Shown here: in pieces, positions 1 to 63,008 of the stretch | Numbering within the stretch: the first letter of the stretch is position 1 | Layout of the letters: each line of letters starts with the position of its first letter | Assembly (NCBI GenBank): GCA_947576095.1 | Contig: CANPPW010000003.1 | Span: 1-63,008 of the forward strand | Source: an uncultured Mycoplasmatota bacterium | GTDB taxonomy: Bacteria; Bacillota_I; Bacilli_A; RF39; UBA660 | DNA length: 63,008 nucleotides | Reading direction: 5' to 3' | The notes under the pieces: generated by a model | Database searches by the model: none | What the model saw: only the letters and a program-made list of their open reading frames with translations | What the model was told of the DNA's origin: nothing | Program-made: the position numbers and the translations under genes

Positions 1-456
1 TTTTATTCCTTCGCTTTTTTTACTTCTTTCTCTTCCTTCTTACTATGTTTCACGTGTAACATCTTTTTATTCCTTCGCTTTTTTTACTTCTTTCTCTTCC
101 TTCTTACTATGTTTCACGTGTAACATCTTTTTATTCCTTCGCTTTTTTTACTTCTTTCTCTTCCTTCTTACTATGTTTCACGTGTAACATCTTTTTATTC
201 CTTCGCTTTTTTTACTTCTTTCTCTTCCTTCTTACTATGTTTCACGTGTAACATCTTTTTATTCCTTCGCTTTTTTTACTTCTTTCTCTTCCTTCTTACT
301 ATGTTTCACGTGTAACATCTTTTTATTCCTTCGCTTTTTTTACTTCTTTCTCTTCCTTCTTACTATGTTTCACGTGTAACATCTTTTTATTCCTTCGCTT
401 TTTTTACTTCTTTCTCTTCCTTCTTACTATGTTTCACGTGTAACATCTTTTTATTC
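1..456. repeat. Perfect 64-bp direct tandem repeat: 7 copies (the first lacks 1 nt at the window edge) plus a 9-bp partial copy
   Basis: Unit tttttattccttcgctttttttacttctttctcttccttcttactatgtttcacgtgtaacatc recurs with period 64 (unit ends at 63,127,191,255,319,383,447). I can see no mismatch. The array abuts the 3' end of gyrA, and the window begins inside it, so true copy number is unknown. Confidence 0.97.
46..445. promoter_or_regulatory. parS: Array of seven identical parS (ParB-binding centromere) sites, one per 64-bp unit
   Basis: tgtttcacgtgtaaca occurs at 46-61, 110-125, 174-189, 238-253, 302-317, 366-381 and 430-445. Its reverse complement TGTTACACGTGAAACA matches all specified positions of the consensus TGTTNCACGTGAAACA. 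Confidence 0.8.
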
Positions 457-473
457 AAAAAAAAAAGAAGAAA

Positions 474-2903
474 CTAATTTTCCTCTTCATTAAATTCTTT
501 TTTTACAATGGCAACAGTGCTTACACGTTGCTCATCTTTTAAATTTATTAATTTTACGCCTTGTGCAACTCTACCCGTTGATGATATTTGATCAATTAAT
601 AATCTAATAATAATACCATTATCTGTTATAATCATTAAATCTTCATCACCATGTACAGCTTTAAAAGACACAATATTGCCGTTCTTTTCAGTAATATTAA
701 GTGCTTTTACACCTTTACTTCCTCTATGAGTCATTCGATATTCTTCTATTTTAGTTCTTTTACCATAACCTTTTTCCGTTACAACTAAAATTTCTTGTCC
801 AGAGGTTGCAATTTCCATTCCAACACAAATTCCATGATCTACATCAATTCCTTTAACACCTGCAGCTGTACGCCCCATTACTCTAATTTCATCTTCATTA
901 AAGTGAATCATACGTCCATTTGAGGTTGCAATTAATATTTTATTATTTCCCAAAGTTTTCTTAACTGATAATAACTCATCATTATCTTTTAATGTAATAG
1001 CTAATTTACCACTAGATCTAATATTATTAAATTCACTAATATCAGTACGTTTTACTAATCCATTTTGCGTACAAAATACAATATATTGAGATGTGTCATC
1101 ATTTTCTATTTTCAACATAGCACGCACTGTTTCTTCTTTTTCTAATGGTAATAAATTAACAATAGGTAATCCTTTAGATTGTCTATTATAAAGAGGAACT
1201 TCGTATCCTTTTATTCTATAGACTTTACCTTTGTTTGTAAAAAATAATAAATAATCATGTGTAGTCATTGAAATTAAATTTTCAACAAAATCTTCTTCAT
1301 GAGTAGTCATCCCTTTTATACCAACGCCACCTCTATTTTGTGTTTTATACGTTTCACTTAAGATGCGTTTAATATAGCCTTTATTTGTTAACGTAATTAC
1401 AATGTCTTCCACTGGGATTAAAGCTTCATCTTCTATATAATCTATAGCAGACATATCTATCTGAGTTTTTCTCTCATCACCATATTTATTTTTAATTTCT
1501 ATTAATTCCTCTTTTATTATATCTAAAATTCTATTTTCGTTTGCTAATATATCCCTTAAATCTGCAATTAAATCTCTTAATTGTTTCAATTGTTCTTCTA
1601 TCTTTTGTCTTTCTAAGCCTGTTAATCTACGAAGTTTCATTTCTAAAATAGCCTTGGCTTGAACTTCTGTTAAGGAAAATCTATTTACCAATTCATGAAT
1701 TGCGTTTTCATCATTAGATGATGCCTTTAATAACTTAATAATTTCATCAATATGATCTAGTGCAATTTTTAATCCCTCTAATATATGGGCCTGTGCTTCA
1801 GCTTTATCTAAATCAAATTTTGTTCTTCTATAAATAACTGTTCTTTGATGTTCGATATATTTTTCTAAAATTTCCTTTAAAGATAATGTCCTTGGTTTCT
1901 CATCTACTAAAGCTAAATTATTAATTCCATAAGTTGTCTGAATAGATGTATGTTTATATAAATTATTTAAAATAACATTCGAATTAGCATCTCTTCTAAG
2001 TTCTATTACAATTCGAATTCCATCTCTATTACTCTCATCTCGAATATCAGTAATCCCATCAATAACCTTATCACGCACTAAATCAGCTATTTTAGTAATT
2101 AATACTGATTTATTTACCATATATGGAATTTCTGTAATAATAATTTGATGTTTTCCATTTTTCATTTCTTCGATACTTGCTTTCGAACGAATTGTAATAA
2201 TTCCCTTACCCGTTTCATAAGCTTTTCGAATCCCACTATTTCCCAATATTGAAGCACCTGTTGGAAAATCTGGTCCCTTTATATATTCCATCAAATCTAA
2301 TACATTTAAATCAGGATTATCAATCAAAGCAATCGTTCCATCAATTACTTCAGCCAGATTATGTGGTGGCATATTGGTTGCCATACCTACCGCTATACCA
2401 GTAGTACCATTTACTAAAATATTAGGAAATCTAGAAGGAAGAACTTTAGGTTCTCTTTCTGTACCATCATAATTTGAAGTAAAATCAATTGTATTTTTAT
2501 TGATATCACGAACCAATTCCATACTCATTTTAGACATTCTTGCCTCTGTATAACGCATAGCTGCGGCTCCATCACCATCAATTGATCCAAAATTTCCATG
2601 TCCATCCACTAAAGTGTATCGATAAGAGAATGTTTGAGCCATACGTACAAGTGCTTCATAGATAGAAGAATCTCCATGTGGATGATATTTACCCATTACA
2701 TCTCCTACAATACGTGCACATTTTTTATGTTGTACAGACGATGTAGCACCCATATCATTCATTCCATATACAATTCTTCTTTGTACAGGTTTCAAGCCAT
2801 CTCTAACATCAGGAAGAGCACGTGCTACTATAACACTCATAGCATAGTCTAAAAAAGATTTTTGTATTGATTCGGTAAAAGGTAATTCTTGTAATTTATC
2901 CAT
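474..2903 (-). CDS. gyrA: DNA gyrase subunit A
   Basis: 809 aa. N-terminal [11 protein letters not shown] and [10 protein letters not shown] active-site region, C-terminal repeated beta-pinwheel-like segments, immediately downstream of gyrB. Confidence 0.97.
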
Positions 2904-2915
2904 TTCGTTTTCCCC

Positions 2916-4841
2916 CTATACATCTAAATTTTCTACAAACTTTGCATTCTTTTCGATAAATTCACGTCTTGGTTCTACCTCTTCACCCATTAAATCTGTT
3001 AAAACCTTATCAGCCATCATAGCATCATCCATTGTGATTTTCAAAAGAATTCTATTTTCAATATTCATAGTTGTATCCCAAAGTTCTTCAGCATCCATTT
3101 CACCTAACCCTTTATATCTACTAATTCTCATTTTGGTTGAATCAGGTAATTGTGCAACTATCTGATCACATTCCTCATCAGAATAAGCATAATATAATTT
3201 TTTATTATATTCTATTTTATATAAAGGAGGCTGAGCAGCATAAATATAGCCTTGTTCTACTAAAGGTTTGAAATAACGATAAAAGAATGTTAGTAATAAA
3301 ATACGAATATGGGAACCATCAACATCCGCATCGGTCATAATAACAATTTTATGATATCTAAGCTTAGATATATCAAACTCTTCTCCAATTCCAGTACCAA
3401 AAGCTGTAATCATGGACCGGATTTCATTATTTCCCAAAATTCTATCTAATCTTGCTTTTTCTACATTTAAAATTTTTCCTCTTAATGGTAGAATAGCCTG
3501 GGTTTTAGGGTTTCTACCAGATTTAGCTGAACCACCAGCTGAATCCCCTTCGACAATAAAAATTTCACATTCTTCTGCATTTTTTGATGAACAATCAGCT
3601 AATTTTCCAGGTAAAGATGTAACTTCAAGTACTGTTTTACGTCTTGTTAAATCACGGGCTTTTTTAGCTGCGACTCTTGCACGAGCAGCAGTCATTCCCT
3701 TTTCAACAATAATCTTAGCCGCATCAGGATTTTCTAGCAAGAATCTTTCAAATCCTTTACTAAACACGTCATCAGCTATTTTCCTTACTTCACTATTTCC
3801 CAATTTTGTTTTTGTCTGACCTTCAAATTGTGGATCTGGATGTTTGCAAGAAATAATCATAGTCAATCCTTCTCTTACATCATCTCCACTTAAAGATTCA
3901 TCATTATCCTTCAACATTTTATTATTTCTAGCATAATTATTAATGATTTTTGTAAGAGATCTTTTTACACCATCCTCATGAGTTCCACCTTCATAAGTAC
4001 TAATATTATTAGTAAAAGAATAAATATTTGAACTATAACCAGAATTATATTGAAGAGCTACCTCTATAGAAATTTTATCCTCTTCACCACTTAAATGAAT
4101 AATTTTCTCATGAATTGGTGTTTTATTTTTATTGAGCATTTCAACATATGCACTAATACCACCTTCATAAACGAAAATTTCCTTTTTCTTTTCTTCTGAT
4201 CTATCATCACACAAAATAATACGAAGACCTCTATTTAAAAAAGCCAATTCACGGATTCTTGTTTTTAAAGTTTCATAATCAAATACAGTTGTTTCCTTAA
4301 AAATCTCAGGATCTGGCTTAAAGGTAACTGTTGTTCCTGTACGATCTATAGAGCATGAATCTACCACTGCAAGTGGTTCTACAGTGTGTCCACCATTTTC
4401 AAATCTTATTTTATATACTTGACTATTCTGATAAACCTTTACCTCGACCCATTTACTTAACGCATTTACAACAGAAGCACCAACACCATGTAATCCACCA
4501 GATACTTTATAGCCACCACCACCAAATTTTCCACCAGCATGAAGTACAGTATAAACTGTTTCTACTGTTGATAAACCTGTTTTTTGATGAATTCCTGTTG
4601 GAATTCCACGTCCATCATCCTTTACAGTTACAGAGTTATCTGGATTAATAATAATCTCAATATCATCACAATATCCTGCTAATGCTTCATCAATTGCATT
4701 ATCAACAATTTCCCATACCAAATGGTGTAATCCTTTAGAACTAGTAGAACCAATATACATACCTGGTCTTTTTCGTACTGCCTCTAAACCTTCTAAAACT
4801 TGTATATCTGACGCATCATAATGTTCAATTTTTTCTTCCAT
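2916..4841 (-). CDS. gyrB: DNA gyrase subunit B
   Basis: 641 aa. GHKL ATPase motifs ([29 protein letters not shown]) and Toprim motifs [10 protein letters not shown] and [12 protein letters not shown]. Confidence 0.97.
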
Positions 4842-5945
4842 TTATATCACCTCTTCTTGTTTTATTATTTTTCCATTTTCTATTTGAATTAATTTAGCCT
4901 TTTTTAAAACTTCTTCTTTAATAGATGTCAAATCAGTCGTTGTGATAATTGCTTGTATATGATCTGATATATAATCAATTAGATTTTCTCTTTTCATGTA
5001 ATCTAATTCACTAAATACATCATCTAATAACAAAATAGGAGTTTCACCTTTATACCTTTTATATAACTCTATTTCAGCCAGTTTAAAAGCTAAAACCGCA
5101 GATCTTTGCTGCCCTTGTGAAGCATAAGAATTCATATCTTTATTTCCCAAGAAAAAAAGTAAATCATCTCGATGAGGTCCAAATAAGGTTTTTTTTTGCA
5201 ACCGTTCTTTTTGTTTTATCGTTTCGTAATATTTTTGCAAAATATCTAAATCATATGTATCTGTAAAATCTACATCTTCTGTTTTATAGAAAACCCTAAA
5301 ATCATGCATATGCATAATATGATAATAAATAGGTTCAACATATTCATTAATCCGTTCAATAAACCTATTTCTCATTTTATATAGCAATAAAGCCTTTTCT
5401 ATAAAATATTTTGTTAAAATACTAAAATAATTTTCATCAAAATAAGGTTGTTTTAAATATTCATTACGCATTTTTAACAATTTATTATAATCTGTTAATA
5501 CATTATAATAAACATTTTGTAACCCACTAATTTCTGTATTGATGAACTTTCTTCTTGTCGAAGGAGATCCTTTTACAATATCCAAATCCTCTGGATAAAA
5601 AATAATAACATCTAAATTAGAAATATAATCACTTATTTTTTTCAATAAATGTTCGTCGATTTTTAATTTTTTATGTTCTTTATTTAAAATAATCTCCATC
5701 TTTTTGGGAACAGTATTCGTTTGCAAGGTTCCAGTAATCTTTGCAAATGCCTCTTCATCTTTAATGAGAGCCATCTCCATTACACTTCTGTGAGATTTTG
5801 TATATCCTAATACATAAATACTTTCTAATAGATTGCTTTTACCTTGTCCATTTTCACCATATATTATATTCACTCTAGGATGAAAAGAAAGCGATAAAGA
5901 TCTATAATTTCGAAAGTTTACTATTTTTAGATCTTTTAAAATCAT
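4842..5945 (-). CDS. recF: DNA replication/repair protein RecF
   Basis: 367 aa. Walker A GENGQGKSNLLE, SMC-like signature SQGQQRS, Walker B LLLDDVFSELD. Canonical position between dnaN and gyrB. Confidence 0.93.
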   Translation of the reverse strand: MILKDLKIVNFRNYRSLSLSFHPRVNIIYGENGQGKSNLLESIYVLGYTKSHRSVMEMALIKDEEAFAKITGTLQTNTVPKKMEIILNKEHKKLKIDEHLLKKISDYISNLDVIIFYPEDLDIVKGSPSTRRKFINTEISGLQNVYYNVLTDYNKLLKMRNEYLKQPYFDENYFSILTKYFIEKALLLYKMRNRFIERINEYVEPIYYHIMHMHDFRVFYKTEDVDFTDTYDLDILQKYYETIKQKERLQKKTLFGPHRDDLLFFLGNKDMNSYASQGQQRSAVLAFKLAEIELYKRYKGETPILLLDDVFSELDYMKRENLIDYISDHIQAIITTTDLTSIKEEVLKKAKLIQIENGKIIKQEEVI

Positions 5946-6076
5946 AATCTGACCTCTTTCTATCCAAAATCGTTCAATATTTAACTTTTATATATGAGAA
6001 GTACTCCTATACCTATTTATCATTATATCACAAAAGAACAATAAAAGAAAAAAAATAAGCCATATTTTAGCTTATT

Positions 6077-6526
6077 TTATAAAAATTTTCGATGTCTTAA
6101 AATAGATTCTAGTCTAGTAGCTCTTAAAACTTGATTTTCTAAAGATCCATATGAAATATTAAGTTCTAAAGTTTCCCCATTTTTAAATGATACTAAAGAA
6201 TTTCTGTCATTTTTTAAATAGTTATTCACATGTTTTAAAGAAATCCATGTACAATTATCAAATCGCGGAGAACTAGTTGGAAAAAAAATTAAATTTTTTG
6301 TTTCTTCTACTATAATGGGTGCCTTATAACTAATTCCCATTAAAGCTTTTGTTCCCTCTTTTCTACCAATAAAAGAACTTCCAAAATATTTACAACTATG
6401 ATTGATAATTTCAGTTGTAGTCTTATTTACCTCAAACTCTCCATCCTCTTCTATAATCCTAGAATGATTATTTTGTAAAGGAATAATAGCAATTGTACTA
6501 GTATTAATTTCATAATTTTGTAACAT
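6077..6526 (-). CDS. comK: ComK-family competence transcription factor
   Basis: 149 aa, collinear by eye with B. subtilis ComK: ATIAVLP/STIAIIP, SC(R/K)(F/Y)FGSS, GRK.GT, PP/API(M/I)V, IF(L/F)FPT.S, W(I)S, FSNGKTMELPISY/FKNGETLELNISY, ENQV.R(T/A). Confidence 0.8.
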   Translation of the reverse strand: MLQNYEINTSTIAIIPLQNNHSRIIEEDGEFEVNKTTTEIINHSCKYFGSSFIGRKEGTKALMGISYKAPIIVEETKNLIFFPTSSPRFDNCTWISLKHVNNYLKNDRNSLVSFKNGETLELNISYGSLENQVLRATRLESILRHRKFL

Positions 6527-6668
6527 CTATCTCACCTCCCTCTACAGATAACTTTCGTCAAAGAAATCTGATTTCCTCTCTTATACAACAAAAAAATGTC
6601 GATATTTATCGAATTTTGTCAAAAAAGAGAAAAAAAAGAAAAAAGTTCTATGTTTCCTCTTTTCCTTT

Positions 6669-7790
6669 TTAGTATGTCTTAATAGGTAAAATTAATTGAA
6701 TTAATTGGTCATTATTAGGACTCTTTACAATAATTGGTTTTATTTCACTATTGAATAATAAAGTTACTTCCTCTGTTTCTAAAGTTTTAAGAGCCTCCAT
6801 CATATATTTTGAACTAAAAGATATATTAATATCTTCACCATTTTCTTTTGTTATACAAACTTTCTCTTCTACATTTCCTATTTCAGGTATATTAGATGAA
6901 ATTACAACCTCATTATCTTTACTTTGAAAGCGAATTGTATTTTTTTCAGATTCATTAGTTAATAAAGATGCCCTATCAATTGCACTATAAATATCATTTA
7001 ATTTTGTTTGAATATGAATTAAAAATTCACTAGGTATTAATTTTGATGTATCTGGATAGGTCCCATTAATTAAACTCGATAACATAATAATATTATTAAA
7101 TTTAAATATAATTTTATTATTAAAAATATGGAGTTCAATCTGGTCTTCCTCATTAATAAACATTTTTACAAGTTCACCTATATTTTTAGTTGGAATGGTA
7201 ACATTAATATCCTCAATAACATTTTCTTCAATTTTAATTGTTTTTTTAGCAAGACGATAAGAATCTGTAGCAGTACATTCCATAATATTTCCATTTATTT
7301 TAAAATTAATTCCTGTTAAAATGGGTCTCGTCTCCTGAGTCGACGTTGCAAAAGCAGTTTGCAAATAAATTGTTTTTAAAACTTTTTGAGTTAAAATGAT
7401 GGGATTTTTATGATCTTCTAAATCAATTTGTGGAAAATCACTGACTAAATTACAATTTAAATAAAATGATGAATTTTCTGTATATATATATAATCTAGAG
7501 TCTACAGCTTCTTCTATATTAATAATTGTATTAGGAAGTTTTCTAACAATATCATATATATATTTTCCTGATATAACCACTTCTCCTAATATATCAATTG
7601 TATCTATTTCTTTTTTATCTATAAAAGTTTTTATAGCAATATCGTTGTCTGTACTTATTAAATATAAACCATGTTCTGTTAATTCAAATTTAATACAATT
7701 TAAAATGGGTATTAAATTTTTACTTGATATTCCTTTTATTGCATAATTTAAATGTTCCATTAATATATTTTGTTTAATTTTTAATTTCAT
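6669..7790 (-). CDS. dnaN: DNA polymerase III beta sliding clamp
   Basis: 373 aa, three-domain clamp length, typical N-terminus (MKLKI...L...I..V.......PIL) and C-terminal LILPI(K)TY. Immediately downstream of dnaA. Confidence 0.93.
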   Translation of the reverse strand: MKLKIKQNILMEHLNYAIKGISSKNLIPILNCIKFELTEHGLYLISTDNDIAIKTFIDKKEIDTIDILGEVVISGKYIYDIVRKLPNTIINIEEAVDSRLYIYTENSSFYLNCNLVSDFPQIDLEDHKNPIILTQKVLKTIYLQTAFATSTQETRPILTGINFKINGNIMECTATDSYRLAKKTIKIEENVIEDINVTIPTKNIGELVKMFINEEDQIELHIFNNKIIFKFNNIIMLSSLINGTYPDTSKLIPSEFLIHIQTKLNDIYSAIDRASLLTNESEKNTIRFQSKDNEVVISSNIPEIGNVEEKVCITKENGEDINISFSSKYMMEALKTLETEEVTLLFNSEIKPIIVKSPNNDQLIQLILPIKTY

Positions 7791-7837
7791 AAATCCTCCT
7801 TATTTAATATACTTTATAAATTTATTATTATTATAGA

Positions 7838-7947
7838 TGTGGAAAATGTGGATAATTTTTAGATTTCCTTTTATTTTTAAGGAAAAAAAGAGTTTGAATA
7901 ATGTCGAAAACTGTTTTTTTATCCACTGTGTATTTCTTTTATCCACA
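7838..7947. promoter_or_regulatory. DnaA-box cluster between dnaA and dnaN (downstream half of a bipartite oriC)
   Basis: 9-mers TGTGGAAAA 7838-7846, TGTGGATAA 7847-7855 (perfect TTATCCACA on the other strand), TTATCCACT 7919-7927 and TTATCCACA 7939-7947, all in an AT-rich spacer. Confidence 0.8.
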
Positions 7948-9297
7948 TTATTTAATTTGTTCTATAATTTTTTCAATTTGAATTTCAAGATTTTTATCTT
8001 TTTCTATTTCTTTTTTTATTTTATCAACTGAGTGCATTACAGTGGTATGATCTTTTCCACCAAAAGCAATCCCAATTTTAGGCAAGGTTTCTTCTAATTT
8101 TACTCTACATATATACATTGCGATTTGTCTTGGGACAGCAATTTTAGCTACTCTTCTCTTACTTTTTAAATCCTCCACTGTAATATTATAATTACTGGCA
8201 ATTAATTGTTGTACTTGATCAATTTTATTTTTTGCAGTGACGGTTTTTACAAAATAATCTCTTAATGCTTCTATCGCAAGGTCTATAGTGATTTCTGAAC
8301 TATTCATAATGGTTGCATAAGCCATAATTCTTGTGATAGACCCTTCCAGTTTTCTAATATCACTTATACAATTACTAGCTATATATTCTTTTACTTCTTG
8401 TGGAAAATTATTTGCCATTGGATTTCCTTCAATTTTTTTATCAATAATATCAATACGTAGTTTGAAATCAGGTGGAAGAATATCGGTTGTAATCCCCCAA
8501 TTAAATCTGGTTTGTAAACGTTGCTCTAATTTATTTAAATCATCGGGTGAACGGTCTGATGAAATAATAATTTGCTTATTATTACCATATAATTCATTGA
8601 ATGTATTAAAAAATTCTTGTTGGGCACTATTGGCGATTTGGAGATACTGTATATCATCAATCATTAATACATCAATGTCTCTATATTTTTTTTTAAATTG
8701 TTGCACATCATCTCTATTATCTGTAATTTCACTTTTTCGATATAATTCAATGAAGTCGTTAACGAATTGTTCACTTGTTACATATAAAACCCTTTTTTTA
8801 CTATTTTTAACAATATAGTTTCCAATCGCATGCATTAAATGTGTTTTCCCTAATCCACTATTTCCATAAATAAATAATGGATTATACATCATTCCTGGTT
8901 TTTCTGCAACTGCTAAAGCTGTTGTTCTTGCAAATTTATTACTCTGCCCTACTATAAAATTTTCAAATTGGTATTGGGATTTTAAATTTGTTTCAAGTTG
9001 GATGGATGGAATCCCAATTGTATCTGTATTAATTTCAATATTTTTTTCTACTTCTTCTTCAGTTAAATATTCAAATGAAAAATTAGAACCAGTAATATCT
9101 GTAAAAATACTTTCAATTAGATCACTATAATTTTCTTTTAGAAATTTTTTATGTACATGCATAGGAACTACCACTTTAGCTGTTGTTTCATTTAATTCAA
9201 TGAGTTTGGTATCCATAAACCATGTTTCATAAATCATAGAATTGGTATTTTCTTTAATTTCATTTAGAAATTTTCCCCATATACTATTGATGTCCAT
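7948..9297 (-). CDS. dnaA: Chromosomal replication initiator DnaA
   Basis: 449 aa. AAA+ Walker A GNSGLGKTHL, Walker B LMIDDIQ, C-terminal DNA-binding domain (GGKDHTTVMHS). Confidence 0.97.
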   Translation of the reverse strand: MDINSIWGKFLNEIKENTNSMIYETWFMDTKLIELNETTAKVVVPMHVHKKFLKENYSDLIESIFTDITGSNFSFEYLTEEEVEKNIEINTDTIGIPSIQLETNLKSQYQFENFIVGQSNKFARTTALAVAEKPGMMYNPLFIYGNSGLGKTHLMHAIGNYIVKNSKKRVLYVTSEQFVNDFIELYRKSEITDNRDDVQQFKKKYRDIDVLMIDDIQYLQIANSAQQEFFNTFNELYGNNKQIIISSDRSPDDLNKLEQRLQTRFNWGITTDILPPDFKLRIDIIDKKIEGNPMANNFPQEVKEYIASNCISDIRKLEGSITRIMAYATIMNSSEITIDLAIEALRDYFVKTVTAKNKIDQVQQLIASNYNITVEDLKSKRRVAKIAVPRQIAMYICRVKLEETLPKIGIAFGGKDHTTVMHSVDKIKKEIEKDKNLEIQIEKIIEQIK

Positions 9298-9352
9298 AAA
9301 GCACCCCCATTCCAGAGATCAGGAAAGTTACATACTTATTTTAATGCAAAAA

Positions 9353-9681
9353 TGTGGAAAACACAAGAAAAAACAAGGAAAAAAAGATATGAAATATCAA
9401 TCCACAAACTTATCCACTTGAAAAAGCTATAAAAACATTAATAAAAATATAGTTTTGCACAAAAATGTGGAAAACTATATTCACATAAAAAAAAGAGGGT
9501 GACAAAATATCTAACAAAAATGTGGAAAACATATAAACATTAAGTAAAATCCTATAAAGTTTTTCACATTTCTAAATATAATATCCACATTTTTTATGTG
9601 AATAAAAAATTTTCAATTTTTTTTCCTGTGGAAATTTTGTCGAAAAAAATCGAATAATAAAAAAATTATTTTTTTTCCACA
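9353..9681. promoter_or_regulatory. DnaA-box cluster upstream of dnaA (oriC / dnaA promoter region)
   Basis: TTWTCCACA-like 9-mers at 9353-9361, 9398-9406, 9410-9418, 9466-9474, 9521-9529, 9581-9589, 9627-9635 and 9673-9681, plus a weaker one at 9560-9568. The flanks are extremely AT-rich. Gene orientation flips here. Confidence 0.8.
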
Positions 9682-9782
9682 TATTAAGAAGTAAATCATT
9701 CTTAACATATCTAATTTTGCATAAATATATAATTAGTAAAATAAATTGAAACATACAACTAAATCAATTCCAGTAGTTTTTG

Positions 9783-9811
9783 TTGACAAAACAAATATTT
9801 ATCTATATAAT
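9783..9811 (+). promoter_or_regulatory. Consensus sigma-A type promoter for rpmH-rnpA
   Basis: TTGACA (9783-9788), a 17-nt spacer, then TATAAT (9806-9811), about 40 nt upstream of the rpmH start. Confidence 0.7.
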
Positions 9812-9853
9812 TATGAAAGCAAAGCGAAATAAAAAGCATAGGAGGTGTTTATA

Positions 9854-9976
9854 ATGAAAAGAACATATCAACCCAATAATAGAAGAAAGGCAAAAAAGCA
9901 AGGTTTTTTTGCTCGTATGAAATCAGGTATTATTACTCGTCGTAGAAAAAAAGGACGTAAGGCTTTAATACATTAA
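9854..9976 (+). CDS. rpmH: 50S ribosomal protein L34 (short, 40 codons)
   Basis: Absent from the ORF track because it is under 60 aa. GGAGG RBS at 9841-9845. Translation is [40 protein letters not shown]. Canonical position upstream of rnpA. Confidence 0.9.
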
Positions 9977-9982
9977 TAAGAA

Positions 9983-10008
9983 CCACTGAATCTTCAGTGG
10001 ATTTTTTT
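9983..10008 (+). terminator. Stem-loop plus T-tract between rpmH and rnpA
   Basis: ccactgaa tc ttcagtgg followed by a, then ttttttt. Confidence 0.5.
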
Positions 10009-10025
10009 GATATGGAGGATTTAAA

Positions 10026-10373
10026 GTGAAAAAAATCAATATTATAAAAGAGAATAGGGAATATGGCAGAATTATTGAAAAATATAAATCTTTTAGATAT
10101 GGTGATTTTATTATATACATAGAAAAAAATACAAATGATGTCTATAAATTTGGTTTATCTGTTGGTAAAAAGGTAGGAAATGCAGTTATGCGAAATAAAA
10201 TAAAAAGAAGACTTAAAAGTATTTTAGATGAAAGGGTCTATCAAAATGGATTTAATTGTATTATAATAGTAAAGAAAGCAATAGTAGAAAAATCTTTTTT
10301 AGAAATGAAAGAGGATCTATTGTATATAATAAATAAATTGAATATTACAAAAGGAGACGAAAATGAAAAATAA
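10026..10373 (+). CDS. rnpA: RNase P protein component
   Basis: 115 aa, GTG start. Basic motif FGLSVGKKVGNAVMRNKIKRRLK. Follows rpmH. Confidence 0.9.
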   Translation: MKKINIIKENREYGRIIEKYKSFRYGDFIIYIEKNTNDVYKFGLSVGKKVGNAVMRNKIKRRLKSILDERVYQNGFNCIIIVKKAIVEKSFLEMKEDLLYIINKLNITKGDENEK

Positions 10374-11298
10374 AAAAAAATTTATCAAAATGTTTTTAGT
10401 ATTATTTTTAGTTATCTCTTTAACAGGATGTACTAAAGTATTAAAGGATAAAAATAAAAAGGTAGTAACAAATGAAGTAACAGGTCAAAGTTTAACAGAA
10501 AACATTCTTTGTAAACCTGAGTCAAATGAAACTTTAAAAAAATATAAAGAAAATAAAGTTGATTTATCCAAATTACCCCAATGTCGAGATTTTAAAGTAA
10601 CAAGTGGTGGATATGAAGGAATATGGACGACTATTTTTGTAAAACCTTTAGCATTTATTATTATTAAAATAGGAGAATTTGTAAAAAACTATGGATTTGC
10701 AGTAATCATTGTTACACTTTTGATTCGTTTAATTCTGTATCCTATTACTAAAAAGACAGCAATGCAATCTGAAAATTTAACTAAAGCAAAACCTGAATTA
10801 GAAAAAATAGAAAAAAAATATAAAAATAAAAATTTAAATGATCAAGCAATAATGATGCAAAAATCACAAGAAATGATGGCAATTTATAAAAATTATAGTA
10901 TTAATCCTATGTCAGGATGTTTATTTTCATTTATTCAAATTCCCTTATTTTTCGCTTTTTATGAAGCTCTCAATCGATTGCCGATTATATTTGAAGGAAC
11001 TTTTTTAGGTTTTGGTCTTGGAACAAGTCCAATGACAGCAATGGGAAAAGGGAATTATATATATATAATTATTATAGTATTAGTGATTGGTGCTACATAT
11101 TTGTCGATGAAATTAAATAAAACTGCTACTATGAGTGCTGAACAAGAACAACAAATGAAAATGATGAGTAATATGATGGTTATTTTTATAGGGATTGCAT
11201 CTTTAACTATTTCTACAAGTATTGCCTTATATTGGATTACCAATAATACATTTACAATTATTCAGAATCTTCTTGTAAAAAGGAGGAAAGCAGCATGA
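10363..11298 (+). CDS. yidC: Membrane protein insertase YidC/SpoIIIJ-type (lipoprotein)
   Basis: 311 aa. Lipobox LTGC after the signal peptide, multi-TM core with the YidC-like segment LLIRLILYPITKK. Conserved rnpA-yidC-jag order. Confidence 0.88.
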   Translation: MKNKKKFIKMFLVLFLVISLTGCTKVLKDKNKKVVTNEVTGQSLTENILCKPESNETLKKYKENKVDLSKLPQCRDFKVTSGGYEGIWTTIFVKPLAFIIIKIGEFVKNYGFAVIIVTLLIRLILYPITKKTAMQSENLTKAKPELEKIEKKYKNKNLNDQAIMMQKSQEMMAIYKNYSINPMSGCLFSFIQIPLFFAFYEALNRLPIIFEGTFLGFGLGTSPMTAMGKGNYIYIIIIVLVIGATYLSMKLNKTATMSAEQEQQMKMMSNMMVIFIGIASLTISTSIALYWITNNTFTIIQNLLVKRRKAA

Positions 11299-11906
11299 AA
11301 ATATATGAAAACGAATCTAAACAAAAGCAAGATGCTCTAAGTGCATGTTTGGAACAGGCAAATGCAAGTATAGAAGAGGTTTTATATGAGGAGATGGAAA
11401 TAGCTAAATCATTATTTAAAGGAACAAAATATAAAGTAATCGTTGTAACAAAGGAAGAAATAAAAAATCATATCATTCAATATCTACATTCTTTAGGAAA
11501 TGTTATGAATCTTCATATGATTCCAACAGTAAAAGAAGAAAATGGATCTTTTCATGTATATCTTGAATCTAATAATAATGCTATTTTAATAGGGAAAGAG
11601 GGTAGAGTTCTAAGGGCTTTACAAATATTATTAAAACAAAATTTAATAAATGAGACGGGAATTTCTATTAAAGTAAGTTTAGATATTTCGGGGTATAGAG
11701 AAAAGAAATTAAAGCAATTAGAAATTGAGATTAGAAAACTTGCGAATGATGTAGCACATACAAAGGTAGATGTTAAATTAGACCCAATGAATTCTTATGA
11801 GAGAAGATTTGTTCATAATATCATAAGTGAATATAGTATGCTGAATACAGAAAGTATAGGAGAAGAACCTACTAGATCTATCATCATTTCTTATAAACAA
11901 GATTAA
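11295..11906 (+). CDS. jag: Jag/KhpB-type RNA-binding protein (KH + R3H)
   Basis: 203 aa. C-terminal R3H motif (YERRFVHNIISEY). ATGA overlap with yidC. Confidence 0.85.
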   Translation: MKIYENESKQKQDALSACLEQANASIEEVLYEEMEIAKSLFKGTKYKVIVVTKEEIKNHIIQYLHSLGNVMNLHMIPTVKEENGSFHVYLESNNNAILIGKEGRVLRALQILLKQNLINETGISIKVSLDISGYREKKLKQLEIEIRKLANDVAHTKVDVKLDPMNSYERRFVHNIISEYSMLNTESIGEEPTRSIIISYKQD

Positions 11907-11965
11907 ATATAATCTTGTTTTTTTTATCGTTTTTATATATAATGAACGAGGAAAAGGGGAACTTT

Positions 11966-12484
11966 ATGAAGAAAGAGGAAAAGAAAGAATTTTATAAAAT
12001 AGTAGCATCTATTATAAATAATAAAGAGTTTCAGCGTAGAAAAACATTTAAACATCATGGGGATGAAAGTGTTTTTGATCATTCTTTGAAAGTAGCTCTT
12101 TTATCGTACTCCTTAGCAAAAAAGTTTCATTTAGATGCACAAAGTTGTGCGATTGGAGGCTTGTTGCATGATTTTTATACAAAACCTTGGATGGATAATA
12201 AAGTAAAAGGAAAAAAGATAACAGAATTACATGGGTTTGTTCATGCCAAAGAAGCCTATCAAAATGCTTTAAAAGAATTTCCTTATTTGATGACCCCTAA
12301 AATTAAGGATATCATTGTAAAACATATGTTTCCCCTTACACCTCTCCCCCCTTCATATGCAGAAAGCTGGATTGTTACTCTTTCTGATAAAATTGTTTCA
12401 ATGAGTGTTTTCAAAAAACCAAAAGATCTGCCAATGTATTTAGGTATAAATAAAAAAAAGAAAAGAAGTGATAAAAATGAATGA
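11966..12484 (+). CDS. HD-domain phosphohydrolase
   Basis: Internal ATG at 11966 preceded by aagggga. Contains H..(H)HG, DHSLKVA and GGLLHDF motifs. The longer 11915 start lacks an RBS. Confidence 0.7.
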   Translation: MKKEEKKEFYKIVASIINNKEFQRRKTFKHHGDESVFDHSLKVALLSYSLAKKFHLDAQSCAIGGLLHDFYTKPWMDNKVKGKKITELHGFVHAKEAYQNALKEFPYLMTPKIKDIIVKHMFPLTPLPPSYAESWIVTLSDKIVSMSVFKKPKDLPMYLGINKKKKRSDKNE

Positions 12485-13832
12485 TACAATTGCTGCGATT
12501 GCTACAGCACTAGGAATTGGTTCTATCTCTATTATTAGAATAAGTGGGGAAAAGGCGATTACAATTGTGAATCGTATTTTTAAAGGTGCAGATTTAAAAG
12601 AGGTGGATTCTCACACAATCCATTATGGATTTATTATGAATGGGGCAGAAAAGATAGATGAGGTTTTAGTAACTGTTATGAGGGCTCCTAAAAGTTTTAC
12701 AACAGAGGATGTTGTTGAGATTAACTGTCATGGTGGAATTGCGGCCACAAATAAGGTATTGGAAATGTTGTTAATAAATGGTATTCGTTTAGCTGAACCA
12801 GGTGAATTTACAAAAAGAGCCTTTTTGAATGGTCGTATTGATTTATTAGAGGCAGAAGGAATTATGGATTTAATTGAGGCTAAAACGGAAAAGAAAAGGA
12901 GCCTTGCTCTTTCTCAAATGGGAGGGAAGATTTCAAATTTAATTCGAGATTTAAGAAAAGATATTGTTGAGATTATATCACATATAGAAGTGAATATTGA
13001 TTATCCAGAATATGAAGATATAGAAGTATTAAAAAAAGAAGATATTCTTCCTAAATTAGAGAAAATAGATCAAAAAATAAATCATATATTAAAAGAAAGT
13101 AATGATGCAAGTATTATTGAAGATGGAATTTTAACTGCTATTATCGGAAGACCAAATGTAGGAAAGAGTAGTCTTTTAAATGTATTACTAGATGAAGAAA
13201 AAGCCATTGTGACAGATATTCCTGGAACTACTAGAGATATTGTAGAAGGCCTGGTTCCTATAGACGGAATTTTACTTAAGATAATTGACACTGCAGGAAT
13301 TAGAAATACAGAAGATAAAGTAGAAAGTATAGGTGTAAAGAAGAGTTATGATTTTATAGAAAAGGCAGATTTAATTTTGTTTGTTTTAAATTATAATCAA
13401 TCTCTTACTCGCGAAGATTTACAAATATTAGAAAAAATAAAAAATAAAAATTATATAGTTGTTATTAATAAAGTAGATTTAGAACGTAGGATAGAAGTAG
13501 AAAAACTTCCATATGAAAAAACAGTTTATATGAGTGCTTTAAAAAAATCTGGTGTAGAAAAAATAAAAACCAAGATTCATGAAATGTATCATTTAGAAAA
13601 ATTAGAAACACAGGATCCCACATATTTAACGAATGCAAGAAGTCTTGCATTATTAGAAAAAGCGAAGATATCTCTTGAAAATGGAAGAAAGGCTTTAGAA
13701 AATGGTATCTGTGTAGATATGGCAGAAATCGATATAAGAGAAGCTTGGAGTATATTGGGGGAAATTACAGGTGATACTTATACAAATGAACTCATTGATG
13801 AACTATTTAGTAGATTTTGTTTAGGAAAATAG
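12477..13832 (+). CDS. mnmE: tRNA modification GTPase MnmE
   Basis: DTIAAIAT N-terminus, G-domain GRPNVGKSSLLN and DTAG, C-terminal FCLGK. The start could instead be GTG at 12468. Confidence 0.93.
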   Translation: MNDTIAAIATALGIGSISIIRISGEKAITIVNRIFKGADLKEVDSHTIHYGFIMNGAEKIDEVLVTVMRAPKSFTTEDVVEINCHGGIAATNKVLEMLLINGIRLAEPGEFTKRAFLNGRIDLLEAEGIMDLIEAKTEKKRSLALSQMGGKISNLIRDLRKDIVEIISHIEVNIDYPEYEDIEVLKKEDILPKLEKIDQKINHILKESNDASIIEDGILTAIIGRPNVGKSSLLNVLLDEEKAIVTDIPGTTRDIVEGLVPIDGILLKIIDTAGIRNTEDKVESIGVKKSYDFIEKADLILFVLNYNQSLTREDLQILEKIKNKNYIVVINKVDLERRIEVEKLPYEKTVYMSALKKSGVEKIKTKIHEMYHLEKLETQDPTYLTNARSLALLEKAKISLENGRKALENGICVDMAEIDIREAWSILGEITGDTYTNELIDELFSRFCLGK

Positions 13833-13906
13833 TAAATTTTATATAGAAGTTTTCTTGTTATTCTTATCAATGAATAGTATAATAGCTTAGAAAAAGAGGC
13901 GGTAAG

Positions 13907-15778
13907 ATGAAATATGAAGTGATTGTTGTAGGTGGTGGTCATGCGGGGTGTGAAGCATCTCTTGCCAGTGCTAGAAAAGGCCATAGAACTCTTCTTATTA
14001 CAGGCAGAATTGGGAATATAGCAACCATGCCTTGTAATCCATCTATTGGTGGGAGTGCCAAAGGGATTGTTGTAAGGGAAATAGATGCTCTTGGTGGAGA
14101 AATGGGGAAAAATGCAGATCAATCGTTATTACAGATGAAGATGTTAAACTATAAAAAAGGACCTGCTGTTCGTGCATTAAGAGCCCAAGCAGATAAAGTA
14201 ACATATCCTCAAAACATGTTACAAACATTACAAAATACAGATTATTTAGATATAAAAGAGGGAATTGTTGAAGACTTAATAGTAGAAGAACATAAAGTTC
14301 AAGGGGTAGTTCTTGAAGACAGCGAAAAGATTTTATCAAATATGGTAATATTAACCACAGGAACCTATTTGAAAGCAGATATATTAGTGGGAGATACAAG
14401 AAGAAGAGAAGGTCCTAATGGAGAGAGACCAAGTGAATTTTTAAGTGATCGATTAAAGGAATTAGGATTTAAAATCATTCGTTTAAAAACGGGAACACCT
14501 CAGAGAATTGAAAAAAGATCGATTGATTTTACAAAAGTAAAATTGGAATTAGGAGATTCTAAATTATATACATTTAGTCATGATAATGAAGCCTATTATC
14601 AGGTAGAAGAACAGATTCCATGTCATTTAGTATATACCAATGAAAAGACACATCAAATTATCAGGGAGAATTTAAGTAAATCTAGTATGTATGGTGGATT
14701 AAATGATATTGAGGGGATTGGACCTAGATATTGTCCATCCATTGAAGATAAAATTGTTAGATTTAGTGATAAAGAAAGACATCAACTCTTTTTAGAACCA
14801 GAAAGTCTTTATTATGATGATATTTATTTGCAAGGATTTTCCACAAGTATGCCATATGATGTACAAGAAGATATGGTTCATAGTTTAGAAGGATTTGAAC
14901 ACGCTATTATAAAAAAATATGCATATGCCATTGAATATGATGCAATATACCCAACACAACTTAAACAATCCTTAGAAACAAAATTAATCGAAAATTTATT
15001 TACAGCAGGACAAATTAATGGAACAAGTGGATATGAAGAAGCCGCTTGTCAGGGTCTTATGGCAGGTATTAATGCTTCTTTAAAGTTAGAAGGGAAAGAG
15101 CCATTAGTTCTTAGAAGAAGTGATGCTTATATAGGGGTACTTATTGATGATTTGGTAACAAAAGGTGTAAGGGATCCATATCGATTGTTAACATCAAGGG
15201 CTGAGTATAGACTTCTCTTAAGACACGATAACGCTGATTTGAGATTAAGAGAATATGGTTATCAAGTTGGTTTAATTGATGAAAAAAAATATCAGAAGTA
15301 TTTAGATAAAAAAAATAAAATACAAGAATTGACGAATCTTTTAAAAAATACAAAAATAACTCCTAAAAAAAATATAAATGAATATTTTGAAAAAATAGGA
15401 AGTCCTATTTTAAAAGATTCTATAAGTTTATATAATTTATTAAAAAGACAAGAATTTGATATGGACAAACTGAAACAATTTATAGAGATTCCATATGATA
15501 AAGAAATTACTGAGGAAGTAGAGTTATTTAATAAGTATGAGGGGTATATAAAAAAGGCAGAAGAAGAAGTTCGAAAAATGCTTTCTTTAGAAGATGAGAA
15601 GATTCCAGATTTTATCAATTATGATAGGATTAAAAATTTAGCGAGTGAAGCAAAACAAAAGCTAAAGGAAGTAAAGCCAACTTCTATTGGACAAGCAATG
15701 CGTATTAGTGGTGTAAATCCTTCTGATATTTCTATATTGATGATTTATTTAAAAAAAGGAGAAAAGAATGGGAAATAG
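13907..15778 (+). CDS. mnmG: tRNA uridine 5-carboxymethylaminomethyl modification enzyme MnmG
   Basis: 623 aa. FAD motif VVGGGHAGCEA. Conserved mnmE-mnmG-rsmG order. Confidence 0.96.
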   Translation: MKYEVIVVGGGHAGCEASLASARKGHRTLLITGRIGNIATMPCNPSIGGSAKGIVVREIDALGGEMGKNADQSLLQMKMLNYKKGPAVRALRAQADKVTYPQNMLQTLQNTDYLDIKEGIVEDLIVEEHKVQGVVLEDSEKILSNMVILTTGTYLKADILVGDTRRREGPNGERPSEFLSDRLKELGFKIIRLKTGTPQRIEKRSIDFTKVKLELGDSKLYTFSHDNEAYYQVEEQIPCHLVYTNEKTHQIIRENLSKSSMYGGLNDIEGIGPRYCPSIEDKIVRFSDKERHQLFLEPESLYYDDIYLQGFSTSMPYDVQEDMVHSLEGFEHAIIKKYAYAIEYDAIYPTQLKQSLETKLIENLFTAGQINGTSGYEEAACQGLMAGINASLKLEGKEPLVLRRSDAYIGVLIDDLVTKGVRDPYRLLTSRAEYRLLLRHDNADLRLREYGYQVGLIDEKKYQKYLDKKNKIQELTNLLKNTKITPKKNINEYFEKIGSPILKDSISLYNLLKRQEFDMDKLKQFIEIPYDKEITEEVELFNKYEGYIKKAEEEVRKMLSLEDEKIPDFINYDRIKNLASEAKQKLKEVKPTSIGQAMRISGVNPSDISILMIYLKKGEKNGK

Positions 15779-16472
15779 TGAATTTATTAAAGAATTAGAA
15801 AATTTAAATATATATATGAATTCATCTCAAGCATCTCAATTAGAAAAATATTATACATTATTAATAGAGTGGAACCAAAAAATGAATTTAACAGGAATTA
15901 CAAAAAAAGAGGATGTTTATTTAAAACACTTTTATGATAGTGCAACTCTATCAAAAATAATTAATTTAAAAGATTATAAAAGTTTATGTGATATTGGCAC
16001 AGGAGCAGGATTTCCTGGAATGATATTAAAGATTTTATTTCCTCATTTACAAGTAACATTAATAGATTCACTGCATAAAAGAATTCATTTTTTAAAGGAA
16101 GTTATTCATGAACTTTCTTTAGATGGTATCACCGTCATTGAAGAAAGAGCAGAAGAGTATGCTAAAATCCATAGGGAAAAATTTGATATTGTTACTTCAC
16201 GTGCTGTCGCACCACTTTCTATTTTAATGGAATACTCTGTTCCTCTTCTAAAAGTAGATGGTTATTTTATTCCTATGAAAGGGAAAATAGAAGATGAAAT
16301 GAAAAATATAGGCAAAGCAACTATTCAATTAGGGATTGAATTAGAAGAAAAACAGATTTTTACATTACCTATTGAGAACAGTCAAAGATCATTAATCAAA
16401 TTTAAAAAGAAAAAAATAACAAATATAAAATATCCAAGAAAGTATAATGAAATAAAAAAACATCCTTTATAA
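15768..16472 (+). CDS. rsmG: 16S rRNA (guanine527-N7)-methyltransferase
   Basis: 234 aa. SAM motif DIGTGAGFPG. Follows mnmG. Confidence 0.93.
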   Translation: MGNSEFIKELENLNIYMNSSQASQLEKYYTLLIEWNQKMNLTGITKKEDVYLKHFYDSATLSKIINLKDYKSLCDIGTGAGFPGMILKILFPHLQVTLIDSLHKRIHFLKEVIHELSLDGITVIEERAEEYAKIHREKFDIVTSRAVAPLSILMEYSVPLLKVDGYFIPMKGKIEDEMKNIGKATIQLGIELEEKQIFTLPIENSQRSLIKFKKKKITNIKYPRKYNEIKKHPL

Positions 16473-16931
16473 TAAAGATGTCCATAATTCTTTTAAATTT
16501 TTATATTGTGTAAGATTATGAGAGAATATATAGTACATATTTAGAACATAAACTTGATAAAAATCTTGAGGTATTTCTAAATCTTTATCTTTATATGACC
16601 AAGAATAAGTTACTTCTTTCATTTCATTTTCATATAGTATAAAGTTATATTGTATAATTTCATCAATTGTAGAAAGATAGTTTTTTACTATCTTTTTTCT
16701 TTTAATCCCGTATTCTAAAATAGAAAAGTTATTGCGACTATCCCAATTTGGTGTAGTTATAATGATTTGTAAAAAAGTTATCTTGCTTCCAAATATTAGA
16801 TAATGAATGGTATCATTTTTTAAGTCAATATAGAAAATAAAAGGATCATTTATGTTTCTTATTTCTTTTAGTAATTTACTGTGAAAGATTTTATCTTTTA
16901 ATTTTTTTTCATTTTTTAGAAGAAAATTCAT
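16467..16931 (-). CDS. Hypothetical protein (no recognisable domain)
   Basis: 154-aa ORF, convergent with rsmG. One of very few minus-strand genes right of oriC. Confidence 0.45.
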   Translation of the reverse strand: MNFLLKNEKKLKDKIFHSKLLKEIRNINDPFIFYIDLKNDTIHYLIFGSKITFLQIIITTPNWDSRNNFSILEYGIKRKKIVKNYLSTIDEIIQYNFILYENEMKEVTYSWSYKDKDLEIPQDFYQVYVLNMYYIFSHNLTQYKNLKELWTSLL

Positions 16932-17102
16932 ACACTCACCTCATCATTAACATACACGATGTATACTAAAATTACAAATGGTAAATATTGTAAATATAAG
17001 TATATATTTTTGCAAATATGATAAATATAAAAATTTTATTGAATTATTTCCCAAATTATAGTAATATAGATGTATAAGAGAATAAAGTAGGAGGATTGTG
17101 TG

Positions 17103-19076
17103 ATGAAAGGCGAAGCAAATGTAGTCATGCTCCATATAAATGATATTTTGCCTAATCGATTTCAACCCCGCATTAAATTTAATGAAAATAAAATAGGGGA
17201 ATTGGCAGAATCTATAAAAAAGTATGGAGTGATTCAACCTATCATTGTTAGAAGAGTTGGCGATAAATATGAAATCATTGCTGGTGAAAGACGCTATAAA
17301 GCAAGTGTTTTAGCAAATCTTAAAGAAATTCCAGCGATTATTAATAACTTAGATGATAAAGATAGTTCTGAAGTAGCACTAATTGAAAATGTTCAAAGAG
17401 AGAATTTAACTCCAATTGAAGAAGCTATTTCCTATAAAAAAATATTAGACATGGGGTATCATACCCAGGAGAATTTAGCAACTAAATTAGGAGTCAGTCA
17501 GAGTGCTGTTGCAAATAAACTTAGACTTTTGAATTTAACAGAAGAAGTGCAAGAAGCATTGTTGGAAAATAAAATTTCAGAAAGACATGCTAGATCTTTA
17601 TTAAAATTGAAAAATAACAATGATCAAGTACAAATGCTTTATCGTGTAATACAAGAGAGATTAACCGTAAGAAAATTAGATGAGGAAATAGAAAAATTAT
17701 TACAAAAAGAATCTCAAAATTCTACTTTAGAAGAAAAAGAAGATTTAAATGAAGAAATAGAAATTCTGAATATTTTAAACTCTTATAAAGAAGAAAAGAA
17801 AAATAAAGAAAAAAAAGAGGAGGAAAAAAATATGAACCCAAATGATCCAATGAATCAATTTGATATCCCTGAAGTAAATATGACAAATAATAATATTCAG
17901 GGAGTTTCAAATAATCAGGTGCAGGCACCACTTTCAGACGCTAATGTTAATAATTTTATAAATAATAATCTAGGAGGAACTATAGTTGATAATTCAGTTC
18001 CAGATACAACAATCAATCCAACAACAAATGCGAGTACACCTGGTTTTATGGATATTGATAGAATTCAAAGAGAGGCTATGGATATAACAGGTACAACTCC
18101 AATTCATCCTACACCAGTGCAAGCAGATCCAACTTTGATAAATATGGATTCGCAACCATCATCCCAAGTAGGACAGATGGAACAACAAGGAAAATTTTTT
18201 GATGTTTTACCAAGTATGCAAAATCATCAGGAAAATATAGGAATTCAGAATGAAAATCCAACATTTATGAATTCAAATTCCTCTGTTTCAACCCCTTCAA
18301 TAGGTGAGAATTCTAATTTTACTAATATTTTAGAAAATCCAACAATAGATCCTATTCCAATGCAAAATGTATCTAGTATAAATGAAAATGGGAATCTGCC
18401 TAGTTCTTTTGATCAACCAGTATCAACATCAATTGAAACAGAAAATCGTTCTGAAGGTGAATCTACTCCTTTATCTGGAATCAATATGCAACCTAATAAT
18501 ATTCCATTAGAAGGTCCTATTGTTGTAGATCCATTTCAGACAAGTCCAATGAATAATAATTCAGTAGAAATACCAGTAAATATACCATCTAATGATACAA
18601 CTCATAATGAGGTAGTTTCTCCATTACCAACTTTTGATTTTAATATGCAGAGTCCATCTTCTCAAATGGTAATGCCTGAGACGAATATTCAAGTGGACAT
18701 GCCTATTGCAGAACAAGTATTACCTTCTGAAAGTGATACTATGACTCATCAGGCAATGAATATGGGAATCCCAGAAGTTCCTATTATAGAGCCAATTCCA
18801 GTAAATCCTCTTTCTCAGGAACCTATTCGAACTATAGATGGAGTAGCCCCATTAGAGGCAGAAGTACCAATCCCAGTTCAAGGGTCGCCAATTATGAATG
18901 AATCCATAAATTCATTTAATATGAATTCTCAATCCACAAACACAGTTAATATTCAAATGGCTATAAATGTAATAAATAGAGCAAATGAAGAATTAAAAAA
19001 TCTTGGATTTACTACTACAGTGGAAGATTTAGATTTAGGAAATTTACACCAAATTACAATTAGAATTAATAAATAG
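17103..19076 (+). CDS. parB: ParB/Spo0J/Noc-family protein with a long low-complexity insertion and a short C-terminal segment
   Basis: AGGAGGA RBS 7 nt before the ATG at 17103. The N-terminal ~200 aa carry ParB motifs (IQPIIVR, IIAGERRYKA, ALIENVQRENL, HTH LATKLGVSQSAVANKL). The next ~420 aa are N/Q/P/S/T-rich, followed by a ~40-aa non-repetitive C-terminal segment. Confidence 0.88.
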   Translation: MKGEANVVMLHINDILPNRFQPRIKFNENKIGELAESIKKYGVIQPIIVRRVGDKYEIIAGERRYKASVLANLKEIPAIINNLDDKDSSEVALIENVQRENLTPIEEAISYKKILDMGYHTQENLATKLGVSQSAVANKLRLLNLTEEVQEALLENKISERHARSLLKLKNNNDQVQMLYRVIQERLTVRKLDEEIEKLLQKESQNSTLEEKEDLNEEIEILNILNSYKEEKKNKEKKEEEKNMNPNDPMNQFDIPEVNMTNNNIQGVSNNQVQAPLSDANVNNFINNNLGGTIVDNSVPDTTINPTTNASTPGFMDIDRIQREAMDITGTTPIHPTPVQADPTLINMDSQPSSQVGQMEQQGKFFDVLPSMQNHQENIGIQNENPTFMNSNSSVSTPSIGENSNFTNILENPTIDPIPMQNVSSINENGNLPSSFDQPVSTSIETENRSEGESTPLSGINMQPNNIPLEGPIVVDPFQTSPMNNNSVEIPVNIPSNDTTHNEVVSPLPTFDFNMQSPSSQMVMPETNIQVDMPIAEQVLPSESDTMTHQAMNMGIPEVPIIEPIPVNPLSQEPIRTIDGVAPLEAEVPIPVQGSPIMNESINSFNMNSQSTNTVNIQMAINVINRANEELKNLGFTTTVEDLDLGNLHQITIRINK

Positions 19077-19097
19077 ATTTTTCTATTTATTTTTTTT
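19071..19097 (+). terminator. Rho-independent terminator of parB
   Basis: aaataga tttt tctattt followed by a T-run. The stem includes the TAG stop. Confidence 0.6.
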
Positions 19098-19354
19098 ATA
19101 TAGATGGTGTTGATTATTTTTAATATGAATAGAATCAAATGATCTTGAAATACCTGAGTATTCATGATACAATTTTAACTATATTTATGGAAAACTTTTT
19201 TATTGGTTTTATAAATTATTTAAAATAATAAAAAATGATTTGTCTTAATTTGGTTAGATTTTAAATTAGAATCTATGACAAGTAATAACAAGAATAAGAT
19301 TGTGGATTGATTTTCTTAAATAAAACTTATATATGAAAAAAAGAGTGAAGTATT

Positions 19355-19820
19355 ATGGAATATGATAAATTTTTAGCGAAATATAATAAGATTGATTTGA
19401 TAGAAAATTGTACCATTGATATTGACTTACTCAAAGTTATTCATAAATATTTATTTGGGGATAGTCCTAGTGAACAGTCAATTGTGGGAGTTTTCAGATA
19501 TACAAAAGGACAAGTGCTTATGATCGAATTAGGAAAATTTTAGAAAAGTTATCAATACTTATAAATAGAGATGTATCTATTGATAATATATTGCACTAGT
19601 ATGTAAGGGTATAGCTGTTATTTGGATGTATCAACCATTTTATGATGGAAATACTAGATGTTGCTTATTATTACAATGATTATTGTTGAAACAAAGAAAG
19701 TTAGAAATTCATTTTGATAGAAATACTTCTTTTATAGGAACTGTATATAGCGAAAATGATGAAATTCCATTTTTTATAGATAAAGTTAAAAAACATATTT
19801 TGAATATTGATAGTAGATAA
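19355..19820 (+). pseudogene. Decayed Fic/DOC-family gene
   Basis: A 62-aa N-terminal ORF is followed by out-of-frame pieces reading ...IAVIWMYQPFYDGNTRCCLLLQ*LLLKQRKLEIHF.... This is a degenerate HPFxDGNGR Fic motif with several stops and frame changes. Confidence 0.55.
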
Positions 19821-19854
19821 GATCATATTTGCATGTATATGAGGAGTTGACAGT

Positions 19855-20970
19855 ATGAAAAATAAAAACTACCAATTTGTGTTTTTATATGCAATTGGGT
19901 CTATTTTAATTGTTGCTGGACATTGTAATAATGGTAGTATTAATTTAGCATTTGATTTTTTTGATATTTATACATTTCATCTAGCATTATTTATTTTCGC
20001 ATCTGGGTATTTTTACAAAGAAAAGTATGAATCCAATCCTTTAAAGTATATATGGAAAAAATTTAAAAAACTTATTATTCCTATGTACATGGTGAATTTG
20101 TTTTGTGGAATTTTTATTTTAATCTTGAAAAGATATGGTTTCAGCATTGGTGCAGAGTTTAGTTTATATAATATACTTATTGCACCATTAAAAGATGGAC
20201 ATCAATTTGTATATAATATGTGTTTCTGGTTTGTTGTACCCTTATTTATGATAGAAAGTTTTAATATATTCATTAGAAAATTAAATAAAAAAATTGGATT
20301 TAATTATGAATATTTTAATACAATAGTATACTTTATGTTTGGAATAGGAGTATTATGTTTTGCAAAGTATGGTTCTAATATACAAAATCATTTATTTATT
20401 TTAAGATTTTTCTATTTTTTACCTTATTATCAATTAGGAATTTTATATCATAAAAAAATAGAAAAGCATGATACCCTTTGTAATGAAAAATATTTTCTAT
20501 TATTATTTGGCATTCAGTTTATTTTAATAACAATGAATAAAGGATTGCCTTCTTATTCTCCTTCATGGATGCAATTTAATGGACAGATTTTTCTACCCTA
20601 TTTAGAGGCGATCCTTGGTATTGCCTTTTGGCTTAGAATTTCTAAAATAATGGAAGAATATACTAAAAAAAGTAAATTAATAAATTGTGTAGCAGATCAT
20701 GCTTATTCTATCATGGCATATCAGTTTTTTGGATTCTTCTTTGTTAAATCTATATTTGCCCTATTTAGTAAGTATACACCTTGTTTCTCTAATTTTGATT
20801 TTGTAGCTTTTAAAAATAATGTTTGGTACTATTATTTACCATTTAATATGAATCAGTGGTTAATTGTTTATTTAATATTTGGAATTGTAACCCCTATTTT
20901 AATAAATAATATTATAGTATATTACAAGGAAAAAATAACAAATATTTTACCTATATTATATAGAAAATAA
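19855..20970 (+). CDS. Acyltransferase-3 family integral membrane protein
   Basis: 371 aa, about 10 predicted TM helices. N-terminal ...ILIVAGHC... with the conserved His typical of the family. Confidence 0.55.
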   Translation: MKNKNYQFVFLYAIGSILIVAGHCNNGSINLAFDFFDIYTFHLALFIFASGYFYKEKYESNPLKYIWKKFKKLIIPMYMVNLFCGIFILILKRYGFSIGAEFSLYNILIAPLKDGHQFVYNMCFWFVVPLFMIESFNIFIRKLNKKIGFNYEYFNTIVYFMFGIGVLCFAKYGSNIQNHLFILRFFYFLPYYQLGILYHKKIEKHDTLCNEKYFLLLFGIQFILITMNKGLPSYSPSWMQFNGQIFLPYLEAILGIAFWLRISKIMEEYTKKSKLINCVADHAYSIMAYQFFGFFFVKSIFALFSKYTPCFSNFDFVAFKNNVWYYYLPFNMNQWLIVYLIFGIVTPILINNIIVYYKEKITNILPILYRK

Positions 20971-21001
20971 ATTTTTAAGAAATATATAGAATAGTGAATA
21001 C

Positions 21002-22438
21002 ATGTTGATAGAAGAGATGGAAGTAGTAGAAATGAAAAATTTAAAAAATTTATATAATAGTAATATTGATATTAATATTACAGGAGTTAGTATTCATTCT
21101 AAAAATACAAAAAAGGGAGATTTATATATTGCTAGAAAAGGATTAAACAGTGATGGAAATTTATTTGTGCAAGAAGCAATCGATCATGGAGCAGTTGCTG
21201 TTGTTTCAGATCGCAATCTTGATATAGATATTCCTCTAATAAAGGTTTTAGATATAAATTCTGCAGTGAGTGAAATCATAGAGTGGTATTATGGGAGTTT
21301 TAACGACTGTTTTCATGTAATTGGAGTAACGGGAACGACAGGTAAAACTTCTGTTTGTTATTACTTAGAACAATTACTAAATCAATTTGATTATACAAGT
21401 TTGATGTGCACAAATTGTGTGAAATGTAACGGAAGTAACCAAACCAAACCCTCTTTGGCACACACAATGTATCCTATCAATGCTATATATCAAAATTTAT
21501 TAAAATTTAGGGAAAAAGAATCGAAAAATGTTGTTTTAGAAGTGACAAGCGAGGGACTTAAACAAAATCGAACTGGAAATTTAATGTTTGATATAGGAGT
21601 ATTAACTAATATTGATATTGCCCATATAGATGCCCATGGAAATATGGAAGATTATATAGAATCAAAGCTAAAAATGTTTAATAAAATCAAAAAAAATGGC
21701 GTAGCAATATTAAATAAGGATAGTAAATATTTTGATAGATTTGAAAAGACTTGTAACTGCTCAGTTTATACATATGGTAAAACGAATGATTGTGATTTAC
21801 AATTTTTTGATGTGAACTATAGTATGGAAGGAACCTCTTTTAAAATTAAATATAAGAATCATATATATTTTTTAAAAACACATTTAATAGGAACAGGAAA
21901 TGTTTATAATATTTGTTCTGTAATTCTAGTAGCCCTAAAATTGGGATATAATATTAAAGATGTAATTCCTAAAGTAGAAAATTTATGCATAAAAGGTAGA
22001 CTAGAAATTATAAAACATAAAAATAGAAACTATGTAATCGATTTTGCTGTTACATCTTACGCATTAAGAACAAATTTAGAATTTTTAAATACAATTAAAA
22101 AGAATAAAATTATTTGTGTAATTTCTAAGTTAGAAGGAAAAGATTCAAATGAATATTATGAATTTGGAAAAATTGCTAATCAATTATGTGATACTGTTAT
22201 CGTTACAACAGACCGAAATAAAACAGGAAAGAGTGAGGCTATAAAGTATATAAGTAGTGAGTTAAAAAGTATATTCTATAAGATAGTTTTAAATCGGGAA
22301 GATGCGATTAAATATGCAATCGATTTATCAGATGGAGATGATATTATCTATATTGTGGGGAGTGAGTATTTCTTTAAAAATGAAAATGAAGAAGCTATAA
22401 ATCCTTATGAAATCATTGAAAAATATAGTAATGAATAA
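21002..22438 (+). CDS. murE: Mur ligase, MurE-like (UDP-MurNAc-L-Ala-D-Glu:amino acid ligase)
   Basis: 478 aa. MurE-like N-terminus (ITGVSIHSKNTKKGDLYIARKG...GAVAVVSD), P-loop GVTGTTGKTS. Start uncertain (ATGs at 21002, 21017 and 21032). Confidence 0.75.
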   Translation: MLIEEMEVVEMKNLKNLYNSNIDINITGVSIHSKNTKKGDLYIARKGLNSDGNLFVQEAIDHGAVAVVSDRNLDIDIPLIKVLDINSAVSEIIEWYYGSFNDCFHVIGVTGTTGKTSVCYYLEQLLNQFDYTSLMCTNCVKCNGSNQTKPSLAHTMYPINAIYQNLLKFREKESKNVVLEVTSEGLKQNRTGNLMFDIGVLTNIDIAHIDAHGNMEDYIESKLKMFNKIKKNGVAILNKDSKYFDRFEKTCNCSVYTYGKTNDCDLQFFDVNYSMEGTSFKIKYKNHIYFLKTHLIGTGNVYNICSVILVALKLGYNIKDVIPKVENLCIKGRLEIIKHKNRNYVIDFAVTSYALRTNLEFLNTIKKNKIICVISKLEGKDSNEYYEFGKIANQLCDTVIVTTDRNKTGKSEAIKYISSELKSIFYKIVLNREDAIKYAIDLSDGDDIIYIVGSEYFFKNENEEAINPYEIIEKYSNE

Positions 22439-22455
22439 AAAAATTGAACAAGTGT

Positions 22456-22486
22456 AAGCCAGGATCCTATCAATACTGGCTTTTTC
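22456..22486 (+). terminator. Possible terminator after murE
   Basis: aagccag ... ctggctt, a 7-bp stem with a 13-nt loop, followed by ttttt. Confidence 0.4.
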
Positions 22487-22754
22487 TATTTGTAAGAAAA
22501 AAGCACATTTACGTTTCCATTAACATAAGATAATATATAAATATGGTTTAGAAAATAAGCCTTTTTTTTCGTGTATAAAAATCTCAAAATGAAACTTTTC
22601 ATCAGAAACAAAAAAATGAATGTAAACATGTATGATTTATTTACATTTTTACTTGAAAATGTTTCCAAAAAGAGTTAATATCATTATTGTAAAAAATGCT
22701 TGCATATTTAAATTATTTGTAGTACAATAGCCACCAAAAAAAGGAGTGAAGTTT

Positions 22755-25700
22755 ATGAAAAATCCAAAAAACATATTTAAATTTGATATAAAAGATAAAT
22801 TAATTTTAGTAGGGATAGTATCATTACTCTCAATATGTATGATAGGGTTAAGTAGTCAACTTATAAAACAAGATATAGAATTATCAAAATCCTCTTATGA
22901 TTATTTAGCATATAACAAAGGGGATGTTCGATATCTATCAGACTTGGATTTTATTACTGATAATAACTGGTCTTATAACGGTTGGTCAGGACATGAAATT
23001 CAAAAGGATAAAAACCAAGATGAAGGGACATTGAGTTTAATCATTGATGGTGAAAGACGATACTTTACTAAAGGTATAAGTATTCATGGGAAAGGTCAAG
23101 CGACTTTCGATATTTCAGAACTATCAACCTCCTTTCCACGTTTTATTGCGAAAATAGGAGTAGATGCAGCACGAGGAAACAATGGAAATATTTGGATTCA
23201 GATTCTTGTATCAAATAATGGTAGCAAATGGACATCGCTATTAAAAACAGGAAATATGAATGGTAACACAAATGCTGTAGATGTTGATGTAAATGTTGAA
23301 GGTTATAAATACTTGAGAATATATGTTGATCCGATTGGAAGTAACGCGGCCGATCATGGTACAATAGCTAACGCAAGGTTAGTAAAACAGGATTTTGATA
23401 AGAATGCACCTGCATTTGATAAAGTGAAACCAGATCAATATTATGATGAAATTTTACGTATTAAAGATAAAGATTACAACTATGAAAATAACTATAGACA
23501 AATACTTGAGAGAGAATTTGTAAGAAAAATTGGCTATTGGAATATTCAAGAAATTGCAGATCATACTGAAGGTATGCGTGAGACATTAGAGTGGATTTTA
23601 AGTGAAGATGAAAGACTTGAACAAATAATCGAAGTGGGTGAAATTTCTAACAGTTTAACTTTTATGAATATCATAAATGATCTATATATTAGAAATAAAG
23701 AAGCACTGAAAACAGAAAAAGGTTATGTATACCAAAAAATGATGATTGGACTTGCTGCAGCATATTCTACAGATAGAGTCATTTCACCGCTTTCATTCGG
23801 TTTTTTAGGAACATCTTATGATTATGTAGAACGATTTACTTTAATGAAAAAATTATTTGATGAGAATAAACTAAAAAGAGTTAAAACAAATGCTTTGGCT
23901 GGTGAATTTGTTAAGAATGATTGGTTTAAAGATTATCATGTTCAATTAATGCGTATGGTTATGCAAGATGGTACCAGTAATGTAGATCTTATGTGGCTTA
24001 ATGGATATACAAATGAAAAACAAAGTTTAAGTTTTTATATGATTCCTTATATTTCGCCAAATTATAATCAAGCAAGATTCTATGATGAAACCAATAGGGA
24101 ATTATATGATGGAAAGTATTTTCTGAGTAAATATAATGTGCCTTATGGTATCAGAGTTCAAAGATATTGGATGGTTATTGAAGGTGGAGGAATCTGTTGG
24201 AACGCATCCCGTTTTGGGCAAAGTATGAATCGTGTTAATGGTATTCCAGCAACAGGTGCATATCAACCTGGACATGAATTATATATCCATTATTATCAAG
24301 ATAATAATGGAAATGGTTATTGGACACCCCGATATGGTAACTGGGGAAATGCTGGTAGTACTTGGGGTGGTAGTAACCGCTATCGCTATATATTTGATTG
24401 GGGCAATAAATATTTTACTGATCAAAAAATTAGTGGTTCTAAAGGTGCAACAAGTACAGGCTATTTATATCTAGGTCAGGAAAATTTAAATAATTATGAC
24501 AAATATAAAAAGTCATTATATTATAATTTAATTGCTAATTCTTACACAGATGATAATAAAAAGCTTGAAACATATTTTAAATCTTTAGAGATTAATAATT
24601 TAAACTTAGATACTTATGATTATATAATCTCGCTTTATAAGAAAATGAGTGTTAAAAATGAAGGTGGAATAATAACATCAAATGATTGGTACACTCTAGC
24701 AAACAAGATAATTGAATCATATACTTATTATCCTGTAGCAATGTTTGATTTACTAAAAGTTATAAGACCATATTTAGAAGGTGGTCATAGATTAGATATA
24801 GATAGACTTGAAAAAGAGGCTTTAACCAAGGCTACCACGGCTTCTGCGAGTGTTACAAATTCAGTTGATGGTACCAGAACACACGCTAGACAACTTTTAG
24901 GAAAGACTCAACCTGATCCAGTGTCATTTTCATTTGATGGGACTAATGCTGGTAAAATAGTCAAAAATCCTAACTATTCCCTTGCTTGGGGATATAGTTT
25001 AGATGGTGGTAAAACTTTTACTGATTTTAAAATAGATGATTCAATTACTTTGAGTCAAGAGGAATTAGAAAGTATTACTGCTGAAAACGACATTATTGTT
25101 AATTTCATGGGATTAACTTATACATTTAGAATTGATATTACTAAGGGTACAGTAGATAATAATTTGTTTGCAAATGATTTAGAAAATAGAGTTGTAGGTA
25201 TAACTTTAAATTATGAATGGAGAAACAATGAAAACGATACTTGGACTTCATATAAAGATGCCTCTCCAGATAATACAGGAAATAAAACATTATATGTAAG
25301 AAAAGTAGCGTCAGGAACGCAACTTACAAGTGATACCGCAACTTATACTTTTACAGAAGATAATCAACCAAATACGAGAAAATATGTACCAGTATCACAT
25401 TTGAGCATTGAAGCAGTATCAACAGAAGCTACAAGCAATGGAGGAGCTGCTATATATGCTATTGACGGAAACTATAATACCAGATGGCATAGTGCTTGGA
25501 ATGGATCTGATACACAAAGATTTATAACAATAAAATTAGATAAAAAAAGATTTGTTTCTGCAGTTGAGTTTGTACCTGCAGGAGGAGGAAATGGGAAAAT
25601 ATATGACGGAACCATTTGGGGAAGCGCAGATGGTGAGAACTGGGAAATACTATCAAAAAAAACCGGATTAACTTACACCAATAAAGCTGATACAATAGCA

Positions 25701-27173
25701 CAAGCAATTCAAAATACAAAAAGTTTTGAAATAGAAGACCCAAAAGAAGTACAATATATAAAAATAGTTGCAGATAGAACAAATGGCAATTGGTTTACAG
25801 CTCGTAATTTCAATATTTTCCAAGATCTAACAAAAAATCCACGCCCAACTGCTGGTATAGGATATAGTGAAACAGATCCTACAACTAACAATGTAGTAGC
25901 AAGATTAGTAAATCCAAGTACCAATATTACAATTACAAACAATGGTGGAAGTGATACCTATACCTTTACTGAAAACGGAGAATTTACATTTGAATTTGTT
26001 GATGAGAAAGGTACTAAAGGTACAAGTACTGCTAAAGTAGATTGGATTGATAGAAAATCCCCAACTGCCACTATTGAATATAGTACAAATTCCTCTACCA
26101 ATCAAACAGTTGTCGCAACCTTAAAACCAAGTGAAGATGTTATCGTTACAAATAATGGTGAGTACATGGTGGATGATGATGGAAATATTCTTGATAAAGA
26201 TGGAAATATTATGAATGGATACACAGTGGATGATGATGGAAATGTTAAAGATACGAGTGGTAGTATAATTGCTAACATCAATACATTCACTTATGAATTC
26301 TTATCAAATGGAGAATTTACATTTGAGTTTATGGATAGAGCTGGTAACAAGGGAAGTGCTACAGCTAAAGTTACTTGGATTGATCATGATGTTCCGAATG
26401 CTACACTAACATATAATATACCAACTTTTACCAACCAAAATGTTACAGTGACTGTAGAATTTGATGAGGATGTAATTGTTATGAATAATGATGGAAAATC
26501 CTCATATACTTTCACTGATAATGGTGAATTCACATTCTATTTTAAAGATTTAGCTGGAAATACAAATAGCATAACTGCTAAAGTAAATTGGATCGATAAA
26601 GTAGCTCCAACAGCTGAGTTAAAATATGAAAGAATTGGTAATAAAGTTATCGTTTATGTTGTCAATCCTAGTAAGACTATCACTTTCCAAAATGGAAATG
26701 GTATTTATGAATTTACTGCTAATGGTCATTATGATATTTTATTCTATGATAAATTAGGGAATATGGGTAAATTAACAGCTATTATTAATGGTCTAAAAGA
26801 TAATACACAAAATAATCATACAGGAAGTACTGGAGGAAACAGTAATCTTGGAAATAGTACAATTACTAGTAAGGAAAATTACACATCTTTTAATAATATG
26901 AATGATAAAGAATCTACCCAAATTACCGAACCAGATAATCAAGAGTCTGAACAGAGAGACGAAAATAACAAGATAGATGATGAAACTCAAAGTGACATGA
27001 ATATAACAGATAAACAAAATAAAAAACTTGATGATAAAGATATTAAGAAAACTGAAAAAAGTATTCAAACAGAAAAAGCGAAGATTAATTACAATATTCT
27101 TATAGTAATTTTAACAGCTTTAGGAATTATCATTATGAGTATTGTCATTGTTAAAAAAAGAGAAAAAATTTAA
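22755..27173 (+). CDS. Giant membrane-anchored surface protein (NPCBM-like + transglutaminase-like core + F5/8 type C + Ig-like repeats)
   Basis: AAAGGAG RBS 9 nt before the ATG at 22755 (the track starts at GTG 22746). N-terminal TM or signal anchor. NPCBM-like module (YLSDL...GWSGHEIQKD...ISIHGKG...). Cys/His core GGICWNASRFG...GIPATGAYQPGHELYIHY. Discoidin-like AIDGNYNTRWHSAW. Four repeats. Acidic stalk and C-terminal TM. Confidence 0.8.
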   Translation: MKNPKNIFKFDIKDKLILVGIVSLLSICMIGLSSQLIKQDIELSKSSYDYLAYNKGDVRYLSDLDFITDNNWSYNGWSGHEIQKDKNQDEGTLSLIIDGERRYFTKGISIHGKGQATFDISELSTSFPRFIAKIGVDAARGNNGNIWIQILVSNNGSKWTSLLKTGNMNGNTNAVDVDVNVEGYKYLRIYVDPIGSNAADHGTIANARLVKQDFDKNAPAFDKVKPDQYYDEILRIKDKDYNYENNYRQILEREFVRKIGYWNIQEIADHTEGMRETLEWILSEDERLEQIIEVGEISNSLTFMNIINDLYIRNKEALKTEKGYVYQKMMIGLAAAYSTDRVISPLSFGFLGTSYDYVERFTLMKKLFDENKLKRVKTNALAGEFVKNDWFKDYHVQLMRMVMQDGTSNVDLMWLNGYTNEKQSLSFYMIPYISPNYNQARFYDETNRELYDGKYFLSKYNVPYGIRVQRYWMVIEGGGICWNASRFGQSMNRVNGIPATGAYQPGHELYIHYYQDNNGNGYWTPRYGNWGNAGSTWGGSNRYRYIFDWGNKYFTDQKISGSKGATSTGYLYLGQENLNNYDKYKKSLYYNLIANSYTDDNKKLETYFKSLEINNLNLDTYDYIISLYKKMSVKNEGGIITSNDWYTLANKIIESYTYYPVAMFDLLKVIRPYLEGGHRLDIDRLEKEALTKATTASASVTNSVDGTRTHARQLLGKTQPDPVSFSFDGTNAGKIVKNPNYSLAWGYSLDGGKTFTDFKIDDSITLSQEELESITAENDIIVNFMGLTYTFRIDITKGTVDNNLFANDLENRVVGITLNYEWRNNENDTWTSYKDASPDNTGNKTLYVRKVASGTQLTSDTATYTFTEDNQPNTRKYVPVSHLSIEAVSTEATSNGGAAIYAIDGNYNTRWHSAWNGSDTQRFITIKLDKKRFVSAVEFVPAGGGNGKIYDGTIWGSADGENWEILSKKTGLTYTNKADTIAQAIQNTKSFEIEDPKEVQYIKIVADRTNGNWFTARNFNIFQDLTKNPRPTAGIGYSETDPTTNNVVARLVNPSTNITITNNGGSDTYTFTENGEFTFEFVDEKGTKGTSTAKVDWIDRKSPTATIEYSTNSSTNQTVVATLKPSEDVIVTNNGEYMVDDDGNILDKDGNIMNGYTVDDDGNVKDTSGSIIANINTFTYEFLSNGEFTFEFMDRAGNKGSATAKVTWIDHDVPNATLTYNIPTFTNQNVTVTVEFDEDVIVMNNDGKSSYTFTDNGEFTFYFKDLAGNTNSITAKVNWIDKVAPTAELKYERIGNKVIVYVVNPSKTITFQNGNGIYEFTANGHYDILFYDKLGNMGKLTAIINGLKDNTQNNHTGSTGGNSNLGNSTITSKENYTSFNNMNDKESTQITEPDNQESEQRDENNKIDDETQSDMNITDKQNKKLDDKDIKKTEKSIQTEKAKINYNILIVILTALGIIIMSIVIVKKREKI
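25861..26790 (+). repeat. Four tandem coding repeats (Ig-like modules) inside the surface protein
   Basis: Recurrent Y(T/E)FT.NGEFTF.F.D.AGN....TAKV.WID...P blocks around 25958, 26283, 26503 and 26701. Confidence 0.75.
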
Positions 27174-27189
27174 TTTATATAATACAATA

Positions 27190-27224
27190 AAAGTAGATAG
27201 AGAATACTCTTTTCTACTTTTTAT
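27190..27224 (+). terminator. Terminator after the surface-protein gene
   Basis: aaagtaga ... tctacttt, an 8-bp stem running into a T-tract. Confidence 0.5.
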
Positions 27225-27408
27225 TATATGGAATTAAAGAAAAGTTATTGAACAATATAATGATTAAGAAAAAATGTCTTATCGTATAAAAATATTATAT
27301 AAGTAAAAACGATCTCTGTTGGTTTTAAATTTAATACATAGTGTTTGATTAATATATTGATGATTTATAATTATGAATAGTTTAATCTAATTTAGGAGAA
27401 AATAAAAT

Positions 27409-28064
27409 ATGAATAAAATAATTGGAATTATAAAAGATAAAAGTGATTTAGTCATTCGTGTAACAAATGATAATATAATAAATGTTACTGGAATGATGGG
27501 TTCAGGAAAAACCACATTAGGAAAAAAATAAATCAAGAAAGAAATATTGAAATAATAAGTTTAAATTGGCTATTTGGATATAGTATAGCCAATAGACCAG
27601 ATAAAATGAATACATTAATTAAAGAACTTGAGAAAAAATATACAGAAACAAAAGATCAAAATATTTTTAAGTATGTATATTGTAATAAAAAAGATAAGGA
27701 AATAGAAAAAAACTATTATAAATATGCAGGTAAAATATACGAATATTTATTACAAAGTTATGAAAAACAGCCAGTTATAATAGAAGGAAGTCATATATAT
27801 AAATATATAAAATTAGGAGATATAAAAGGAACATTAATTATAAAGAGGACAAGTTTGATACATTCGTATAAAAGAGCTTTTAATAGAGATATTCCAAAAC
27901 TTTGGGGGATGTATAAAAGTGGAAAAATAGAAATAAAACAAGTTAAACGAAAGTTTTTAAACAGAATAAAGCTTCCTATTAAAGATTATAAGCAAATAAA
28001 TAGATTTATTAAAGAAGCGATGTTATTAAATAAGACAAGAATGGAGAAATATAATGAACAATGA
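27409..28064 (+). pseudogene. P-loop kinase-like gene split by a frameshift in an A7 run
   Basis: A 40-codon ORF (27409-27531) ends ...GMMGSGKTTLGKK*. The 27606-28064 ORF's frame is open back to 27513. One extra A in ggaaaaaaataa (27520-27531) would fuse them as ...TTLGKKINQERNIEIISLNW.... Confidence 0.65.
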
Positions 28065-28407
28065 TGACTATAAAAAAACTTTAGATAATATTAGGAATGT
28101 ATTAACAGATAATATCAAATCTATGAATTATATAGATACTAGTAGAATGTCAAAAAAGGAAAAGTATAATTTAATAATAGAATTACAAAACCAGATTCAT
28201 CATTTACAAATCGAACTGCTAATAAGAAAGTCCGTTGATCAAAGATATATAAATGGATTAATTCAAAGTAGATATGATGAAATTATGAAATTGCTTCATA
28301 ATCCAATATTAACCCTGCCAAGTGGAAAACAAATAGAATTTAGTTCTTTATCACCAGAACAATTAGAATATTTAGAGAGCCTATCTGTAAAATCAAAGAA
28401 AATTTAA
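28054..28407 (+). CDS. Hypothetical coiled-coil protein
   Basis: 117-aa ORF overlapping the preceding gene by 11 nt. No recognisable domain. Confidence 0.45.
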   Translation: MNNDDYKKTLDNIRNVLTDNIKSMNYIDTSRMSKKEKYNLIIELQNQIHHLQIELLIRKSVDQRYINGLIQSRYDEIMKLLHNPILTLPSGKQIEFSSLSPEQLEYLESLSVKSKKI

Positions 28408-28823
28408 AAAGAATATCAAGTGAAAAGATAATGAAATGTAGGTATTATTGTGCCTATGAAAAATCAAAGGGTAAAGAATTTTATAGAAGATATTATCTAA
28501 AACTTATCAAGGGTATCTTAAAAAATGTTATTCGAAATCGACTTGTATCATTGTGTTATTCAATAAAAAAGAATCTACTATTTAATGGATAGTGATGATT
28601 AGATAGCAAAACGGTTTGAACATAGTGAAAGAGGCCATCTTTTAGGTGTTGGTTGGTTTGCCCTCGTATAGGGAATTTATATCACATATTTTATGCATAG
28701 TTATGATTAGGTATTATATCAAATTTCTTACGAAGAATATTTGCTATTTTTCTCTGTTCTTTAATGCATTTTTTTCTTTTTATAATATTTGTGTTATAAT
28801 TAATAAAACTTAAGAGGGATAAT

Positions 28824-29342
28824 ATGGAGATTATAGATTTATTCATCGATAAAGATAAAAAAGATTACAAATGTTATTCAGAGTTGACAAGATTATTAGA
28901 TGAGAATCAAGACTTCAAGGAAGTTATTATTTCCGGTTTGATCAAAGGAAAAATTAGGGGATTTGATGAGAAATTATGGCATGAAATATGTTCCTAGAAT
29001 ATTAGAAGAATTCATAGTTTCGAAAATGTATTTATAGATGGTACGAATATAGGATATTGTACAGTTACGGCAAAACAATTAAGTTATTCATTAGATGATT
29101 GTTATATATGTGGGGGTTCTCTTCCATTATTAAAGAACACAAAAAATTGTAAAGACGGTAGTCATACATGGATTTTATATAATAATGAGGTTATAGATAC
29201 AACATTAATGCTGATTATAAGTCATAATTATATAGAAAAAATAGGATATTTGGAAGAGAATCGATATAATCCAAATCTTAATCCTATTTATTTAGAAGCA
29301 AAATCTTTTACTAGAGATACTAGTACTAAGAGAAAAAGATAA
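28824..29342 (+). pseudogene. Transglutaminase/papain-like Cys-His-Asp fold gene interrupted by one in-frame TAG
   Basis: The 173-codon frame is open apart from TAG at 28995-28997. Downstream part reads ...NIGYCTVTAKQL...DGSHTWILYNNEVIDTT..., a Cys...His...Asp arrangement. Confidence 0.55.
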
Positions 29343-29544
29343 AAAGTAAAATAATGATTTATGGGAAGCATAAAACCAAAAATATAATAAAGGAAAAGGT
29401 CTTTTTAATCCGAGTGATTTTCACAATATGATTAATAATTTTTTTCTATTTTCATAGAGTTACAAATTACAAAGCAATGTTAGTAATCACTTTTTTTTAT
29501 GTATAGAAATGATTTACTTATAAAGTAATTTTTACTATTTAATT

Positions 29545-29810
29545 ATGTTTAAATTAGTATCAAAATATAAGCTAAGACTAATCACAAGTCATAGAAAAGT
29601 TAGCAGAGAAAATTCATAATGATAGGAAACACCAGATTTTACTTGGCATAACAGGTACAGAAAAAACTTTACAATTGCAATATTATCCAAAAGGTGAATA
29701 AACCAACGCTTGTTCTTACCCATAATAAAACACTTGTAGGTCAATTTTATTCAGAATTAAAAGAACTATTTTCAGCAGATCATATTTGCCATTTCGTTTC
29801 TTATTATATT
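29545..29810 (+). pseudogene. Decayed partial duplicate of the uvrB 5' end
   Basis: atgtttaaattagtatcaaaatataagc...ttttacttgg.ataacaggtacagaaaaaac... aligns collinearly by eye with 30084-30355 of the intact uvrB. It has many substitutions, small indels and stops. Confidence 0.85.
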
Positions 29811-29839
29811 ACCATAAAAACGCTTAAAATAATTACGAG

Positions 29840-29871
29840 GGAAACATGTAGATGTTTCCTTGTTTTGTTTT
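29840..29871 (+). terminator. Rho-independent terminator between the uvrB relic and intact uvrB
   Basis: ggaaacat gtag atgtttcc followed by ttgttttgtttt. Confidence 0.6.
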
Positions 29872-30083
29872 AAAGTAAGTGTTAAAATATATTATTAGAA
29901 ATCAACTTATATGATTTAGTGTTATTTAGTATTTTTCAGTAAATTGTGACCTTTATTTGTCCTCCTCAATGAAAAGTTAACTATTGACCAGTTAAATTTA
30001 TTACTTAGGGACGAATTTAAAATTATTAGAGACTAATAATCTAGCTGAGAGTAATCATAATAGAAATGAACGGAGGAGCTAAA

Positions 30084-32045
30084 ATGTTTGAATTAGTATC
30101 AAAATATAAGCCAAGCGGAGACCAACCACAAGCCATAGAAAAGTTAGTAGAAGGAATTAATAATGACAAGAAGCACCAAATTTTACTTGGTGCAACAGGT
30201 ACAGGAAAAACATTTACCATAGCAAACGTGATAAAAGAGGTAAATAAGCCTACACTGGTTCTTGCTCATAACAAAACATTAGCAGGTCAGCTTTATTCAG
30301 AATTTAAAGAATTATTTCCTAATAACCATGTAGAGTATTTTGTCTCGTATTATGATTATTATCAACCAGAAGCATATGTTGCAAAAACAGATACATATAT
30401 TGAAAAAGATGCGTCTATTAATGATGAGATAGATGAACTGAGACATTCTGCCACAGCATCTTTATTATCTCATAGAGATGTAATCGTTGTTTGTTCTGTT
30501 TCTTGTATATATGGTATAGGTGAATTTGAAGAATATAGAAAGAAAACCATTACATTAAAAGAAGGGGAAGAAGTAGAGAGAGATCAAATCTTAGAAAAAT
30601 TAGTAGAAATGATGTATGAAAGAAATAATATGGATTTAAAAAGAGGATCTTTTAGAGTTCGGGGGGATATTTTAGAAATTATGCCAATTGGTTGGCATGG
30701 TAAAGGAATTAGAATTGATTTTTTTGGAGACGAAATTGATAAAATATATGAGTTTGATACTTTAACAGGTTCCATTTTGACAGAAAAAAAGAGTATTACA
30801 ATTTTTCCTGCTAGTCACTTTGTAACAAGTGAAGAAAAATTAAAAATAGCGATTCAAAATATAAAAAAAGAACTTGCAGAGAGACTTGAATATTTTAAAA
30901 AAGAAAATAAACTTTTAGAACATCAAAGATTAATGGAAAGAACAAATTATGATATAGAAATGCTTTCTGAAACTGGCTTCTGTAGAGGGGTTGAAAATTA
31001 TTCTAGACATCTTGCTTTAAAAAAAGAAGGAGATACTCCTACGACCCTAATAGACTTTTTTCAAAATGATTTTTTACTAGTGATAGATGAATCTCATGTG
31101 ACAATTCCTCAAGTAAAAGCAATGTATAATGGAGATCAAGCAAGAAAAAGTGTATTAGTCGATTATGGTTTTAGATTACCTAGTGCTAAAGATAATAGAC
31201 CATTAACTTTTGCAGAATTTGAAAAAAAAGAAGATCATGTCATTTACGTTTCAGCTACTCCAGGAGATTATGAAAAGGAAAAAACAAATACGATTATTGA
31301 ACAAATTATTCGTCCAACAGGACTTTTAGATCCAGTAATAGAAGTAAAACCAATGAAGGGCCAAATAGATGATTTAGTAAAACAAATTTATAAGAGAAAA
31401 GAAAAGAATGAAAGAGTTCTTGTGACAACACTTACCATTCGAATGGCAGAAGAGTTAACTGATTATTTAAAAAAATTAGATATAAAAGCTTGTTATTTAC
31501 ACAATGAAATAAAAACTTTTGAAAGACTTCGAATTATTCGTGATTTACGTCTTGGTAAATATGATGTTGTTGTAGGAATTAACCTACTAAGAGAAGGAAT
31601 AGATATACCTGAGGTGAGTTTAATTGCCATTATGGATGCTGATAAACAAGGATTTTTAAGAAGTGAACGAAGTTTAATACAAACGATTGGTAGAGCAGCT
31701 AGAAATGAAAATGGTCATGTTATTATGTATGCAGATACTGTTAGTGATGCTATGAATATTGCTATAAAAGAAACAGAAAGAAGAAGAAACATTCAGATTC
31801 AATATAATGAAAAATATCATATTATCCCTAAAACTGTTAAAAAAGAAATTCGTGAACTTATTAGTAATAATAAAGAAGTCGAAGAAAAAATAGATGTAAG
31901 TTTAAGTAAAGAAGAAAAACAAAAAATGATCCTAAAAATAGAAAATGAAATGAAAGAATCTGCAAAAAATCTTGATTTTGAAAGAGCTATGGAACTTAGA
32001 GATATTTTATATGAATTAAAGGAAAGAAAAAATGGTAAAGTTTAA
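30084..32045 (+). CDS. uvrB: Excinuclease ABC subunit B
   Basis: GGAGG RBS before the ATG at 30084 ([15 protein letters not shown]). Walker [19 protein letters not shown], helicase motifs, C-terminal UVR domain ([11 protein letters not shown]). Confidence 0.96.
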
Positions 32046-32880
32046 AAAAATATATATTGAAATTACAAATAAATGTAATTTAAATTGTACTTTTTGTTCA
32101 AAAGATAATTTACCTTTAAAAGATATGAATATTTCTGAATTTGAATATATTATAAAGGAGATAAATTCTTATACAGATTATCTTTACCTCCATGTGAAAG
32201 GGGAACCCCTTCTACATCCTTCTTTAAAACAAATTCTAAATATATGTAAAAAATATAATAAAAAAGTAAACATTACAACCAATGGAACATTACTTAAACA
32301 GAATGCTGAAATTTTGATAGAATCAAAAATAGTAAGACAGATAAATATATCTTTGCATAGTGAACATGGCTCTAGAGAAAAATATCTGGAACAAATTCTG
32401 GATGCCACTAAAATATTATTAGAAAAAACAGATATACAAATCGTCTTTAGATACTGGGCTTTATCTAAAAATAAGCTTCTTAAGCAGTATGAAGATGAAA
32501 TAGATGTTATTATGAATTATTTTTCTTTGCCAACTTTTAAAAAGAAAGAAATTCTTGAAAAAGATAATATTACATTATGTAATCATCTATATCTTAATAA
32601 AGAAAAAAGATTTATTTGGCCAAAAGATTCTAAAGCAGAAGGAGAAGTTGGAACCTGTTATGGAAGTAGACATCATCTTGCGATTCTAGTGGATGGAAGG
32701 GTTGTCCCTTGTTGTTTAGATAGTACAGGAATAGTTACTTTTGGTAATATATTTCATGAATCATTTGCGGATATTATAAATAGTCCAAGATTAATAGACA
32801 TGAAAACAAGTTTTCAAAATAGAAAAATAAAAGAACCTTTTTGTCAGAAATGTACATATCGATTTAAATTTAAAATATAA
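32032..32880 (+). CDS. Radical SAM protein with Cys-rich (SPASM-like) C-terminus
   Basis: 282 aa. CNLNCTFC (CxxxCxxC) at the N-terminus. C-terminal cysteines GTCY...VVPCCLD...FCQKCTY. Confidence 0.8.
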
Positions 32881-32905
32881 ATGTGTTATAATGAAACAAG
32901 GTGAT

Positions 32906-33334
32906 ATGATGAAGTTTTTAAAAAAATATCGGACCTTTATTTCTGTTTTAGTAGAGTGGGGGATTCATATTCTTGGATATGGAATGATCTTGCTTGCTAT
33001 TTCTGTTTTATTTCCACATACCATTCATATAGATAATGAACATTTTGGCATGTGGGGATTTTTATCATCTTTTATTATTTTTATTTTAAATAAAACCATA
33101 AAACCTATTATTTTTTGGCTTACTATTCCTATTACAGCTTTAACATTAGGTCTGTTTTATCCATTTATTAATGTTTTTATATTACACATTGTTCATTTTA
33201 TATTAGGATCCCATTTTACTATTCATGGAATTTTCATGAGCTTTTTTGTAGCACTCCTAATTTCTATTATGAACCAATTGATGGACCATTTAGTGATTGA
33301 ACCACTATTAGAAAGAGAGAAAACATATGAGTAA
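32906..33334 (+). CDS. DUF360 / holin-4-like small membrane protein
   Basis: About 142 aa with four TM helices. KPIIFWLTIPITALTLGLF segment typical of the family. Start ambiguous (32891, 32906 or 32909). Confidence 0.55.
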   Translation: MMKFLKKYRTFISVLVEWGIHILGYGMILLAISVLFPHTIHIDNEHFGMWGFLSSFIIFILNKTIKPIIFWLTIPITALTLGLFYPFINVFILHIVHFILGSHFTIHGIFMSFFVALLISIMNQLMDHLVIEPLLEREKTYE

Positions 33335-34106
33335 TGTATTTTTAGATTTTGGAGCCATTAAAATTTACTGGTATTCTATTATTTTATTAATTGCCTTTTT
33401 TATAGGAGGAACGCTTGCTTTAAGGGAAGCCAAAAGAAAGCAAATATCAGAGAATTTTATGACAAATTATTTTTTCTATTTGGTTCCTATTGTTATTATA
33501 GGGGCAAGACTTTATTTTGTTATTTTTAATTTAAATTATTATCAAAGTAATTGGATTGACATTTTAAAAGTATGGGAAGGTGGTCTTGCTATTCATGGAG
33601 GATTAATAGCGGGTATTTTATTTACATATTATTATACACAAAAATATCATGTTCCATTTTTAAAATTATTAGATATTGTCTCTGTTTCTCTTATTATTGG
33701 TCAGGCAATTGGTCGTTGGGGAAATTTTATGAATAAAGAGGCTTTTGGTCCTATAACAACATTAGAATCATTACAAAAAATGCTTATCCCTGATTTCGTT
33801 ATAACTGGCATGAAAATAGGAGGGATTTATCATATTCCAACCTTTTACTATGAATCTATCTGGTGTTTGATTGGCTTTTTGCTTATGCTTCTTTTACGAA
33901 AATATAAAAATTTAAAAGTCGGCAATTTGACAAGTTTTTATTTAGTATGGTATGGAATTGGAAGATTTTTTATTGAGAGTTTAAGACAAGATAGTTTAAT
34001 GTTTGGCTTTATTAAAATGGCACAGATGGTATCTGTGATTATGATTGTGATAGGGATTATTATGTTTGTATTTTCAAAGAAATCATCATCATCTAAAAAG
34101 TATTAG
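33327..34106 (+). CDS. lgt: Prolipoprotein diacylglyceryl transferase
   Basis: 259 aa. WEGGLAIHGGLIAG and GRWGNFMNKEAFG motifs. Confidence 0.92.
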   Translation: MSNVFLDFGAIKIYWYSIILLIAFFIGGTLALREAKRKQISENFMTNYFFYLVPIVIIGARLYFVIFNLNYYQSNWIDILKVWEGGLAIHGGLIAGILFTYYYTQKYHVPFLKLLDIVSVSLIIGQAIGRWGNFMNKEAFGPITTLESLQKMLIPDFVITGMKIGGIYHIPTFYYESIWCLIGFLLMLLLRKYKNLKVGNLTSFYLVWYGIGRFFIESLRQDSLMFGFIKMAQMVSVIMIVIGIIMFVFSKKSSSSKKY

Positions 34107-34120
34107 AAAGGAAAAAGGTT

Positions 34121-35026
34121 ATGGAAGCGAGAAGATACGATACGATCATCATTGGATCTGGAATTGCTGGAATGACAGCATCTATTTATTTAAAAAGAGA
34201 AAATTTAGATGTTTTAATCCTTGAAAGAGAAGTACCAGGAGGACAGCTCGTAAGATCGCCTTTAATAGAAAATTATCCTGGGTATGATAAAGTAGAAGGA
34301 CCAGAACTTGCTTTAACTATTCATAATCAAGTAAGAGAACTTGGAGTACCTGTTTCTTTTGAAGAAGTATTAGAAATTATAGACTGTAATTCATATAAAA
34401 AAGTTATAACCAATCAAAATGAATATGAAACAAGAACAGTTCTCTTAGCTACGGGTCGCTCTCCTAGAAAATTGAACCTTCAAAATGAAGATAAATTTCT
34501 AGGGAAAGGTATTAGTTATTGTGCAACCTGTGATGGTGCTTTATATAAAAATAAAACAGTTGCGGTAGTAGGTGGAGGAAATAGTGCATCCATTGAGGCC
34601 TTATTCTTATCCAACATTTGTAAGAAAGTTTTTTTAATTCATCGAAAAGATCAATTGCGTAGTGAGCTTGCTTTGCAAGAGAAACTTGAAAGAAAAGAGA
34701 ATATCGAAATCATATATGAAAAGTCTATTATTAAACTTGGAGAGGAGAATGGGAAATTTTCTTTTATAGAATTATCAGATAAAAGTATTATAAATATAGA
34801 TGGTTTATTTATCTATATAGGATTTACTCCTAATGTAGATGCCTTTCATTTATCTGTGAAAAAGAAAGATGGATATATTGTTACAAATGAAAATATGCAA
34901 ACAAGCATTGCAGGTATTTATGCTTGTGGAGATATTATATCAAAACAAGTATATCAGCTAACAACAGCGGTTGGAGAAGCATCCATAGCTGCAGAAAATA
35001 TAAAAAAAGAATTGATTATAGAATAA
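34121..35026 (+). CDS. trxB: Thioredoxin-disulfide reductase
   Basis: 301 aa. FAD motif GSGIAGMTAS, redox CATCDG, NADPH motif GGGNSA. Confidence 0.9.
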   Translation: MEARRYDTIIIGSGIAGMTASIYLKRENLDVLILEREVPGGQLVRSPLIENYPGYDKVEGPELALTIHNQVRELGVPVSFEEVLEIIDCNSYKKVITNQNEYETRTVLLATGRSPRKLNLQNEDKFLGKGISYCATCDGALYKNKTVAVVGGGNSASIEALFLSNICKKVFLIHRKDQLRSELALQEKLERKENIEIIYEKSIIKLGEENGKFSFIELSDKSIINIDGLFIYIGFTPNVDAFHLSVKKKDGYIVTNENMQTSIAGIYACGDIISKQVYQLTTAVGEASIAAENIKKELIIE

Positions 35027-35037
35027 GGAGAAGATAC

Positions 35038-36042
35038 ATGTATAAGAAAATACTTGTTCTAGGTGGAGGAACGGGAATGTCTTCTTTGCTGAAAGGGTTA
35101 AAAGATTTTCCATTATCCATAACAGCCATTGTAAGTGTATGTGATGATGGCCAAAGTACAGGCAGGTTAAGAAAAGAGTTTGGAGTTCCCGCTATGGGGG
35201 ATATTCGAAAAGTATTAGTAGCTCTTTCTGGTACAGATGATATTATAAAAGATGCCTTACAGTATCGTTTTGAAACAAATAGTGACTTAAATGGTCATCC
35301 TGTTGGAAATCTTTTATTAACATCTTTAATGAACATGACAGGGAGTTTAAAAGAAAGTATAGAAGCATTATCAAAATTGTTAAAAGTAAAAGGAACTGTT
35401 TTACCACTTACAGAAGATTTGGTAACGCTTATTGGAAAAATGGAAGATCACACAATCGTGGAAGGTCAGCATTTTATTACAGATTCCCCAAAAAGAATTA
35501 TAGATATTGATTATAAACAAGAAATAAGTATTTCTAAGGACGTTCGAGATGCTATTCGTGATGCAGATTATATTTTGTTTAGTATGGGAAGTCTTTATAC
35601 AAGTATTATTCCCAATATTATTAGTAAAGAAATACAAAATGAAATTGATAAAAGTAAAGCAAAACTTTTATATATTTGTAACATTATGACACAGCCAGGA
35701 GAAACAGAAAAGTATACAGTAAGTAATCATATAAAAGAATTGAATCGCTTTCTTGGAAAGAAAAAAATTGAAGCAGTTTTTGTAAATACAGGGGAAGTAG
35801 AAACCTCTCTTATTAAGAAATATGAAACTTTAGAACAAAAAGATCTTGTTAAAGTGGATCAAGAGGAAATAGAAAAATGTGTAAAAGAAGCGATTTATAA
35901 TAATTATGCCATAATAGAAAATGGAGTGATTCGCCATGATAATATTAAAATAAGCAACGATATACTTTCCTATATCATTAGTAAGGAGGAACCCAATGTC
36001 CTTTACGTCAAAAATCAAAGAGGAAATTACAAAAGTACCTAA
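35038..36042 (+). CDS. yvcK: YvcK/CofD-family (gluconeogenesis factor-like) protein
   Basis: AAGGAG RBS before the ATG at 35038. Begins MYKKILVLGGGTGMSSLLKGLK. Upstream of whiA as in other Bacillota. The track's 34924 start overlaps trxB. Confidence 0.88.
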   Translation: MYKKILVLGGGTGMSSLLKGLKDFPLSITAIVSVCDDGQSTGRLRKEFGVPAMGDIRKVLVALSGTDDIIKDALQYRFETNSDLNGHPVGNLLLTSLMNMTGSLKESIEALSKLLKVKGTVLPLTEDLVTLIGKMEDHTIVEGQHFITDSPKRIIDIDYKQEISISKDVRDAIRDADYILFSMGSLYTSIIPNIISKEIQNEIDKSKAKLLYICNIMTQPGETEKYTVSNHIKELNRFLGKKKIEAVFVNTGEVETSLIKKYETLEQKDLVKVDQEEIEKCVKEAIYNNYAIIENGVIRHDNIKISNDILSYIISKEEPNVLYVKNQRGNYKST

Positions 36043-36922
36043 AATAAAAGCCGAAAAAATCAGCGAATTATCAGCTATCATTAGAAATAATGGAGCAATA
36101 GGTGATACTATAAAAATAACAACTGAAAATGATTCTCTTGCTAGGTATCTTTATAAAATTATAAAAGAAATATATGATGTATCTGTAAAAGTTATGGTTC
36201 GAAAGGGATATAATTTTCATAAAAATTATATTTATCTTTTAGAAATAAAAAAAAATATTAATGAAATATTAGATGATTTAGGAATTCTAAAAGAGCAAAA
36301 CTATAAAAATATTCCTCCTGAGTATATTCTAGGAGATGAAGAGATGATAGGAGCCTATTTAAGTGGGTTATTTCTTGCTTGTGGCAGTATCAATGATCCT
36401 AAAACCTCTAGATATCATTTAGAATTTCTTGTGGATGAAGAGGAATATGCCGATTTTTTATCTCAACTTTTAAGTAGACTTCATTTAGGAAGCAAGGTAT
36501 TAAAAAGAGAAAATAAATATATGATCTATATAAAAGAAGCAGAAAAAATAGGAGATTATTTACGCCATATAAAAGCAGTGAAGGCTGTATTATATTTTGA
36601 AGAAATTCGTATTTATAGAAGTCGTAAGAATATGGTAAATCGTTTAAATAATTGTGAACAAGCAAATGTAGATAAAATGATTAGTACATCTTTTATGCAA
36701 GTTCAAGATATTGAACTTTTAAAAAAATCAGGAACATTTGATTTATTAGATGAGAAGCTAAAAGAAGTATGCATATATCGTTTAAAATATAAAGATGTGT
36801 CTCTATCTGAATTAAGTGATATAATTTCTTTAGAAACAGGCAATTCCATCACAAAGTCAGGATTACATCACAGGTTTAAAAAAATTAGTGATTTGGCTTC
36901 TAAAGTAAGGGGGTCCATATGA
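35996..36922 (+). CDS. whiA: DNA-binding protein WhiA
   Basis: 308 aa. SFTSKIKEE N-terminus, LAGLIDADG-derived core (GAYLSGLFLACGSINDP), C-terminal HTH. Confidence 0.92.
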   Translation: MSFTSKIKEEITKVPKIKAEKISELSAIIRNNGAIGDTIKITTENDSLARYLYKIIKEIYDVSVKVMVRKGYNFHKNYIYLLEIKKNINEILDDLGILKEQNYKNIPPEYILGDEEMIGAYLSGLFLACGSINDPKTSRYHLEFLVDEEEYADFLSQLLSRLHLGSKVLKRENKYMIYIKEAEKIGDYLRHIKAVKAVLYFEEIRIYRSRKNMVNRLNNCEQANVDKMISTSFMQVQDIELLKKSGTFDLLDEKLKEVCIYRLKYKDVSLSELSDIISLETGNSITKSGLHHRFKKISDLASKVRGSI

Positions 36923-37746
36923 AATATTCTCCAAAAAATATGAAAGAAAACTTAACAAGTAACGATTTTTTATTTAAGAAGAAATTTGGACAAAATTTTA
37001 TTATAGATGAAAATATAATTGATGCTATTACATTAAAATCTTCGATTGATAAGGATACACTTGTTATTGAGATAGGTCCAGGAGCAGGTTCTCTTACTTA
37101 TAAACTGTGTTCTAAAGCAGCCTTTGTGCTTTGTTATGAAATTGATAAAGAATTAAAAAATGTTTTAGAAGAAAACTTAAATTCTTGTGAAAATTATGAA
37201 ATTGTTTACGAAGATTTTTTAAAAGCAAATGTAAAAAGTAAATTAAAGGAATACCCTTATTCTAAAATATATGTAGTAGCAAATTTACCTTATTATATAA
37301 CAACACCTATCATTATAAAAATTATTGAAGATCAAATTCCAGTCCAAAAAATGATATTAATGGTACAAAAAGAAGTAGGGAACCGGTTTAGAGCCCAACC
37401 TGGAACGAAAGAGTATAATTCTCTCACTATTTTTCTAAATTATTACTTTTCTATCAAAAAAATATTAGATGTAAATCGAAATGTATTTTTACCAAAACCG
37501 AATGTAGATTCTATTGTAGTATCTTTTACACGTAAAGAGTTGTCTAATAAAGTACATAACGAATCGTTATTTTTCAAACTCATCCGTGATAGTTTTAGAC
37601 AAAAAAGAAAAACACTTCGTAATAATTTAAAAGAGTATGATTTAAAAAAAATAGAATCTATATTAAACGAAAAGGGATATGATTTATCTGTAAGGGCAGA
37701 AAATTTACCAATGGAAGTTTTTATAGATATTGCGAATGCATTATAA
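36919..37746 (+). CDS. rsmA: 16S rRNA (adenine1518/1519-N6)-dimethyltransferase
   Basis: 275 aa. KKFGQNFI, EIGPGAGSLT, ANLPYYITTPI. Confidence 0.94.
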   Translation: MKYSPKNMKENLTSNDFLFKKKFGQNFIIDENIIDAITLKSSIDKDTLVIEIGPGAGSLTYKLCSKAAFVLCYEIDKELKNVLEENLNSCENYEIVYEDFLKANVKSKLKEYPYSKIYVVANLPYYITTPIIIKIIEDQIPVQKMILMVQKEVGNRFRAQPGTKEYNSLTIFLNYYFSIKKILDVNRNVFLPKPNVDSIVVSFTRKELSNKVHNESLFFKLIRDSFRQKRKTLRNNLKEYDLKKIESILNEKGYDLSVRAENLPMEVFIDIANAL

Positions 37747-37816
37747 ATAGTTTTTCTATTATAATCGAAGATGAATATAAATTATCCAGGGCTTTGCTTC
37801 GAAGAAAAATATGATA

Positions 37817-37954
37817 CTAAGGTATATAAGTAAGAATGTCATCTGTTAATTGGATTGATATTTGATTTATACTTTTTCTTACATTTAAACCATTTTCCAT
37901 ATTTTTTCTTTCTTCATATGAAAGATGACGATAATTTTTATAATAAAATTCCTT
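37817..37954 (-). pseudogene. IS30-family transposase N-terminal remnant
   Basis: The minus strand reads ...KEFYYKNYRHLSYEERKNMENGLNVRKSINQISIQLTDDILTYIP*. This resembles the IS30 HTH lead (kHLtleeR..Ie.gL..g.S...IA..L). No catalytic domain follows. Confidence 0.45.
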
Positions 37955-38073
37955 CTTCAAATAACAAACAAATTGCTTGACAAATATTATATACTATTAC
38001 AAAACTTACTGCACAACTATTGTGCACTTTCAATTTTAACTTATATATGATTATTCTTTCCATCAGACTATAA

Positions 38074-38108
38074 GGAAAAAGACTGTTGTTTCTTTTTCTC
38101 AACAGTCT
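38074..38108 (-). terminator. Terminator of the minus-strand ORF 38139-38753
   Basis: agactgttg (38080-38088) pairs with caacagtct (38100-38108). A-run 38076-80 gives a T-run on the minus strand. Confidence 0.6.
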
Positions 38109-38138
38109 GATATTTTATATAATAAAATGTTTTAAATA

Positions 38139-38753
38139 TTAATTTATATCACGTAAAGATAAAATTTTTTGGTTAGCTTGAGATATTTTGTGCTTATAGT
38201 GGAACAGCTGATATTTTTGTGTCTCTACAAGCGTATAATCAACTACCTTTTGTGTCTCTATAAACTGAAATTGATTTAAATACTCTTTTACAACTTCTAT
38301 ATATTCAGGGTATTCTGGCTCAGAATTTTTAAACAAAAACCGAAAAATGCATTCTTGATATAGATATTCATAAAGATGAGCAAAACAAAATCTCTCCACA
38401 TGTAGAAAGGATATCCTATAACTGAGTGCTAGGAATTTTTGAATAATAATAGGATCCTTATAAACTATAACTATACCAGGCGTCCAACCTATTTTAGGAT
38501 ATCCTAAAGTATCATAATCATATTCAAAACAATGAAACCCTTTAATACTCTTCGCCACTCTTTCACTTGGATTGACTCTATAAGGAGTAAATGGTTTTGG
38601 ATCATCTACATCTTTAAAAGTAGCTCCTAGACGTAATGATGCCTCATTAATTCACTCCATGAATTTGATTGGATCATATATGACCTGATTTACATACATC
38701 TCATATTCAGACTTGTATAAATAAAATTCTTCCCTTTTCATATCTTTCTCCAT
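38139..38753 (-). pseudogene. Hypothetical gene interrupted by one in-frame TGA
   Basis: The minus frame is open from ATG 38753 (MEKDMKREEFYLYKSEYEMYVNQVIYDPIKFME) through TGA at 38652-38654 into INEASLRLGATFKDVDDPKPF...ERVAKSIKGFH... (the track ORF). No recognisable domain. Confidence 0.5.
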
Positions 38754-39005
38754 AAAGACATTTTCCTTCCTTTATAAAATAAGAAATATTCCTAATCCCA
38801 TTTATAATAAAACACATCTGTGTATGAAACAAACTTATTTTCAACAAAAAATAACTTTATTTCATCAACTGAAAAAGTCTTTTGTTCAGCATTTGTTATA
38901 TTCAACATTTTCCTTCTTTTAACTACTTTCTATGATAAGTATCTCTTATCATAAATTATGATTTTTCATAGAAAGAGAAAATGTTAAATATGTCTTTAAT
39001 CGAAA

Positions 39006-39032
39006 CAATAACAGTTCAATGAACTGTTATTG
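39006..39032. repeat. 27-bp perfect palindrome
   Basis: caataacagttc aat gaactgttattg, in decayed non-coding DNA. Confidence 0.9.
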
Positions 39033-39232
39033 TAAGCAGTACCATCAATCATAATTAATCTCCTCCTTTTAGGAGAAGGGATCCTTAAAGGATGTGATTT
39101 GTAATCTTTATTAAAACATTTATGTTTGATAGATTTAACCTAATGTTTCTTTTTATATAGTGATTTATAGAATGGATACCTTCTAACTTTAAGATTGTCT
39201 TCTTTAACTATTTTTATCATCATCTTAAGATT

Positions 39233-39559
39233 TCAAATAACATCTTCATGATAGATATTTTGAAATTGTGATATTGCATATTTATTCTTAAAGTTCTTAA
39301 TAAATCCAATTTCTTTGTTGGAAGGTGAATTATTAGAAGGTTTATTTGTTAAACCGTGAACTAAAATAGAATTAATATCCTTTTCTTTTAATGTAACCGA
39401 TAATCTATATATTTGTGATTTATTATAAACAGTAAGAGAACCAATTTGAGAATAAGAGAAATCTTTTAATCCATTTAATTTTTCTTGAAAAAGTTTTAAT
39501 GCATATTCTTTATTATGTATATAAAAATATCTCTTTTCTGGTGGGATATTATATAACAT
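39233..39559 (-). mobile_element. Truncated ISNCY/IS1202-like transposase (N-terminal HTH part only)
   Basis: 108-aa ORF with ...SQIYRLSVTLKEKDINSILVHGLTNKPSNNSPSNKEIGFIKNFKNKY.... This resembles the H-G-n-x-G-r-k-P-x-N lead of that family. No DDE core follows, only stop-riddled sequence. Confidence 0.5.
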
Positions 39560-39681
39560 AAGTTTGGTAACATTTTAAAAATGGATTAACAAAAAATAAA
39601 AATTATTGCTAAATAATTAGTTTTGTTTTATAACAAACATTGTTTTTGAGGACTAATGTATCAAAATTAAGGAGGAAAATT

Positions 39682-41406
39682 ATGGAAGATGGATTTATTG
39701 CCTATGTTGGGACAGAAATAGAAGAAGAAGAAATAAAGAATTTATTAGAAACACTTTGTGCAGATAAAATGGAATGGGAAAGAGATGCAACCTATCAATC
39801 TCGTATAATAAAAGGTGCGGGTGCTATTTTTGGTCAAGTCATTGATTGCGATACTTTTCGACAAAAAGTAACTTTACCTGCTTTATATAATAATTTGCTA
39901 TATGTAGCAAGTTATGATTATTCTGCATTTATGAAGATTGAAGATGACTTTGTTGGTGACTATGATTTCGATTATGAATACCCTCATATATTAATTCCAG
40001 CTCTATTAAAGGATTATGATACAAAGGCCTTTCATTTGTTAGAATCAGTAGGTGTAACATGTGCATTTGCTAGTTATGATAGAAAAACAAGATCCTTTAC
40101 TGCTGCTAAAATTGGTGATTATAAATTTTTTTATGGATATACAAAACAAAATCATGAGATAATCTTTTCTGATAATGCCAAAATAATACGAGAATTATGT
40201 GGATCTGCAAAAGACTTCCCAGATGATTGTTTTTATAGATATGGTACATTTTATACATTTAAAAAACCACAAGAAGAAATAATATACGTAAATCCAGAGG
40301 ATTTTGATCAAAAACCATTTGAAAATACCACATTAATAGCAAATATTGAAAAAACATTTAATGAATCTTTAGCAGATTTAGAGCTACATAAAAAAGTTGA
40401 TGAATTTATAGATCAAAACTTGAGTATTGAAGTAAAAAAAAGATTATTAAAAATAATAAAACAAGAAATTCAAAAATATAATATTCAAGGAAAAGTTCAA
40501 GAACAAATGACTCAGGTTTCACAACAACTTGGAGAAAAGATCACTGAAGCAGTTGCAAAATCATTAGATAAAATATCTATTCCTACAATTCATATTATTA
40601 AACTTGGAGAAACAGAATTAGGTAGAACAAATGCAGAATTGTTTCATGAAAAATTTGAGGAAGTTTTATCTTTAGTTCAATTAGATGAGCCAGTTATGTT
40701 AATTGGACCTACAGGATCTGGTAAAAACCAAGCTATTAGCCAAATAGCAAGAGCATTAGGTTTACACATGTATTATACAAATAATGCATCAAACGAATTT
40801 AAATTAACTGGATTTATTGATGCAGGTGGTACTTACAGAGATACTGAGTTTTATAAAGCATTTAAAAATGGTGGTATATTCTTTTTAGACGAAATTGATT
40901 GCTCTGATCCCTCAGCATTAATAGTAATTAATTCAGCACTTGCAAATGGGTATATGGCTTTTCCACATGAAACAATAGATAGACATCCTGATTTTAGAAT
41001 AGTTGCAGCTGCGAATACTTGGGGAAAAGGATCAGATTTACAATATGTTGGAAGAACTGCTTTAGATGATGCGACACTTGATAGATTTGATAATGTTTTC
41101 TTTGACTATGATAGAAATCTAGAAAAAGGATTATATCCTAGTGAACAAGTATTAAGATTTATGTGGTCATTTAGAGATGCCATTGAAACTGCTAAAATGC
41201 TACATAATGTATCAACTCGTGGTATAGGTAAAGTTTATAAAAAAGAAATAAATGGAATTCCTACAGAAACAATATTAAGAGTGAATGTAATTAGAAATTT
41301 AGGGCAAGATGATTTAAATATTATTTTAGGAAATATGCAAAATATAGATTCAAATAATAAATACTTTGAAACAGCAAAAAGCTTAAAATTAGTTAATAGT
41401 AGGTAA
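39682..41406 (+). CDS. CobS/MoxR-type (AAA_5) ATPase fused to an unusual ~330-aa N-terminal region
   Basis: AAGGAGG RBS before the ATG at 39682. C-terminal ~250 aa carry Walker A GPTGSGKN, Walker B IFFLDEID, then RIVAAANTWGKGSDLQYVGRTALDDATLDRF, which is CobS-like. N-terminal ~200 aa resemble an AsnB-type Ntn amidotransferase fold without the Cys nucleophile. A coiled-coil linker lies between. Confidence 0.75.
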   Translation: MEDGFIAYVGTEIEEEEIKNLLETLCADKMEWERDATYQSRIIKGAGAIFGQVIDCDTFRQKVTLPALYNNLLYVASYDYSAFMKIEDDFVGDYDFDYEYPHILIPALLKDYDTKAFHLLESVGVTCAFASYDRKTRSFTAAKIGDYKFFYGYTKQNHEIIFSDNAKIIRELCGSAKDFPDDCFYRYGTFYTFKKPQEEIIYVNPEDFDQKPFENTTLIANIEKTFNESLADLELHKKVDEFIDQNLSIEVKKRLLKIIKQEIQKYNIQGKVQEQMTQVSQQLGEKITEAVAKSLDKISIPTIHIIKLGETELGRTNAELFHEKFEEVLSLVQLDEPVMLIGPTGSGKNQAISQIARALGLHMYYTNNASNEFKLTGFIDAGGTYRDTEFYKAFKNGGIFFLDEIDCSDPSALIVINSALANGYMAFPHETIDRHPDFRIVAAANTWGKGSDLQYVGRTALDDATLDRFDNVFFDYDRNLEKGLYPSEQVLRFMWSFRDAIETAKMLHNVSTRGIGKVYKKEINGIPTETILRVNVIRNLGQDDLNIILGNMQNIDSNNKYFETAKSLKLVNSR

Positions 41407-41411
41407 TAATT

Positions 41412-42302
41412 ATGTATAAGTACTATGAAAAAAATGGATATCAAATAATGTATTATAGATTTCATTCTATATTTGAATTCGTAGAATATCTAACTAATAC
41501 ACCTATAAAAAAAGATATTTTTCATGATCCATCTAGTATTTCTGGTGATTATAGTTTTTGTAAAACTCAAAGTTTTGAAGAAGCAATAGAACTTATAAAA
41601 TATGGTTATCATGAAAATTTTGATAAATTCATGGAATTAAAAGTAAAATTGGAAAAATATATTCAACTTTCAAGTAAAAGAAATAAACAATATAATTTTT
41701 ATGTTGGATATGTTCCAGATGTTAAAGCATATTTAGAAGGTAGTCCATTATCTATGTTAAATAAAACTAACAATGTTAGGAAAAAAATTGATATATATAT
41801 GAATTCTTCATTTTGTGGTGAATCTTCAACAGAAGCAATTTTCAACAGAGGGGCAATTGTGTTATCTTTAGTAGAAATCTTAGAAAGTTTAGGATTTAAT
41901 GTTGATTTTCATTTGTTGGAAATGTCCACAATTGATCGTAAAATGCATTTTAGTGATTTTATTTTAAAAAAAGAGAATGAAAGATTGAATCTCCAAAAAT
42001 TGTATTTTCCGCTTTGTCATCCTTCTTGGATTAGAAGATTAAACTGCAGATTAATAGAAGTAACACCCGATATTACTAGTTCTTGGAGTCGTGGTTATGG
42101 CATTCCAAGTAAACTAGAAACCATGAAACAAATAATTGAGTTAAAAAGTAATGATATTATTATACCGACAATCGATGAACTAGGTATAAGAGGACATGAT
42201 ATTATCGATGATACAAATAGTTTATTTAATTATATAAATGCATTATCTGAAAAGGATTTTGAATTAAAACCTGTAAAAAAGTTAAAAATTTATAAATGGT
42301 AA
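41412..42302 (+). CDS. Uncharacterised partner of the AAA+ ATPase (possible degenerate vWA/Rossmann-like core)
   Basis: 296 aa, starting 5 nt after the ATPase stop. The segment KKIDIYMNSSFCGESSTEAIFNRGAIVLSLVEILESLGFNVDF looks like strand, loop, helix, strand at the position where vWA proteins carry DxSxS. Confidence 0.6.
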   Translation: MYKYYEKNGYQIMYYRFHSIFEFVEYLTNTPIKKDIFHDPSSISGDYSFCKTQSFEEAIELIKYGYHENFDKFMELKVKLEKYIQLSSKRNKQYNFYVGYVPDVKAYLEGSPLSMLNKTNNVRKKIDIYMNSSFCGESSTEAIFNRGAIVLSLVEILESLGFNVDFHLLEMSTIDRKMHFSDFILKKENERLNLQKLYFPLCHPSWIRRLNCRLIEVTPDITSSWSRGYGIPSKLETMKQIIELKSNDIIIPTIDELGIRGHDIIDDTNSLFNYINALSEKDFELKPVKKLKIYKW

Positions 42303-42552
42303 AAATATTCGGCCTAATTAATTTAGGTATTATTCTTCTTTACTTTTTAAGTGAAATATGAAAAATGGCCTATTTGCAGGTATTTTCTTTGAACTTAAAA
42401 AATTCAAATATTAATTAATATAGTCCTTTGGGAAATTTAAAAATTTATTTCTATCTATGTAAACAAAGGGTTTTGTAGTAATAATTATAGATCATATAAT
42501 ATGTAAAAATAATTTTCATATAAAAAGTGAACTGAATTCAATTTCTTATACC

Positions 42553-42578
42553 AAAGGAATGATATTTAGTTCCTTTTT
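42553..42578 (+). terminator. Possible terminator downstream of the cassette
   Basis: aaaggaa (42553-59) pairs with ttccttt (42570-76), running into ttttt. Confidence 0.35.
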
Positions 42579-42682
42579 AATATTATAAATTATTTAAAAT
42601 AATAGTGATTTAATGAAAAAATATCGTTGAAGCCATATCCTTTTTTTGACAAAAAAAATAAAAATATTAGTGTACAGTAATA

Positions 42683-44002
42683 ATGGTGAAACATATGTTA
42701 GAAATTAGTAATAAAATTCTTTGGGCTGCATCTACATCTCTTATCATTTTATCAGGATTGTATTTTACTTTTAAACTACGTTTTGTGCAATTTCATTTTA
42801 GACAAATGTTTAAAAGTTTATTTCAAAAAGAAAAAAAAGGAATTCAGCCTTATCAAACCTTAATGATGGTCTTAGCTGGTAGAATTGGGGTAGGGAGTAT
42901 AGCAGGTGTGGCTCTTGCGATTCATATAGGAGGAATTGGATCTGTTTTTTGGATGTGGGTCATTGCTTTTGTATCAGCGGCAATTTCTTTTGCTGAAACA
43001 GAACTAGGGATTGTTTATAAAGAGAAAGATGGGGTTGATGTATACAAAGGAGGCCCTAGTTATTATTTAAATAAGGGATTACATTTGAAATGGTTAGGAT
43101 CTTTATATGCTATATTAATTTTAGTAAGTTATATTTTTGGTTTCTTAGGAATTCAGGCAAATACCATTACAAAATCTTTAACAGAATTGATCCCTATTTC
43201 CCCTATTTTAATTGGACTAGGAATTGTTTTTTGTACATCCTTTGTTATTTTTGGTGGAATCAAAAAAATAGCCAATACAGCATCAGCCCTTGTACCTTTT
43301 ATGATGTTTATTTATATTGGAGTAGCCCTTTTTATCTGTTTTAGAAATATCCAAATGATACCATCTATTTTTTCGCAAATTATAAAAGCAGCATTTCATG
43401 TAAAACCCTTTTTTGGCGGATTTTTGGCGATGGTTATTACAGGTGTGCAAAGAGGTATTTTCTCGAATGAGGCAGGTCTTGGCACAGGAGCAATCGCATC
43501 TTCTACAGTTGTATCTGATGATGCTGCAAGTCAGGGTTATTTACAAATGATAGGTGTTTATATTACAACTCTTCTCATTTGTAGTTCTACAGCTATTATT
43601 ATTTTAACATCTCCTTATCAAAATCTTGTTTTACAAGATATTAATGGAATTGAAATAACCCAGTTTGCTTTTGAGTATCACTTAGGACATTTAGGAAGCT
43701 ATCTGATTTTTTTCTCGATTATTTTGTTTTCTTTTTCTACTATTTTAACAGGATATTATGATGGGGAATCAAGTTTAAAGTATTTTTTTAAAACGGTCAA
43801 AAAAAGATATCTCTATATATTAAAATTTGTAACCTTGTTCATTCTTTTTATCGGTTGTCTTATTTCTTCTACAGTTCTTTGGAATATTGTAGATATTTTT
43901 ATTGCATTACTTGCCTTTATTAATATTTATGCCGTAATGAAACTAAAACATATTGTTATAGAAGAGTATACATTATATAAAACGAAAAAACATAGAAATT
44001 AA
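42683..44002 (+). CDS. Alanine/glycine:cation symporter (AGCS family)
   Basis: 439 aa, multi-TM. AGRIGVGSIAGVA, GGPSYYL and GVQRGIFSNEAGLGTGAIA motifs. Confidence 0.88.
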   Translation: MVKHMLEISNKILWAASTSLIILSGLYFTFKLRFVQFHFRQMFKSLFQKEKKGIQPYQTLMMVLAGRIGVGSIAGVALAIHIGGIGSVFWMWVIAFVSAAISFAETELGIVYKEKDGVDVYKGGPSYYLNKGLHLKWLGSLYAILILVSYIFGFLGIQANTITKSLTELIPISPILIGLGIVFCTSFVIFGGIKKIANTASALVPFMMFIYIGVALFICFRNIQMIPSIFSQIIKAAFHVKPFFGGFLAMVITGVQRGIFSNEAGLGTGAIASSTVVSDDAASQGYLQMIGVYITTLLICSSTAIIILTSPYQNLVLQDINGIEITQFAFEYHLGHLGSYLIFFSIILFSFSTILTGYYDGESSLKYFFKTVKKRYLYILKFVTLFILFIGCLISSTVLWNIVDIFIALLAFINIYAVMKLKHIVIEEYTLYKTKKHRN

Positions 44003-44039
44003 ATACATAATATGCTATGATAGAGCTAGGTGATGTATT

Positions 44040-44690
44040 ATGATTAATAAAGTATGGGATGTTGTTTTAGAGAAAGAAATGAAAAAAGATTATTTTAGAG
44101 ATTTAGGAAAATTTGTAAAAAAAGAATATTCTACAAAAACAATCTATCCTGAATATAAAAATATATTTAATGCTCTTAAAATAACAGACTATAATGATGT
44201 CAAAGTTGTTATTTTAGGGCAAGACCCTTATCATGGAGAAAACGAAGCTCATGGATTATCCTTTTCTGTAAGAGAGGGCGTAAAAAGACCCCCTTCTCTT
44301 CATAATATTTTTAAGGAACTTAAAGAAGATTTGGGAATTATACGTGAAAACAACGATTTAAGTGATTGGGCAGAGCAAGGTGTACTTCTTTTAAATAGTG
44401 TTTTAACAGTACAAAAAGATACCCCACTTTCTCATCGTGGTCATGGATGGGAGATTTTTACTGACAATGTAATTCGGTATTTAAATGCAAGAAAAACACC
44501 AATTGTTTTTGTTCTTTGGGGAGGATATGCCAGAAGTAAAAAGGAACTGATTCAAAATCCTATTCATCATATTATTGAATCTGCCCATCCTTCTCCTTTA
44601 TCCGCTTCTCGTGGCTTTTTTGGAAGCAAACCATTTTCTAAAATTAATACCTATTTAAAAGAAGATGGTCAGTCAGAAATTAAGTGGTAA
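44040..44690 (+). CDS. ung: Uracil-DNA glycosylase
   Basis: 216 aa. GQDPYH, LLLNSVLTV and HPSPLS motifs. Confidence 0.95.
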   Translation: MINKVWDVVLEKEMKKDYFRDLGKFVKKEYSTKTIYPEYKNIFNALKITDYNDVKVVILGQDPYHGENEAHGLSFSVREGVKRPPSLHNIFKELKEDLGIIRENNDLSDWAEQGVLLLNSVLTVQKDTPLSHRGHGWEIFTDNVIRYLNARKTPIVFVLWGGYARSKKELIQNPIHHIIESAHPSPLSASRGFFGSKPFSKINTYLKEDGQSEIKW

Positions 44691-44707
44691 AAAGGAAGTG
44701 AAATAGT

Positions 44708-46057
44708 GTGGAAGATGTCTACTTATTTTTAAAAAAATACTTAAAGAAAAACCAAATAAAAACAGTTGTATCTGCAACATCTGGAGGACCAGATTCAATG
44801 GCCCTTTTGTACATGCTTAGCAAATTACAAAAAGAATTGTCCCTTCATGTTATTTGTGCACATGTGAATCACAATATTAGAAAAGAGAGTAATGAAGAAG
44901 TTCTTTTTGTTGAAAAATTTTGCATGCAAAATCATATAACATTTGAATATATGAAAATAAAAGAATATAAAAATGATAACTTTCATAATGATGCTCGTGA
45001 AAAACGATATGCTTATTTTGAAAAAATTATAAAAAAATATCATGCTGAAATTTTACTTACAGCTCACCATGCTGATGATTTAATGGAAACTATTTTAATG
45101 AGAATCGTAAGAGGTTCCACATTAAAAGGATATAGTGGATTTAATAAAATATTAGATTATAAAGACTATCAAATTATAAGACCTTTTATAGAAGTGACAA
45201 AAGATGAGATTTTGACATATAATAAGGAACATCAAATTCCCTTTGTGATAGATTCCTCTAATTTTAAAGATGTGTACACAAGAAATCGATTTCGGAAATA
45301 TATTCTACCTCTTTTAAAAAAGGAAGATCCATCTGTTCATCAAAAATTTTATAAAATGAGTCAAACCCTTCTTGAATATCATCTTTATATCGATCATGTT
45401 TTAAAAGAAAAAATAAAAAATATATGCCCATTTTCCAAAATTAATATTGACTTATATAAAAAAGAAGATTTGCTTATTCAAAAAGAGTTAATTCGGTACA
45501 TACTAGAACAAAAATATCAAGAAAATATTGGATGTATTACAGATAAACACACCCATTTGATTAGGGAAATAATTCTATCTTCGAAAGCGAATGCGAGTAT
45601 TTCTCTTCCAAATCAAATAAGGGGAATTAAAGCTTATCATACATTTTTTTTAGAAGAATCAGAACTAGTTAAAAAAGATTTTAAACAGGTATTAGAGGAT
45701 AGGACTTTATTAGCAAATGGTTATTGTATTGAAATAGGAAAAGATACCTTTTTGAATAATAATTTTATTTGCAGATTAAATATGGATGAAATCACAATGC
45801 CTCTATATGTAAGAAATCGGAAAACTGCAGATAAAATGGTGGTAAAAGGTATGCAAGGGCATCAAAAAATTAGTCAGATATTGATAGACAATAAAATAGA
45901 TAAAATGAAAAGAGATCTATACCCAATAGTAACTGATGCCAAAGACTGTATTCTATGGGTTCCAGGTTTAAAAAAATCACAATTTGATAAGTCAAAAGGA
46001 GAAAAATATGATATAATACTTACGTATTATCAATTGAAAGGAGAAAATGATGAATAA
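44708..46057 (+). CDS. tilS: tRNA(Ile)-lysidine synthase
   Basis: 449 aa, GTG start. PP-loop SATSGGPDS. Confidence 0.9.
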   Translation: MEDVYLFLKKYLKKNQIKTVVSATSGGPDSMALLYMLSKLQKELSLHVICAHVNHNIRKESNEEVLFVEKFCMQNHITFEYMKIKEYKNDNFHNDAREKRYAYFEKIIKKYHAEILLTAHHADDLMETILMRIVRGSTLKGYSGFNKILDYKDYQIIRPFIEVTKDEILTYNKEHQIPFVIDSSNFKDVYTRNRFRKYILPLLKKEDPSVHQKFYKMSQTLLEYHLYIDHVLKEKIKNICPFSKINIDLYKKEDLLIQKELIRYILEQKYQENIGCITDKHTHLIREIILSSKANASISLPNQIRGIKAYHTFFLEESELVKKDFKQVLEDRTLLANGYCIEIGKDTFLNNNFICRLNMDEITMPLYVRNRKTADKMVVKGMQGHQKISQILIDNKIDKMKRDLYPIVTDAKDCILWVPGLKKSQFDKSKGEKYDIILTYYQLKGENDE

Positions 46058-48041
46058 GAAAACTGTAAAAAGAGGATTATTACCTTACTTATTCATATTT
46101 ATCTTTATCGTGGGGGTAATGTTTGTATTAAACTTTTTAAATCAGAAAGTAAACATTATTACGTATGATAAATTTATGGATAATGTAAATAAAGGAGAAG
46201 TAAAAGAAGTTATAATTACGCCAAGAAGTAGGGCTAGTGTTTATGAAATTACAGGTACTATGAAAGGATATAGTGAGAATGAAACATATTTTTTAAGAGT
46301 ACCACTTACGAATGAAATTATGACCAAAGTATTAGAAGCTGAAGAAAAATATGATTTTACTTTGAAAACTGTTACAGATCCTGAATCTAGTACATTTTTA
46401 CTATTTTTAGTAAATGTTTTACCTATGGTTATTTTATTAGGAGGAGCATTTTTCTTTATCACAAGACAAATGGGAAGTGCTAATAAATCAATGGATTTTG
46501 GAAAAAGTAGAGCTAGACTCAATCAGGATAGTAAAAAAGTGCTTTTTGAGAATGTAGCAGGTCTAGAAGAAGAAAAAGAAGAAGTTAGTGAATTAATTGA
46601 TTTCTTAAAAAATCCTAAAAAATTCCAAAAATTAGGAGCAAGAATTCCTAAAGGGGTTTTATTAGTGGGACCCCCAGGAACTGGTAAAACCTTATTAGCT
46701 AGAGCTGTAGCAGGAGAGGCAAATGTTCCTTTTTACTACATAAGTGGTTCTGAATTTGTAGAACTTTTTGTAGGAGTAGGTGCATCACGTGTTCGTGATA
46801 TGTTTAAGCAGGCAAAACAAAGTGCTCCTTGTTTGATTTTTATAGATGAAATTGATGCTGTGGGAAGGCAAAGAGGAGCAGGACTCGGTGGTGGACATGA
46901 TGAGAGAGAACAAACATTAAACCAACTTTTAACCGAGATGGATGGATTTGGTGCTAATGAAGGAATTATTATTATAGCTGCAACCAATAGACCTGATGTA
47001 TTAGATCCCGCACTTTTAAGACCAGGAAGATTTGATCGTCAAGTAACAGTAAATTTACCTGATGTAAAAGGTAGAGAAGAAATCTTAGAAGTTCATGCTA
47101 AAAATAAAATTTTTGCGAAAGGTATAACTTTATCGAATATTGCCAAAAGAACAGTTGGATTTAGTGGTGCTGATTTAGAGAATTTATTAAATGAAGCTGC
47201 TTTACTTGCTGTTCGTAGAAATAAACCATTTATTACAATGGCCGAAATTGATGAAGCACATGATAGAGTTTTAATGGGCCCTGCTAAGAGAAGTCATAAA
47301 TACACAGATAAAGAAAGAAAAGTTGTCGCATACCATGAAGCAGGACACGCTGTGATTGGACTTCAGCTAGATGGTGCCAATGAAGTACAAAAGATTACAA
47401 TTGTTCCAAGAGGTTCTGCTGGAGGATATAATTTAATGCTTCCAAAAGAAGAAACATATTTATCTACTAAAAAAGAACTTTTAGAAAGCATAAGTGGTCT
47501 TTTAGGTGGACGTGTAGCAGAAGATCTCACGTTTCATGAAATTACGACAGGTGCTCATAATGACTTTGAAAAAGCAACAAAGATTGCTCGTGCTATGGTA
47601 ACAGAATATGGAATGAGTTCTTTAGGTCCTGTTCAATTCGAACATCAAGAATCAAGTGTTTTTCTTGGTAGAGATTATAACAAAAGTCGTAATTTTTCAA
47701 GTCAAGTAGCCTTTGAAATTGATCAAGAAATGAGAAAAATCATTGATGAATGTTACAAGGTAACAGAAAAAATTATAAAAGAAAATCAAGAATTATTAAA
47801 GTTAATTGCAGATGCTTTACTTGAACATGAAACACTTACAAAAGAACAAATTGAGTATTTAGTTAAACACAAAGAAATGCCAAAAGAAGAAGTAGTGGAA
47901 GAGAGTAATGTAAAACATATGTCTTATGAGGATCTATCTTTAACAGAACTTAAAAGTATAGCTAAAGAAGCAGGAATTTCTGGTTATACTAAGATGACAA
48001 AAGAAGAGCTTATTAAAGCCTTGGAGAAGGAAGATGAATAA
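46047..48041 (+). CDS. ftsH: ATP-dependent zinc metalloprotease FtsH
   Basis: 664 aa. Two N-terminal TM helices, AAA Walker [12 protein letters not shown], zinc site HEAGHA, extra C-terminal Rho_N/SAP-like tail. Confidence 0.97.
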
Positions 48042-48053
48042 TCTTCTTTTTTT
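48030..48053 (+). terminator. Rho-independent terminator of ftsH
   Basis: gaagat gaata atcttc followed by ttttttt. Confidence 0.6.
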
Positions 48054-48128
48054 GTTTAAAACAAATTTATTGCCAAAATAAGTCTAGAATGTTAAAATAT
48101 TACTATAAATGAAGGTAAGGGATTTATT

Positions 48129-50306
48129 ATGAAAAATAAAATAGATAAAATCATAGTTGCAATACTATCTATCTTACTATCCTTATATCCTATTTTAGGT
48201 GGTGGATATAGAACCTATAAATCTCATTTATTATTTTATATATCACTTGTTCTTATGATTTTACTTTTACTAAACCATTTCATACAGAAAAAGAAAATTA
48301 AAATCCATCTTGGTATAGTTCTTCTTTTTTTTCTTTGGATAATTTATTATACCCATGCTTTTTTGAATATACAAAAAACAACTATGAGAGAATTTATTTT
48401 ACTATTTATGAGTTTTCTTTTTTTTAGTATTCTTTTTTATAATAAAATGAATGAAAAAAATATGTATATATGGAAATACAGTATTCTATTTTCTGGAATA
48501 TTATCTATTTTGCTATCTACAATAGGTATTTTAAATTTAAAATGGTTTCCTTTTCCGATTAGATATACAGACTTTTATATTAGTAGTGTCAATAGACTTT
48601 ATGGAACCTTTGTTTACCCAAATGCTTATGGTTTATTTATGTTAGTGTGCTACTTTATAAGTTTAGAATTTATACGAAAAAATAAAAATAATATATTTGA
48701 AATTTTAGGATATCTATATTTACTTTATTTTGCAGTTACAATATCTAAAATAGGGTTTTTATTGTTTATTCTTTTCTACTTTATTTATCTTTATTTTTAT
48801 AAAAAAGAAAAATTATCCATCATAACACCCCATTTAATTTCTTTATGCATTCCTACTTTTATAGGTGTGGAGAGCTTTCGAAAACTGTCTTTTACAAGTA
48901 ATATTACATTATATATAATTACTATTTTACTACTCATATTGTTATATTTTACATTAAAAAAACTATGTGAAAAAAAATTAGGGATATTTATCATATTGAT
49001 AATTATTATTATGACTATGATCATTCCTATTCCTAAGACATTAAAAATAAAAAATAAAGGTACTCTAAAATATATTGTATTAACCGATTTCATGAATTTA
49101 AAGAAAAATCATACTTATAGATTAGAAATTCCTATGAAACAGAAAGGGATTTATCGAAATTCTAAAATTAGAATTACAAAAGTTGTAACGAAAGATAATG
49201 TAGCAAATTATTTACCTGTTGCTATATTAGATATAAAAGATGGAAAACAAAAAATTATATATGATCTTAAAACAGAAGAAGATTTTGCCTATTACTATAT
49301 TGAATTGTTGCATACAAGCTCTTATAATACTTATGAAATAGATCCTGTTGTTCTTATAGATCAAAAAAATAAAAAACAAAAAATGTATCCACTAGATTAT
49401 TACATTATGCCGTATGTATATGCCTTTCAAAAAGAACAAATGAAATATGATAAAGGTAGTGCTTTAGGAAGGGCTTCTATTTATAAAGATTGTTTACATC
49501 TTACGAAAAATCATATTTTATTTGGTTATGGATATGGTGCTTTTGAAGATGCCTTTTATAAATATCATTTAAAGGGGCAAACAATTGAAGAGCATAGTTT
49601 TCTTTTTAAATTATTATTAGAGGTAGGGATATTGGGACTTTTATTATATTCTCTATTGATCTTGGATCTTTTCTTAATTTCTCTTCGAATATACAAAAAT
49701 AAAAAAAATATATCTATCATTCTTTTATGTATGATTTTATTTTTAAGTAGTTGTATTGATTTTACATTTAGTTATTCTCAGTTATTTTTACTTTTTATAG
49801 TACTTTCAACTTACATTCATCATATGTATGATAAGCAACAGAAAGATAGAGTTCTTTTTATCGCAAGTGCAGGGGGACATTTAACAGAACTTTTACATTT
49901 GAAAAAACTATTTTCTAAATACCAAAGTGTTTTAGTAACAGAAAAAAATCATATTTCTGAAAACCTAAATGTACCAATTGAGGTTGAATATTTAAAATAT
50001 AGTTCTAGATATTATTTGATTCATTATATCTTAACAGTTCCCTTCAATATAATAAAAAGTCTTTATTTGTTTATAAAATACAATCCAGATGTAATTTATA
50101 CAACAGGAGCTCATACATCCGTTTGTATGTGCTACTTAGGGTTTTTATTTGGAAGAAAAATTATTTTTATAGAAGTATATGATCGAGTTACACCTACATT
50201 ATCAGGAAAATTGGTATATAAAATCGCAACAAAATTTATTGTACAAAGAAAAGAACTTTGTAAATACTATAAAAAAGCAATTTATATGGAAGGAATTTAT
50301 GAATGA
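48129..50306 (+). CDS. Fusion protein: O-antigen ligase/polymerase-like (Wzy_C) multi-TM domain + Alg14-like domain
   Basis: 725 aa. The N-terminal ~560 aa are polytopic with the YGTFVYPNAYGLF region. The C-terminal ~155 aa (VLFIASAGGHLTELLHL...IIFIEVYDRVTPTLSGKLVYKIATKFIVQ) resemble PssD/Cps14F/Alg14. Confidence 0.7.
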   Translation: MKNKIDKIIVAILSILLSLYPILGGGYRTYKSHLLFYISLVLMILLLLNHFIQKKKIKIHLGIVLLFFLWIIYYTHAFLNIQKTTMREFILLFMSFLFFSILFYNKMNEKNMYIWKYSILFSGILSILLSTIGILNLKWFPFPIRYTDFYISSVNRLYGTFVYPNAYGLFMLVCYFISLEFIRKNKNNIFEILGYLYLLYFAVTISKIGFLLFILFYFIYLYFYKKEKLSIITPHLISLCIPTFIGVESFRKLSFTSNITLYIITILLLILLYFTLKKLCEKKLGIFIILIIIIMTMIIPIPKTLKIKNKGTLKYIVLTDFMNLKKNHTYRLEIPMKQKGIYRNSKIRITKVVTKDNVANYLPVAILDIKDGKQKIIYDLKTEEDFAYYYIELLHTSSYNTYEIDPVVLIDQKNKKQKMYPLDYYIMPYVYAFQKEQMKYDKGSALGRASIYKDCLHLTKNHILFGYGYGAFEDAFYKYHLKGQTIEEHSFLFKLLLEVGILGLLLYSLLILDLFLISLRIYKNKKNISIILLCMILFLSSCIDFTFSYSQLFLLFIVLSTYIHHMYDKQQKDRVLFIASAGGHLTELLHLKKLFSKYQSVLVTEKNHISENLNVPIEVEYLKYSSRYYLIHYILTVPFNIIKSLYLFIKYNPDVIYTTGAHTSVCMCYLGFLFGRKIIFIEVYDRVTPTLSGKLVYKIATKFIVQRKELCKYYKKAIYMEGIYE

Positions 50307-50785
50307 GAATATTTGTTACATTAGGAACCCAAAAACAACCATTTACAAGATTGTTATCTTATTTAGAAGAAATGGAGATAGATGAATCTATTATTGTTCA
50401 GAATGGAAATACTATATTTGAAAGTAAAAAAATGAAGTTTTTAGGATTTATTACAAGAGAAGAGATGCAAAAAGAAATAAGAAAAGCGGATTTAATAATT
50501 ACACATGGCGGGGGAGGTAGTATTTTTGAAGCATTACAATTACAAAAGAAGGTGATTTGTGTTCCCAGAAGAAAAAGATATGGAGAACATATCAATGATC
50601 ATCAAATGGAGATTGTTCTTTATTTATCTCAAAAAAAATATATTATTCTCTGTGAAGAAAAGGAATCTTTAAAAGCGGCTATTTCTAATATAAATAATAT
50701 TAAATTAAAAAAATATGAACCTCATATAGAAACATTTGTAGATCATATGGAAAAAATAGTAGATGATTTATTAAAAATATCATAA
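50303..50785 (+). CDS. Alg13-like glycosyltransferase catalytic subunit (Glyco_tran_28_C; PssE/Cps14G-like)
   Basis: 160 aa. MRIFVTLGTQ..PF.RL and ITHGGGGSIFEAL motifs. ATGA overlap with the Alg14-like fusion. Confidence 0.8.
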   Translation: MRIFVTLGTQKQPFTRLLSYLEEMEIDESIIVQNGNTIFESKKMKFLGFITREEMQKEIRKADLIITHGGGGSIFEALQLQKKVICVPRRKRYGEHINDHQMEIVLYLSQKKYIILCEEKESLKAAISNINNIKLKKYEPHIETFVDHMEKIVDDLLKIS

Positions 50786-50804
50786 TAGAAAGTTAGGTGA
50801 AAGT

Positions 50805-51677
50805 ATGAAAATGAGTATGGACTGGAAAGACTATCAGATTATAGATGCTGGCAATGGAGAAAAATTAGAAATTTGGAATAATATTCTTTTAAGAAGACCA
50901 GATCCACAAGCTCTATGGCCAACAAAACAAAATGAAAAATGGATGCATGTGGATGGTCATTATATAAGAAGTGAAAAAGGTGGAGGCCACTGGAATTTTT
51001 TTAAAAAAATCCCAGATCACTGGGTTGTTACATATAAAGATTTAACCTTTAAAGTTTCTCCAACAAACTTTAAACATACGGGTTTATTTCCAGAGCAAGC
51101 AGTAAACTGGGATTTTATGATAGAAAAAATTCAAAATGCAAATCGTCCTATTCGAGTTTTAAATTTATTTGCTTATACAGGAGGGGCTACTATGGCTTGT
51201 GCAAAAGGTGGAGCAGTAGAAGTTGTCCATGTAGATGCAGCAAAAGGTATGGTAGAATGGGCAAAGGAAAATATGTATTTATCACATCTTGAGGATCATA
51301 AAATTCGATTTATTGTGGATGATTGTGTGAAATTTGTTCAAAGAGAAAAAAGAAGAGGAAGAACTTATGATGCTATTATTATGGATCCACCTAGTTATGG
51401 CAGGGGACCTTCTGGGGAAGTTTGGAAATTTGAGCAAAATATATTTTATTTAATTGAAAATTGTATGCAAATATTAAGTGACAATCCCTTATTTTTTACA
51501 ATTAATTCTTATACAACGGGTATTTCTAGTATAGTACTTGAAAACATTTTAAAAAAGACAATGTTACCTTTATATCCTAATGGAAAAATAGCATCTGGTG
51601 AAGTGGGTCTTCCAATTCAAAAAGATCATTTGGTTTTACCTTGTGGAATTTATGGTAGATGGGAAAGTTATGATTAA
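50805..51677 (+). CDS. Class I SAM-dependent methyltransferase (RlmI/RlmK-like catalytic domain)
   Basis: 290 aa. LNLFAYTGGATMA and IIMDPPSYG motifs. Confidence 0.75.
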   Translation: MKMSMDWKDYQIIDAGNGEKLEIWNNILLRRPDPQALWPTKQNEKWMHVDGHYIRSEKGGGHWNFFKKIPDHWVVTYKDLTFKVSPTNFKHTGLFPEQAVNWDFMIEKIQNANRPIRVLNLFAYTGGATMACAKGGAVEVVHVDAAKGMVEWAKENMYLSHLEDHKIRFIVDDCVKFVQREKRRGRTYDAIIMDPPSYGRGPSGEVWKFEQNIFYLIENCMQILSDNPLFFTINSYTTGISSIVLENILKKTMLPLYPNGKIASGEVGLPIQKDHLVLPCGIYGRWESYD

Positions 51678-52326
51678 TATTTTATATGAAGATAATCATT
51701 TGTTAGTTGTAAAAAAACCTATTAATATTCCTGTTCAAAAAGACTCATCTTTAGATATTGATTTCTTAACTCTTTTAAAAGATTTTTTGAAAAATAAATA
51801 TAATAAGAAAGGAAATGCTTATTTAGCTCTGATTCATAGATTAGATCGTCCTGTAGGAGGTGTTATGGTATTTGCTAAAACATCCAAAGCAGCAAGTCGT
51901 CTTTCTTTGCAAATTAAAAATCACATGATAAAAAAGAAATATTATGCTGTGATAGAAGGTTGTCCTCATAAAAAAGAAGGTGTTTTTTTAGATTTATTAG
52001 AAAAAGATTGTCAAAAAAATAAAGTATATGTAAGTGAAAATGGGAAAAAAGCTGAATTATTTTATAAAGTTCTAGAAAAAAAAGAAGGTCTCACTTTAGT
52101 AGAGATTGATTTAAAAACAGGCAGAAGTCATCAAATTCGTGTTCAATTCTCTTCAAGAGGATTTCCTTTATATGGAGATCAGAAATATAATCAGCATGCT
52201 AAAAAAAAGCAGCAAATTGCTTTATTCGCTAAAGAATTATCTTTTTATCATCCTATTACAAACGAATTTCTTACTTTTTCACTAGATCTTCCTATGCAGT
52301 ATCCATATACATTATTTAGAAATTAA
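51670..52326 (+). CDS. RluA-family pseudouridine synthase
   Basis: The ATG at 51670 overlaps the upstream stop. Contains ILYEDNHLLVVKKP, HRLDRPVGGVMVFAKT and GRSHQIRVQ motifs. The track's 51598 start is an upstream extension. Confidence 0.88.
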   Translation: MINILYEDNHLLVVKKPINIPVQKDSSLDIDFLTLLKDFLKNKYNKKGNAYLALIHRLDRPVGGVMVFAKTSKAASRLSLQIKNHMIKKKYYAVIEGCPHKKEGVFLDLLEKDCQKNKVYVSENGKKAELFYKVLEKKEGLTLVEIDLKTGRSHQIRVQFSSRGFPLYGDQKYNQHAKKKQQIALFAKELSFYHPITNEFLTFSLDLPMQYPYTLFRN

Positions 52327-52512
52327 TATGTCATAGTAGTAACTATATAAGAAACCCTATTTTGATTATGAAATTGTTTATGCTGCTATTCTCCATTTAT
52401 AATCTTTTGTCAAAATCTTTACAAATAAAATTATTGATTTTATAGGAAAAGAAAAAAAACTTTTTTTTTTGGCTTTTTTAGGTTATACTATTATAATAAA
52501 GGGGAGAATAAA

Positions 52513-54093
52513 ATGATACTTAGAAAACCATATGCGATTTTGATTAAAAATTTTAGAAGAATTCATATTTTACTTAGTATTATGATCTTTTATCTATTAT
52601 ATAAAACATCTAGTATAAATACATTTCTTAGTAAATATATTTTAAATCCAAGTACTTTAGTAGATCCTTCTATTACAAATTCATTGAACCATATAACTAT
52701 TTATATTGTCCCCATTTTCATTATTTTAGGTTCTATTTTAATTTTTGTTTTACTAAGTGTTAAGAAAAAACCAATTACTTTCTATTTATTTAATATAGTC
52801 ACCTTTATTGCGAGTTTAGTGATTTATACATATGTAGGTTCTATTTTAACAACATTAGAAATCCGTTTGGTTGATATTAGAGATCTTAAACTTGCACAAG
52901 ATTTTATTAGAAGTTTACTTGTTATTCAAACTATAAGTGCCCTAATTACCATTATTAGAGCTACAGGATTTAATGTAAAGAAATTTGATTTCAGTAGAGA
53001 ATTAAAAGAATTAGAAATTGAAGACTCTGATAGAGAAGAATTTGAAGTAAATATAGAAATAGAAGAAGGAAAATTTAAAAGAAATTGGAATCGATTTAAA
53101 AGATATACAAGATATGTATTTTTAGAAAATAAATGGTTTTTATTTGTTTTTTCTCTTATTTTTACAAGTTGTATTATTTTATTTTTAATTTTAAATGTGA
53201 CTGTTTTTAATAAAGTTTATAAAAAAGGAGAATATGTAACTGCAAGTGACTTGATGTTTAAAGTAAATGAAATTTATATAACAAACTTAGATTATAAAGG
53301 AAGAGAAATCAGCAATCAATACTCTTATGTTGTTGCCAATATAAGTATTCGAAATATAATGCCAAAGAAGTTTTCACTAGAACCTTCTAAATTTTATTTA
53401 AAAATTGGAAATCATTTCTTTTATCCAAAAGAAGAATTTTCAAAATATTTATTTGATTTTGGAACAGTTTATAAAAAAACAGAGATAAAATCAGAATTTA
53501 AAGATTATAGTTTTATCTTTGAGATTCCAAAAGGATTTTCTAAGTCAAAAAAAATATTTACTTATTTAGATTCCAATGATAAAGTGTATAAACTTCCAAC
53601 AAAAATGAACAACATAGATAAAGTAAATGTAAATATAAATCAGAAATTAAATGACGTTGTCTCACTAGAGAAAACCCCTTTTTTGAGTTCTAAAATTCAC
53701 ATAAAAAATGTAAAAATACAAGATATGTTTCGGGCAAAATATTCTTTTTGTCTCGATCAAAAATGTATAGATTCTTATGAATATATTTTACCTGATTATA
53801 AGGATAACTATGATAAAGGAATTATAAAAATAGAGGGATCTTTAGAATTAGATTCTAAGGCCAATATGACAGATATCTATGATATTTATACTTTTATTAA
53901 AAGTTTTGGTCGACTAAAATATACTGTAGATGGTACTGAAAAGGAAATATATTTAAATTATAATCAAATAAAACCTAGCAAATTTAAAGATTCTGCGACT
54001 TATATAGAGGTACCAATTGAAGTGATAAATGCAGAAAAAATAACACTTATCCTTTACATTCGAGGAAATAGTTATCAATATTCTATTAAATGA
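52513..54093 (+). CDS. Polytopic membrane protein with large extracytoplasmic beta-rich domain (first gene of the Tad-like operon)
   Basis: 526 aa. About 4-5 TM helices in the first ~230 aa, then a soluble domain (DUF4352-like segment VVANISIRNIMPKKFSLEPSKFYL). A 4-nt overlap to the next ORF frame suggests an operon. Confidence 0.6.
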   Translation: MILRKPYAILIKNFRRIHILLSIMIFYLLYKTSSINTFLSKYILNPSTLVDPSITNSLNHITIYIVPIFIILGSILIFVLLSVKKKPITFYLFNIVTFIASLVIYTYVGSILTTLEIRLVDIRDLKLAQDFIRSLLVIQTISALITIIRATGFNVKKFDFSRELKELEIEDSDREEFEVNIEIEEGKFKRNWNRFKRYTRYVFLENKWFLFVFSLIFTSCIILFLILNVTVFNKVYKKGEYVTASDLMFKVNEIYITNLDYKGREISNQYSYVVANISIRNIMPKKFSLEPSKFYLKIGNHFFYPKEEFSKYLFDFGTVYKKTEIKSEFKDYSFIFEIPKGFSKSKKIFTYLDSNDKVYKLPTKMNNIDKVNVNINQKLNDVVSLEKTPFLSSKIHIKNVKIQDMFRAKYSFCLDQKCIDSYEYILPDYKDNYDKGIIKIEGSLELDSKANMTDIYDIYTFIKSFGRLKYTVDGTEKEIYLNYNQIKPSKFKDSATYIEVPIEVINAEKITLILYIRGNSYQYSIK

Positions 54094-54140
54094 GTTTGCT
54101 TTATTTACTTTTGTTTGGTAAAATGGAAAGGAGAATAGGA

Positions 54141-54782
54141 ATGAAAAAATATGGTAAATTACTTATACTTGTACTTTTTTTAGTACCTATTACTGTATTA
54201 GCAGAAGATTGTTCTCCAAAAGATAGAGTGAATCTATCTAAAATAGCCCAAAATGTTGCAGTAGCTAAGGTTTTTGATGAAAATACAGCTACATTTAAAC
54301 TTGTTTTTAGTAATGTAACTTCAGAAATATACTTATATGATGTAACAGGAAGAAATTATCATTATTCATCAAATGCTGATATTTCACTTAAAGGATACTA
54401 TCCAGGTAGTAAATATAAGTTTATATTTTATTCTAATGCTTATGGGTGTGAAGAGGAGGTTATATATACTAAATATATAACATTTCCGAATTATAATGCT
54501 CTTTATAAAGATGAAAGTTGTCGTGGATTAGAAGATTATAAAATATGTAAAAAATGGGCAAATGTAGATATATCATATGATGATTTTAAAAAAGAAACTC
54601 AAAAATTAAAAGAAAAAGAGGAAGAAAAAATAGAGCCTGTACAAAATATAAAGGGATATTTTGATTATATCATTGATTTTGTAATGAAATATGATTATAT
54701 TCTTTTACCAATTTTTATAGCAATATTTATCGGTCTTGAATATGTCATGTGGTATAAAAATAAAAAGGAACAATTTTTTTAG
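54141..54782 (+). CDS. Secreted, C-terminally anchored Cys-containing protein
   Basis: AAAGGAGA RBS before the ATG at 54141. Signal peptide MKKYGKLLILVLFLVPITVLA. C-terminal TM ILLPIFIAIFIGLEYVMW. Confidence 0.6.
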   Translation: MKKYGKLLILVLFLVPITVLAEDCSPKDRVNLSKIAQNVAVAKVFDENTATFKLVFSNVTSEIYLYDVTGRNYHYSSNADISLKGYYPGSKYKFIFYSNAYGCEEEVIYTKYITFPNYNALYKDESCRGLEDYKICKKWANVDISYDDFKKETQKLKEKEEEKIEPVQNIKGYFDYIIDFVMKYDYILLPIFIAIFIGLEYVMWYKNKKEQFF

Positions 54783-54791
54783 GAGGTCATT

Positions 54792-57344
54792 ATGAATAAA
54801 AAATGGATTTTAATTTTTGTATTTGCTATTATGTTGATTCTTCCCCAAAATGTTTTGGCAGATGACCCAGAATATAATGGTACAGGTTCAGGTGCAACCC
54901 AGGAGGGTGGGGGAATTTTAAATTTGAGCCAATATTGGCAAAGTGCAAGCAATAGTGAAACTTATACTATAAAGGTTACTTTAGTATATTATGATCAGGG
55001 CACAGAAGAGATGACTAGAAATCCTCACAATACGCATCCTTTTTATATTACTAATAATTTAAGTAAAGTTAAATCTTTGATTAATGATACTAATTTGCCT
55101 ATATATGATGCTAATAATACTATAATGAGTTTTTCAACTATGTCTTCTGGAAAAACCAGAGACACTTGCGGAATTGTTAATTGTACATTAAATATTGGTA
55201 AGTTAAGAAAGTTTTTTGAGAACTCTGATAATTATACAAACGGATTTAAAATTGTAGATAAACTAGGATTAGATGTAACAAAATTAGATGGTGAGTTTAC
55301 CGAACAATGGGGAACCTACTCAGGATATCGTCTTTTATTAGAGCCTTGTTTTATAGGGGCTAGACTAAGTGACTCTGGCACTCAGGAGAATAAATTATTA
55401 AGTATTAGAGCATGGGCTGGAAGGTTTAAGCAGGGATGGCTTAACGGCTTTGGTGATTGGAGTTCAAAAGCTAATTATATGTATATAGAAGTTGCTGATA
55501 TGTTTTTCAACAAAAATGGTCCAATTCCAGGAAATCTTAGCGACAACGTCGTTATCCAATTACTTGCAGAGCAAGGTCCACCGCGTAATGGAATTGGAAT
55601 GAATTTAGTAAAATTTTCCCCAATATATATATGTTATAAGGATAATATAGAATCAATAGGAGATTCACTCAAATGTAAAGCTAATGGTACACATACCAAT
55701 ACAGCATATACACAGACAATTTCTTCTAGTGTATGTAGCTCAGGAGAAAAACCTGAAGATAGTGGGTTTAATAAATTTGGAAAAATAATAAAAAAATTTG
55801 GTAATAAAAAAGGAAAAAGATGTATAATAGCATGCCAAGAAACTGTGAATGTAAGTTTGCCAGGAAGTTTACAAGGAGCAATTGATGTCTCAAAAGGGGA
55901 TTCTTATTTTGAATGGCCTACTATATTCTCAAATACACTTTATACAGCTACTATTTCAGGAAAACGTGATTGTACAGTTACAGTGGAATCTGGTATAACA
56001 GACGAAAATAAAACAAAATGTTTCAATTATTTAAAAAATACAGCTAAGGATAATACAAAGGGATTATATAGTGATAAAGATTTTGATAACAAGTTAAAGT
56101 TATCCTACAATGACCCAACATATAAGTTACAAAATGTTGAGCTAAAACAAACATATAGTCCAATAAATGTTATATATTCAAAAGATCCAAAAAAGAAAGA
56201 TATGAATGGTCTAAAAATTACAGTAACAAGAAATACTAGCCTTAGTTTGCCAGACAAAGGTGTATATAAGTATGTAAATAAATTAACAGGAAAATTCGGA
56301 GTTATGCCATTTTTGAGTTCAAGTTTTAACACATTACAAAATAGTGTTTTAGCAGTTGCAAAATCTTCATTAAAACCAGATAACTATGATATGAAATTAA
56401 CAGGAAAAATAGGTGGGTTTCAGCAGTCAATTGGAGATTATAAATGTCATTATAAACTAACAGAAAGTACAGATACAGATTGTGGACAATGTCCACCAGG
56501 AACACTTAATGAAGGAACACCATTAAATAAACCATGTGCAGTAGATCCAGATAAATTAATGAGTGAAAAAACCTCGTATGCTTCTGTTTGTACAGCACTT
56601 AAAGAAACTATTTGTAATTTAGATAAAACACAATGGGAAAATCATGGATACGATGAGAGTCGGGTATGCTGTGAAGCACCTTATGCGAGCACGGATATTA
56701 CAGATTGTATAAAAAATGGTAAATCTAAAGAGGAATGTTCTATTCAAGCAGGTTGTATTAATGGAGGGAGTACACCTCCTCCAGACCCCATAGTGTGTCC
56801 TCCTGGTACAGAAAAATGTGGACTGGATATTACAGAATGTGTAAAGAATAATATGAAATTAGGAATGACTGAGAATGAGGCTAAAAATCGTTGTATAACC
56901 AATACATGTAACGGGCCACAAAGTGGAGGAATTATTATATATAGAACTATAAATTTAAACAATCCTTTTCCAAGTAAGCTAGGAAATGCAGGCAATTCAA
57001 GCGTTTTTTGGTCAAATGGTATTAATGTAGGAAGAAGACCTGGAAATAATTGGAATAATAAACGTTTAGTTGAAAATAAAATTTTAAATAATAGAGGAGT
57101 CAAAGGAGAAGCTGTATATACCAAAACACCACTTTATACAATCACTTTAGATGCAACAAAAATAAGAAAGATTCGTGAGTATAATAAAACGCACAAATAT
57201 TCAGATTTTACATTAAGATGTGCAACAAAAGGTGGAGGGAAATGTATTAGTGATTTTTTACGTTCACCATCAAGTGGAAATGCACTAACAGGTGGAACTT
57301 GCCGAAGATCAAATGATTTCGATGCTTGTTACAATAGGGGGTGA
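54792..57344 (+). CDS. Large secreted Cys-rich protein (possible filament-associated adhesin)
   Basis: 850 aa. Signal peptide ...LPQNVLA-DD. Two CPPGT motifs and two DIT(D/E)C(I/V)KN motifs in the C-terminal third. No known domain recognised. Confidence 0.65.
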   Translation: MNKKWILIFVFAIMLILPQNVLADDPEYNGTGSGATQEGGGILNLSQYWQSASNSETYTIKVTLVYYDQGTEEMTRNPHNTHPFYITNNLSKVKSLINDTNLPIYDANNTIMSFSTMSSGKTRDTCGIVNCTLNIGKLRKFFENSDNYTNGFKIVDKLGLDVTKLDGEFTEQWGTYSGYRLLLEPCFIGARLSDSGTQENKLLSIRAWAGRFKQGWLNGFGDWSSKANYMYIEVADMFFNKNGPIPGNLSDNVVIQLLAEQGPPRNGIGMNLVKFSPIYICYKDNIESIGDSLKCKANGTHTNTAYTQTISSSVCSSGEKPEDSGFNKFGKIIKKFGNKKGKRCIIACQETVNVSLPGSLQGAIDVSKGDSYFEWPTIFSNTLYTATISGKRDCTVTVESGITDENKTKCFNYLKNTAKDNTKGLYSDKDFDNKLKLSYNDPTYKLQNVELKQTYSPINVIYSKDPKKKDMNGLKITVTRNTSLSLPDKGVYKYVNKLTGKFGVMPFLSSSFNTLQNSVLAVAKSSLKPDNYDMKLTGKIGGFQQSIGDYKCHYKLTESTDTDCGQCPPGTLNEGTPLNKPCAVDPDKLMSEKTSYASVCTALKETICNLDKTQWENHGYDESRVCCEAPYASTDITDCIKNGKSKEECSIQAGCINGGSTPPPDPIVCPPGTEKCGLDITECVKNNMKLGMTENEAKNRCITNTCNGPQSGGIIIYRTINLNNPFPSKLGNAGNSSVFWSNGINVGRRPGNNWNNKRLVENKILNNRGVKGEAVYTKTPLYTITLDATKIRKIREYNKTHKYSDFTLRCATKGGGKCISDFLRSPSSGNALTGGTCRRSNDFDACYNRG

Positions 57345-57353
57345 AAATACGAT

Positions 57354-57755
57354 ATGAAAGATTCATTTTGGGGTATATTTATCATTAGTGTAGGGATTAT
57401 CACAATGGTTATTATTTTCTTTTTTCAAGAACTAACAACCACAGATGAACAGATATATACTCTCTTAAGAGAAACAACAGAATCTGCTATGTATGATGCG
57501 ATAGACTATGGAGTACTCACACAATCAAAAACAATTAAAATCAACCGTGAAAAATTTGTAGAAAATTTTGTAAGGAGATTTGCTCAAAGTGCTACTTTGC
57601 AAAATACATATCAAATTGATATTTATGATGTAAGTGAAACACCCCCTAAAGTCAGTTTAAAAGTTTCTACTAAAAAAAGTACCACTGCAACAAATGAAGT
57701 TATAACATTTGATCTTATTAATAAATTAGATGCCATTATGGAAACTCCATATTAA
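57354..57755 (+). CDS. Small N-terminally anchored protein (pseudopilin-like candidate)
   Basis: 133 aa. Starts MKDSFWG, followed by a ~20-residue hydrophobic helix. Confidence 0.55.
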   Translation: MKDSFWGIFIISVGIITMVIIFFFQELTTTDEQIYTLLRETTESAMYDAIDYGVLTQSKTIKINREKFVENFVRRFAQSATLQNTYQIDIYDVSETPPKVSLKVSTKKSTTATNEVITFDLINKLDAIMETPY

Positions 57756-57776
57756 AAGAAAGAAAGGGAGAAATTT

Positions 57777-58634
57777 ATGAACAATTTTATGATATCTTTA
57801 AAAAGATTATTTCGAAACAAAAATACAGTGACCATTCTTGGTGTGATTGCTGTAATAGCTATTTTATTTATTGGCTATAGAATTCAAGTAGGTAGAGCAG
57901 TAAAACCAGTACCTAATGTTCCTGTTGCTGCCAGTACCATTCAACCAAGAACAAAAATAACTGCAGATATGATTAGCTATGTTGACATGGCTAGTGTTGC
58001 AGTACCTTCTAATGTATATACAAATTCAAATTCTATTATTGGAAAATATTCAAATGTAAATACAATCATACCATCTGGAAGTATGTTCTATCATGAAGCA
58101 TTAATTAGTGAACAACAACTACCTGATTCTGCTTTTGTAGATTTAAAAAAAGATGAAATACCTTATAACTTTCCTGTAAATATTGATTCTACATATGGAA
58201 ACTCTATTTTCCCAGGAAATTATATTGATATTTATATGAAGGCAGAAAATGAGCAAGGAACTTTAATGGTTGGACGTTTCCTTGAAAATGTCAAAGTACT
58301 AGCTGTAAAGGATGCTCAAGGTCAACACGTATTTGAAAACACAACAGAAGCAAGAACCCCAGCTTATCTTATCTTCGGATTAAAATCTAATTTAAATATT
58401 TTACTTAGAAAAGCAAGCTATATGCGTGATTATTCTGTAGAACTATTCCCAGTACCACATGGTACAAAAGTATCTGTAAAAGAAGGGGAAACAGAAGTAA
58501 GTTCACAAACATTACAATCATTTATTGAAGCAAATACTGTTCCAAATGATGAATTAGAAGATAAAAAAGATGAGGATCAGAAAAGCGATACACCAAATAC
58601 AGGTACCCCAACACCAAGCCCAGCTGTAAGATAA
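57777..58634 (+). CDS. CpaB/RcpC-like Flp pilus assembly protein (SAF domain)
   Basis: 285 aa. N-terminal TM, then VPVAASTIQPRTKITADMI...IGKYS...IPSGSMF (SAF-like). PGNYIDIYM...ENVKVLAV resembles the CpaB C-domain. Confidence 0.7.
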   Translation: MNNFMISLKRLFRNKNTVTILGVIAVIAILFIGYRIQVGRAVKPVPNVPVAASTIQPRTKITADMISYVDMASVAVPSNVYTNSNSIIGKYSNVNTIIPSGSMFYHEALISEQQLPDSAFVDLKKDEIPYNFPVNIDSTYGNSIFPGNYIDIYMKAENEQGTLMVGRFLENVKVLAVKDAQGQHVFENTTEARTPAYLIFGLKSNLNILLRKASYMRDYSVELFPVPHGTKVSVKEGETEVSSQTLQSFIEANTVPNDELEDKKDEDQKSDTPNTGTPTPSPAVR

Positions 58635-58647
58635 GGAAACAATCATT

Positions 58648-60075
58648 ATGAATGATGGAATGTTTTCACAAATTGATTTTGGACCTTTACGTGAATATTT
58701 ATTAAATGATGATATAACAGATATTTCTTATAGTAATAGTGGTCAAATATGGCTTAAAACATTATCAAAAGGAATCTTTAGGGTCGATAATGAAGCTATT
58801 AATAATACTTTTATGGAAAAACTAGCTTTTCAATGTTCTAACGTAATGGGAAAATCATTTAATATGGCTCAACCATTTCTAGATGCAGAAGGAGCAGAAC
58901 TACGCCTTAACTTTGTACATGATTCCATTGCTAGAAATGGAATCGCTGTTGTAATTCGTAAAACACCAGCAAAAATTAGACTTCAAAAAGAAAATTTGCT
59001 CCGTGATAAATATGTAGATTTAGATATACACGATTTTTTGATTTATTGTGTAAGAGGACACTGCAATATTATTGTTTGTGGAGAAACAGGTTCAGGAAAA
59101 ACAGAATTTGTTAAATACCTAGCAGCTCATACGAAAGAAGACGAAAAACTGATTACCATTGAAGATACATTGGAATTACACCTAGATAGAATTTTTCCAC
59201 ATCGTGATATTGTTACAATGAAAACCAATAATATTGCTTCATATTCAGATGTACTTGTTACATGTATGAGACAAAACCCAAAATGGATCCTTTTATCAGA
59301 GGTACGTAGTGCAGAGGCAGTGATGGCAGTCAGAAACTCTATTTCTTCAGGGCATTATATTTTATCTACTATCCATGCTGATAAAGCAGCATCTATTCCA
59401 AATCGTATGTATAGTTTGCTTGAAACCAATCAAGATATCGAACAATTTCTAAAGTCCATTTATCGTTATATTCAAATTGGTGTATTTATAAGAGGGTATC
59501 AAGATAAACAATCAAAAAAATTTGTTCGTGAAATTGCAGAAGTTACAGAATTCTATGTAACAGAAGATAATGAAGCTAGATATAACACAATTTATAAAAA
59601 AACAACAACTGGAAATGTATATCGAAAGAAACCATCAAAATATTTACTTGATTATTTAGATGGACAAGGTGTTGTTTTACCAAATACATTATTAAATGAA
59701 ATGGCTTTAAAGGAGACAGAAGAAGAACCTTCTACGGAAGGGGAAACTGCTATAATCAAAAATATATCTACAGAAAAGCCTGTACAACAAGGGACTGCAA
59801 TAGGAAATTTAAATAACGGTTTTATAAATAGACCAGTGAATCAAAGTGGCATCAATCAAGTTGTAAATTCAGACCCTAATAAAGTAGCATCTTTAAATCA
59901 AAATGTAAATCCAGTTGTTCAGCAAAGGATAAAGGTGCAACAAGGTATAAATCCAAGTCTTTATAATCAAAATGAAGGGTCTTTTCATCCCGCTTTTAGT
60001 AGCACACAAAACTTTAATAATCATCCTATAGGAAATGTGCAAATGCAGCAAAACTCTGTTCAATCAACTCAATAA
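58648..60075 (+). CDS. CpaF/TadA/VirB11-class secretion ATPase with Q/N-rich C-terminal tail
   Basis: 475 aa. Contains DITDISYSN..QIWL, Walker A CGETGSGKTEF, ITIEDTLEL, Walker B/His box ILLSEVRSAEA...SGHYILSTIHA. The last ~125 aa are low complexity. Confidence 0.85.
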   Translation: MNDGMFSQIDFGPLREYLLNDDITDISYSNSGQIWLKTLSKGIFRVDNEAINNTFMEKLAFQCSNVMGKSFNMAQPFLDAEGAELRLNFVHDSIARNGIAVVIRKTPAKIRLQKENLLRDKYVDLDIHDFLIYCVRGHCNIIVCGETGSGKTEFVKYLAAHTKEDEKLITIEDTLELHLDRIFPHRDIVTMKTNNIASYSDVLVTCMRQNPKWILLSEVRSAEAVMAVRNSISSGHYILSTIHADKAASIPNRMYSLLETNQDIEQFLKSIYRYIQIGVFIRGYQDKQSKKFVREIAEVTEFYVTEDNEARYNTIYKKTTTGNVYRKKPSKYLLDYLDGQGVVLPNTLLNEMALKETEEEPSTEGETAIIKNISTEKPVQQGTAIGNLNNGFINRPVNQSGINQVVNSDPNKVASLNQNVNPVVQQRIKVQQGINPSLYNQNEGSFHPAFSSTQNFNNHPIGNVQMQQNSVQSTQ

Positions 60076-60104
60076 TCCTGTAAATAATAGTAAGGAGGTA
60101 TTAT

Positions 60105-61007
60105 ATGGATATCATTATATTATTACTAGTTGCTTTTGTTATTATATTTGTATTTGTTTATAGAAATAGTAGTGGTGAAAATGTTTATAAATATATTGTA
60201 ACTAAAAGTTCATTTATTTATGAAAGATATGCTCCTTTTTCTTATAAAGAAATCAGAAAAAAGGTAAAGGATCTAGGACAAGATTATACCAAAAGACAAT
60301 ATACTATTCAAATTGCGGTCTTTGCGATTGCATCCCTTGTCATTTCCTATCTGTACTTTTATAATCTGATTATTTCAATCATCTATATGGCACTAGCTAT
60401 TACAGTAATTCCTTATCTTACTTATTTGAGATCAAAGAGAATTTATAGTGAATTTATTTTTGAACAAATACAAGTTTATACAACCAATACCATTATGGAA
60501 TTTTCTACAACACAATCTTTTATTAAAGCCTTAGAAGGTGTTTATGAATCAGGTGTACTAGAAGATCCTGTTCGCACAGATGTAAAAGTTATGATTGATT
60601 TGGCTTATGAAAATGGTACAATTGATGAGTCTATTACTTATATGAATAATAAATATGATTATTATATGGTCAAAAATATGCATCAATTATTCTATCAAAT
60701 TACAAATGAGGGATCTAAAGATGCTGGAGAATCTTTGGAAAATATGTCACAGGATATTGATATGTTAGTAGAAGGTGTATATCGAGATAGAATCGATAGA
60801 GCAGCTTTCCACAAAAAATTTCTTCAATTTGGTGTTGTTTTATATTTAATGGTTATGTTAGTACAATTTCTATTAGGTGTAGAAACGTATATCAATATGC
60901 TTTCACAGCCTATTGTCCAGATTTTACTTCATGGGGTCATTATTATTAATACATATTTCCTTCTCAATGGGGAAAAATATTATAACGAGAATGTAGGTGC
61001 CGAATAA
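60105..61007 (+). CDS. TadB-like (T2SS F-domain) inner-membrane platform protein
   Basis: 300 aa. N-terminal TM, central helical cytoplasmic region, C-terminal TM pair. Sits directly after the ATPase, as in Tad loci. Confidence 0.6.
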   Translation: MDIIILLLVAFVIIFVFVYRNSSGENVYKYIVTKSSFIYERYAPFSYKEIRKKVKDLGQDYTKRQYTIQIAVFAIASLVISYLYFYNLIISIIYMALAITVIPYLTYLRSKRIYSEFIFEQIQVYTTNTIMEFSTTQSFIKALEGVYESGVLEDPVRTDVKVMIDLAYENGTIDESITYMNNKYDYYMVKNMHQLFYQITNEGSKDAGESLENMSQDIDMLVEGVYRDRIDRAAFHKKFLQFGVVLYLMVMLVQFLLGVETYINMLSQPIVQILLHGVIIINTYFLLNGEKYYNENVGAE

Positions 61008-61792
61008 TGGAATTTGTTTTAGTTACAGCAATTATGCTTTTTGTTTTACATTATAACCAAAATATTGATGCCAAAAAGTTTTTAGATGACATTGAACCTT
61101 ATTTTCACTTTTTAATGGAAGATGATTACAAGTTTTTACTAAGTCTTAGATATGGGGAGGCAAAAGACTCCACCAATGAATTTAATAAAAGAGTTACAAA
61201 TGGCCTTTTAGCAACTGCTATTTTTCTTGGATTATTTCTATTTTCAAAAGTAAATTTTATTAATGTTTTACTTGCATTTGTTTTAGGATTTTTAGTGTTT
61301 AAGTATCCTTATACGCAACTTCAAAGCTATTATAAAAAAAATCTACATACGATTAACCAAATGTTGCCATACTATTTAAAAAGCTTAGAAATCCTTGTGC
61401 AACACTATACAGTACCAGTTGCGATTAGAAGATCTATTGCAAGTGCCCCACCTATATTTGTTCCAGGACTAAAAAAATTAGTAGATAAAATCGAGGCAGG
61501 AGATTCTTCTGTAGACCCTTATATGGAGTTCGCAAGAGACTATCCGGTTCGAGATTCTATGCGAATGATGCGTCTTTTATATCGTTTGAGTTTAGGATCA
61601 CAAGAAAATAAACAAGAACAACTTATGATGTTTGCAAAAACAGTTTCTAGTTTACAAAATAAAGCAAGAGAACAAAAATATAAAGAACGTCTAGAGGTTA
61701 TGGAAAATAAAACCATGATGATGTTATGTACAACAGGAGCTGGAATTTTAGTCTTACTGCTTTATTCAATGATGTCAATGATGAATCTATAA
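61007..61792 (+). CDS. TadC-like (T2SS F-domain) inner-membrane platform protein
   Basis: 261 aa with the same topology. Its start shares nucleotide 61007 with the last base of the preceding stop codon. Confidence 0.6.
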   Translation: MEFVLVTAIMLFVLHYNQNIDAKKFLDDIEPYFHFLMEDDYKFLLSLRYGEAKDSTNEFNKRVTNGLLATAIFLGLFLFSKVNFINVLLAFVLGFLVFKYPYTQLQSYYKKNLHTINQMLPYYLKSLEILVQHYTVPVAIRRSIASAPPIFVPGLKKLVDKIEAGDSSVDPYMEFARDYPVRDSMRMMRLLYRLSLGSQENKQEQLMMFAKTVSSLQNKAREQKYKERLEVMENKTMMMLCTTGAGILVLLLYSMMSMMNL

Positions 61793-61806
61793 AGGAGATG
61801 TAATCA

Positions 61807-62265
61807 ATGAAGCAAAGTATCGGAATGACCTATACACTTAATTTTATTATTATCTTTATTTTGATTGTTTTTGCTTTTATCATGGGGATTATGTCATATA
61901 TGAAAGCTTTTCGTATTAATTCTCTTGTATCAAATGCCATTGAAAATCACGAGGGATATAATTATTTGGCAAAAGAACAAATGGATCGGGCACTAAATTC
62001 TATTGGATATAGAAAAGATGCAAGTGGAAACAGTGGGTGTAAGAAAAATCGTAATGGGGGTACCCTTATAAAGGCGTATGGGGAAAAGTCTTCCCAAAAT
62101 CATAGATATTGTATTTACGAATTTCCAAAAGATAAAAATGGATATATTAAATATGGCATTGTAACATATCTTTATATTGATGTTCCTGTAATTAATCAGC
62201 TGATTGCAATACCTGTTTATACTGAAACAGAAAAGATCTATGAATTTAATGTGAATAGGAGTTGA
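61807..62265 (+). CDS. TadE/pseudopilin-like protein, paralog 1
   Basis: 152 aa. Starts MKQSIG, then a hydrophobic helix. Shares SY.KA(F/Y), IEN.E, RYCI and Y.Y(I/L)(D/E).PVI..LI..PVY.ET with 62272-62718. Confidence 0.6.
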   Translation: MKQSIGMTYTLNFIIIFILIVFAFIMGIMSYMKAFRINSLVSNAIENHEGYNYLAKEQMDRALNSIGYRKDASGNSGCKKNRNGGTLIKAYGEKSSQNHRYCIYEFPKDKNGYIKYGIVTYLYIDVPVINQLIAIPVYTETEKIYEFNVNRS

Positions 62266-62271
62266 TAAAAA

Positions 62272-62718
62272 ATGAAAGAAGCGGTTGGAAATACATTCAT
62301 TCTTTCTATTATGATAACATTTGTTGTTATTTTTATCATTCTTTTTGCTGGATCTACAAGTTATACAAAAGCATATAAAGTGAAAAATAGAATTATAGAT
62401 ATCATTGAAAATAATGAAGACGTAAAAGATAATAAAGGTATTAGTGATAGTACTTTTACGGAAATCAATCAATTTTTATCAGAAACAGGATATAAAATAG
62501 GAAATCCTAATAAAAGTACATGCAAAAGTCATGGTGGAAATCTAGTATCCAATCATAATAATCGGTATAGATACTGTATAGAAAGATTTGAGACAGATCG
62601 TGGACCTTATTATGGAGTGACAGCCTATATGTATTTAGAACTCCCTGTAATTTCATCTTTAATAGAAGTTCCTGTTTATGGAGAGACAAAAATATTAGGA
62701 CAATTAAAGGCAGATTAA
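62272..62718 (+). CDS. TadE/pseudopilin-like protein, paralog 2
   Basis: 148 aa. Starts MKEAVG, then a hydrophobic helix. Collinear with the previous gene, including two conserved Cys. Confidence 0.6.
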   Translation: MKEAVGNTFILSIMITFVVIFIILFAGSTSYTKAYKVKNRIIDIIENNEDVKDNKGISDSTFTEINQFLSETGYKIGNPNKSTCKSHGGNLVSNHNNRYRYCIERFETDRGPYYGVTAYMYLELPVISSLIEVPVYGETKILGQLKAD

Positions 62719-62796
62719 ATATATTAATATTTTAGAAAATTGATATTTAAAAGAAAATAAAAAGAACGAGAACATATATTTTATTAGGTGATATAA

Positions 62797-62970
62797 ATGC
62801 TAAAATATAAAATATGTGTTTTTTTAGTACTTTTATTGTGTCTAAGTTCTTTTTATTATGTAGAAGGGAAGGAGCGAGCGTTACCTTTGTTTGGAAAAGT
62901 GCTCTATATTGACCCTGGTCACCCGAGTTTGTATAAACCCAATGTAATAAGTATGAGTTGTAGCAAATGA
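62797..62970 (+). pseudogene. Truncated amidase_3 (CwlD-like) gene fragment
   Basis: A signal peptide is followed by GKVLYIDPGH. The expected GG.D.G does not follow: the sequence becomes unrelated after about 62922 and stops at 62970. Confidence 0.4.
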
Positions 62971-63008
62971 TAATCTATATAATTTAATAATAATTACACT
63001 AAGATACT

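Follow-up and report, generated by a model that had tools for sequence, protein, structure and literature searches.

The stretch of DNA analyzed in this study, which originates from an uncultured gut bacterium and is hereafter referred to as the window, covers 63 kb (63,008 nucleotides) and has a GC content of 28%. It begins within a tandem array of parS sites, its minus strand carries gyrA, gyrB, recF, comK, dnaN, and dnaA (7948–9297), and it encodes a single member of the ParB family. The features on which our analysis is based are the following:

1–456, no strand: tandem array, 64-bp unit × 7.1 (TRF), cut by the window start, with identical unit and junction in contig L093
46–61, no strand: parS site 1, TGTTTCACGTGTAACA, 0 mismatches to TGTTNCACGTGAAACA on the minus strand
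110–125, no strand: parS site 2 (consensus scan)
174–189, no strand: parS site 3 (consensus scan)
238–253, no strand: parS site 4 (consensus scan)
302–317, no strand: parS site 5 (consensus scan)
366–381, no strand: parS site 6 (consensus scan)
430–445, no strand: parS site 7, the copy nearest gyrA (consensus scan)
474–2903, minus strand: gyrA, 809 aa (Pfam DNA_topoisoIV, 5e-171, and DNA_gyraseA_C)
7838–7947, no strand: DnaA-box cluster in the dnaA-dnaN spacer, 4 boxes with 0–1 mismatch, indicated as one half of a bipartite oriC
9353–9681, no strand: DnaA-box cluster upstream of dnaA, 7 boxes with 1 mismatch, indicated as the other half of oriC; the GC skew flips here
17100–19076, plus strand: gene for a Noc-type CTP-switch protein, 658 aa, the only ParB-family gene in the window (ParB_N and HTH_ParB domains)

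The array was described by TRF as a repeat with a period of 64 bp, 100% matches, 0% indels, and a score of 912, comprising 7.1 copies, a number that marks the point at which the assembler stopped rather than a measured count. The units are arranged head-to-tail, and each consists of a 16-bp parS site and a 48-bp spacer, which is 90% pyrimidine on the plus strand. As in an iterated centromere of the sopC type, the tandem direct repeat thus carries one palindrome per unit: TGTTTCACGTGTAACA starts at positions 46, 110, 174, 238, 302, 366, and 430, and its reverse complement, TGTTACACGTGAAACA, shows 0 mismatches to the chromosomal parS consensus TGTTNCACGTGAAACA at all 7 sites. Furthermore, according to the half-site rule taken from PMC7383237, all 7 sites are of the parS type and not of the NBS type (G at "position 1", A at "position 6"). 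When up to 2 mismatches to TGTTNCACGTGAAACA were allowed, 15 matches were found in the window, compared to a mean of 0.09 in dinucleotide-preserving shuffles; these 15 correspond to the 7 array sites, counted on both strands, and a single 2-mismatch match at 40959. A pattern scan of the remaining 62.5 kb revealed no parS site within 1 mismatch. Therefore, the perfect 64-bp repeat with 7 identical parS sites and its being the only such cluster in 63 kb, both put forward in a preliminary description of this DNA, were borne out.

A search for other over-represented palindromes in the window, which could represent a diverged Noc site, yielded none, leaving the 7 parS sites as its only palindromes in the style of ParB or Noc, and the array spacer contains no palindrome either. 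Searches of the array for promoter and terminator signals, Rfam families, and tRNAs were likewise negative, and an identity as RNA gene, tRNA, promoter, or terminator was therefore rejected. A coding function was also rejected, since 64 bp is not divisible by 3 and stop codons occur within the unit.

The end of the array lies only 17 bp from the gyrA stop codon. At the other end of the gene cluster on the minus strand, the 2 groups of DnaA boxes indicate a bipartite origin of the Firmicutes type, and the GC skew changes its sign at approximately 9.5–10 kb. Based on the DnaA-box clusters and the skew flip, the array is located 7.4–9.2 kb from oriC and is, thus, origin-proximal, in agreement with the distance of 7–9 kb estimated previously.

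As the window begins within the array, the repeat could be suspected to owe its existence or its length to assembly errors at the end of a contig, or to be a selfish, functionless satellite in which a parS-like palindrome occurs by chance. The copy number differs between assemblies (7.1 in the window vs. 3.8 in L093, both of them assembler stopping points), all 3 sequences of the species that reach the array, the window and 2 contigs, terminate within it, and a collapsed repeat would likewise show perfect identity between units. However, the same species (99.9% DNA identity) is present in other samples, and L093, a SPAdes contig from the independent sample ERZ14651043, exhibits a gyrA junction and a 64-bp unit identical to those of the window before it ends within the array after 4 parS copies. 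The agreement of unit and junction across independent samples and assemblers argues against an artefact, and a contig break itself requires a real repeat that exceeds the k-mer or read length. Moreover, parS clusters have been kept at exactly this locus in about 50 species, some of them with diverged units that are fully spanned by contigs, and the palindrome represents the exact parS consensus while the remainder of the unit varies between species, which speaks against a satellite. Since the identical junction and unit were recovered in an independent assembly of another sample, the repeat is real and not a one-off assembly artefact, and we regard an artefact or a functionless satellite as very unlikely.

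For a third scaffold of the species (ERZ28621988, 99.9% identical), coordinate arithmetic places the contig start at approximately position 210 of the window. Exact-protein look-ups with GyrA, GyrB, RecF, and DnaN yielded no contig that passes through the array; all of them end ahead of it or within it. As the window and both same-species contigs reaching the array stop inside it, the array probably extends beyond the window edge, as had been presumed. The identity of the units supports the proposal, also made in the preliminary description, of a recent amplification or homogenization, which in this species would have produced several identical 64-bp units, at least about 4–7. An exact search with the 33-nt core of the unit resulted in 0 matches in JGI metagenome contigs and viral contigs, so the unit appears to be lineage-specific.

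The dense iteration of parS had been considered a plasmid- or phage-like design. The architecture is indeed shared with sopC of the F plasmid, where SopB binds a 16-bp inverted repeat present in each of 12 direct 43-bp repeats (PMC3177203), in that each near-identical tandem unit contains 1 palindromic binding site, and triple parS arrays were found in 15 viral contigs. In contrast to sopC, the motif in the array is the chromosomal parS consensus, no sopAB or parAB genes are adjacent to it, and its chromosomal location is conserved and syntenic. A blastn search with positions 1–520 of the window resulted in 0 matches among 72,556 plasmid and 50,697 phage records, and the unit had no exact match in viral contigs. 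No ParA- or ParB-family match was found near the array; neither mobile-element genes nor a cognate partition operon adjoin it, and it is flanked by gyrA and a conserved order of housekeeping genes. The integration of a plasmid- or phage-derived iterated centromere beside gyrA is, thus, extremely unlikely, and the array is a chromosomal, origin-proximal cluster, not a plasmid or phage relic.

Clusters of this kind are not confined to the window. With a pattern of three parS sites separated by 20–50-bp gaps, dense triplets were identified in at least 120 metagenome loci and in the 15 viral contigs mentioned above, spanning 25–67% GC. Among the matches listed, the clusters mostly comprise 3–5 sites, with up to 10–15 in some cases, and many are regularly spaced. 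Among the 135 loci listed, 65 have soj/parA close to the cluster, typically at a distance of approximately 100–200 bp and usually together with parB, while 15 have a GyrA match. For 11 of these 15 listed loci, the contig is of low GC content, gyrA is located within approximately 350 bp of the cluster, and no par gene is present. As a side observation, these 11 gyrA-adjacent, par-less metagenome clusters resemble those of the window's clade. The number of parS sites per chromosome has been described to range from 1 to approximately 23, in origin-proximal positions, and a single site often suffices (PMC7333895). Together with the tight clusters of 3 or more sites in at least 120 metagenome loci, this report of up to 20–23 origin-proximal sites (PMC7333895) shows that the notion of chromosomal parS sites as normally dispersed single copies, on which the comparison with plasmids had been based, is overstated.

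Known chromosomal clusters, e.g., those of Caulobacter, Corynebacterium glutamicum, Pseudomonas aeruginosa, Streptomyces, and Listeria, have in common with the array the 16-bp consensus, multiple copies, and a location within approximately 10 kb of oriC. The presumed role of the array would also be that of origin clusters bound by ParB/Spo0J, namely, nucleation of ParB-CTP, origin segregation, and SMC loading (PMC7333895). Unlike in those clusters, the sites in the window are identical head-to-tail repeats, 48 bp apart, and they are situated in the spacer between gyrA and the SRP RNA gene (scr) and not in or near parAB, with no parA or parB close by. The clusters associated with par operons in metagenomes are similar to the array in their 3–15 consensus parS sites, their regular spacing of approximately 37–65 bp, and their organization, often as true tandem repeats. 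However, they are located approximately 100 bp upstream of soj/parA-parB, where a promoter position makes autoregulation in addition to centromere function plausible, whereas in the window's clade the cluster follows gyrA without a par operon.

We performed a GyrA-based scan with one genome per species, which resulted in 80 loci, and the 59 closest of these (GyrA identity of approximately 59–88%) were used for counting parS sites with 0–1 mismatch. These 59 loci mostly originate from metagenome-assembled genomes (MAGs) of uncultured Bacilli, "Tenericutes", and Erysipelotrichaceae from gut and rumen, while the most distant ones include a few named Bacilli. Within the first 2.5 kb after gyrA, 197 parS sites were found in 106 kb, compared to 3 sites in 610 kb upstream and 0 sites in 253 kb beyond 2.5 kb. 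Across the 59 related loci, the sites are, thus, conserved beyond neutral expectation. No post-gyrA parS cluster was found in the loci of Kurthia, Psychrobacillus, Rossellomorea, and Jeotgalicoccus (Bacillus relatives), nor in those of Thomasclavelia, Clostridium, and most Lactobacillaceae. Six relatives with contigs spanning the region were checked: the noncoding gap between gyrA and scr holds the cluster in 5 of them, while in the sixth (L027) most parS sites lie past the SRP RNA gene; beyond this gene, the relatives carry dnaX-ybaB-recR. Across the clade, a large group of uncultured gut Bacilli of low GC content whose genomes have been deposited, e.g., as uncultured Bacilli, Tenericutes, or Erysipelotrichaceae, gyrA is the conserved left-hand anchor of the parS cluster and the gyrA-scr spacer its conserved location.

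The organization of the sites within this spacer is variable. In approximately 11 of 49 clade loci, the parS sites are part of tandem arrays, with periods of 26, 37, 44, 68, 70, 75, 93, 95, 118, and 136 bp and unit identities of 79–100%. The array of the window is the most homogeneous case that we observed in the clade. Moreover, 19 of 49 contigs end no more than 1.5 kb past gyrA, as would be expected of repeats that short-read assemblers fail to resolve. The unrelated periods of the arrays indicate that amplification recurs at this locus. Turnover of the cluster would involve decay after repeated tandem duplication, which would arise from slippage during replication or from unequal recombination. 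Among the approximately 50 species compared at this one fixed locus, all stages are represented, ranging from just 2 dispersed sites to perfect arrays whose unit lengths are unrelated; we conclude from this that local tandem duplication enlarges the parS clusters here, which decay afterwards. A parS cluster at gyrA-scr is, thus, an ancestral trait of the clade, reshaped time and again by local tandem duplication and decay. It had also been suggested that the 64-bp spacing, as nearly 6 helical turns, places all sites on roughly the same DNA face. However, 64 bp correspond to 6.1 turns, so that each unit is rotated by a further 34 degrees, and since the spacings in relatives are highly variable (26 to more than 400 bp, often irregular), helical phasing is not a conserved feature and was rejected as one under selection.

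While the array represents a perfect set of parS sites, the ParB-family protein encoded in the window is not a canonical ParB. The preliminary description had assigned 17103–19076 to ParB, yet in comparisons with solved structures the protein encoded at 17100–19076 scores higher against Noc (201 bits for 7NG0/7NFU, 178 bits for 7OL9) than against Spo0J/ParB (168 and 157 bits). Four residues have been shown to encode the specificity of the 2 protein types, R173/T179/A184/G201 in ParB and Q173/K179/K184/R201 in Noc (Jalal et al., PMC7383237). Furthermore, deep mutational scanning revealed that R173 is invariable in parS-specific variants, which have a small residue at 201, while dual-specificity variants mostly carry T or S at 201 (PMC7383237). 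In our alignment, the protein has Q173/K179/N184/R201, compared to R/H/T/G in B. subtilis Spo0J (6SDK) and Q/K/K/R in Noc. It therefore lacks the combination of R173 with G, S, T, or C at 201 that characterizes canonical ParB/Spo0J, and exhibits the Noc combination of Q173, K or R at 179 or 184, and R201. This signature is not restricted to the window: among the best 120 homologs, which are 404–703 aa long, Q173 and R201 are present in 120 of 120, with QKNR in 68, QTNR in 34, and QKQR in 11 sequences, in addition to 6 minor variants and 1 sequence that was not fully readable.

The resemblance to B. subtilis Noc extends to the genomic position, as the gene directly follows rsmG (gidB), which is the place of noc in B. 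subtilis, and to the alignment with the Noc model, which is end-to-end once the linker is removed, with the C-terminal 45 residues aligning to the end of the model. NCBIfam TIGR04285 (Noc) is the best curated model, but the scores of 272.5 bits for the native and 279.9 bits for the linker-deleted sequence remain below its cutoff of 315. The protein also differs from B. subtilis Noc by a disordered, N/P/S-rich linker of approximately 385 aa and by a GERRYK box, compared to GERRxR in Noc. Moreover, its N-terminus is short, with approximately 16 residues before PNRFQPR, and an in-frame extension upstream is impossible. As residue 7 aligns to residue 29 of the Noc chain in 7OL9, the protein lacks the N-terminal segment of Noc, which we take to be its amphipathic membrane-targeting helix; in this regard, it departs from Noc. 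The short N-terminus, the GERRYK box, and the linker are traits of its family as a whole. The slot after noc that is filled by soj/spo0J in B. subtilis is empty in the window and in every relative's neighborhood examined. From its specificity residues, the protein is predicted to read NBS and not parS, and ChIP or EMSA experiments with this protein on the array would probably fail without thereby refuting the interpretation of the array as a centromere.

No match to NBS (ATTTCCCGGGAAAT) within 1 mismatch was found in the 63-kb window, which is only weakly informative, as the relatives likewise have few on that side of oriC. Many clade members carry perfect NBS 14-mers, and, unlike in B. subtilis, where NBS are dispersed, these are concentrated beside parS at the origin: their density is 6.7 per 10 kb in the gyrA-scr gap, compared to 0.02 per 10 kb upstream and 0.85 per 10 kb beyond the gap, and the median distance from an NBS to the nearest parS is 49 bp. 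Both types of sites are present in the gap of 26 of 49 loci, and parS only in 20 of 49. In L053, 7–8 units of approximately 118 bp each contain one parS and one NBS, and the arrangement in L032 and L040 is similar. The presence of 2 discrete site classes argues for 2 discrete readers in the clade, and the residues of the Noc-type protein argue for its being the match to the NBS class (PMC7383237). When we attempted to pair Noc-side with gyrA-side loci from the same species through their shared dnaA-recF region, the best match had only approximately 74% identity.

Taking these results together, we consider it reasonably probable that the array is a chromosomal, origin-proximal parS cluster that provides several loading sites for a parS-specific ParB-CTP clamp, the reader being a canonical ParB encoded outside the window. 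Each parS site would nucleate ParB-CTP clamps that slide onto the flanking DNA, giving rise to one concentrated partition complex 7–9 kb from oriC, which would organize and segregate the origin and load SMC from a single narrow zone. ParB binding and SMC loading at the array are inferred, as are the existence and location of the canonical ParB: it is most likely encoded outside the 63-kb window, because the only ParB-family protein encoded within it is of the Noc type, for which binding to parS is not predicted. In the window and in 1.5 Mb of origin-proximal loci of the clade, tblastn searches with Spo0J, Soj, and the N-domain of the Noc-like protein revealed no second ParB-family gene and no ParA, and no ParB with R173 and a small residue at 201 was found there. 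Pfam annotation of the other open reading frames of the window also revealed neither a second ParB nor a ParA, and a survey of the literature on parS, ParB, and Noc in RF39, Mollicutes, and Erysipelotrichales returned nothing relevant.

Because no ParA is encoded nearby, the system may work without it, as is the case in Streptococcus pneumoniae or Staphylococcus aureus. The ParB-parS-SMC systems of these 2 species are similar to the situation described here in that they belong to Firmicutes and combine origin-proximal parS sites with the absence of ParA (PMC7333895). They differ in encoding a canonical ParB at the origin, whereas here none is found within approximately 60 kb of oriC, only the Noc-type protein.

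The main alternative is that the protein encoded at 17100–19076 is the lineage's only ParB-family protein and reads the parS array itself, as a helix-less Noc paralog repurposed after the loss of soj-spo0J. In its favor, no other gene of the ParB family was seen in the window or in any clade neighborhood examined, and the soj-spo0J slot beside it is empty; the segment carrying the membrane-targeting helix of Noc is absent, while the protein is conserved and its GERR box intact. Furthermore, the 7 parS sites are the only palindromes of ParB or Noc style in a window devoid of NBS, and parS without NBS in the gap was observed in 20 of 49 clade loci. However, NBS-specifying Q173 and R201 have been kept in all of the best 120 homologs, although R173 does not vary among parS-specific variants and dual-specificity variants mostly carry T or S at 201 (PMC7383237). 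Moreover, the perfect NBS 14-mers of many clade members provide cognate sites for this family, and the absence of NBS from 63 kb carries little weight, given their scarcity on that side of oriC in relatives. We therefore consider such a takeover unlikely.

A further interpretation, which we regard as rather improbable, is that the gyrA-scr spacer would be a landing pad shared by two CTP-switch clamps, a parS reader and the helix-less, linker-expanded Noc paralog, with NBS interleaved unit by unit in some species, while in species with parS only, such as the one studied here, soj-spo0J would have been lost and the Noc-type protein would act as the centromere binder despite Q173/R201. If true, Noc as a centromere binder would overturn the published four-residue specificity code and represent a functional reversion from Noc to ParB.

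While the concept of centromere clusters is established and tandem parS arrays are widespread, 3 aspects of the present analysis are new. These are the conserved position of the clusters between gyrA and scr in a clade that has no parAB near the origin, the dynamics of duplication and decay that are visible at this locus, and the association with a large, uncharacterized Noc-like family and with interleaved NBS/parS arrays. Why the copy number of parS varies and why the sites cluster have been listed as open questions (PMC7333895), and the locus directly displays the process by which such clusters arise. Tight clustering of parS has been proposed to limit SMC collisions, and the parS sites of Bacillus are described as scattered (bioRxiv 10.1101/2020.12.04.411900). 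The locus also shows that members of the class Bacilli can use one tight parS zone instead of the scattered layout of Bacillus, which is relevant to models of how SMC is loaded and how collisions are avoided. Furthermore, the combination of an unstudied family of this size with interleaved arrays makes it directly testable which protein reads which site at the origins of reduced genomes. Finally, a practical consequence of the parS arrays is that short-read MAG assemblies are systematically interrupted directly behind gyrA.

In many members of the clade, the spacer between gyrA and the SRP RNA gene scr, which is the home of the parS cluster, also carries Noc-binding sites (NBS). In the related MAG L053, each tandem unit of this spacer comprises one parS and one perfect NBS, ATTTCCCGGGAAAT, and such combined arrays occupy the spacer at three related gyrA loci:

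L053, 12560-13460: parS+NBS tandem array
L032, 12680-13050: parS+NBS tandem array
L040, 8360-8584: parS+NBS tandem array

Clade-wide, NBS density is 6.7 per 10 kb in the gyrA-scr gap compared to 0.02 per 10 kb upstream, and within the gap the nearest parS lies at a median distance of 49 bp from an NBS.

The assembly of these MAGs systematically breaks at parS arrays. The contig ends less than 1.5 kb after gyrA in 19 of 49 clade contigs, and a perfect parS repeat is the site of termination for several contigs, among them L012 and L013, whose units are 26 bp, and that of the window species. These observations cover the contig ends of loci L002-L060 and the L098 contig.

Closely spaced parS were also found on 15 viral-classed IMG/VR contigs, each with three to eight consensus chromosomal-type sites (e.g., five at 38-bp spacing in L232 and three at 55-bp spacing in L225). 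These contigs could represent phage-plasmids or chromosomal fragments misclassified as viral; in the stretch retrieved of each contig, a ParB-family match was found in only 1 of the 15.

The Noc-like gene of the window belongs to a large uncharacterised family, whose members (404-703 aa) carry the specificity residues Q173/R201 and a GERRYK box replacing GERRxR. They have no N-terminal membrane helix, and a disordered, N/P/S/Q-rich linker of 200-450 aa precedes a conserved C-terminal domain of approximately 45 aa. In the neighbourhoods examined, rsmG always immediately precedes the gene, while soj/spo0J are never present beside it. The region contains the following features:

16467-16931, minus strand: conserved ORF (154 aa), antisense, after rsmG
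17100-19076, plus strand: Noc-type ParB-family gene
19684-19730: short indel (blastn), intergenic, downstream of the Noc-like gene
19855-20970, plus strand: conserved ORF (371 aa), downstream of the Noc-like gene
about 28372-28409: short indel (blastn), intergenic, downstream of the Noc-like gene

Both flanking ORFs lack Pfam or NCBIfam matches; they are present in the close relatives L082 and L084 and absent from L097 and L098. The two indels, located by blastn breakpoints, distinguish the window from L084, which represents a strain of 99.9% identity.

In the origin gene block, dnaN and recF are separated by an inserted comK homologue, which occupies the same position in four relatives (L085, L087, L097, and L098). 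It is listed here with other genes and gene clusters of the window:

6077-6526, minus strand: comK homologue (Pfam ComK, 1e-47)
22746-27173, plus strand: protein of 1475 aa that contains NPCBM as well as F5/8 type C (discoidin) domains
39640-42302, plus strand: McrB-like AAA_5 ATPase (588 aa), then DUF7192 protein (296 aa)
52513-57344: three large ORFs (526, 230, and 850 aa), ahead of the next cluster
57354-60075, plus strand: Tad/Flp-pilus-like cluster (DUF5411, RcpC/CpaB-like protein, T2SSE/CpaF-type ATPase)

None of the three large ORFs has a Pfam match. The McrB-like ATPase and the DUF7192 gene may form a restriction or defence pair, and the 1475-aa protein is probably a large surface protein that binds glycans.

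Follow-up and report, generated by a model that had tools for sequence, protein, structure and literature searches.

What kind of machine is encoded when an AAA+ ATPase with an apparently dead enzyme domain at its N terminus is followed, 5 nt downstream, by a gene with which it seems always to travel? The locus that raises this question lies in a window of 63,008 nucleotides (by which we mean the whole stretch of DNA that was analyzed) from an uncultured Mycoplasmatota bacterium (contig CANPPW010000003.1). A first-pass annotation made from the letters of the window had described a candidate two-gene system here, and its gene coordinates and lengths, the AAGGAGG ribosome-binding site, and the 5-nt gap were all confirmed, as was the presence of every quoted peptide in the translations. 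Based on the ORF list, gene 1 runs from the ATG at 39682 to the TAA stop at 41406, and gene 2 starts with the ATG at 41412. The pair is genuine, and far from being confined to this window, it recurs widely among phages and gut bacteria. The features discussed below are as follows.

39149 to 39559, minus strand: truncated IS OrfA remnant, DDE part missing; the ORF itself is 39233 to 39559 (tblastn)
39669 to 39675, plus strand: Shine-Dalgarno sequence AAGGAGG of gene 1, 6 nt ahead of the ATG (sequence reading)
39682 to 41406, plus strand: gene 1, 574 aa, pseudo-amidotransferase, helical linker, and AAA_5 ATPase (ORF list, Pfam)
39682 to 40281, plus strand: N-terminal domain (aa 1 to ~200), predicted class-II/Ntn amidotransferase fold of the AsnB type, dead (AF2, Foldseek, hhalign)
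40294 to 40581, plus strand: K/E/Q-rich helical linker (aa ~205 to 300) (AF2 helices, alignment)
40582 to 41403, plus strand: AAA+ module of the AAA_5 / MoxR-CobS-midasin class, with lid (aa ~301 to 574) (Pfam, PDB profiles, phrog_249)
40705 to 40728, plus strand: Walker A, GPTGSGKN, gene 1 aa 342 to 349 (invariant in 37 homologs)
40768 to 40854, plus strand: Walker A-to-B segment, gene 1 aa 363 to 391, MYYTNNASNEFKLTGFIDAGGTYRDTEFY, presumed pore-lining helix-2 insert (alignment)
40879 to 40893, plus strand: Walker B, FFLDE, gene 1 aa 400 to 404 (F400, L402, D403, and E404 invariant in 37 homologs)
41412 to 42302, plus strand: gene 2, DUF7192 protein, 296 aa, translationally coupled (ORF list, Pfam, PHROG)
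41688 to 41756, plus strand: DUF7192 signature loop, gene 2 aa 93 to 115, QYNFYVGYVPDVKAYLEGSPLSM, candidate pore finger (alignment)
41775 to 42191, plus strand: DUF7192 alpha/beta core (aa ~122 to 260), weakly vWA/CobT-like, no MIDAS (Foldseek, BFVD)

Domains of the first gene product

The first ~200 residues of gene 1 had been read as an AsnB-type fold that lacks its nucleophile, and profile and structure comparisons agree. Pfam places DUF3700, a GATase-II relative, at aa 124 to 203 (27.8 bits against a cut-off of 27); AF2 models the domain with a pLDDT of ~90, and a Foldseek search with this model ranks Escherichia coli AsnB first (1ct9; E = 3e-10, probability 1.0), followed by human ASNS, GlmS, beta-lactam synthetase, and PurF. 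When the profile of the domain was aligned to AsnB-like sequences with hhalign (probability 99.7%, E = 1e-25, 186 columns), the position of the Cys nucleophile fell on D3 of gene 1, and none of 120 homologs, whose N-terminal length is variable, has a Cys at position 2. In the profile alignment, the Cys1, RGPD, N-G-E, and Asp positions are every one substituted or deleted, and the residues of the glutamine pocket (the Arg of RGPD, the Asn-Gly oxyanion hole, and the Asp) are gone. Judged from these alignments, the N-domain is an AsnB-type class-II amidotransferase fold from which all of the catalytic residues have been lost. It has the four-layer Ntn fold of the N-terminal glutaminase domain of AsnB, to which its profile is clearly homologous. 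Beta-lactam synthetase and carbapenam synthetase (CarA) also lack the Cys nucleophile, and both are among the fold matches of the N-domain. Unlike in AsnB or beta-lactam synthetase, however, the domain is joined to an AAA+ ATPase and not to an ATP-pyrophosphatase synthetase domain. Among the loci, it occurs fused to the ATPase, as a tandem duplicate (L048, L051, and L054), or as its own gene in the same operon (L025_7 and L038_7), and this pattern marks it as a genuine module of the system.

The coiled coil proposed to link the two halves of gene 1 is likewise borne out by helices that AF2 predicts at residues 216 to 297. The CobS-like AAA_5 module that follows is matched by Pfam at aa 337 to 469 (E = 7.6e-14, 52.3 bits against a cut-off of 22) and, at aa 214 to 515 and thus into the linker, by phrog_249, a “CobS-like” phage ATPase family (E = 3e-53). 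Searched against the PDB, its profile matches midasin AAA modules, CobS, and CbbQ/NorQ, the best bacterial single-domain match being CobS (E = 8e-5). Sensor-1 N445 and R458/R468, like the Walker motifs, do not vary in 37 homologs, and per-column conservation across aa 361 to 480 is 91 to 97%. Between the Walker motifs, aa 363 to 391 (MYYTNNASNEFKLTGFIDAGGTYRDTEFY) form a nearly invariant segment of insert length in the homolog alignment; its motif, E(F/Y)KLTGFIDAGG, is common to all DUF7192-paired ATPases, those of phages included, and is not found in cyanophage CobS. The AAA region has a pLDDT of <50 in the AF2 model of full-length gene 1. By motifs and profile matches, the product of gene 1 falls among the clade-7 AAA+ ATPases, as an intact member of the MoxR/CobS/midasin class.

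Could the pair nonetheless be a functionless remnant left by the decay of a prophage or mobile element? The first-pass annotation had placed it in an “IS-scarred” islet. An OrfA fragment does lie directly upstream, with 66% identity by tblastn to the N-terminal part of a 128-aa OrfA, but the DDE part, present as a DDE-type motif in the second ORF of an intact copy of this IS elsewhere, is missing from the window. The fragment has no Pfam match, and its homologs sit mostly on very short contigs. Decay would also fit with the existence of phage relatives and with an internal deletion in the window's gene 1, which lacks a linker segment of ~27 aa (alignment columns ~283 to 311) that is conserved in the other homologs and includes two positions at least 90% conserved. 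However, neither ORF is broken, the ribosome-binding site is strong, and the coupling is tight; more than 100 clusters of full-length homologs exist under strong purifying selection; no phage genes adjoin the pair in the window or at the other chromosomal loci examined; and an identical protein was found on 6 contigs. We consider it very improbable that the pair is a remnant.

The DUF7192 partner and its proposed role in a ring pore

The product of gene 2, said at first to match no recognized family, belongs to Pfam PF23822, DUF7192 (E = 6e-28, 98.4 bits against a cut-off of 27, aa 6 to 256 of 296), and to phrog_1909 (E = 2e-33). Its AF2 model (pLDDT 80, pTM 0.78) matches the fold of DUF7192 proteins in BFVD with E values down to 3e-13. 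The suggestion that this partner is vWA-like is weakly supported. [quoted passage not shown] Against it stand the low TM, the lack of a vWA sequence match in Pfam, NCBIfam, and PDB sequence searches, and the lack of a MIDAS. PDB sequence-profile searches with two alignments gave nothing or chance matches only (MIC60, E = 0.24). With respect to the MIDAS motif DxSxS...T...D, DUF7192 alignments contain no conserved DxSxS; after the strand at aa 125 to 131, the window protein has N131-S-S, chromosomal homologs have N-(S/T/A), and phage members have nothing conserved. DUF7192 would thus resemble vWA/CobT proteins by fold only weakly, and without the MIDAS motif.

A MoxR-class ATPase with an adaptor is the arrangement of NorQ/NorD, CbbQ/CbbO, RavA/ViaA, and ATV p618/p892, and the pair described here is like them in this respect. 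It is unlike them in that no client gene (NOR, Rubisco) lies nearby, the MIDAS is absent, and the structural similarity is as low as a TM of ~0.2. The N-terminal pseudo-enzyme domain of gene 1 has no counterpart in MoxR-vWA chaperone pairs, with the LARA domain of RavA offering a loose analogy. Likewise, the CobS/CobT systems of bacteria, cyanophages, and archaeal viruses combine an AAA_5-class hexameric motor with an adjacent adaptor gene, but at 296 aa gene 2 is far from the ~740 aa of the cyanophage CobT-like proteins and has no M48C-like N-domain.

Is the pair, then, a true cobaltochelatase, or some other chaperone for metal-cofactor insertion, as the phage label “porphyrin biosynthesis” implies? 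The annotation of phrog_249, the CobS match in the PDB, and the fact that the closest characterized MoxR-vWA pairs (CobST, NorQD, and CbbQO) serve metal-centre or enzyme activation would all be consistent with such a role. However, gene 1 scores 19.6 bits against the TIGR01650 CobS equivalog model, for which the cut-off is 558.55; its partner is a DUF7192 protein that lacks the MIDAS motif and not a CobT; the presumed helix-2 insert of DUF7192-paired ATPases is unlike that of cyanophage CobS; across 77 loci, neither CobN nor a metalloenzyme gene turns up repeatedly; and the hosts are small-genome gut Bacilli. We give a chelatase role almost no weight.

If the pair is not a chelatase, how might the two proteins work together? 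The most conserved stretch of each points to a possible contact: in the ATPase, it is the Walker A-to-B segment with its motif specific to DUF7192-paired enzymes, and in gene 2, it is the loop at aa 93 to 115 (QYNFYVGYVPDVKAYLEGSPLSM). Q93, N95, Y97, G99, P102, D103, K105, L108 to G110, and P112 to M115 are invariant in the alignment of gene 2 homologs; G99 and P112 are also invariant among phage members, where V104, G110, and M115 are at least 90% conserved. Despite this conservation, the loop has a pLDDT of <50 in the monomer model. In the structures of NorQD and CobST, an adaptor finger or shaft sits in the pore and is held by helix-2 inserts (PMC13036017; bioRxiv 10.64898/2026.07.21.739949). 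We infer a pore role for aa 363 to 391 of gene 1 from CobS and NorQ and a finger role for the DUF7192 loop from NorD and CobT, taking the finger-in-pore mechanism of NorQ/NorD as the model; for the loop, the idea is drawn purely by analogy.

In the model that we favor, to which we give somewhat more credence than doubt, the pair is a phage-related MoxR-class remodeling ATPase with a DUF7192 adaptor whose loop sits in the ring pore and the pseudo-amidotransferase binds a client or ligand. The ATPase of gene 1 would form a hexameric ring, on which DUF7192 would dock as a reduced, MIDAS-less vWA/CobT-like adaptor; its loop would enter the central pore and touch the presumed helix-2-insert segment. 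ATP hydrolysis would then pull or twist the adaptor and so remodel whatever protein or complex the adaptor holds as its client. We speculate that the N-domain, held out on a helical arm of ~100 aa, could be a peripheral module that recruits clients or senses a ligand. If the loop is indeed a pore finger, the “adaptor-in-pore” mechanism of NorQD and CobST would be extended to a minimal adaptor that has no MIDAS.

Distribution, phage relatives, and the question of defense

The first-pass annotation did not recognize this architecture and saw the pair as the only intact cargo of the islet. The architecture is not confined to this place: metagenome-assembled genomes of gut Bacilli/Mollicute-like bacteria and Eggerthellaceae contribute more than 100 protein clusters with the full three-module form of gene 1, and the partner was already a Pfam and PHROG family. 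The proposed coupling of the two genes fared better: among 62 genome loci, ATPase and DUF7192 are adjacent in essentially every one that is uncut, as they are in every phage locus examined. Over 77 loci, the two families occur in 72 and 70, the next family occurs in 8, and clustering of the 897 ORFs from these loci revealed no conserved third gene. On this linkage, we take the two genes to form an obligate pair in which gene 2 is the dedicated partner of the ATPase. The bacterial locus is a self-contained two-gene operon.

By family membership and shared motifs, the pair also has relatives in many phages that infect Gram-positive hosts. ATPase and partner are adjacent in Staphylococcus Kayvirus Sb-1 (orf029/orf028), Listeria phage A511 (gp158/gp159), mycobacteriophage Rumpelstiltskin (gp107/gp106), Enterococcus phage vB_CECAV_04, and Clostridium phage CS266P3. 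Like the window pair, the phage pairs consist of phrog_249 and phrog_1909, and usually they keep the gene order and the tight coupling; identity to the window proteins is 37 to 45% for the ATPase and 30 to 34% for the partner. Both kinds of pair carry the motif KLTGFIDAGG in the presumed helix-2 insert and the motif of the DUF7192 loop. In contrast, the phage ATPases are without the pseudo-amidotransferase domain, and the pair of the window lies in the chromosome without phage genes around it. The proposal of a novel system is in part contradicted, since the pair maps onto a conserved CobS-like phage module (phrog_249 and phrog_1909), although that module is itself uncharacterized, and our full-text literature search found no relevant paper on the function of DUF7192 or of the fused or Kayvirus ATPases. 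Among the phages that carry the pair are some that therapy and biocontrol use or study (Staphylococcus Kayvirus, Listeria A511-like phages, and mycobacteriophages), where it is routinely mislabeled “porphyrin biosynthesis,” and the bacterial form shows that it also functions autonomously, apart from any phage.

Does such a distribution speak for defense? The pair had been proposed to serve defense, anti-defense, or element maintenance, and one can picture an anti-phage, abortive-infection, or phage-derived superinfection-exclusion module that senses a phage product and shuts down an essential process. The pair has a patchy spread (62 loci in a set of 185,579 species genomes), its genomic position differs from locus to locus and in every lineage, and it is shared across phyla, with the ATPases of Bacilli and Eggerthellaceae ~70% identical; phage homologs exist, and some neighbors are mobile or defense-like (GmrSD_N, DUF1016, Fic, resolvases, and the IS remnant). 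Most neighbors, however, are housekeeping genes. PADLOC-DB v2.0.0 yields no match for either protein (for gene 1, marginal hits only, such as AbiLi at E = 0.005 and 14 bits; for gene 2, nothing), and neither contains a recognizable effector domain (nuclease, protease, TIR, or pore-former). The conservation of the ATPase is unusual for conflict genes, the GC content of the pair equals that of its flanks with no anomaly in the composition profile, and no plasmid copy of gene 2 was found. In total, these searches gave no positive evidence for defense, anti-defense, or element maintenance, and we regard a defense role as improbable.

Possible clients of the pair

What would a DUF7192-coupled motor remodel? 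There are weak hints that the client is nucleic-acid or replication machinery rather than a site of metal-cofactor insertion. One can extend them to a reading in which the pair is a replication or repair remodeler that acts on SSB-interacting or replisome proteins, a phage replication accessory domesticated by the host. DD(D/E)LPF, the C-terminal tip of Firmicute SSB, ends 14 of 120 gene 1 homologs and 1 of 120 gene 2 homologs. Cyanophage CobS/CobT lies between gp46 and gp45/gp44; the Enterococcus phage pair is near a nucleotide kinase and DNA polymerase, and that of Kayvirus is near a nucleotide kinase, MazG, and RNA ligase. Several chromosomal copies are close to addAB, polA/polC, fpg, or ung. 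However, the two window proteins are without the SSB-like tip, closeness to repair genes could be due to chance in small, gene-dense genomes, Pfam detects no DNA-binding domain, and no LexA (Cheo) box is present in 58 distinct upstream regions. On balance, a replication role seems to us unlikely.

A still bolder conception, which we offer tentatively and hold to be doubtful, is that a phage AAA+/DUF7192 motor was domesticated in gut Mollicute-like Bacilli and in Eggerthellaceae and there gained a dead asparagine-synthetase glutaminase domain, which would be its sensor or client hook; the result would act on the SSB interactome or replisome, as the DDxLPF tip of a subset hints, or would be a phage-sensing conflict system of a new kind. 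If so, this would be a previously unrecognized three-module machine, and its phage counterpart would be a conserved function so far overlooked in Kayvirus, Listeria A511/P100-like phages, and mycobacteriophages. Whichever client is involved, the recruited pseudo-enzyme domain provides a handle for finding the client or ligand of the pair.

The DNA around the genes adds a few minor observations. An Rfam scan of 37700 to 42750 found no riboswitch or leader, and promoter-like sites number 22 against 28 expected, a scan that is uninformative in such AT-rich DNA. The 9-mers shared among the 58 upstream regions are clade-specific words only, and the sole terminator-like hairpin found lies inside gene 1.

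The gene pair and its family

The window pair belongs to a broad and still uncharacterised family of AAA_5 plus DUF7192 pairs common to phages and bacteria, and its distinctive bacterial feature is a dead AsnB-like domain fused to the ATPase. The pair's kind, a MoxR-class ATPase plus an adaptor, is already known. The first-pass annotation had observed a two-gene locus, which is confirmed, with both ORFs exactly at the positions it gave and all of its quoted peptides present in the translations. Its domain interpretation was largely right (AsnB-like part, linker and AAA_5 module). The further idea that the locus is new as a system and peculiar to a mobile islet is wrong. The locus reads as follows:

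39669-39675, plus strand: Shine-Dalgarno sequence AAGGAGG of gene 1, 6 nt before the ATG
39682 (ATG) to 41404-41406 (stop), plus strand: gene 1, an ORF of 574 aa
41412 (ATG)-42302, plus strand: gene 2, 296 aa, 5 nt after the gene 1 stop

An in-frame TTG at 39640, upstream, would add 14 residues to gene 1; the ATG at 39682 is preferred because of its ribosome-binding site and the homologue alignment. The pair is flanked by rsmA and an alanine symporter, and its GC content is indistinguishable from that of the flanks.

Both genes have more than 100 homologue clusters, those of gene 1 being full length (46-71% identity, 99% coverage, 575-620 aa, on contigs of up to 257 kb) and those of gene 2 sharing 55-87% identity. 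When one genome per species was scanned, 62 loci emerged, most of them from gut MAGs that carry the label Bacilli or "Tenericutes" (Ca. Faecisoma, Ca. Caccenecus, Ca. Coprovivens, and Mycoplasma sp. CAG:472); also represented are Eggerthellaceae, Gordonibacter, Coprobacillaceae, and a Clostridium sp. DUF7192 lies directly 3' of the ATPase gene in nearly all uncut loci and, in a few, 1-2.5 kb upstream of it instead. The pair is widespread and obligate: when 897 ORFs from 77 loci were clustered, 72 loci had the ATPase and 70 had DUF7192, and no third recurrent family stood beside them, the next family occurring in 8. The surroundings are different each time and consist mainly of housekeeping genes (e.g., rpoBC, tRNA synthetases, and ClpB; addAB and glmS; dxs and engA; fpg, pyk, polA, and polC; or, in Eggerthellaceae, a pyrophosphatase and an aminotransferase), with occasional mobile or defence-like neighbours (resolvases and Fic, DUF1016 and an integrase, and GmrSD_N).

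Phage ATPases (661-747 records, 27-45% identity) match the C-terminal half of gene 1 and never its N-terminal domain; they come from Kayvirus, Listeria A511-like phages, and mycobacteriophages and include the cyanophage CobS.

Phage loci in which the ATPase-adjacent gene is DUF7192 by Pfam
Kayvirus Sb-1: orf029/orf028
Listeria A511: gp158/gp159
Mycobacteriophage Rumpelstiltskin: gp107/gp106
Enterococcus phage vB_CECAV_04
Clostridium phage CS266P3

In contrast, the CobS of cyanophage S-PM2, between gp46 and gp45, is partnered not by DUF7192 but by a 740-aa CobT-like "peptidase" (899-3121 of L082, the Synechococcus phage locus compared here). This protein is reported to be a misannotated CobT (PMC8651126). 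The S-PM2 protein has no Pfam match at E 0.01 or better, so current models cover cyanophage CobT-like proteins poorly too. The DUF7192-paired ATPases share the motif E(F/Y)KLTGFIDAGG between Walker A and B, which S-PM2 CobS does not have; this motif and an adaptor of their own, DUF7192, therefore set them apart as a subfamily. Phage cobST has been read as a hijack of host CobN (PMC8651126) or, alternatively, as a MoxR-vWA chaperone in virion assembly (PMC7824862); on the DUF7192 pair, we found no publications in the literature.

Gene 1: a pseudo-amidotransferase domain on an AAA_5 ATPase

The AsnB-like reading of the N-terminal part of gene 1 proved correct by Pfam, Foldseek, and hhalign. Pfam DUF3700, a GATase-II relative, covers aa 124-203, marginally over the cut-off. 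In an AF2 model from 37 homologues (pLDDT about 90 for aa 1-195), the domain matches the E. coli AsnB glutaminase domain best in the PDB (Foldseek E 3e-10, prob 1.0, about 200 columns), followed by human ASNS, TsnB9, GlmS, beta-lactam synthetase, carbapenam synthetase, and PurF. Its profile aligns by hhalign with AsnB-like sequences, taken from an exhaustive search with the domain as query, at prob 99.7% and E 1e-25 over 186 columns. In this alignment the nucleophilic Cys of AsnB, which the first-pass annotation had reported missing, is indeed replaced by D3; none of 120 gene 1 homologues has a Cys at position 2 (0/120), and substitution or deletion has also removed the RGPD arginine, the Asn-Gly oxyanion hole, and the Asp of the pocket. 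Judged from these sequences, the domain is a predicted pseudo-enzyme.

It is also a movable module of the ATPase/DUF7192 system, absent from phages and from some bacteria. Three bacterial loci (L048, L051, and L054) encode ATPases of 772-861 aa with two tandem pseudo-amidotransferase domains, in reversed order (DUF7192 upstream), and other loci carry further variants:

L025, 8619-9269: stand-alone 216-aa gene for the N-terminal domain, just 3' of DUF7192, identical to P0250, a homologue from the exhaustive search
L038, 7806-8293: stand-alone gene for the N-terminal domain, in a similar arrangement
L035, 10061-13408: second, divergent pair of ATPase and DUF7192-like genes, 2.3 kb downstream

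The proposed coiled-coil linker fits the helices that AF2 predicts, with moderate confidence, over residues 216-297. A linker segment of ~27 aa (...LLFNDFxSAKNLLDGLNELLxxITD), present in other homologues and with 2 columns conserved at 90% or more among them, is absent from the window's gene 1:

about 40290-40310, plus strand: site of the missing segment, between aa about 205 and 212 of gene 1

The gap is not an assembly error, because the identical protein occurs on 6 contigs.

The C-terminal half carries Pfam AAA_5 at aa 337-469 (E 7.6e-14), and its Walker A (GPTGSGKN), Walker B (FFLDE), sensor-1 N445, and R458/R468 are invariant in the 37 homologues. Against the PDB, the family profile matches midasin AAA modules at E 5e-27 (summed over several modules), CobS at E 8e-5, and CbbQ/NorQ at E 5e-3, and aa 214-515 belong to the PHROGs family phrog_249 (E 3e-53), annotated "porphyrin biosynthesis," i.e., CobS-like. 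Gene 1 nonetheless fails the CobS equivalog model (19.6 bits; cut-off, 558); therefore, the earlier label "CobS-type" stands for a class and not for a family. The ATPase is most conserved over aa 361-480 (91-97% per column), a stretch that includes the presumed helix-2 insert. AF2 pLDDT falls below 50 at aa 320-476 (window about 40640-41110) despite the highest conservation in the protein, likely due to the near absence of variation there in the 37-sequence alignment.

DUF7192 and a proposed pore finger

Gene 2, said earlier to match no recognised family, falls into the Pfam family PF23822 DUF7192 (E 6e-28) and into phrog_1909 (E 2e-33). Its AF2 model is good (pLDDT 80, pTM 0.78) except at residues 85-121. 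A sequence profile search of the PDB found no solved relative, and Foldseek found nothing there with E < 1e-3; the best fold match is the vWA domain of NorD bound to NorQ (9qh6_G, E 2e-3, prob 0.97, TM 0.2), followed by many more vWA domains (factor B, vWF A1, integrin I domains, Ku80, and the midasin MIDAS domain). Against BFVD, phage DUF7192 proteins take ranks 1-12 (E 3e-13 to 8e-7), and CobT-like or vWA phage proteins come right after. There is no MIDAS motif DxSxS; N131-S-S stands at that point in the window, and the phage members show no conservation there. "Degenerate vWA-like" is therefore a reasonable description, yet a weakly supported one.

The most conserved segment of DUF7192 is aa 93-115, with G99 and P112 invariant and V104, G110, and M115 conserved at 90% or more across bacterial and phage members together; it falls in the sole internal region that the AF2 monomer model leaves unplaced. 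In NorQD, the vWA finger of NorD enters the NorQ pore and touches helix-2 inserts (PMC13036017), and in CobST, six helix-2 inserts encircle the CobT shaft (bioRxiv 10.64898/2026.07.21.739949). It is from these precedents, the conserved yet unplaced loop, and the conserved ATPase segment that we propose a pore finger. By analogy, the putative ATPase ring would be a hexamer, putatively bound by DUF7192 acting as a minimal adaptor whose loop (aa 93-115) would engage the pore as a finger. Client binding would fall to the globular core of DUF7192, while the pseudo-amidotransferase domain, carried on its helical arm, would serve either to recruit that client or as a ligand sensor.

What might that client be? 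The acidic sequence DD(D/E)LPF, which has the form of the SSB C-terminal tip motif of Firmicutes, stands at the C-terminal end of 14 of 120 gene 1 homologues, all of them from the clade closest to the window (P0002, P0004, P0012, P0015, P0022-P0027, P0029-P0031, and P0033), and of 1 of 120 gene 2 homologues (P0171); in the tipped proteins it closes a C-terminal extension of 15-25 aa. Both window proteins lack it. The phage copies of the pair are set among nucleotide-metabolism and replication genes. Together, the SSB-like tip and this gene context weakly favour a nucleic-acid-related client.

IS remnant and other features of the window

The islet had been called IS-scarred, which is partly right: an OrfA remnant is there without its DDE ORF, and the pair is seen as IS cargo in no other locus. 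In the element to which the 128-aa OrfA belongs, the second ORF bears a DDE-type integrase signature (ANTPQAKGKVEKWNNTIQNRL). The window has neither this ORF nor a second copy of the remnant. The OrfA family has no Pfam model. In another MAG (L083), the interval between rpoB and rplL holds an intact relative (ORFs of 128 aa and 271 aa, the second with a DDE-type motif).

39149-39559, minus strand: truncated IS OrfA remnant, 66% identity to the 128-aa OrfA
39005-39033: 29-nt near-perfect palindrome, in a gene-poor stretch upstream of the IS remnant
37817-37960, minus strand: 47-aa ORF (YRHLSYEERKNMENGL...), presumably resembling an IS30-type HTH

Before about 9.3 kb, all window ORFs of at least 150 aa but one are on the minus strand (region 474-10363), the exception being the ORF at 8333-8818, which overlaps the minus-strand ORF at 7948-9297; from about 10.4 kb onwards, nearly all lie on the plus strand. 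This change of strand is suggestive of an origin of replication near 9.3-10.4 kb.

Follow-up and report, generated by a model that had tools for sequence, protein, structure and literature searches.

Canonical Tad/Flp machines of type IVc (Caulobacter Cpa, Aggregatibacter Tad, and Bifidobacterium Tad) comprise one CpaF-type ATPase, TadB and TadC, a protein of the CpaB/RcpC kind, and minor-pilin-like proteins carrying a helix at the N terminus, all of which have counterparts in the locus described here. The thin pilus of IncI1 plasmids (R64), a type IVb pilus whose genes lie next to those of a T4SS and which is used for liquid mating, offers a functional analogy for the extended cluster found in relatives of this locus, namely, a type IV filament machine adjoining and serving a conjugative T4SS. 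R64 differs in being Gram negative and in having a PilQ secretin, a PilB/PilC-type motor, and a PilV shufflon, and its homology to the present locus is, to our knowledge, at the superfamily level, with none beyond.

Miller et al. (2022, PMC9523054) predicted DUF5411-associated CpaF operons of Firmicutes in Roseburia, Ruminococcus, and Eubacterium, and no experimental work on such systems was found in the literature searched. Their plasmid examples, compared here in Priestia koreensis (NZ_CP061869) and Bacillus thuringiensis pHT73, share a common gene order: a large surface protein, DUF5411, an SAF/RcpC-like protein, a CpaF-like ATPase, a TadB-like and a TadC-like protein, and a small N-terminally anchored protein. 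In the pLS20/pAW63 plasmid family, genes 34-41 encode, in this order, an adhesin, an N-anchored protein of ~125 aa, an ATPase, two membrane proteins of ~270 and ~245 aa, another N-anchored protein of ~120 aa, and a protein of ~47 aa; the pLS20 literature takes gene 37 as a putative VirB11, leaves its neighbors unnamed, and regards Gram-positive elements as lacking conjugative pili (PMC8557374). The relevant pLS20 genes (36-40) and the DUF5411 plasmid clusters are known only as hypothetical genes. The Tad-like cluster of TANB77, like the present organism an uncultured gut Firmicute with a reduced genome, is described as having CpaB, a CpaF-type ATPase, and TadB/TadC-like protein(s), as here, together with several proteins of 140-240 aa that have a single TM helix at the N terminus and no sequence homologs; it differs in having homologs of TadZ and CpaE and a TadC-TadB fusion, and neither DUF5411 nor a T4SS link is reported for it (PMC11680825).

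RESULTS

Gene content and conservation of the operon

The region 52513-62718 of the 63-kb stretch of DNA analyzed (the window) was confirmed as a genuine, strongly conserved ten-gene operon, g01 to g10, for a Tad/VirB11-like assembly machine of the type-IV-filament kind (Table 1). The ten codirectional, tightly packed ORFs listed in the first-pass annotation were all present and intact, and the successive junctions from g01 to g10 measured -4, +9, +9, +21, +13, +29, -1, +14, and +6 nt. Of the spacing given earlier, -4 to +47 nt, the lower limit stood, while the upper one applied only if g02 began at the internal Met at 54141, the maximum otherwise being +29. No plus-strand terminator-like site was found inside the region. 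The sole sizeable intergenic gap (52327-52512) holds a promoter-like site, a match to be read with the observation that such sites are not enriched in the window relative to shuffled sequences.

Table 1. Positions and predicted nature of the operon's genes and the upstream promoter-like site
Feature	Coordinates	Strand	Description	Basis
Promoter-like site	52469..52497	+	TTGGCT-17-TATAAT, 16 nt 5' of g01	Consensus match only
g01	52513..54093	+	526-aa polytopic membrane protein, large extracytoplasmic C-terminal part	Hydropathy
g02	54090..54782	+	230-aa bitopic protein, N-terminal signal/anchor helix and C-terminal TM helix	Hydropathy
g03	54792..57344	+	850-aa secreted protein, Cys-rich (30 Cys)	Signal-like helix 5-23
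g04	57354..57755	+	DUF5411 protein, 133 aa	PF17424 E=1e-49
g05	57777..58634	+	CpaB/RcpC-like protein, 285 aa; N-terminal TM, SAF-like and RcpC-like domains	
g06	58648..60075	+	Secretion-type hexameric ATPase, CpaF/FlaI/VirB11 clade	T2SSE E=2e-27
g07	60105..61007	+	300-aa TadB-like platform protein	Distant homology only
g08	61007..61792	+	261-aa TadC-like platform protein	Distant homology only
g09	61807..62265	+	Pilin-like protein, 152 aa, 2 Cys, g10 paralog	
g10	62272..62718	+	Pilin-like protein, 148 aa	

Comparative genomics addressed whether the ten genes travel together. The ATPase was carried by at least 540 genomes, and in 80 of these, species-level genomes of uncultured gut "Bacilli/Tenericutes," the block was syntenic, with the identical gene order found by tblastn in nearly all of them, far beyond chance. 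Independent gene calls on related contigs agreed with it. Across the 80 species, the core was 60 to 89% identical and the surface parts 30 to 55%.

Motor and proposed collar proteins

The assignment of g06 to the CpaF/TadA class was upheld, its closest solved relatives in PDB profile searches being CpaF (2e-18), FlaI (2e-17), and VirB11 (6e-16). It consists of a core of about 350 aa, 67 to 95% identical among relatives, and a Q/N-rich tail of about 125 aa, with Walker A (145-152), the Asp box (169-173), Walker B (214-220), and the His box (241-244) all intact. The NCBIfam models for VirB11, TadA, FlaI, and ComGA all scored far under their cutoffs, VirB11 highest. Unlike the canonical Tad motor, g06 was closer to Firmicute VirB11-like proteins, scoring 108 to 174 bits against Firmicute plasmid "CpaF/VirB11" proteins and only 81 to 103 bits against canonical CpaF.

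The ComGA score, 78 bits against a cutoff of 300, also bears on whether the operon builds a competence (DNA-uptake) pseudopilus, a role for which there are precedents: Tad-type pili are required for transformation in Micrococcus luteus and Liberibacter (PMC8513845), and ComB of Helicobacter is a T4SS-linked DNA uptake system. The comK homolog that had led the first-pass annotation to raise DNA uptake was not recovered, as the three unassigned ORFs tested had no Pfam match, to ComK or otherwise, and no ORF was recognizably ComK. Nor were comG, comE, or comF recognizable in the window, and the ComGC-type KGFTLxE motif was absent from the pilin-like proteins, so that we regard a competence role as very improbable.

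The CpaB/RcpC-like nature of g05 likewise held. The window protein fell under the cutoff with both RcpC (26 bits against 28.8; E=9e-6) and TIGR03177 (E=2e-10), and its orthologs matched RcpC in 30 of 33 cases and SAF in 16 of 33. Its alignment with the SAF/RcpC-like proteins of the Priestia/pHT73 clusters reached 99.9% in hhalign. The pLS20 plasmid has no CpaB-like gene.

Platform candidates

The proposal that g07 and g08 are TadB- and TadC-like was indirectly supported, the apparent link running only through Firmicute plasmid intermediates. No direct match was obtained for g07 in Pfam, NCBIfam, PDB profiles, or Foldseek (AF2 model) or for g08 in direct profile and fold searches, and T2SSF matched none of 34 platform-protein orthologs scanned individually; unlike those of canonical Tad, these proteins are too diverged for Pfam T2SSF. 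By hhalign, g07 aligned with the Priestia/pHT73 "B" proteins (97.6%, E=3e-12), which in turn aligned with canonical TadB (97.9%); the merged profile reached 96.5% against TadB, while g07 alone reached only 4%. Similarly, g08 aligned with the Priestia/pHT73 "C" proteins (97.2%) and the pLS20 gene-39 family (96.3%), and "C" aligned with canonical TadC at 93.3% (merged profile, 92.8%). The positive control, TadB against TadC, gave 98.9%, and the intermediates paired correctly, B with B and C with C. Plasmid "B" also matched pLS20 gene 38 (90%), with which g07 itself gave 17% and no direct detection.

The topology of g07 comprises one TM segment, two to three more, a helical soluble domain of ~130 aa, and two final TM segments. 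Its AF2 model was mediocre (pLDDT 68) and matched nothing in Foldseek. Among its homologs, at least 8,000, none had a Pfam domain, and the few named by their sources were called hypothetical.

Pilin-like proteins

The three small proteins suspected of standing in for pseudopilins (g04, g09, and g10) proved pilin-like in their common leader and hydrophobic helix. In g04, MKDSFWG precedes the helix, and the leader M-K/R-E-S-F/M-W-G/A/S was kept in 76 orthologs; g04 aligned with Priestia/pHT73 DUF5411 at 94% and with the pLS20 gene-36 family at 89% (hhalign). The g09 leader, M-K/R-E/Q-S/G-I/V-G followed by about 22 hydrophobic residues, was kept in 63 orthologs. Its paralog g10 (hhalign 100%, E=3e-49) begins with MKEAVG, the same type as the MKEAAG of the small pilins of relatives. 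The AF2 model of g10 (pLDDT 89; helix 2-47, helix 59-72, and a three-strand sheet) predicts a pilin-like architecture in which a small sheet accompanies an N-terminal helix of 46 residues, and the Cys pair C84 and C102 is conserved. This model had no significant PDB fold match, any solved pilin included, and none of 67 g10 homologs matched a pilin Pfam family; weak hhalign links led to DUF4320 (76%) and the pLS20 gene-40 family (66%), DUF4320 and gene 40 themselves aligning at 97%.

Four protein families of the extended operon share the leader M-K/R-E-S/A-x-G/A/S and about 22 hydrophobic residues. The residue preceding the helix is not always Gly, with Ala, Ser, and Asn also found, and neither Glu5 nor the Flp "EY" motif is present, so that leader cleavage is only putative.

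As noted earlier, no Flp pilin, A24 peptidase, or TadZ was found in the window; unlike canonical Tad, it also has no TadV and no pilin with G/XXXXEY, the small pilins of relatives reading MKEAAG-EANxT. A major pilin and a ParA-like TadZ were likewise absent within about 10 kb in the clade, whereas the DUF5411 plasmid clusters carry a ParA-like (TadZ-like) ATPase between the SAF and motor genes, and Peptidase_A24 had no match among called genes within about 10 kb on four related contigs. The small-ORF scan that had been recommended, done by regular expression and tblastn, gave no 50-100-aa pilin in the window. What had been overlooked is that the "missing" pilin exists elsewhere: where sequence is available for the interval from g08 to g09, most relatives carry a pilin gene of 55-98 aa in it, and these small pilins come in one to three tandem copies with Cys-rich tails.

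Surface and membrane proteins upstream

The first two genes overlap by 4 nt, which suggests coupled translation. Hydropathy predicted TM segments of g01 at 65-83, 88-106, 130-148, and 209-227 and of g02 at 24-42 and 204-222. A weak similarity of g01 to DUF4352 (Ig-like; E=8e-5) lay under the cutoff, and g02 had no match in Pfam or NCBIfam. Present in 69 of the 80 loci at about 30 to 38% identity, g01 always precedes g02, which was found in 68; the Priestia plasmid cluster has no g01 counterpart, and g01 is peculiar to this lineage's version of the system.

No Pfam match was found for g03. Its orthologs range from 551 to 1459 aa, with a variable N-terminal part and a conserved C-terminal domain of ~130 aa (motif iYRxIxLxNPFP..GxNW..IRxYN). 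The C terminus resembles those of the large proteins whose genes precede DUF5411 on the two plasmids, Priestia and pHT73 (hhalign 95 to 96%), and in the plasmid versions adhesins (thioester, isopeptide, MucBP, SLH/Ig) occupy the g03 position. We regard g03 as a candidate adhesin or a candidate cargo. A pseudopilus piston of the T2SS-like kind, moving g03 and perhaps further proteins through the wall and forming no surface pilus, would suit this large secreted protein, always encoded just upstream where present and sharing its C-terminal domain with the big proteins of distant DUF5411 clusters; a window without a small major pilin is also expected of a short pseudopilus. Such a piston is nevertheless unlikely, as about 15 related loci keep the machine with g03 absent or outside the operon, g03 has a Sec-type signal-like helix of its own, and tandem small pilins, typical of a real filament, occur in most relatives.

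T4SS genes in relatives and the short form

The first-pass annotation had also overlooked the wider context, which changes the reading: in its usual form the operon makes up the front half of a cluster that joins Tad-like and T4SS genes, and at this locus the window's clade retains that half only. Beyond g10, most relatives have VirB2-, TrbL-, PrgI-, and VirB4-like T4SS genes, directly downstream as in pLS20. A ~330-aa gene follows g10 in 56 of 59 related loci, and among loci with enough downstream sequence, TrbL-, PrgI-, and VirB4-like genes were found in 41, 35, and 32 of 44, respectively. The window's clade alone ends at g10, with no T4SS gene in the 63-kb window or 4.5 to 9 kb downstream in the clade and, unlike in pLS20, no relaxase or coupling protein nearby. 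This short form recurs in at least six further assemblies, with all ten genes intact and the same downstream neighbors, g10 identity falling to about 47 to 56% among them.

The genes beyond g10 in relatives (the ~330-aa, TrbL-, PrgI-, and VirB4-like genes) speak for an accessory "VirB11 module" of a Gram-positive conjugation-type T4SS, which would energize or gate the channel or build a contact pilus, with the T4SS genes of the window's clade then lying elsewhere in the genome. The gene order from adhesin to ~47-aa protein, shared by conjugation regions of pLS20, pAW63, and Listeria, Enterococcus, Peribacillus, and Terribacillus plasmids (PMC8557374; PMC1196294), the relaxase-like gene and coupling protein adjoining the Priestia cluster, and the top NCBIfam score of g06 point the same way. 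We consider this explanation possible but rather doubtful, given the absence of nearby T4SS genes from a short form that is intact over deep divergence and the presence of a TadB/TadC-like platform and pilin-like proteins, which are type IV filament parts and not known T4SS channel parts. It also overlaps our preferred explanation, which proposes that the module ancestrally served a T4SS as its contact pilus.

The loss at this locus of every T4SS gene, together with the ~330-aa gene and the gene for the small pilin, could alternatively mark a decaying, no longer functional remnant of the larger cluster. This is scarcely credible: the ten ORFs are intact in the window and in five further loci (L002, L005, L009, L098, and L099) despite 45 to 65% divergence of the surface parts, and the breaks in another, L081, are due to scaffold gaps (runs of N), not mutations.

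DISCUSSION

The locus has a conserved gene set with recognizable homologies and pilin-like architecture. By profile comparison, its parts appear individually homologous to those of pLS20 (genes 36-40) and of the Bacillus/Priestia-plasmid DUF5411 clusters, each part matching its own DUF5411-cluster counterpart at 76 to 99.9% (hhalign). This correspondence with uncharacterized plasmid genes had escaped the first-pass annotation; in answer to its question of whether the operon type is already described, parts are matched, by modules annotated as hypothetical. The plasmid clusters add an SLH protein and start with a gene for a polytopic protein of 166-172 aa, in place of which the window has g01/g02 and two paralogous 150-aa pilin-like genes, and DUF5411, g01, g02, and the g03 C-terminal domain have no counterpart in canonical Tad. 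The original reading of a Tad/CpaF-like operon therefore survives for the ATPase, g05, and the pilin-like genes, indirectly for g07/g08, and not for comK and DNA uptake.

On balance, we favor as probable a machine that spans the envelope and belongs to the type IV filament superfamily, in a Firmicute-specific "DUF5411" branch of the Tad/VirB11 clade. The hexameric ATPase g06 would dock on a membrane platform of one TadB-like g07 and one TadC-like g08, and its ATP-driven movements would lift g04, g09, and g10 from the membrane to stack into a short filament passing through the CpaB/RcpC-like collar (g05) and the cell wall. The fast-evolving, Cys-rich g03 may be presented or released by this filament through its conserved C-terminal domain, with g01 and g02 as putative lineage-specific membrane accessories. 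From the features above we infer that a filament forms, that leaders are cleaved, that g03 is linked to the machine, and that its role is that of a contact or adhesion pilus.

The machine would likely serve to contact, or adhere to, other cells, host surfaces, or particles. Given the tight T4SS link in relatives, the module could instead serve secretion or DNA transfer, and since in relatives the operon includes a gene for a small major pilin and forms a fusion with a Gram-positive T4SS, its ancestral job was probably to make contact for that T4SS.

The ten-gene block is intact and travels as a unit

The ten co-directional + strand ORFs (g01 to g10) which the first-pass annotation had described as one Tad/CpaF-like operon were found to be present, with junctions of -4 to +29 nt and no terminator-like site detected on the + strand inside the block. 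The sole sizeable gap lies directly upstream of g01 and contains a promoter-like match that alone carries no statistical weight. The window has a G+C content of about 28%, with a sign change of the GC skew near 10 kb, and Rfam and tRNA scans of it gave no matches.

Positions of the features discussed
Feature	Sequence	Positions	Description
ORF	window	16467-16931 (-)	no Pfam match
Surface protein	window	22746-27173	1475 aa; NPCBM/NEW2 and F5/8 type C (carbohydrate-binding) domains, C-terminal membrane anchor
Small-ORF region	window	27.6-30 kb	small ORFs only
ORF	window	27606-28064	no Pfam match
UvrB-like ORF	window	29694-29873	59 aa
uvrB	window	30066-32045	full gene
Islet	window	38139-42302	two ORFs, then AAA_5 ATPase (588 aa) and DUF7192 protein (296 aa)
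Islet ORF	window	38139-38558 (-)	no Pfam match
Islet ORF	window	39233-39559 (-)
Fusion gene	window	within 48129-50785	725 aa; Wzy_C/O-antigen-ligase-like polytopic domain and Alg14-like domain
Match to L081 (ENA scaffold)	window	50063-62922	99.2-99.6% identity
Gap	window	52327-52512
Promoter-like match	window	52469-52497
Operon g01 to g10	window	52513-62718 (+)	ten genes
g06 tail	window	59700-60075	residues ~350-475
Amidase_3 gene	window	62797-63008	CwlD-like; next after g10
End of identity to L081	window	62922	within conserved DPGH(GG) motif of the Amidase_3 gene
Premature stop	window	62970	in the Amidase_3 gene
Relaxase-like and coupling proteins	L086	1587-5712	replication-relaxation family protein; 944-aa T4SS coupling protein
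YfhO-family protein	L004	12970-15450	membrane protein
YfhO-family protein	L008	13069-15423	membrane protein
ORF	L044	12489-14885	798 aa; at the same place
Insert	L079	13417-16559	CBM_X2/LysM-like protein and sortase-domain protein

A scan of one genome per species identified relatives of g06 in at least 540 species. That the ten genes travel together was borne out by tblastn, which recovered the same genes in the same order in nearly all of the best 80 of these loci. The lineage probably corresponds to the GTDB order RF39. The best 80 species were mostly uncultured Bacilli, Tenericutes, Mollicutes, or Firmicutes of gut origin, and included a closed 1.26-Mb chromosome and 'Candidatus Fimihabitans' (Mycoplasmatota incertae sedis at NCBI); no cultured member of the lineage was among the matches listed. 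Homologs of the ATPase g06 number more than 7,400 in the databases, and the best 120 are 67 to 100% identical to it over the core, the few named ones being uncultured 'Bacilli' or 'Lactobacillales' MAGs. Metagenomes contained more than 7,000 homologs of the ATPase and at least 8,000 of the platform protein. Since identity is high in the core genes and only 25 to 56% in g01 to g03, g09, and g10, the cytoplasmic and membrane core is highly constrained and the exposed parts are fast-evolving. Around the operon lie housekeeping genes (e.g., scpA/scpB) that differ from one relative to the next, and the block acts like a chromosomal module.

Identity of the operon proteins across 80 loci (tblastn)
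Protein	Identity
g06 (ATPase)	~67-89%
g07 (platform)	~62-82%
g08 (platform)	~49-78%
g05 (CpaB-like)	~39-72%
g04 (DUF5411)	~42-64%
g01, g02, g03, g09, g10	25-56%

Motor, CpaB-like protein, and platform

The assignment of g06 as a T2SSE ATPase was upheld (PF00437, E = 2e-27), and all four catalytic motifs were present (Walker A, residues 145-152; Asp box, 169-173; Walker B, 214-220; His box, 241-244). Its best PDB matches were to CpaF (2e-18), barely ahead of FlaI (2e-17) and VirB11 (6e-16), the NCBIfam subfamily models all scored far under their cutoffs, and canonical CpaF proteins scored below the 'CpaF/VirB11' proteins of Firmicute plasmids. By these comparisons, g06 sits in the CpaF/FlaI/VirB11 clade, without clear membership of a subfamily. 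The protein ends in a Q/N/P-rich, low-complexity tail of about 125 aa, whose length is highly variable (ortholog totals range from 356 to 511 aa), while the core is 67 to 95% identical. The CpaB/RcpC-like nature of g05 also held: the window protein itself was below threshold (RcpC, 26 versus 28.8 bits; TIGR03177, E = 2e-10), but RcpC matched 30 of 33 orthologs, and such a match is present for one relative in precomputed annotation. The g05 protein has an N-terminal TM helix and an SAF signal that is also sub-threshold; PDB profile searches with g04 and g05 gave no matches.

The TadB/TadC-like platform assignment of g07 and g08 was put forward with the proviso that it falls if profile searches fail, and the direct searches were all negative. 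No T2SSF match to either protein was obtained with Pfam, NCBIfam, or PDB sequence profiles, none of 34 orthologs scanned singly had one, and a Foldseek search with the AF2 model of g07 (pLDDT 68) returned no match. The g07 family is compact (297 matches in an exhaustive representative search, with few full-length remote members), and its remote members matched no family either. No paralogy of g07 and g08 past the first helix was detected by hhalign.

Transitive links through plasmid proteins, on the other hand, were strong. The nearest plasmid ATPases to g06 (about 30% identity) are on Firmicute plasmids, where a ~310-aa Priestia protein (B, the counterpart of g07) is named a T2SS F family protein by NCBI and matches PF00482 (E = 3e-5). 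We compared small home-built profiles by hhalign, with six proteobacterial and actinobacterial sequences as the canonical TadB profile; six-sequence profiles were built because single-sequence templates were too weak (only 8% in the TadB-versus-TadC control). The links turned out to be paired correctly, B with TadB and C, the counterpart of g08, with TadC. We conclude from this transitive homology that g07 and g08 are probably very diverged TadB-like and TadC-like proteins.

Profile comparisons of operon, plasmid, and canonical proteins
Comparison	Method	Result
TadB vs TadC (positive control)	hhalign	98.9%
g07 alone vs TadB	hhalign	4%
g07 vs plasmid B	hhalign	97.6%
Plasmid B vs canonical TadB	hhalign	97.9%
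Merged B profile vs TadB	hhalign	96.5%
g08 vs plasmid C	hhalign	97.2%
Plasmid C vs canonical TadC	hhalign	93.3%
Merged C profile vs TadC	hhalign	92.8%
g03 C-terminal domain vs Priestia/pHT73	hhalign	96%
g04 vs Priestia/pHT73	hhalign	94%
g05 vs Priestia/pHT73	hhalign	99.9%
g10 vs Priestia/pHT73	hhalign	76%
g04 vs pLS20 gene 36	profile comparison	89%
g08 vs pLS20 gene 39	profile comparison	96%
g10 vs pLS20 gene 40	profile comparison	66% (weak)
Plasmid B vs pLS20 gene 38		90%
g07 directly vs pLS20 gene 38		17%
DUF4320 protein vs pLS20 gene 40		97%

Pilin-like and surface proteins

The g04 protein belongs to DUF5411 (PF17424, E = 1e-49), and g09 and g10 are paralogs (hhalign, 100%). These three share with the small pilins of the relatives a leader M-K/R-E-S/A-x-G (at times A, S, or N) followed by about 22 hydrophobic residues; residue -1 of the g04, g09, and g10 leaders is G, A, S, or N, and there is no Glu5. 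In the AF2 model of g10 (67 homologs, pLDDT 89), a 46-residue N-terminal helix is followed by a second helix and a three-stranded sheet, and a Cys pair is conserved; as modeled, g10 is of pilin-like architecture. Foldseek found no significant solved relative of this model and no pilin, and Pfam searches over the 67 homologs found no pilin family and only TM-helix noise (e.g., DUF1512).

The large secreted protein g03, which contains 30 cysteines and a signal-like helix, varies greatly in its N-terminal part (orthologs of 551 to 1,459 aa), but its C-terminal ~130 residues are conserved; the gene is absent or relocated in about 15 loci. The g01 protein, which is polytopic, gave a weak match to the Ig-like DUF4352, and g02 is bitopic.

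The first-pass annotation had also noted the absence of a Flp pilin, a prepilin peptidase, and TadZ. In the window this stands: small-pilin searches matched only the N termini of g09 and g10, no TadZ/CpaE ParA-like ATPase was found, and an A24 prepilin peptidase gene was found neither in the window nor in the nearby sequence of the relatives. As a property of the family it does not: the missing parts are a feature of this lineage.

In most relatives the operon continues into T4SS genes

Most related loci with sequence at this place have one to three small genes (55 to 98 aa) between g08 and g09. Their products consist of MKEAAGEAN(L/M)T, a hydrophobic helix, and a short, often Cys-rich tail, and such a protein is a plausible major pilin, though not one of the Flp G/XXXXEY type: it has no EY, no Pfam match, and no hhalign similarity to an Ancylobacter Flp. 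The N-x-T right behind the leader is invariant, and glycosylation of these small pilins is a possibility. In some relatives (L004 and L008), g08 is separated from the genes of the small pilin or g09 by one for a membrane protein of the YfhO family (E = 1e-106 to 5e-134; Table). The insert of L079 comes after the small pilin gene and before g09, a hint that some component is anchored to the wall.

Directly after g10, 56 of 59 loci have a ~330-aa gene without an assignable family; by eye it is TadZ-like, and Pfam, PDB profiles, and hhalign gave no support for TadZ/ParA. The next gene encodes a protein of ~115 aa that matched T4SS_pilin (VirB2-like) weakly. Among the 44 loci with enough sequence, TrbL/VirB6-like genes were detected in 41, PrgI/VirB3-like genes in 35, and VirB4-like genes (AAA_10, TraG P-loop) in 32, and the downstream T4SS genes were also present in independent gene calls with precomputed Pfam. 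Since these loci run on from g10 into T4SS genes, the usual form is a cluster of at least 22 genes in which a Tad-like machine is fused to a Gram-positive T4SS.

In the window and in L081, L002, L005, L009, L098, and L099, the loci of its clade, g08 abuts g09 and an amidase gene follows g10 (with one extra gene between in L098); further downstream, where the sequence reaches, are an Abi_2 protein, an HtrA-like protease, and a deacetylase. When the window was searched for the ~330-aa gene and the T4SS genes, only the N termini of g09 and g10 were recovered, and neither the window nor the downstream sequence of its clade yielded a T4SS gene. Because the ten genes are intact in these assemblies despite a g10 identity of only ~47 to 56% among them, the short form is old and maintained. 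In L081, gene calls split g01, g03, g04, g07, and g08; the breaks fall on stretches of N and on small deletions beside them that stem from scaffolding, and we rejected pseudogenes as the cause. The final 86 bases of the window are unrelated to L081 and create the premature stop in the Amidase_3 gene; either the contig end is chimeric, or an insertion carried by this strain begins here.

Counterparts on Gram-positive plasmids

On a Priestia koreensis plasmid (NZ_CP061869; L086) and on pHT73 of B. thuringiensis, the gene order is a large surface protein, DUF5411, an SAF/RcpC-like protein, a ParA-like ATPase, a CpaF-like ATPase, the ~310-aa protein, a ~290-aa protein, and, further downstream, a DUF4320 protein. 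Their counterparts in the window were recognized by hhalign (Table), and g06 matched the cluster ATPase with 174 bits. No relationship was found between g01 and the first gene of these clusters. That first gene had been considered, by eye, a small prepilin peptidase and was rejected as such (no Pfam match and no hhalign link to an Ancylobacter peptidase). On the Priestia plasmid, the relaxase-like and coupling proteins lie a few kilobases upstream of the cluster, and a 493-aa protein directly before it has, by eye, a receiver-like N terminus and a P-loop-like segment.

Relying solely on gene context, Miller et al. (2022; PMC9523054) predicted an uncharacterized 'secretion-related' operon for Roseburia, Ruminococcus, and Eubacterium, whose common members are CpaF, DUF5411, and proteins resembling PilC/GspF and internalin. 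The window has DUF5411 beside a CpaF-like ATPase and probably PilC/GspF-like membrane proteins, with a large surface protein upstream, and its operon belongs to this DUF5411 type.

The conjugation operon of the pLS20 family comprises gene 34 (adhesin), gene 36 (126 aa, N-terminal TM), gene 37 ('putative VirB11'), and genes 38 (268 aa), 39 (243 aa), 40 (120 aa), and 41 (47 aa), of which only 34 and 37 have a designation other than 'unknown' (PMC8557374). CDS 26-19 of pAW63 form the same run (PMC1196294), and the order also occurs on plasmids of Paraclostridium, B. velezensis, E. faecium, Listeria, Peribacillus, and Terribacillus. The g06 protein matched gene 37 with 119 to 163 bits; g07 was linked to gene 38 only through plasmid B. 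The pLS20-type module sits in a T4SS/conjugation cluster, as do 41 of the 44 other related loci, whereas that of the window does not. Judged from sequence, a single family of Tad-like modules, in most cases linked to T4SS genes, appears to unite the chromosomal operon of the gut lineage with the DUF5411 clusters of plasmids and the module of the pLS20 type. Another uncultured gut clade of reduced genome, TANB77, has a Tad-like cluster whose pilin-like proteins could not be assigned (PMC11680825), whereas the canonical Gram-positive tad operon of Bulleidia, with tadV, Flp-like pilins, and TadZ, is of a clearly different type (PMC12786226).

Other features of the window

The first-pass annotation had suggested that a comK homolog in the window made a role in DNA uptake conceivable. 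This idea found no support: three unassigned ORFs that could have passed for ComK (Table) had no Pfam match, and the other ORFs of the window read as housekeeping genes. A Com pseudopilus was likewise unsupported, as the ComGA model gave 78 bits against a cutoff of 300 and the leaders are unlike KGFTLxE.

The islet at 38 to 42 kb may be a mobile or defense-type insertion. The 59-aa ORF, about 200 nt upstream of uvrB, repeats part of the UvrB N terminus and resembles a gene fragment that arose by duplication. With the 1475-aa surface protein, which is unrelated to the operon, the window has a second candidate for an adhesin or a glycan-binding protein. Just upstream of the operon's neighborhood, a Glyco_tran_28_C (Alg13-like) gene stands separately behind the Wzy_C/Alg14-like fusion gene, and such a split/fused glycosyltransferase pair is unusual.

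Possible function and significance

The operon is real and well conserved. It represents a short form within a branch of the type IV filament superfamily that is widespread but that experiments have yet to touch, and the Tad-like reading at the core of the first-pass annotation was right. Conserved together are the intact motor ATPase, the CpaB-like protein, two proteins resembling TadB and TadC, three proteins with pilin-like N termini, and the variable secreted g03. In such a machine, g06, acting on the g07/g08 platform, would pull g09, g10, and g04 from the membrane, and these would stack into a short filament that crosses the g05 collar and the wall and carries or releases g03 via its conserved C-terminal domain. 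The likely role is contact or adhesion, which ancestrally would have served the adjoining T4SS, by analogy with the thin pilus of R64.

The T4SS connection is a more informative surprise than the missing parts. We consider it possible, though rather doubtful, that the DUF5411/CpaF module, in the pLS20 and pAW63 families as well as in the chromosomal clusters of small-genome gut Bacilli, is an unrecognized type-IV-filament contact pilus of Gram-positive T4SSs. In the gut lineage it would then have become a fixed contact organelle, encoded on the chromosome of a reduced-genome bacterium that probably depends on a partner, with the pilus half persisting alone in the clade of the window. Conjugative pili are said not to be formed by Gram-positive elements (PMC8557374), and the contact-pilus reading, if true, contradicts the textbook view of pilus-free Gram-positive conjugation systems. 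The link to pLS20 genes 36 to 40 makes the idea testable in the cultivable Bacillus subtilis, since a Tad-like filament may be the product of these unnamed genes for conjugation, and the short form of the window is a natural experiment that parts the filament half from the T4SS half. The lineage is a common uncultured small-genome group of animal and human guts whose biology is inferred from genomes alone, and since the motor and platform are about 65 to 89% identical across at least 80 species, the machine is likely to be central to attachment to, or exchange with, partners or the host.
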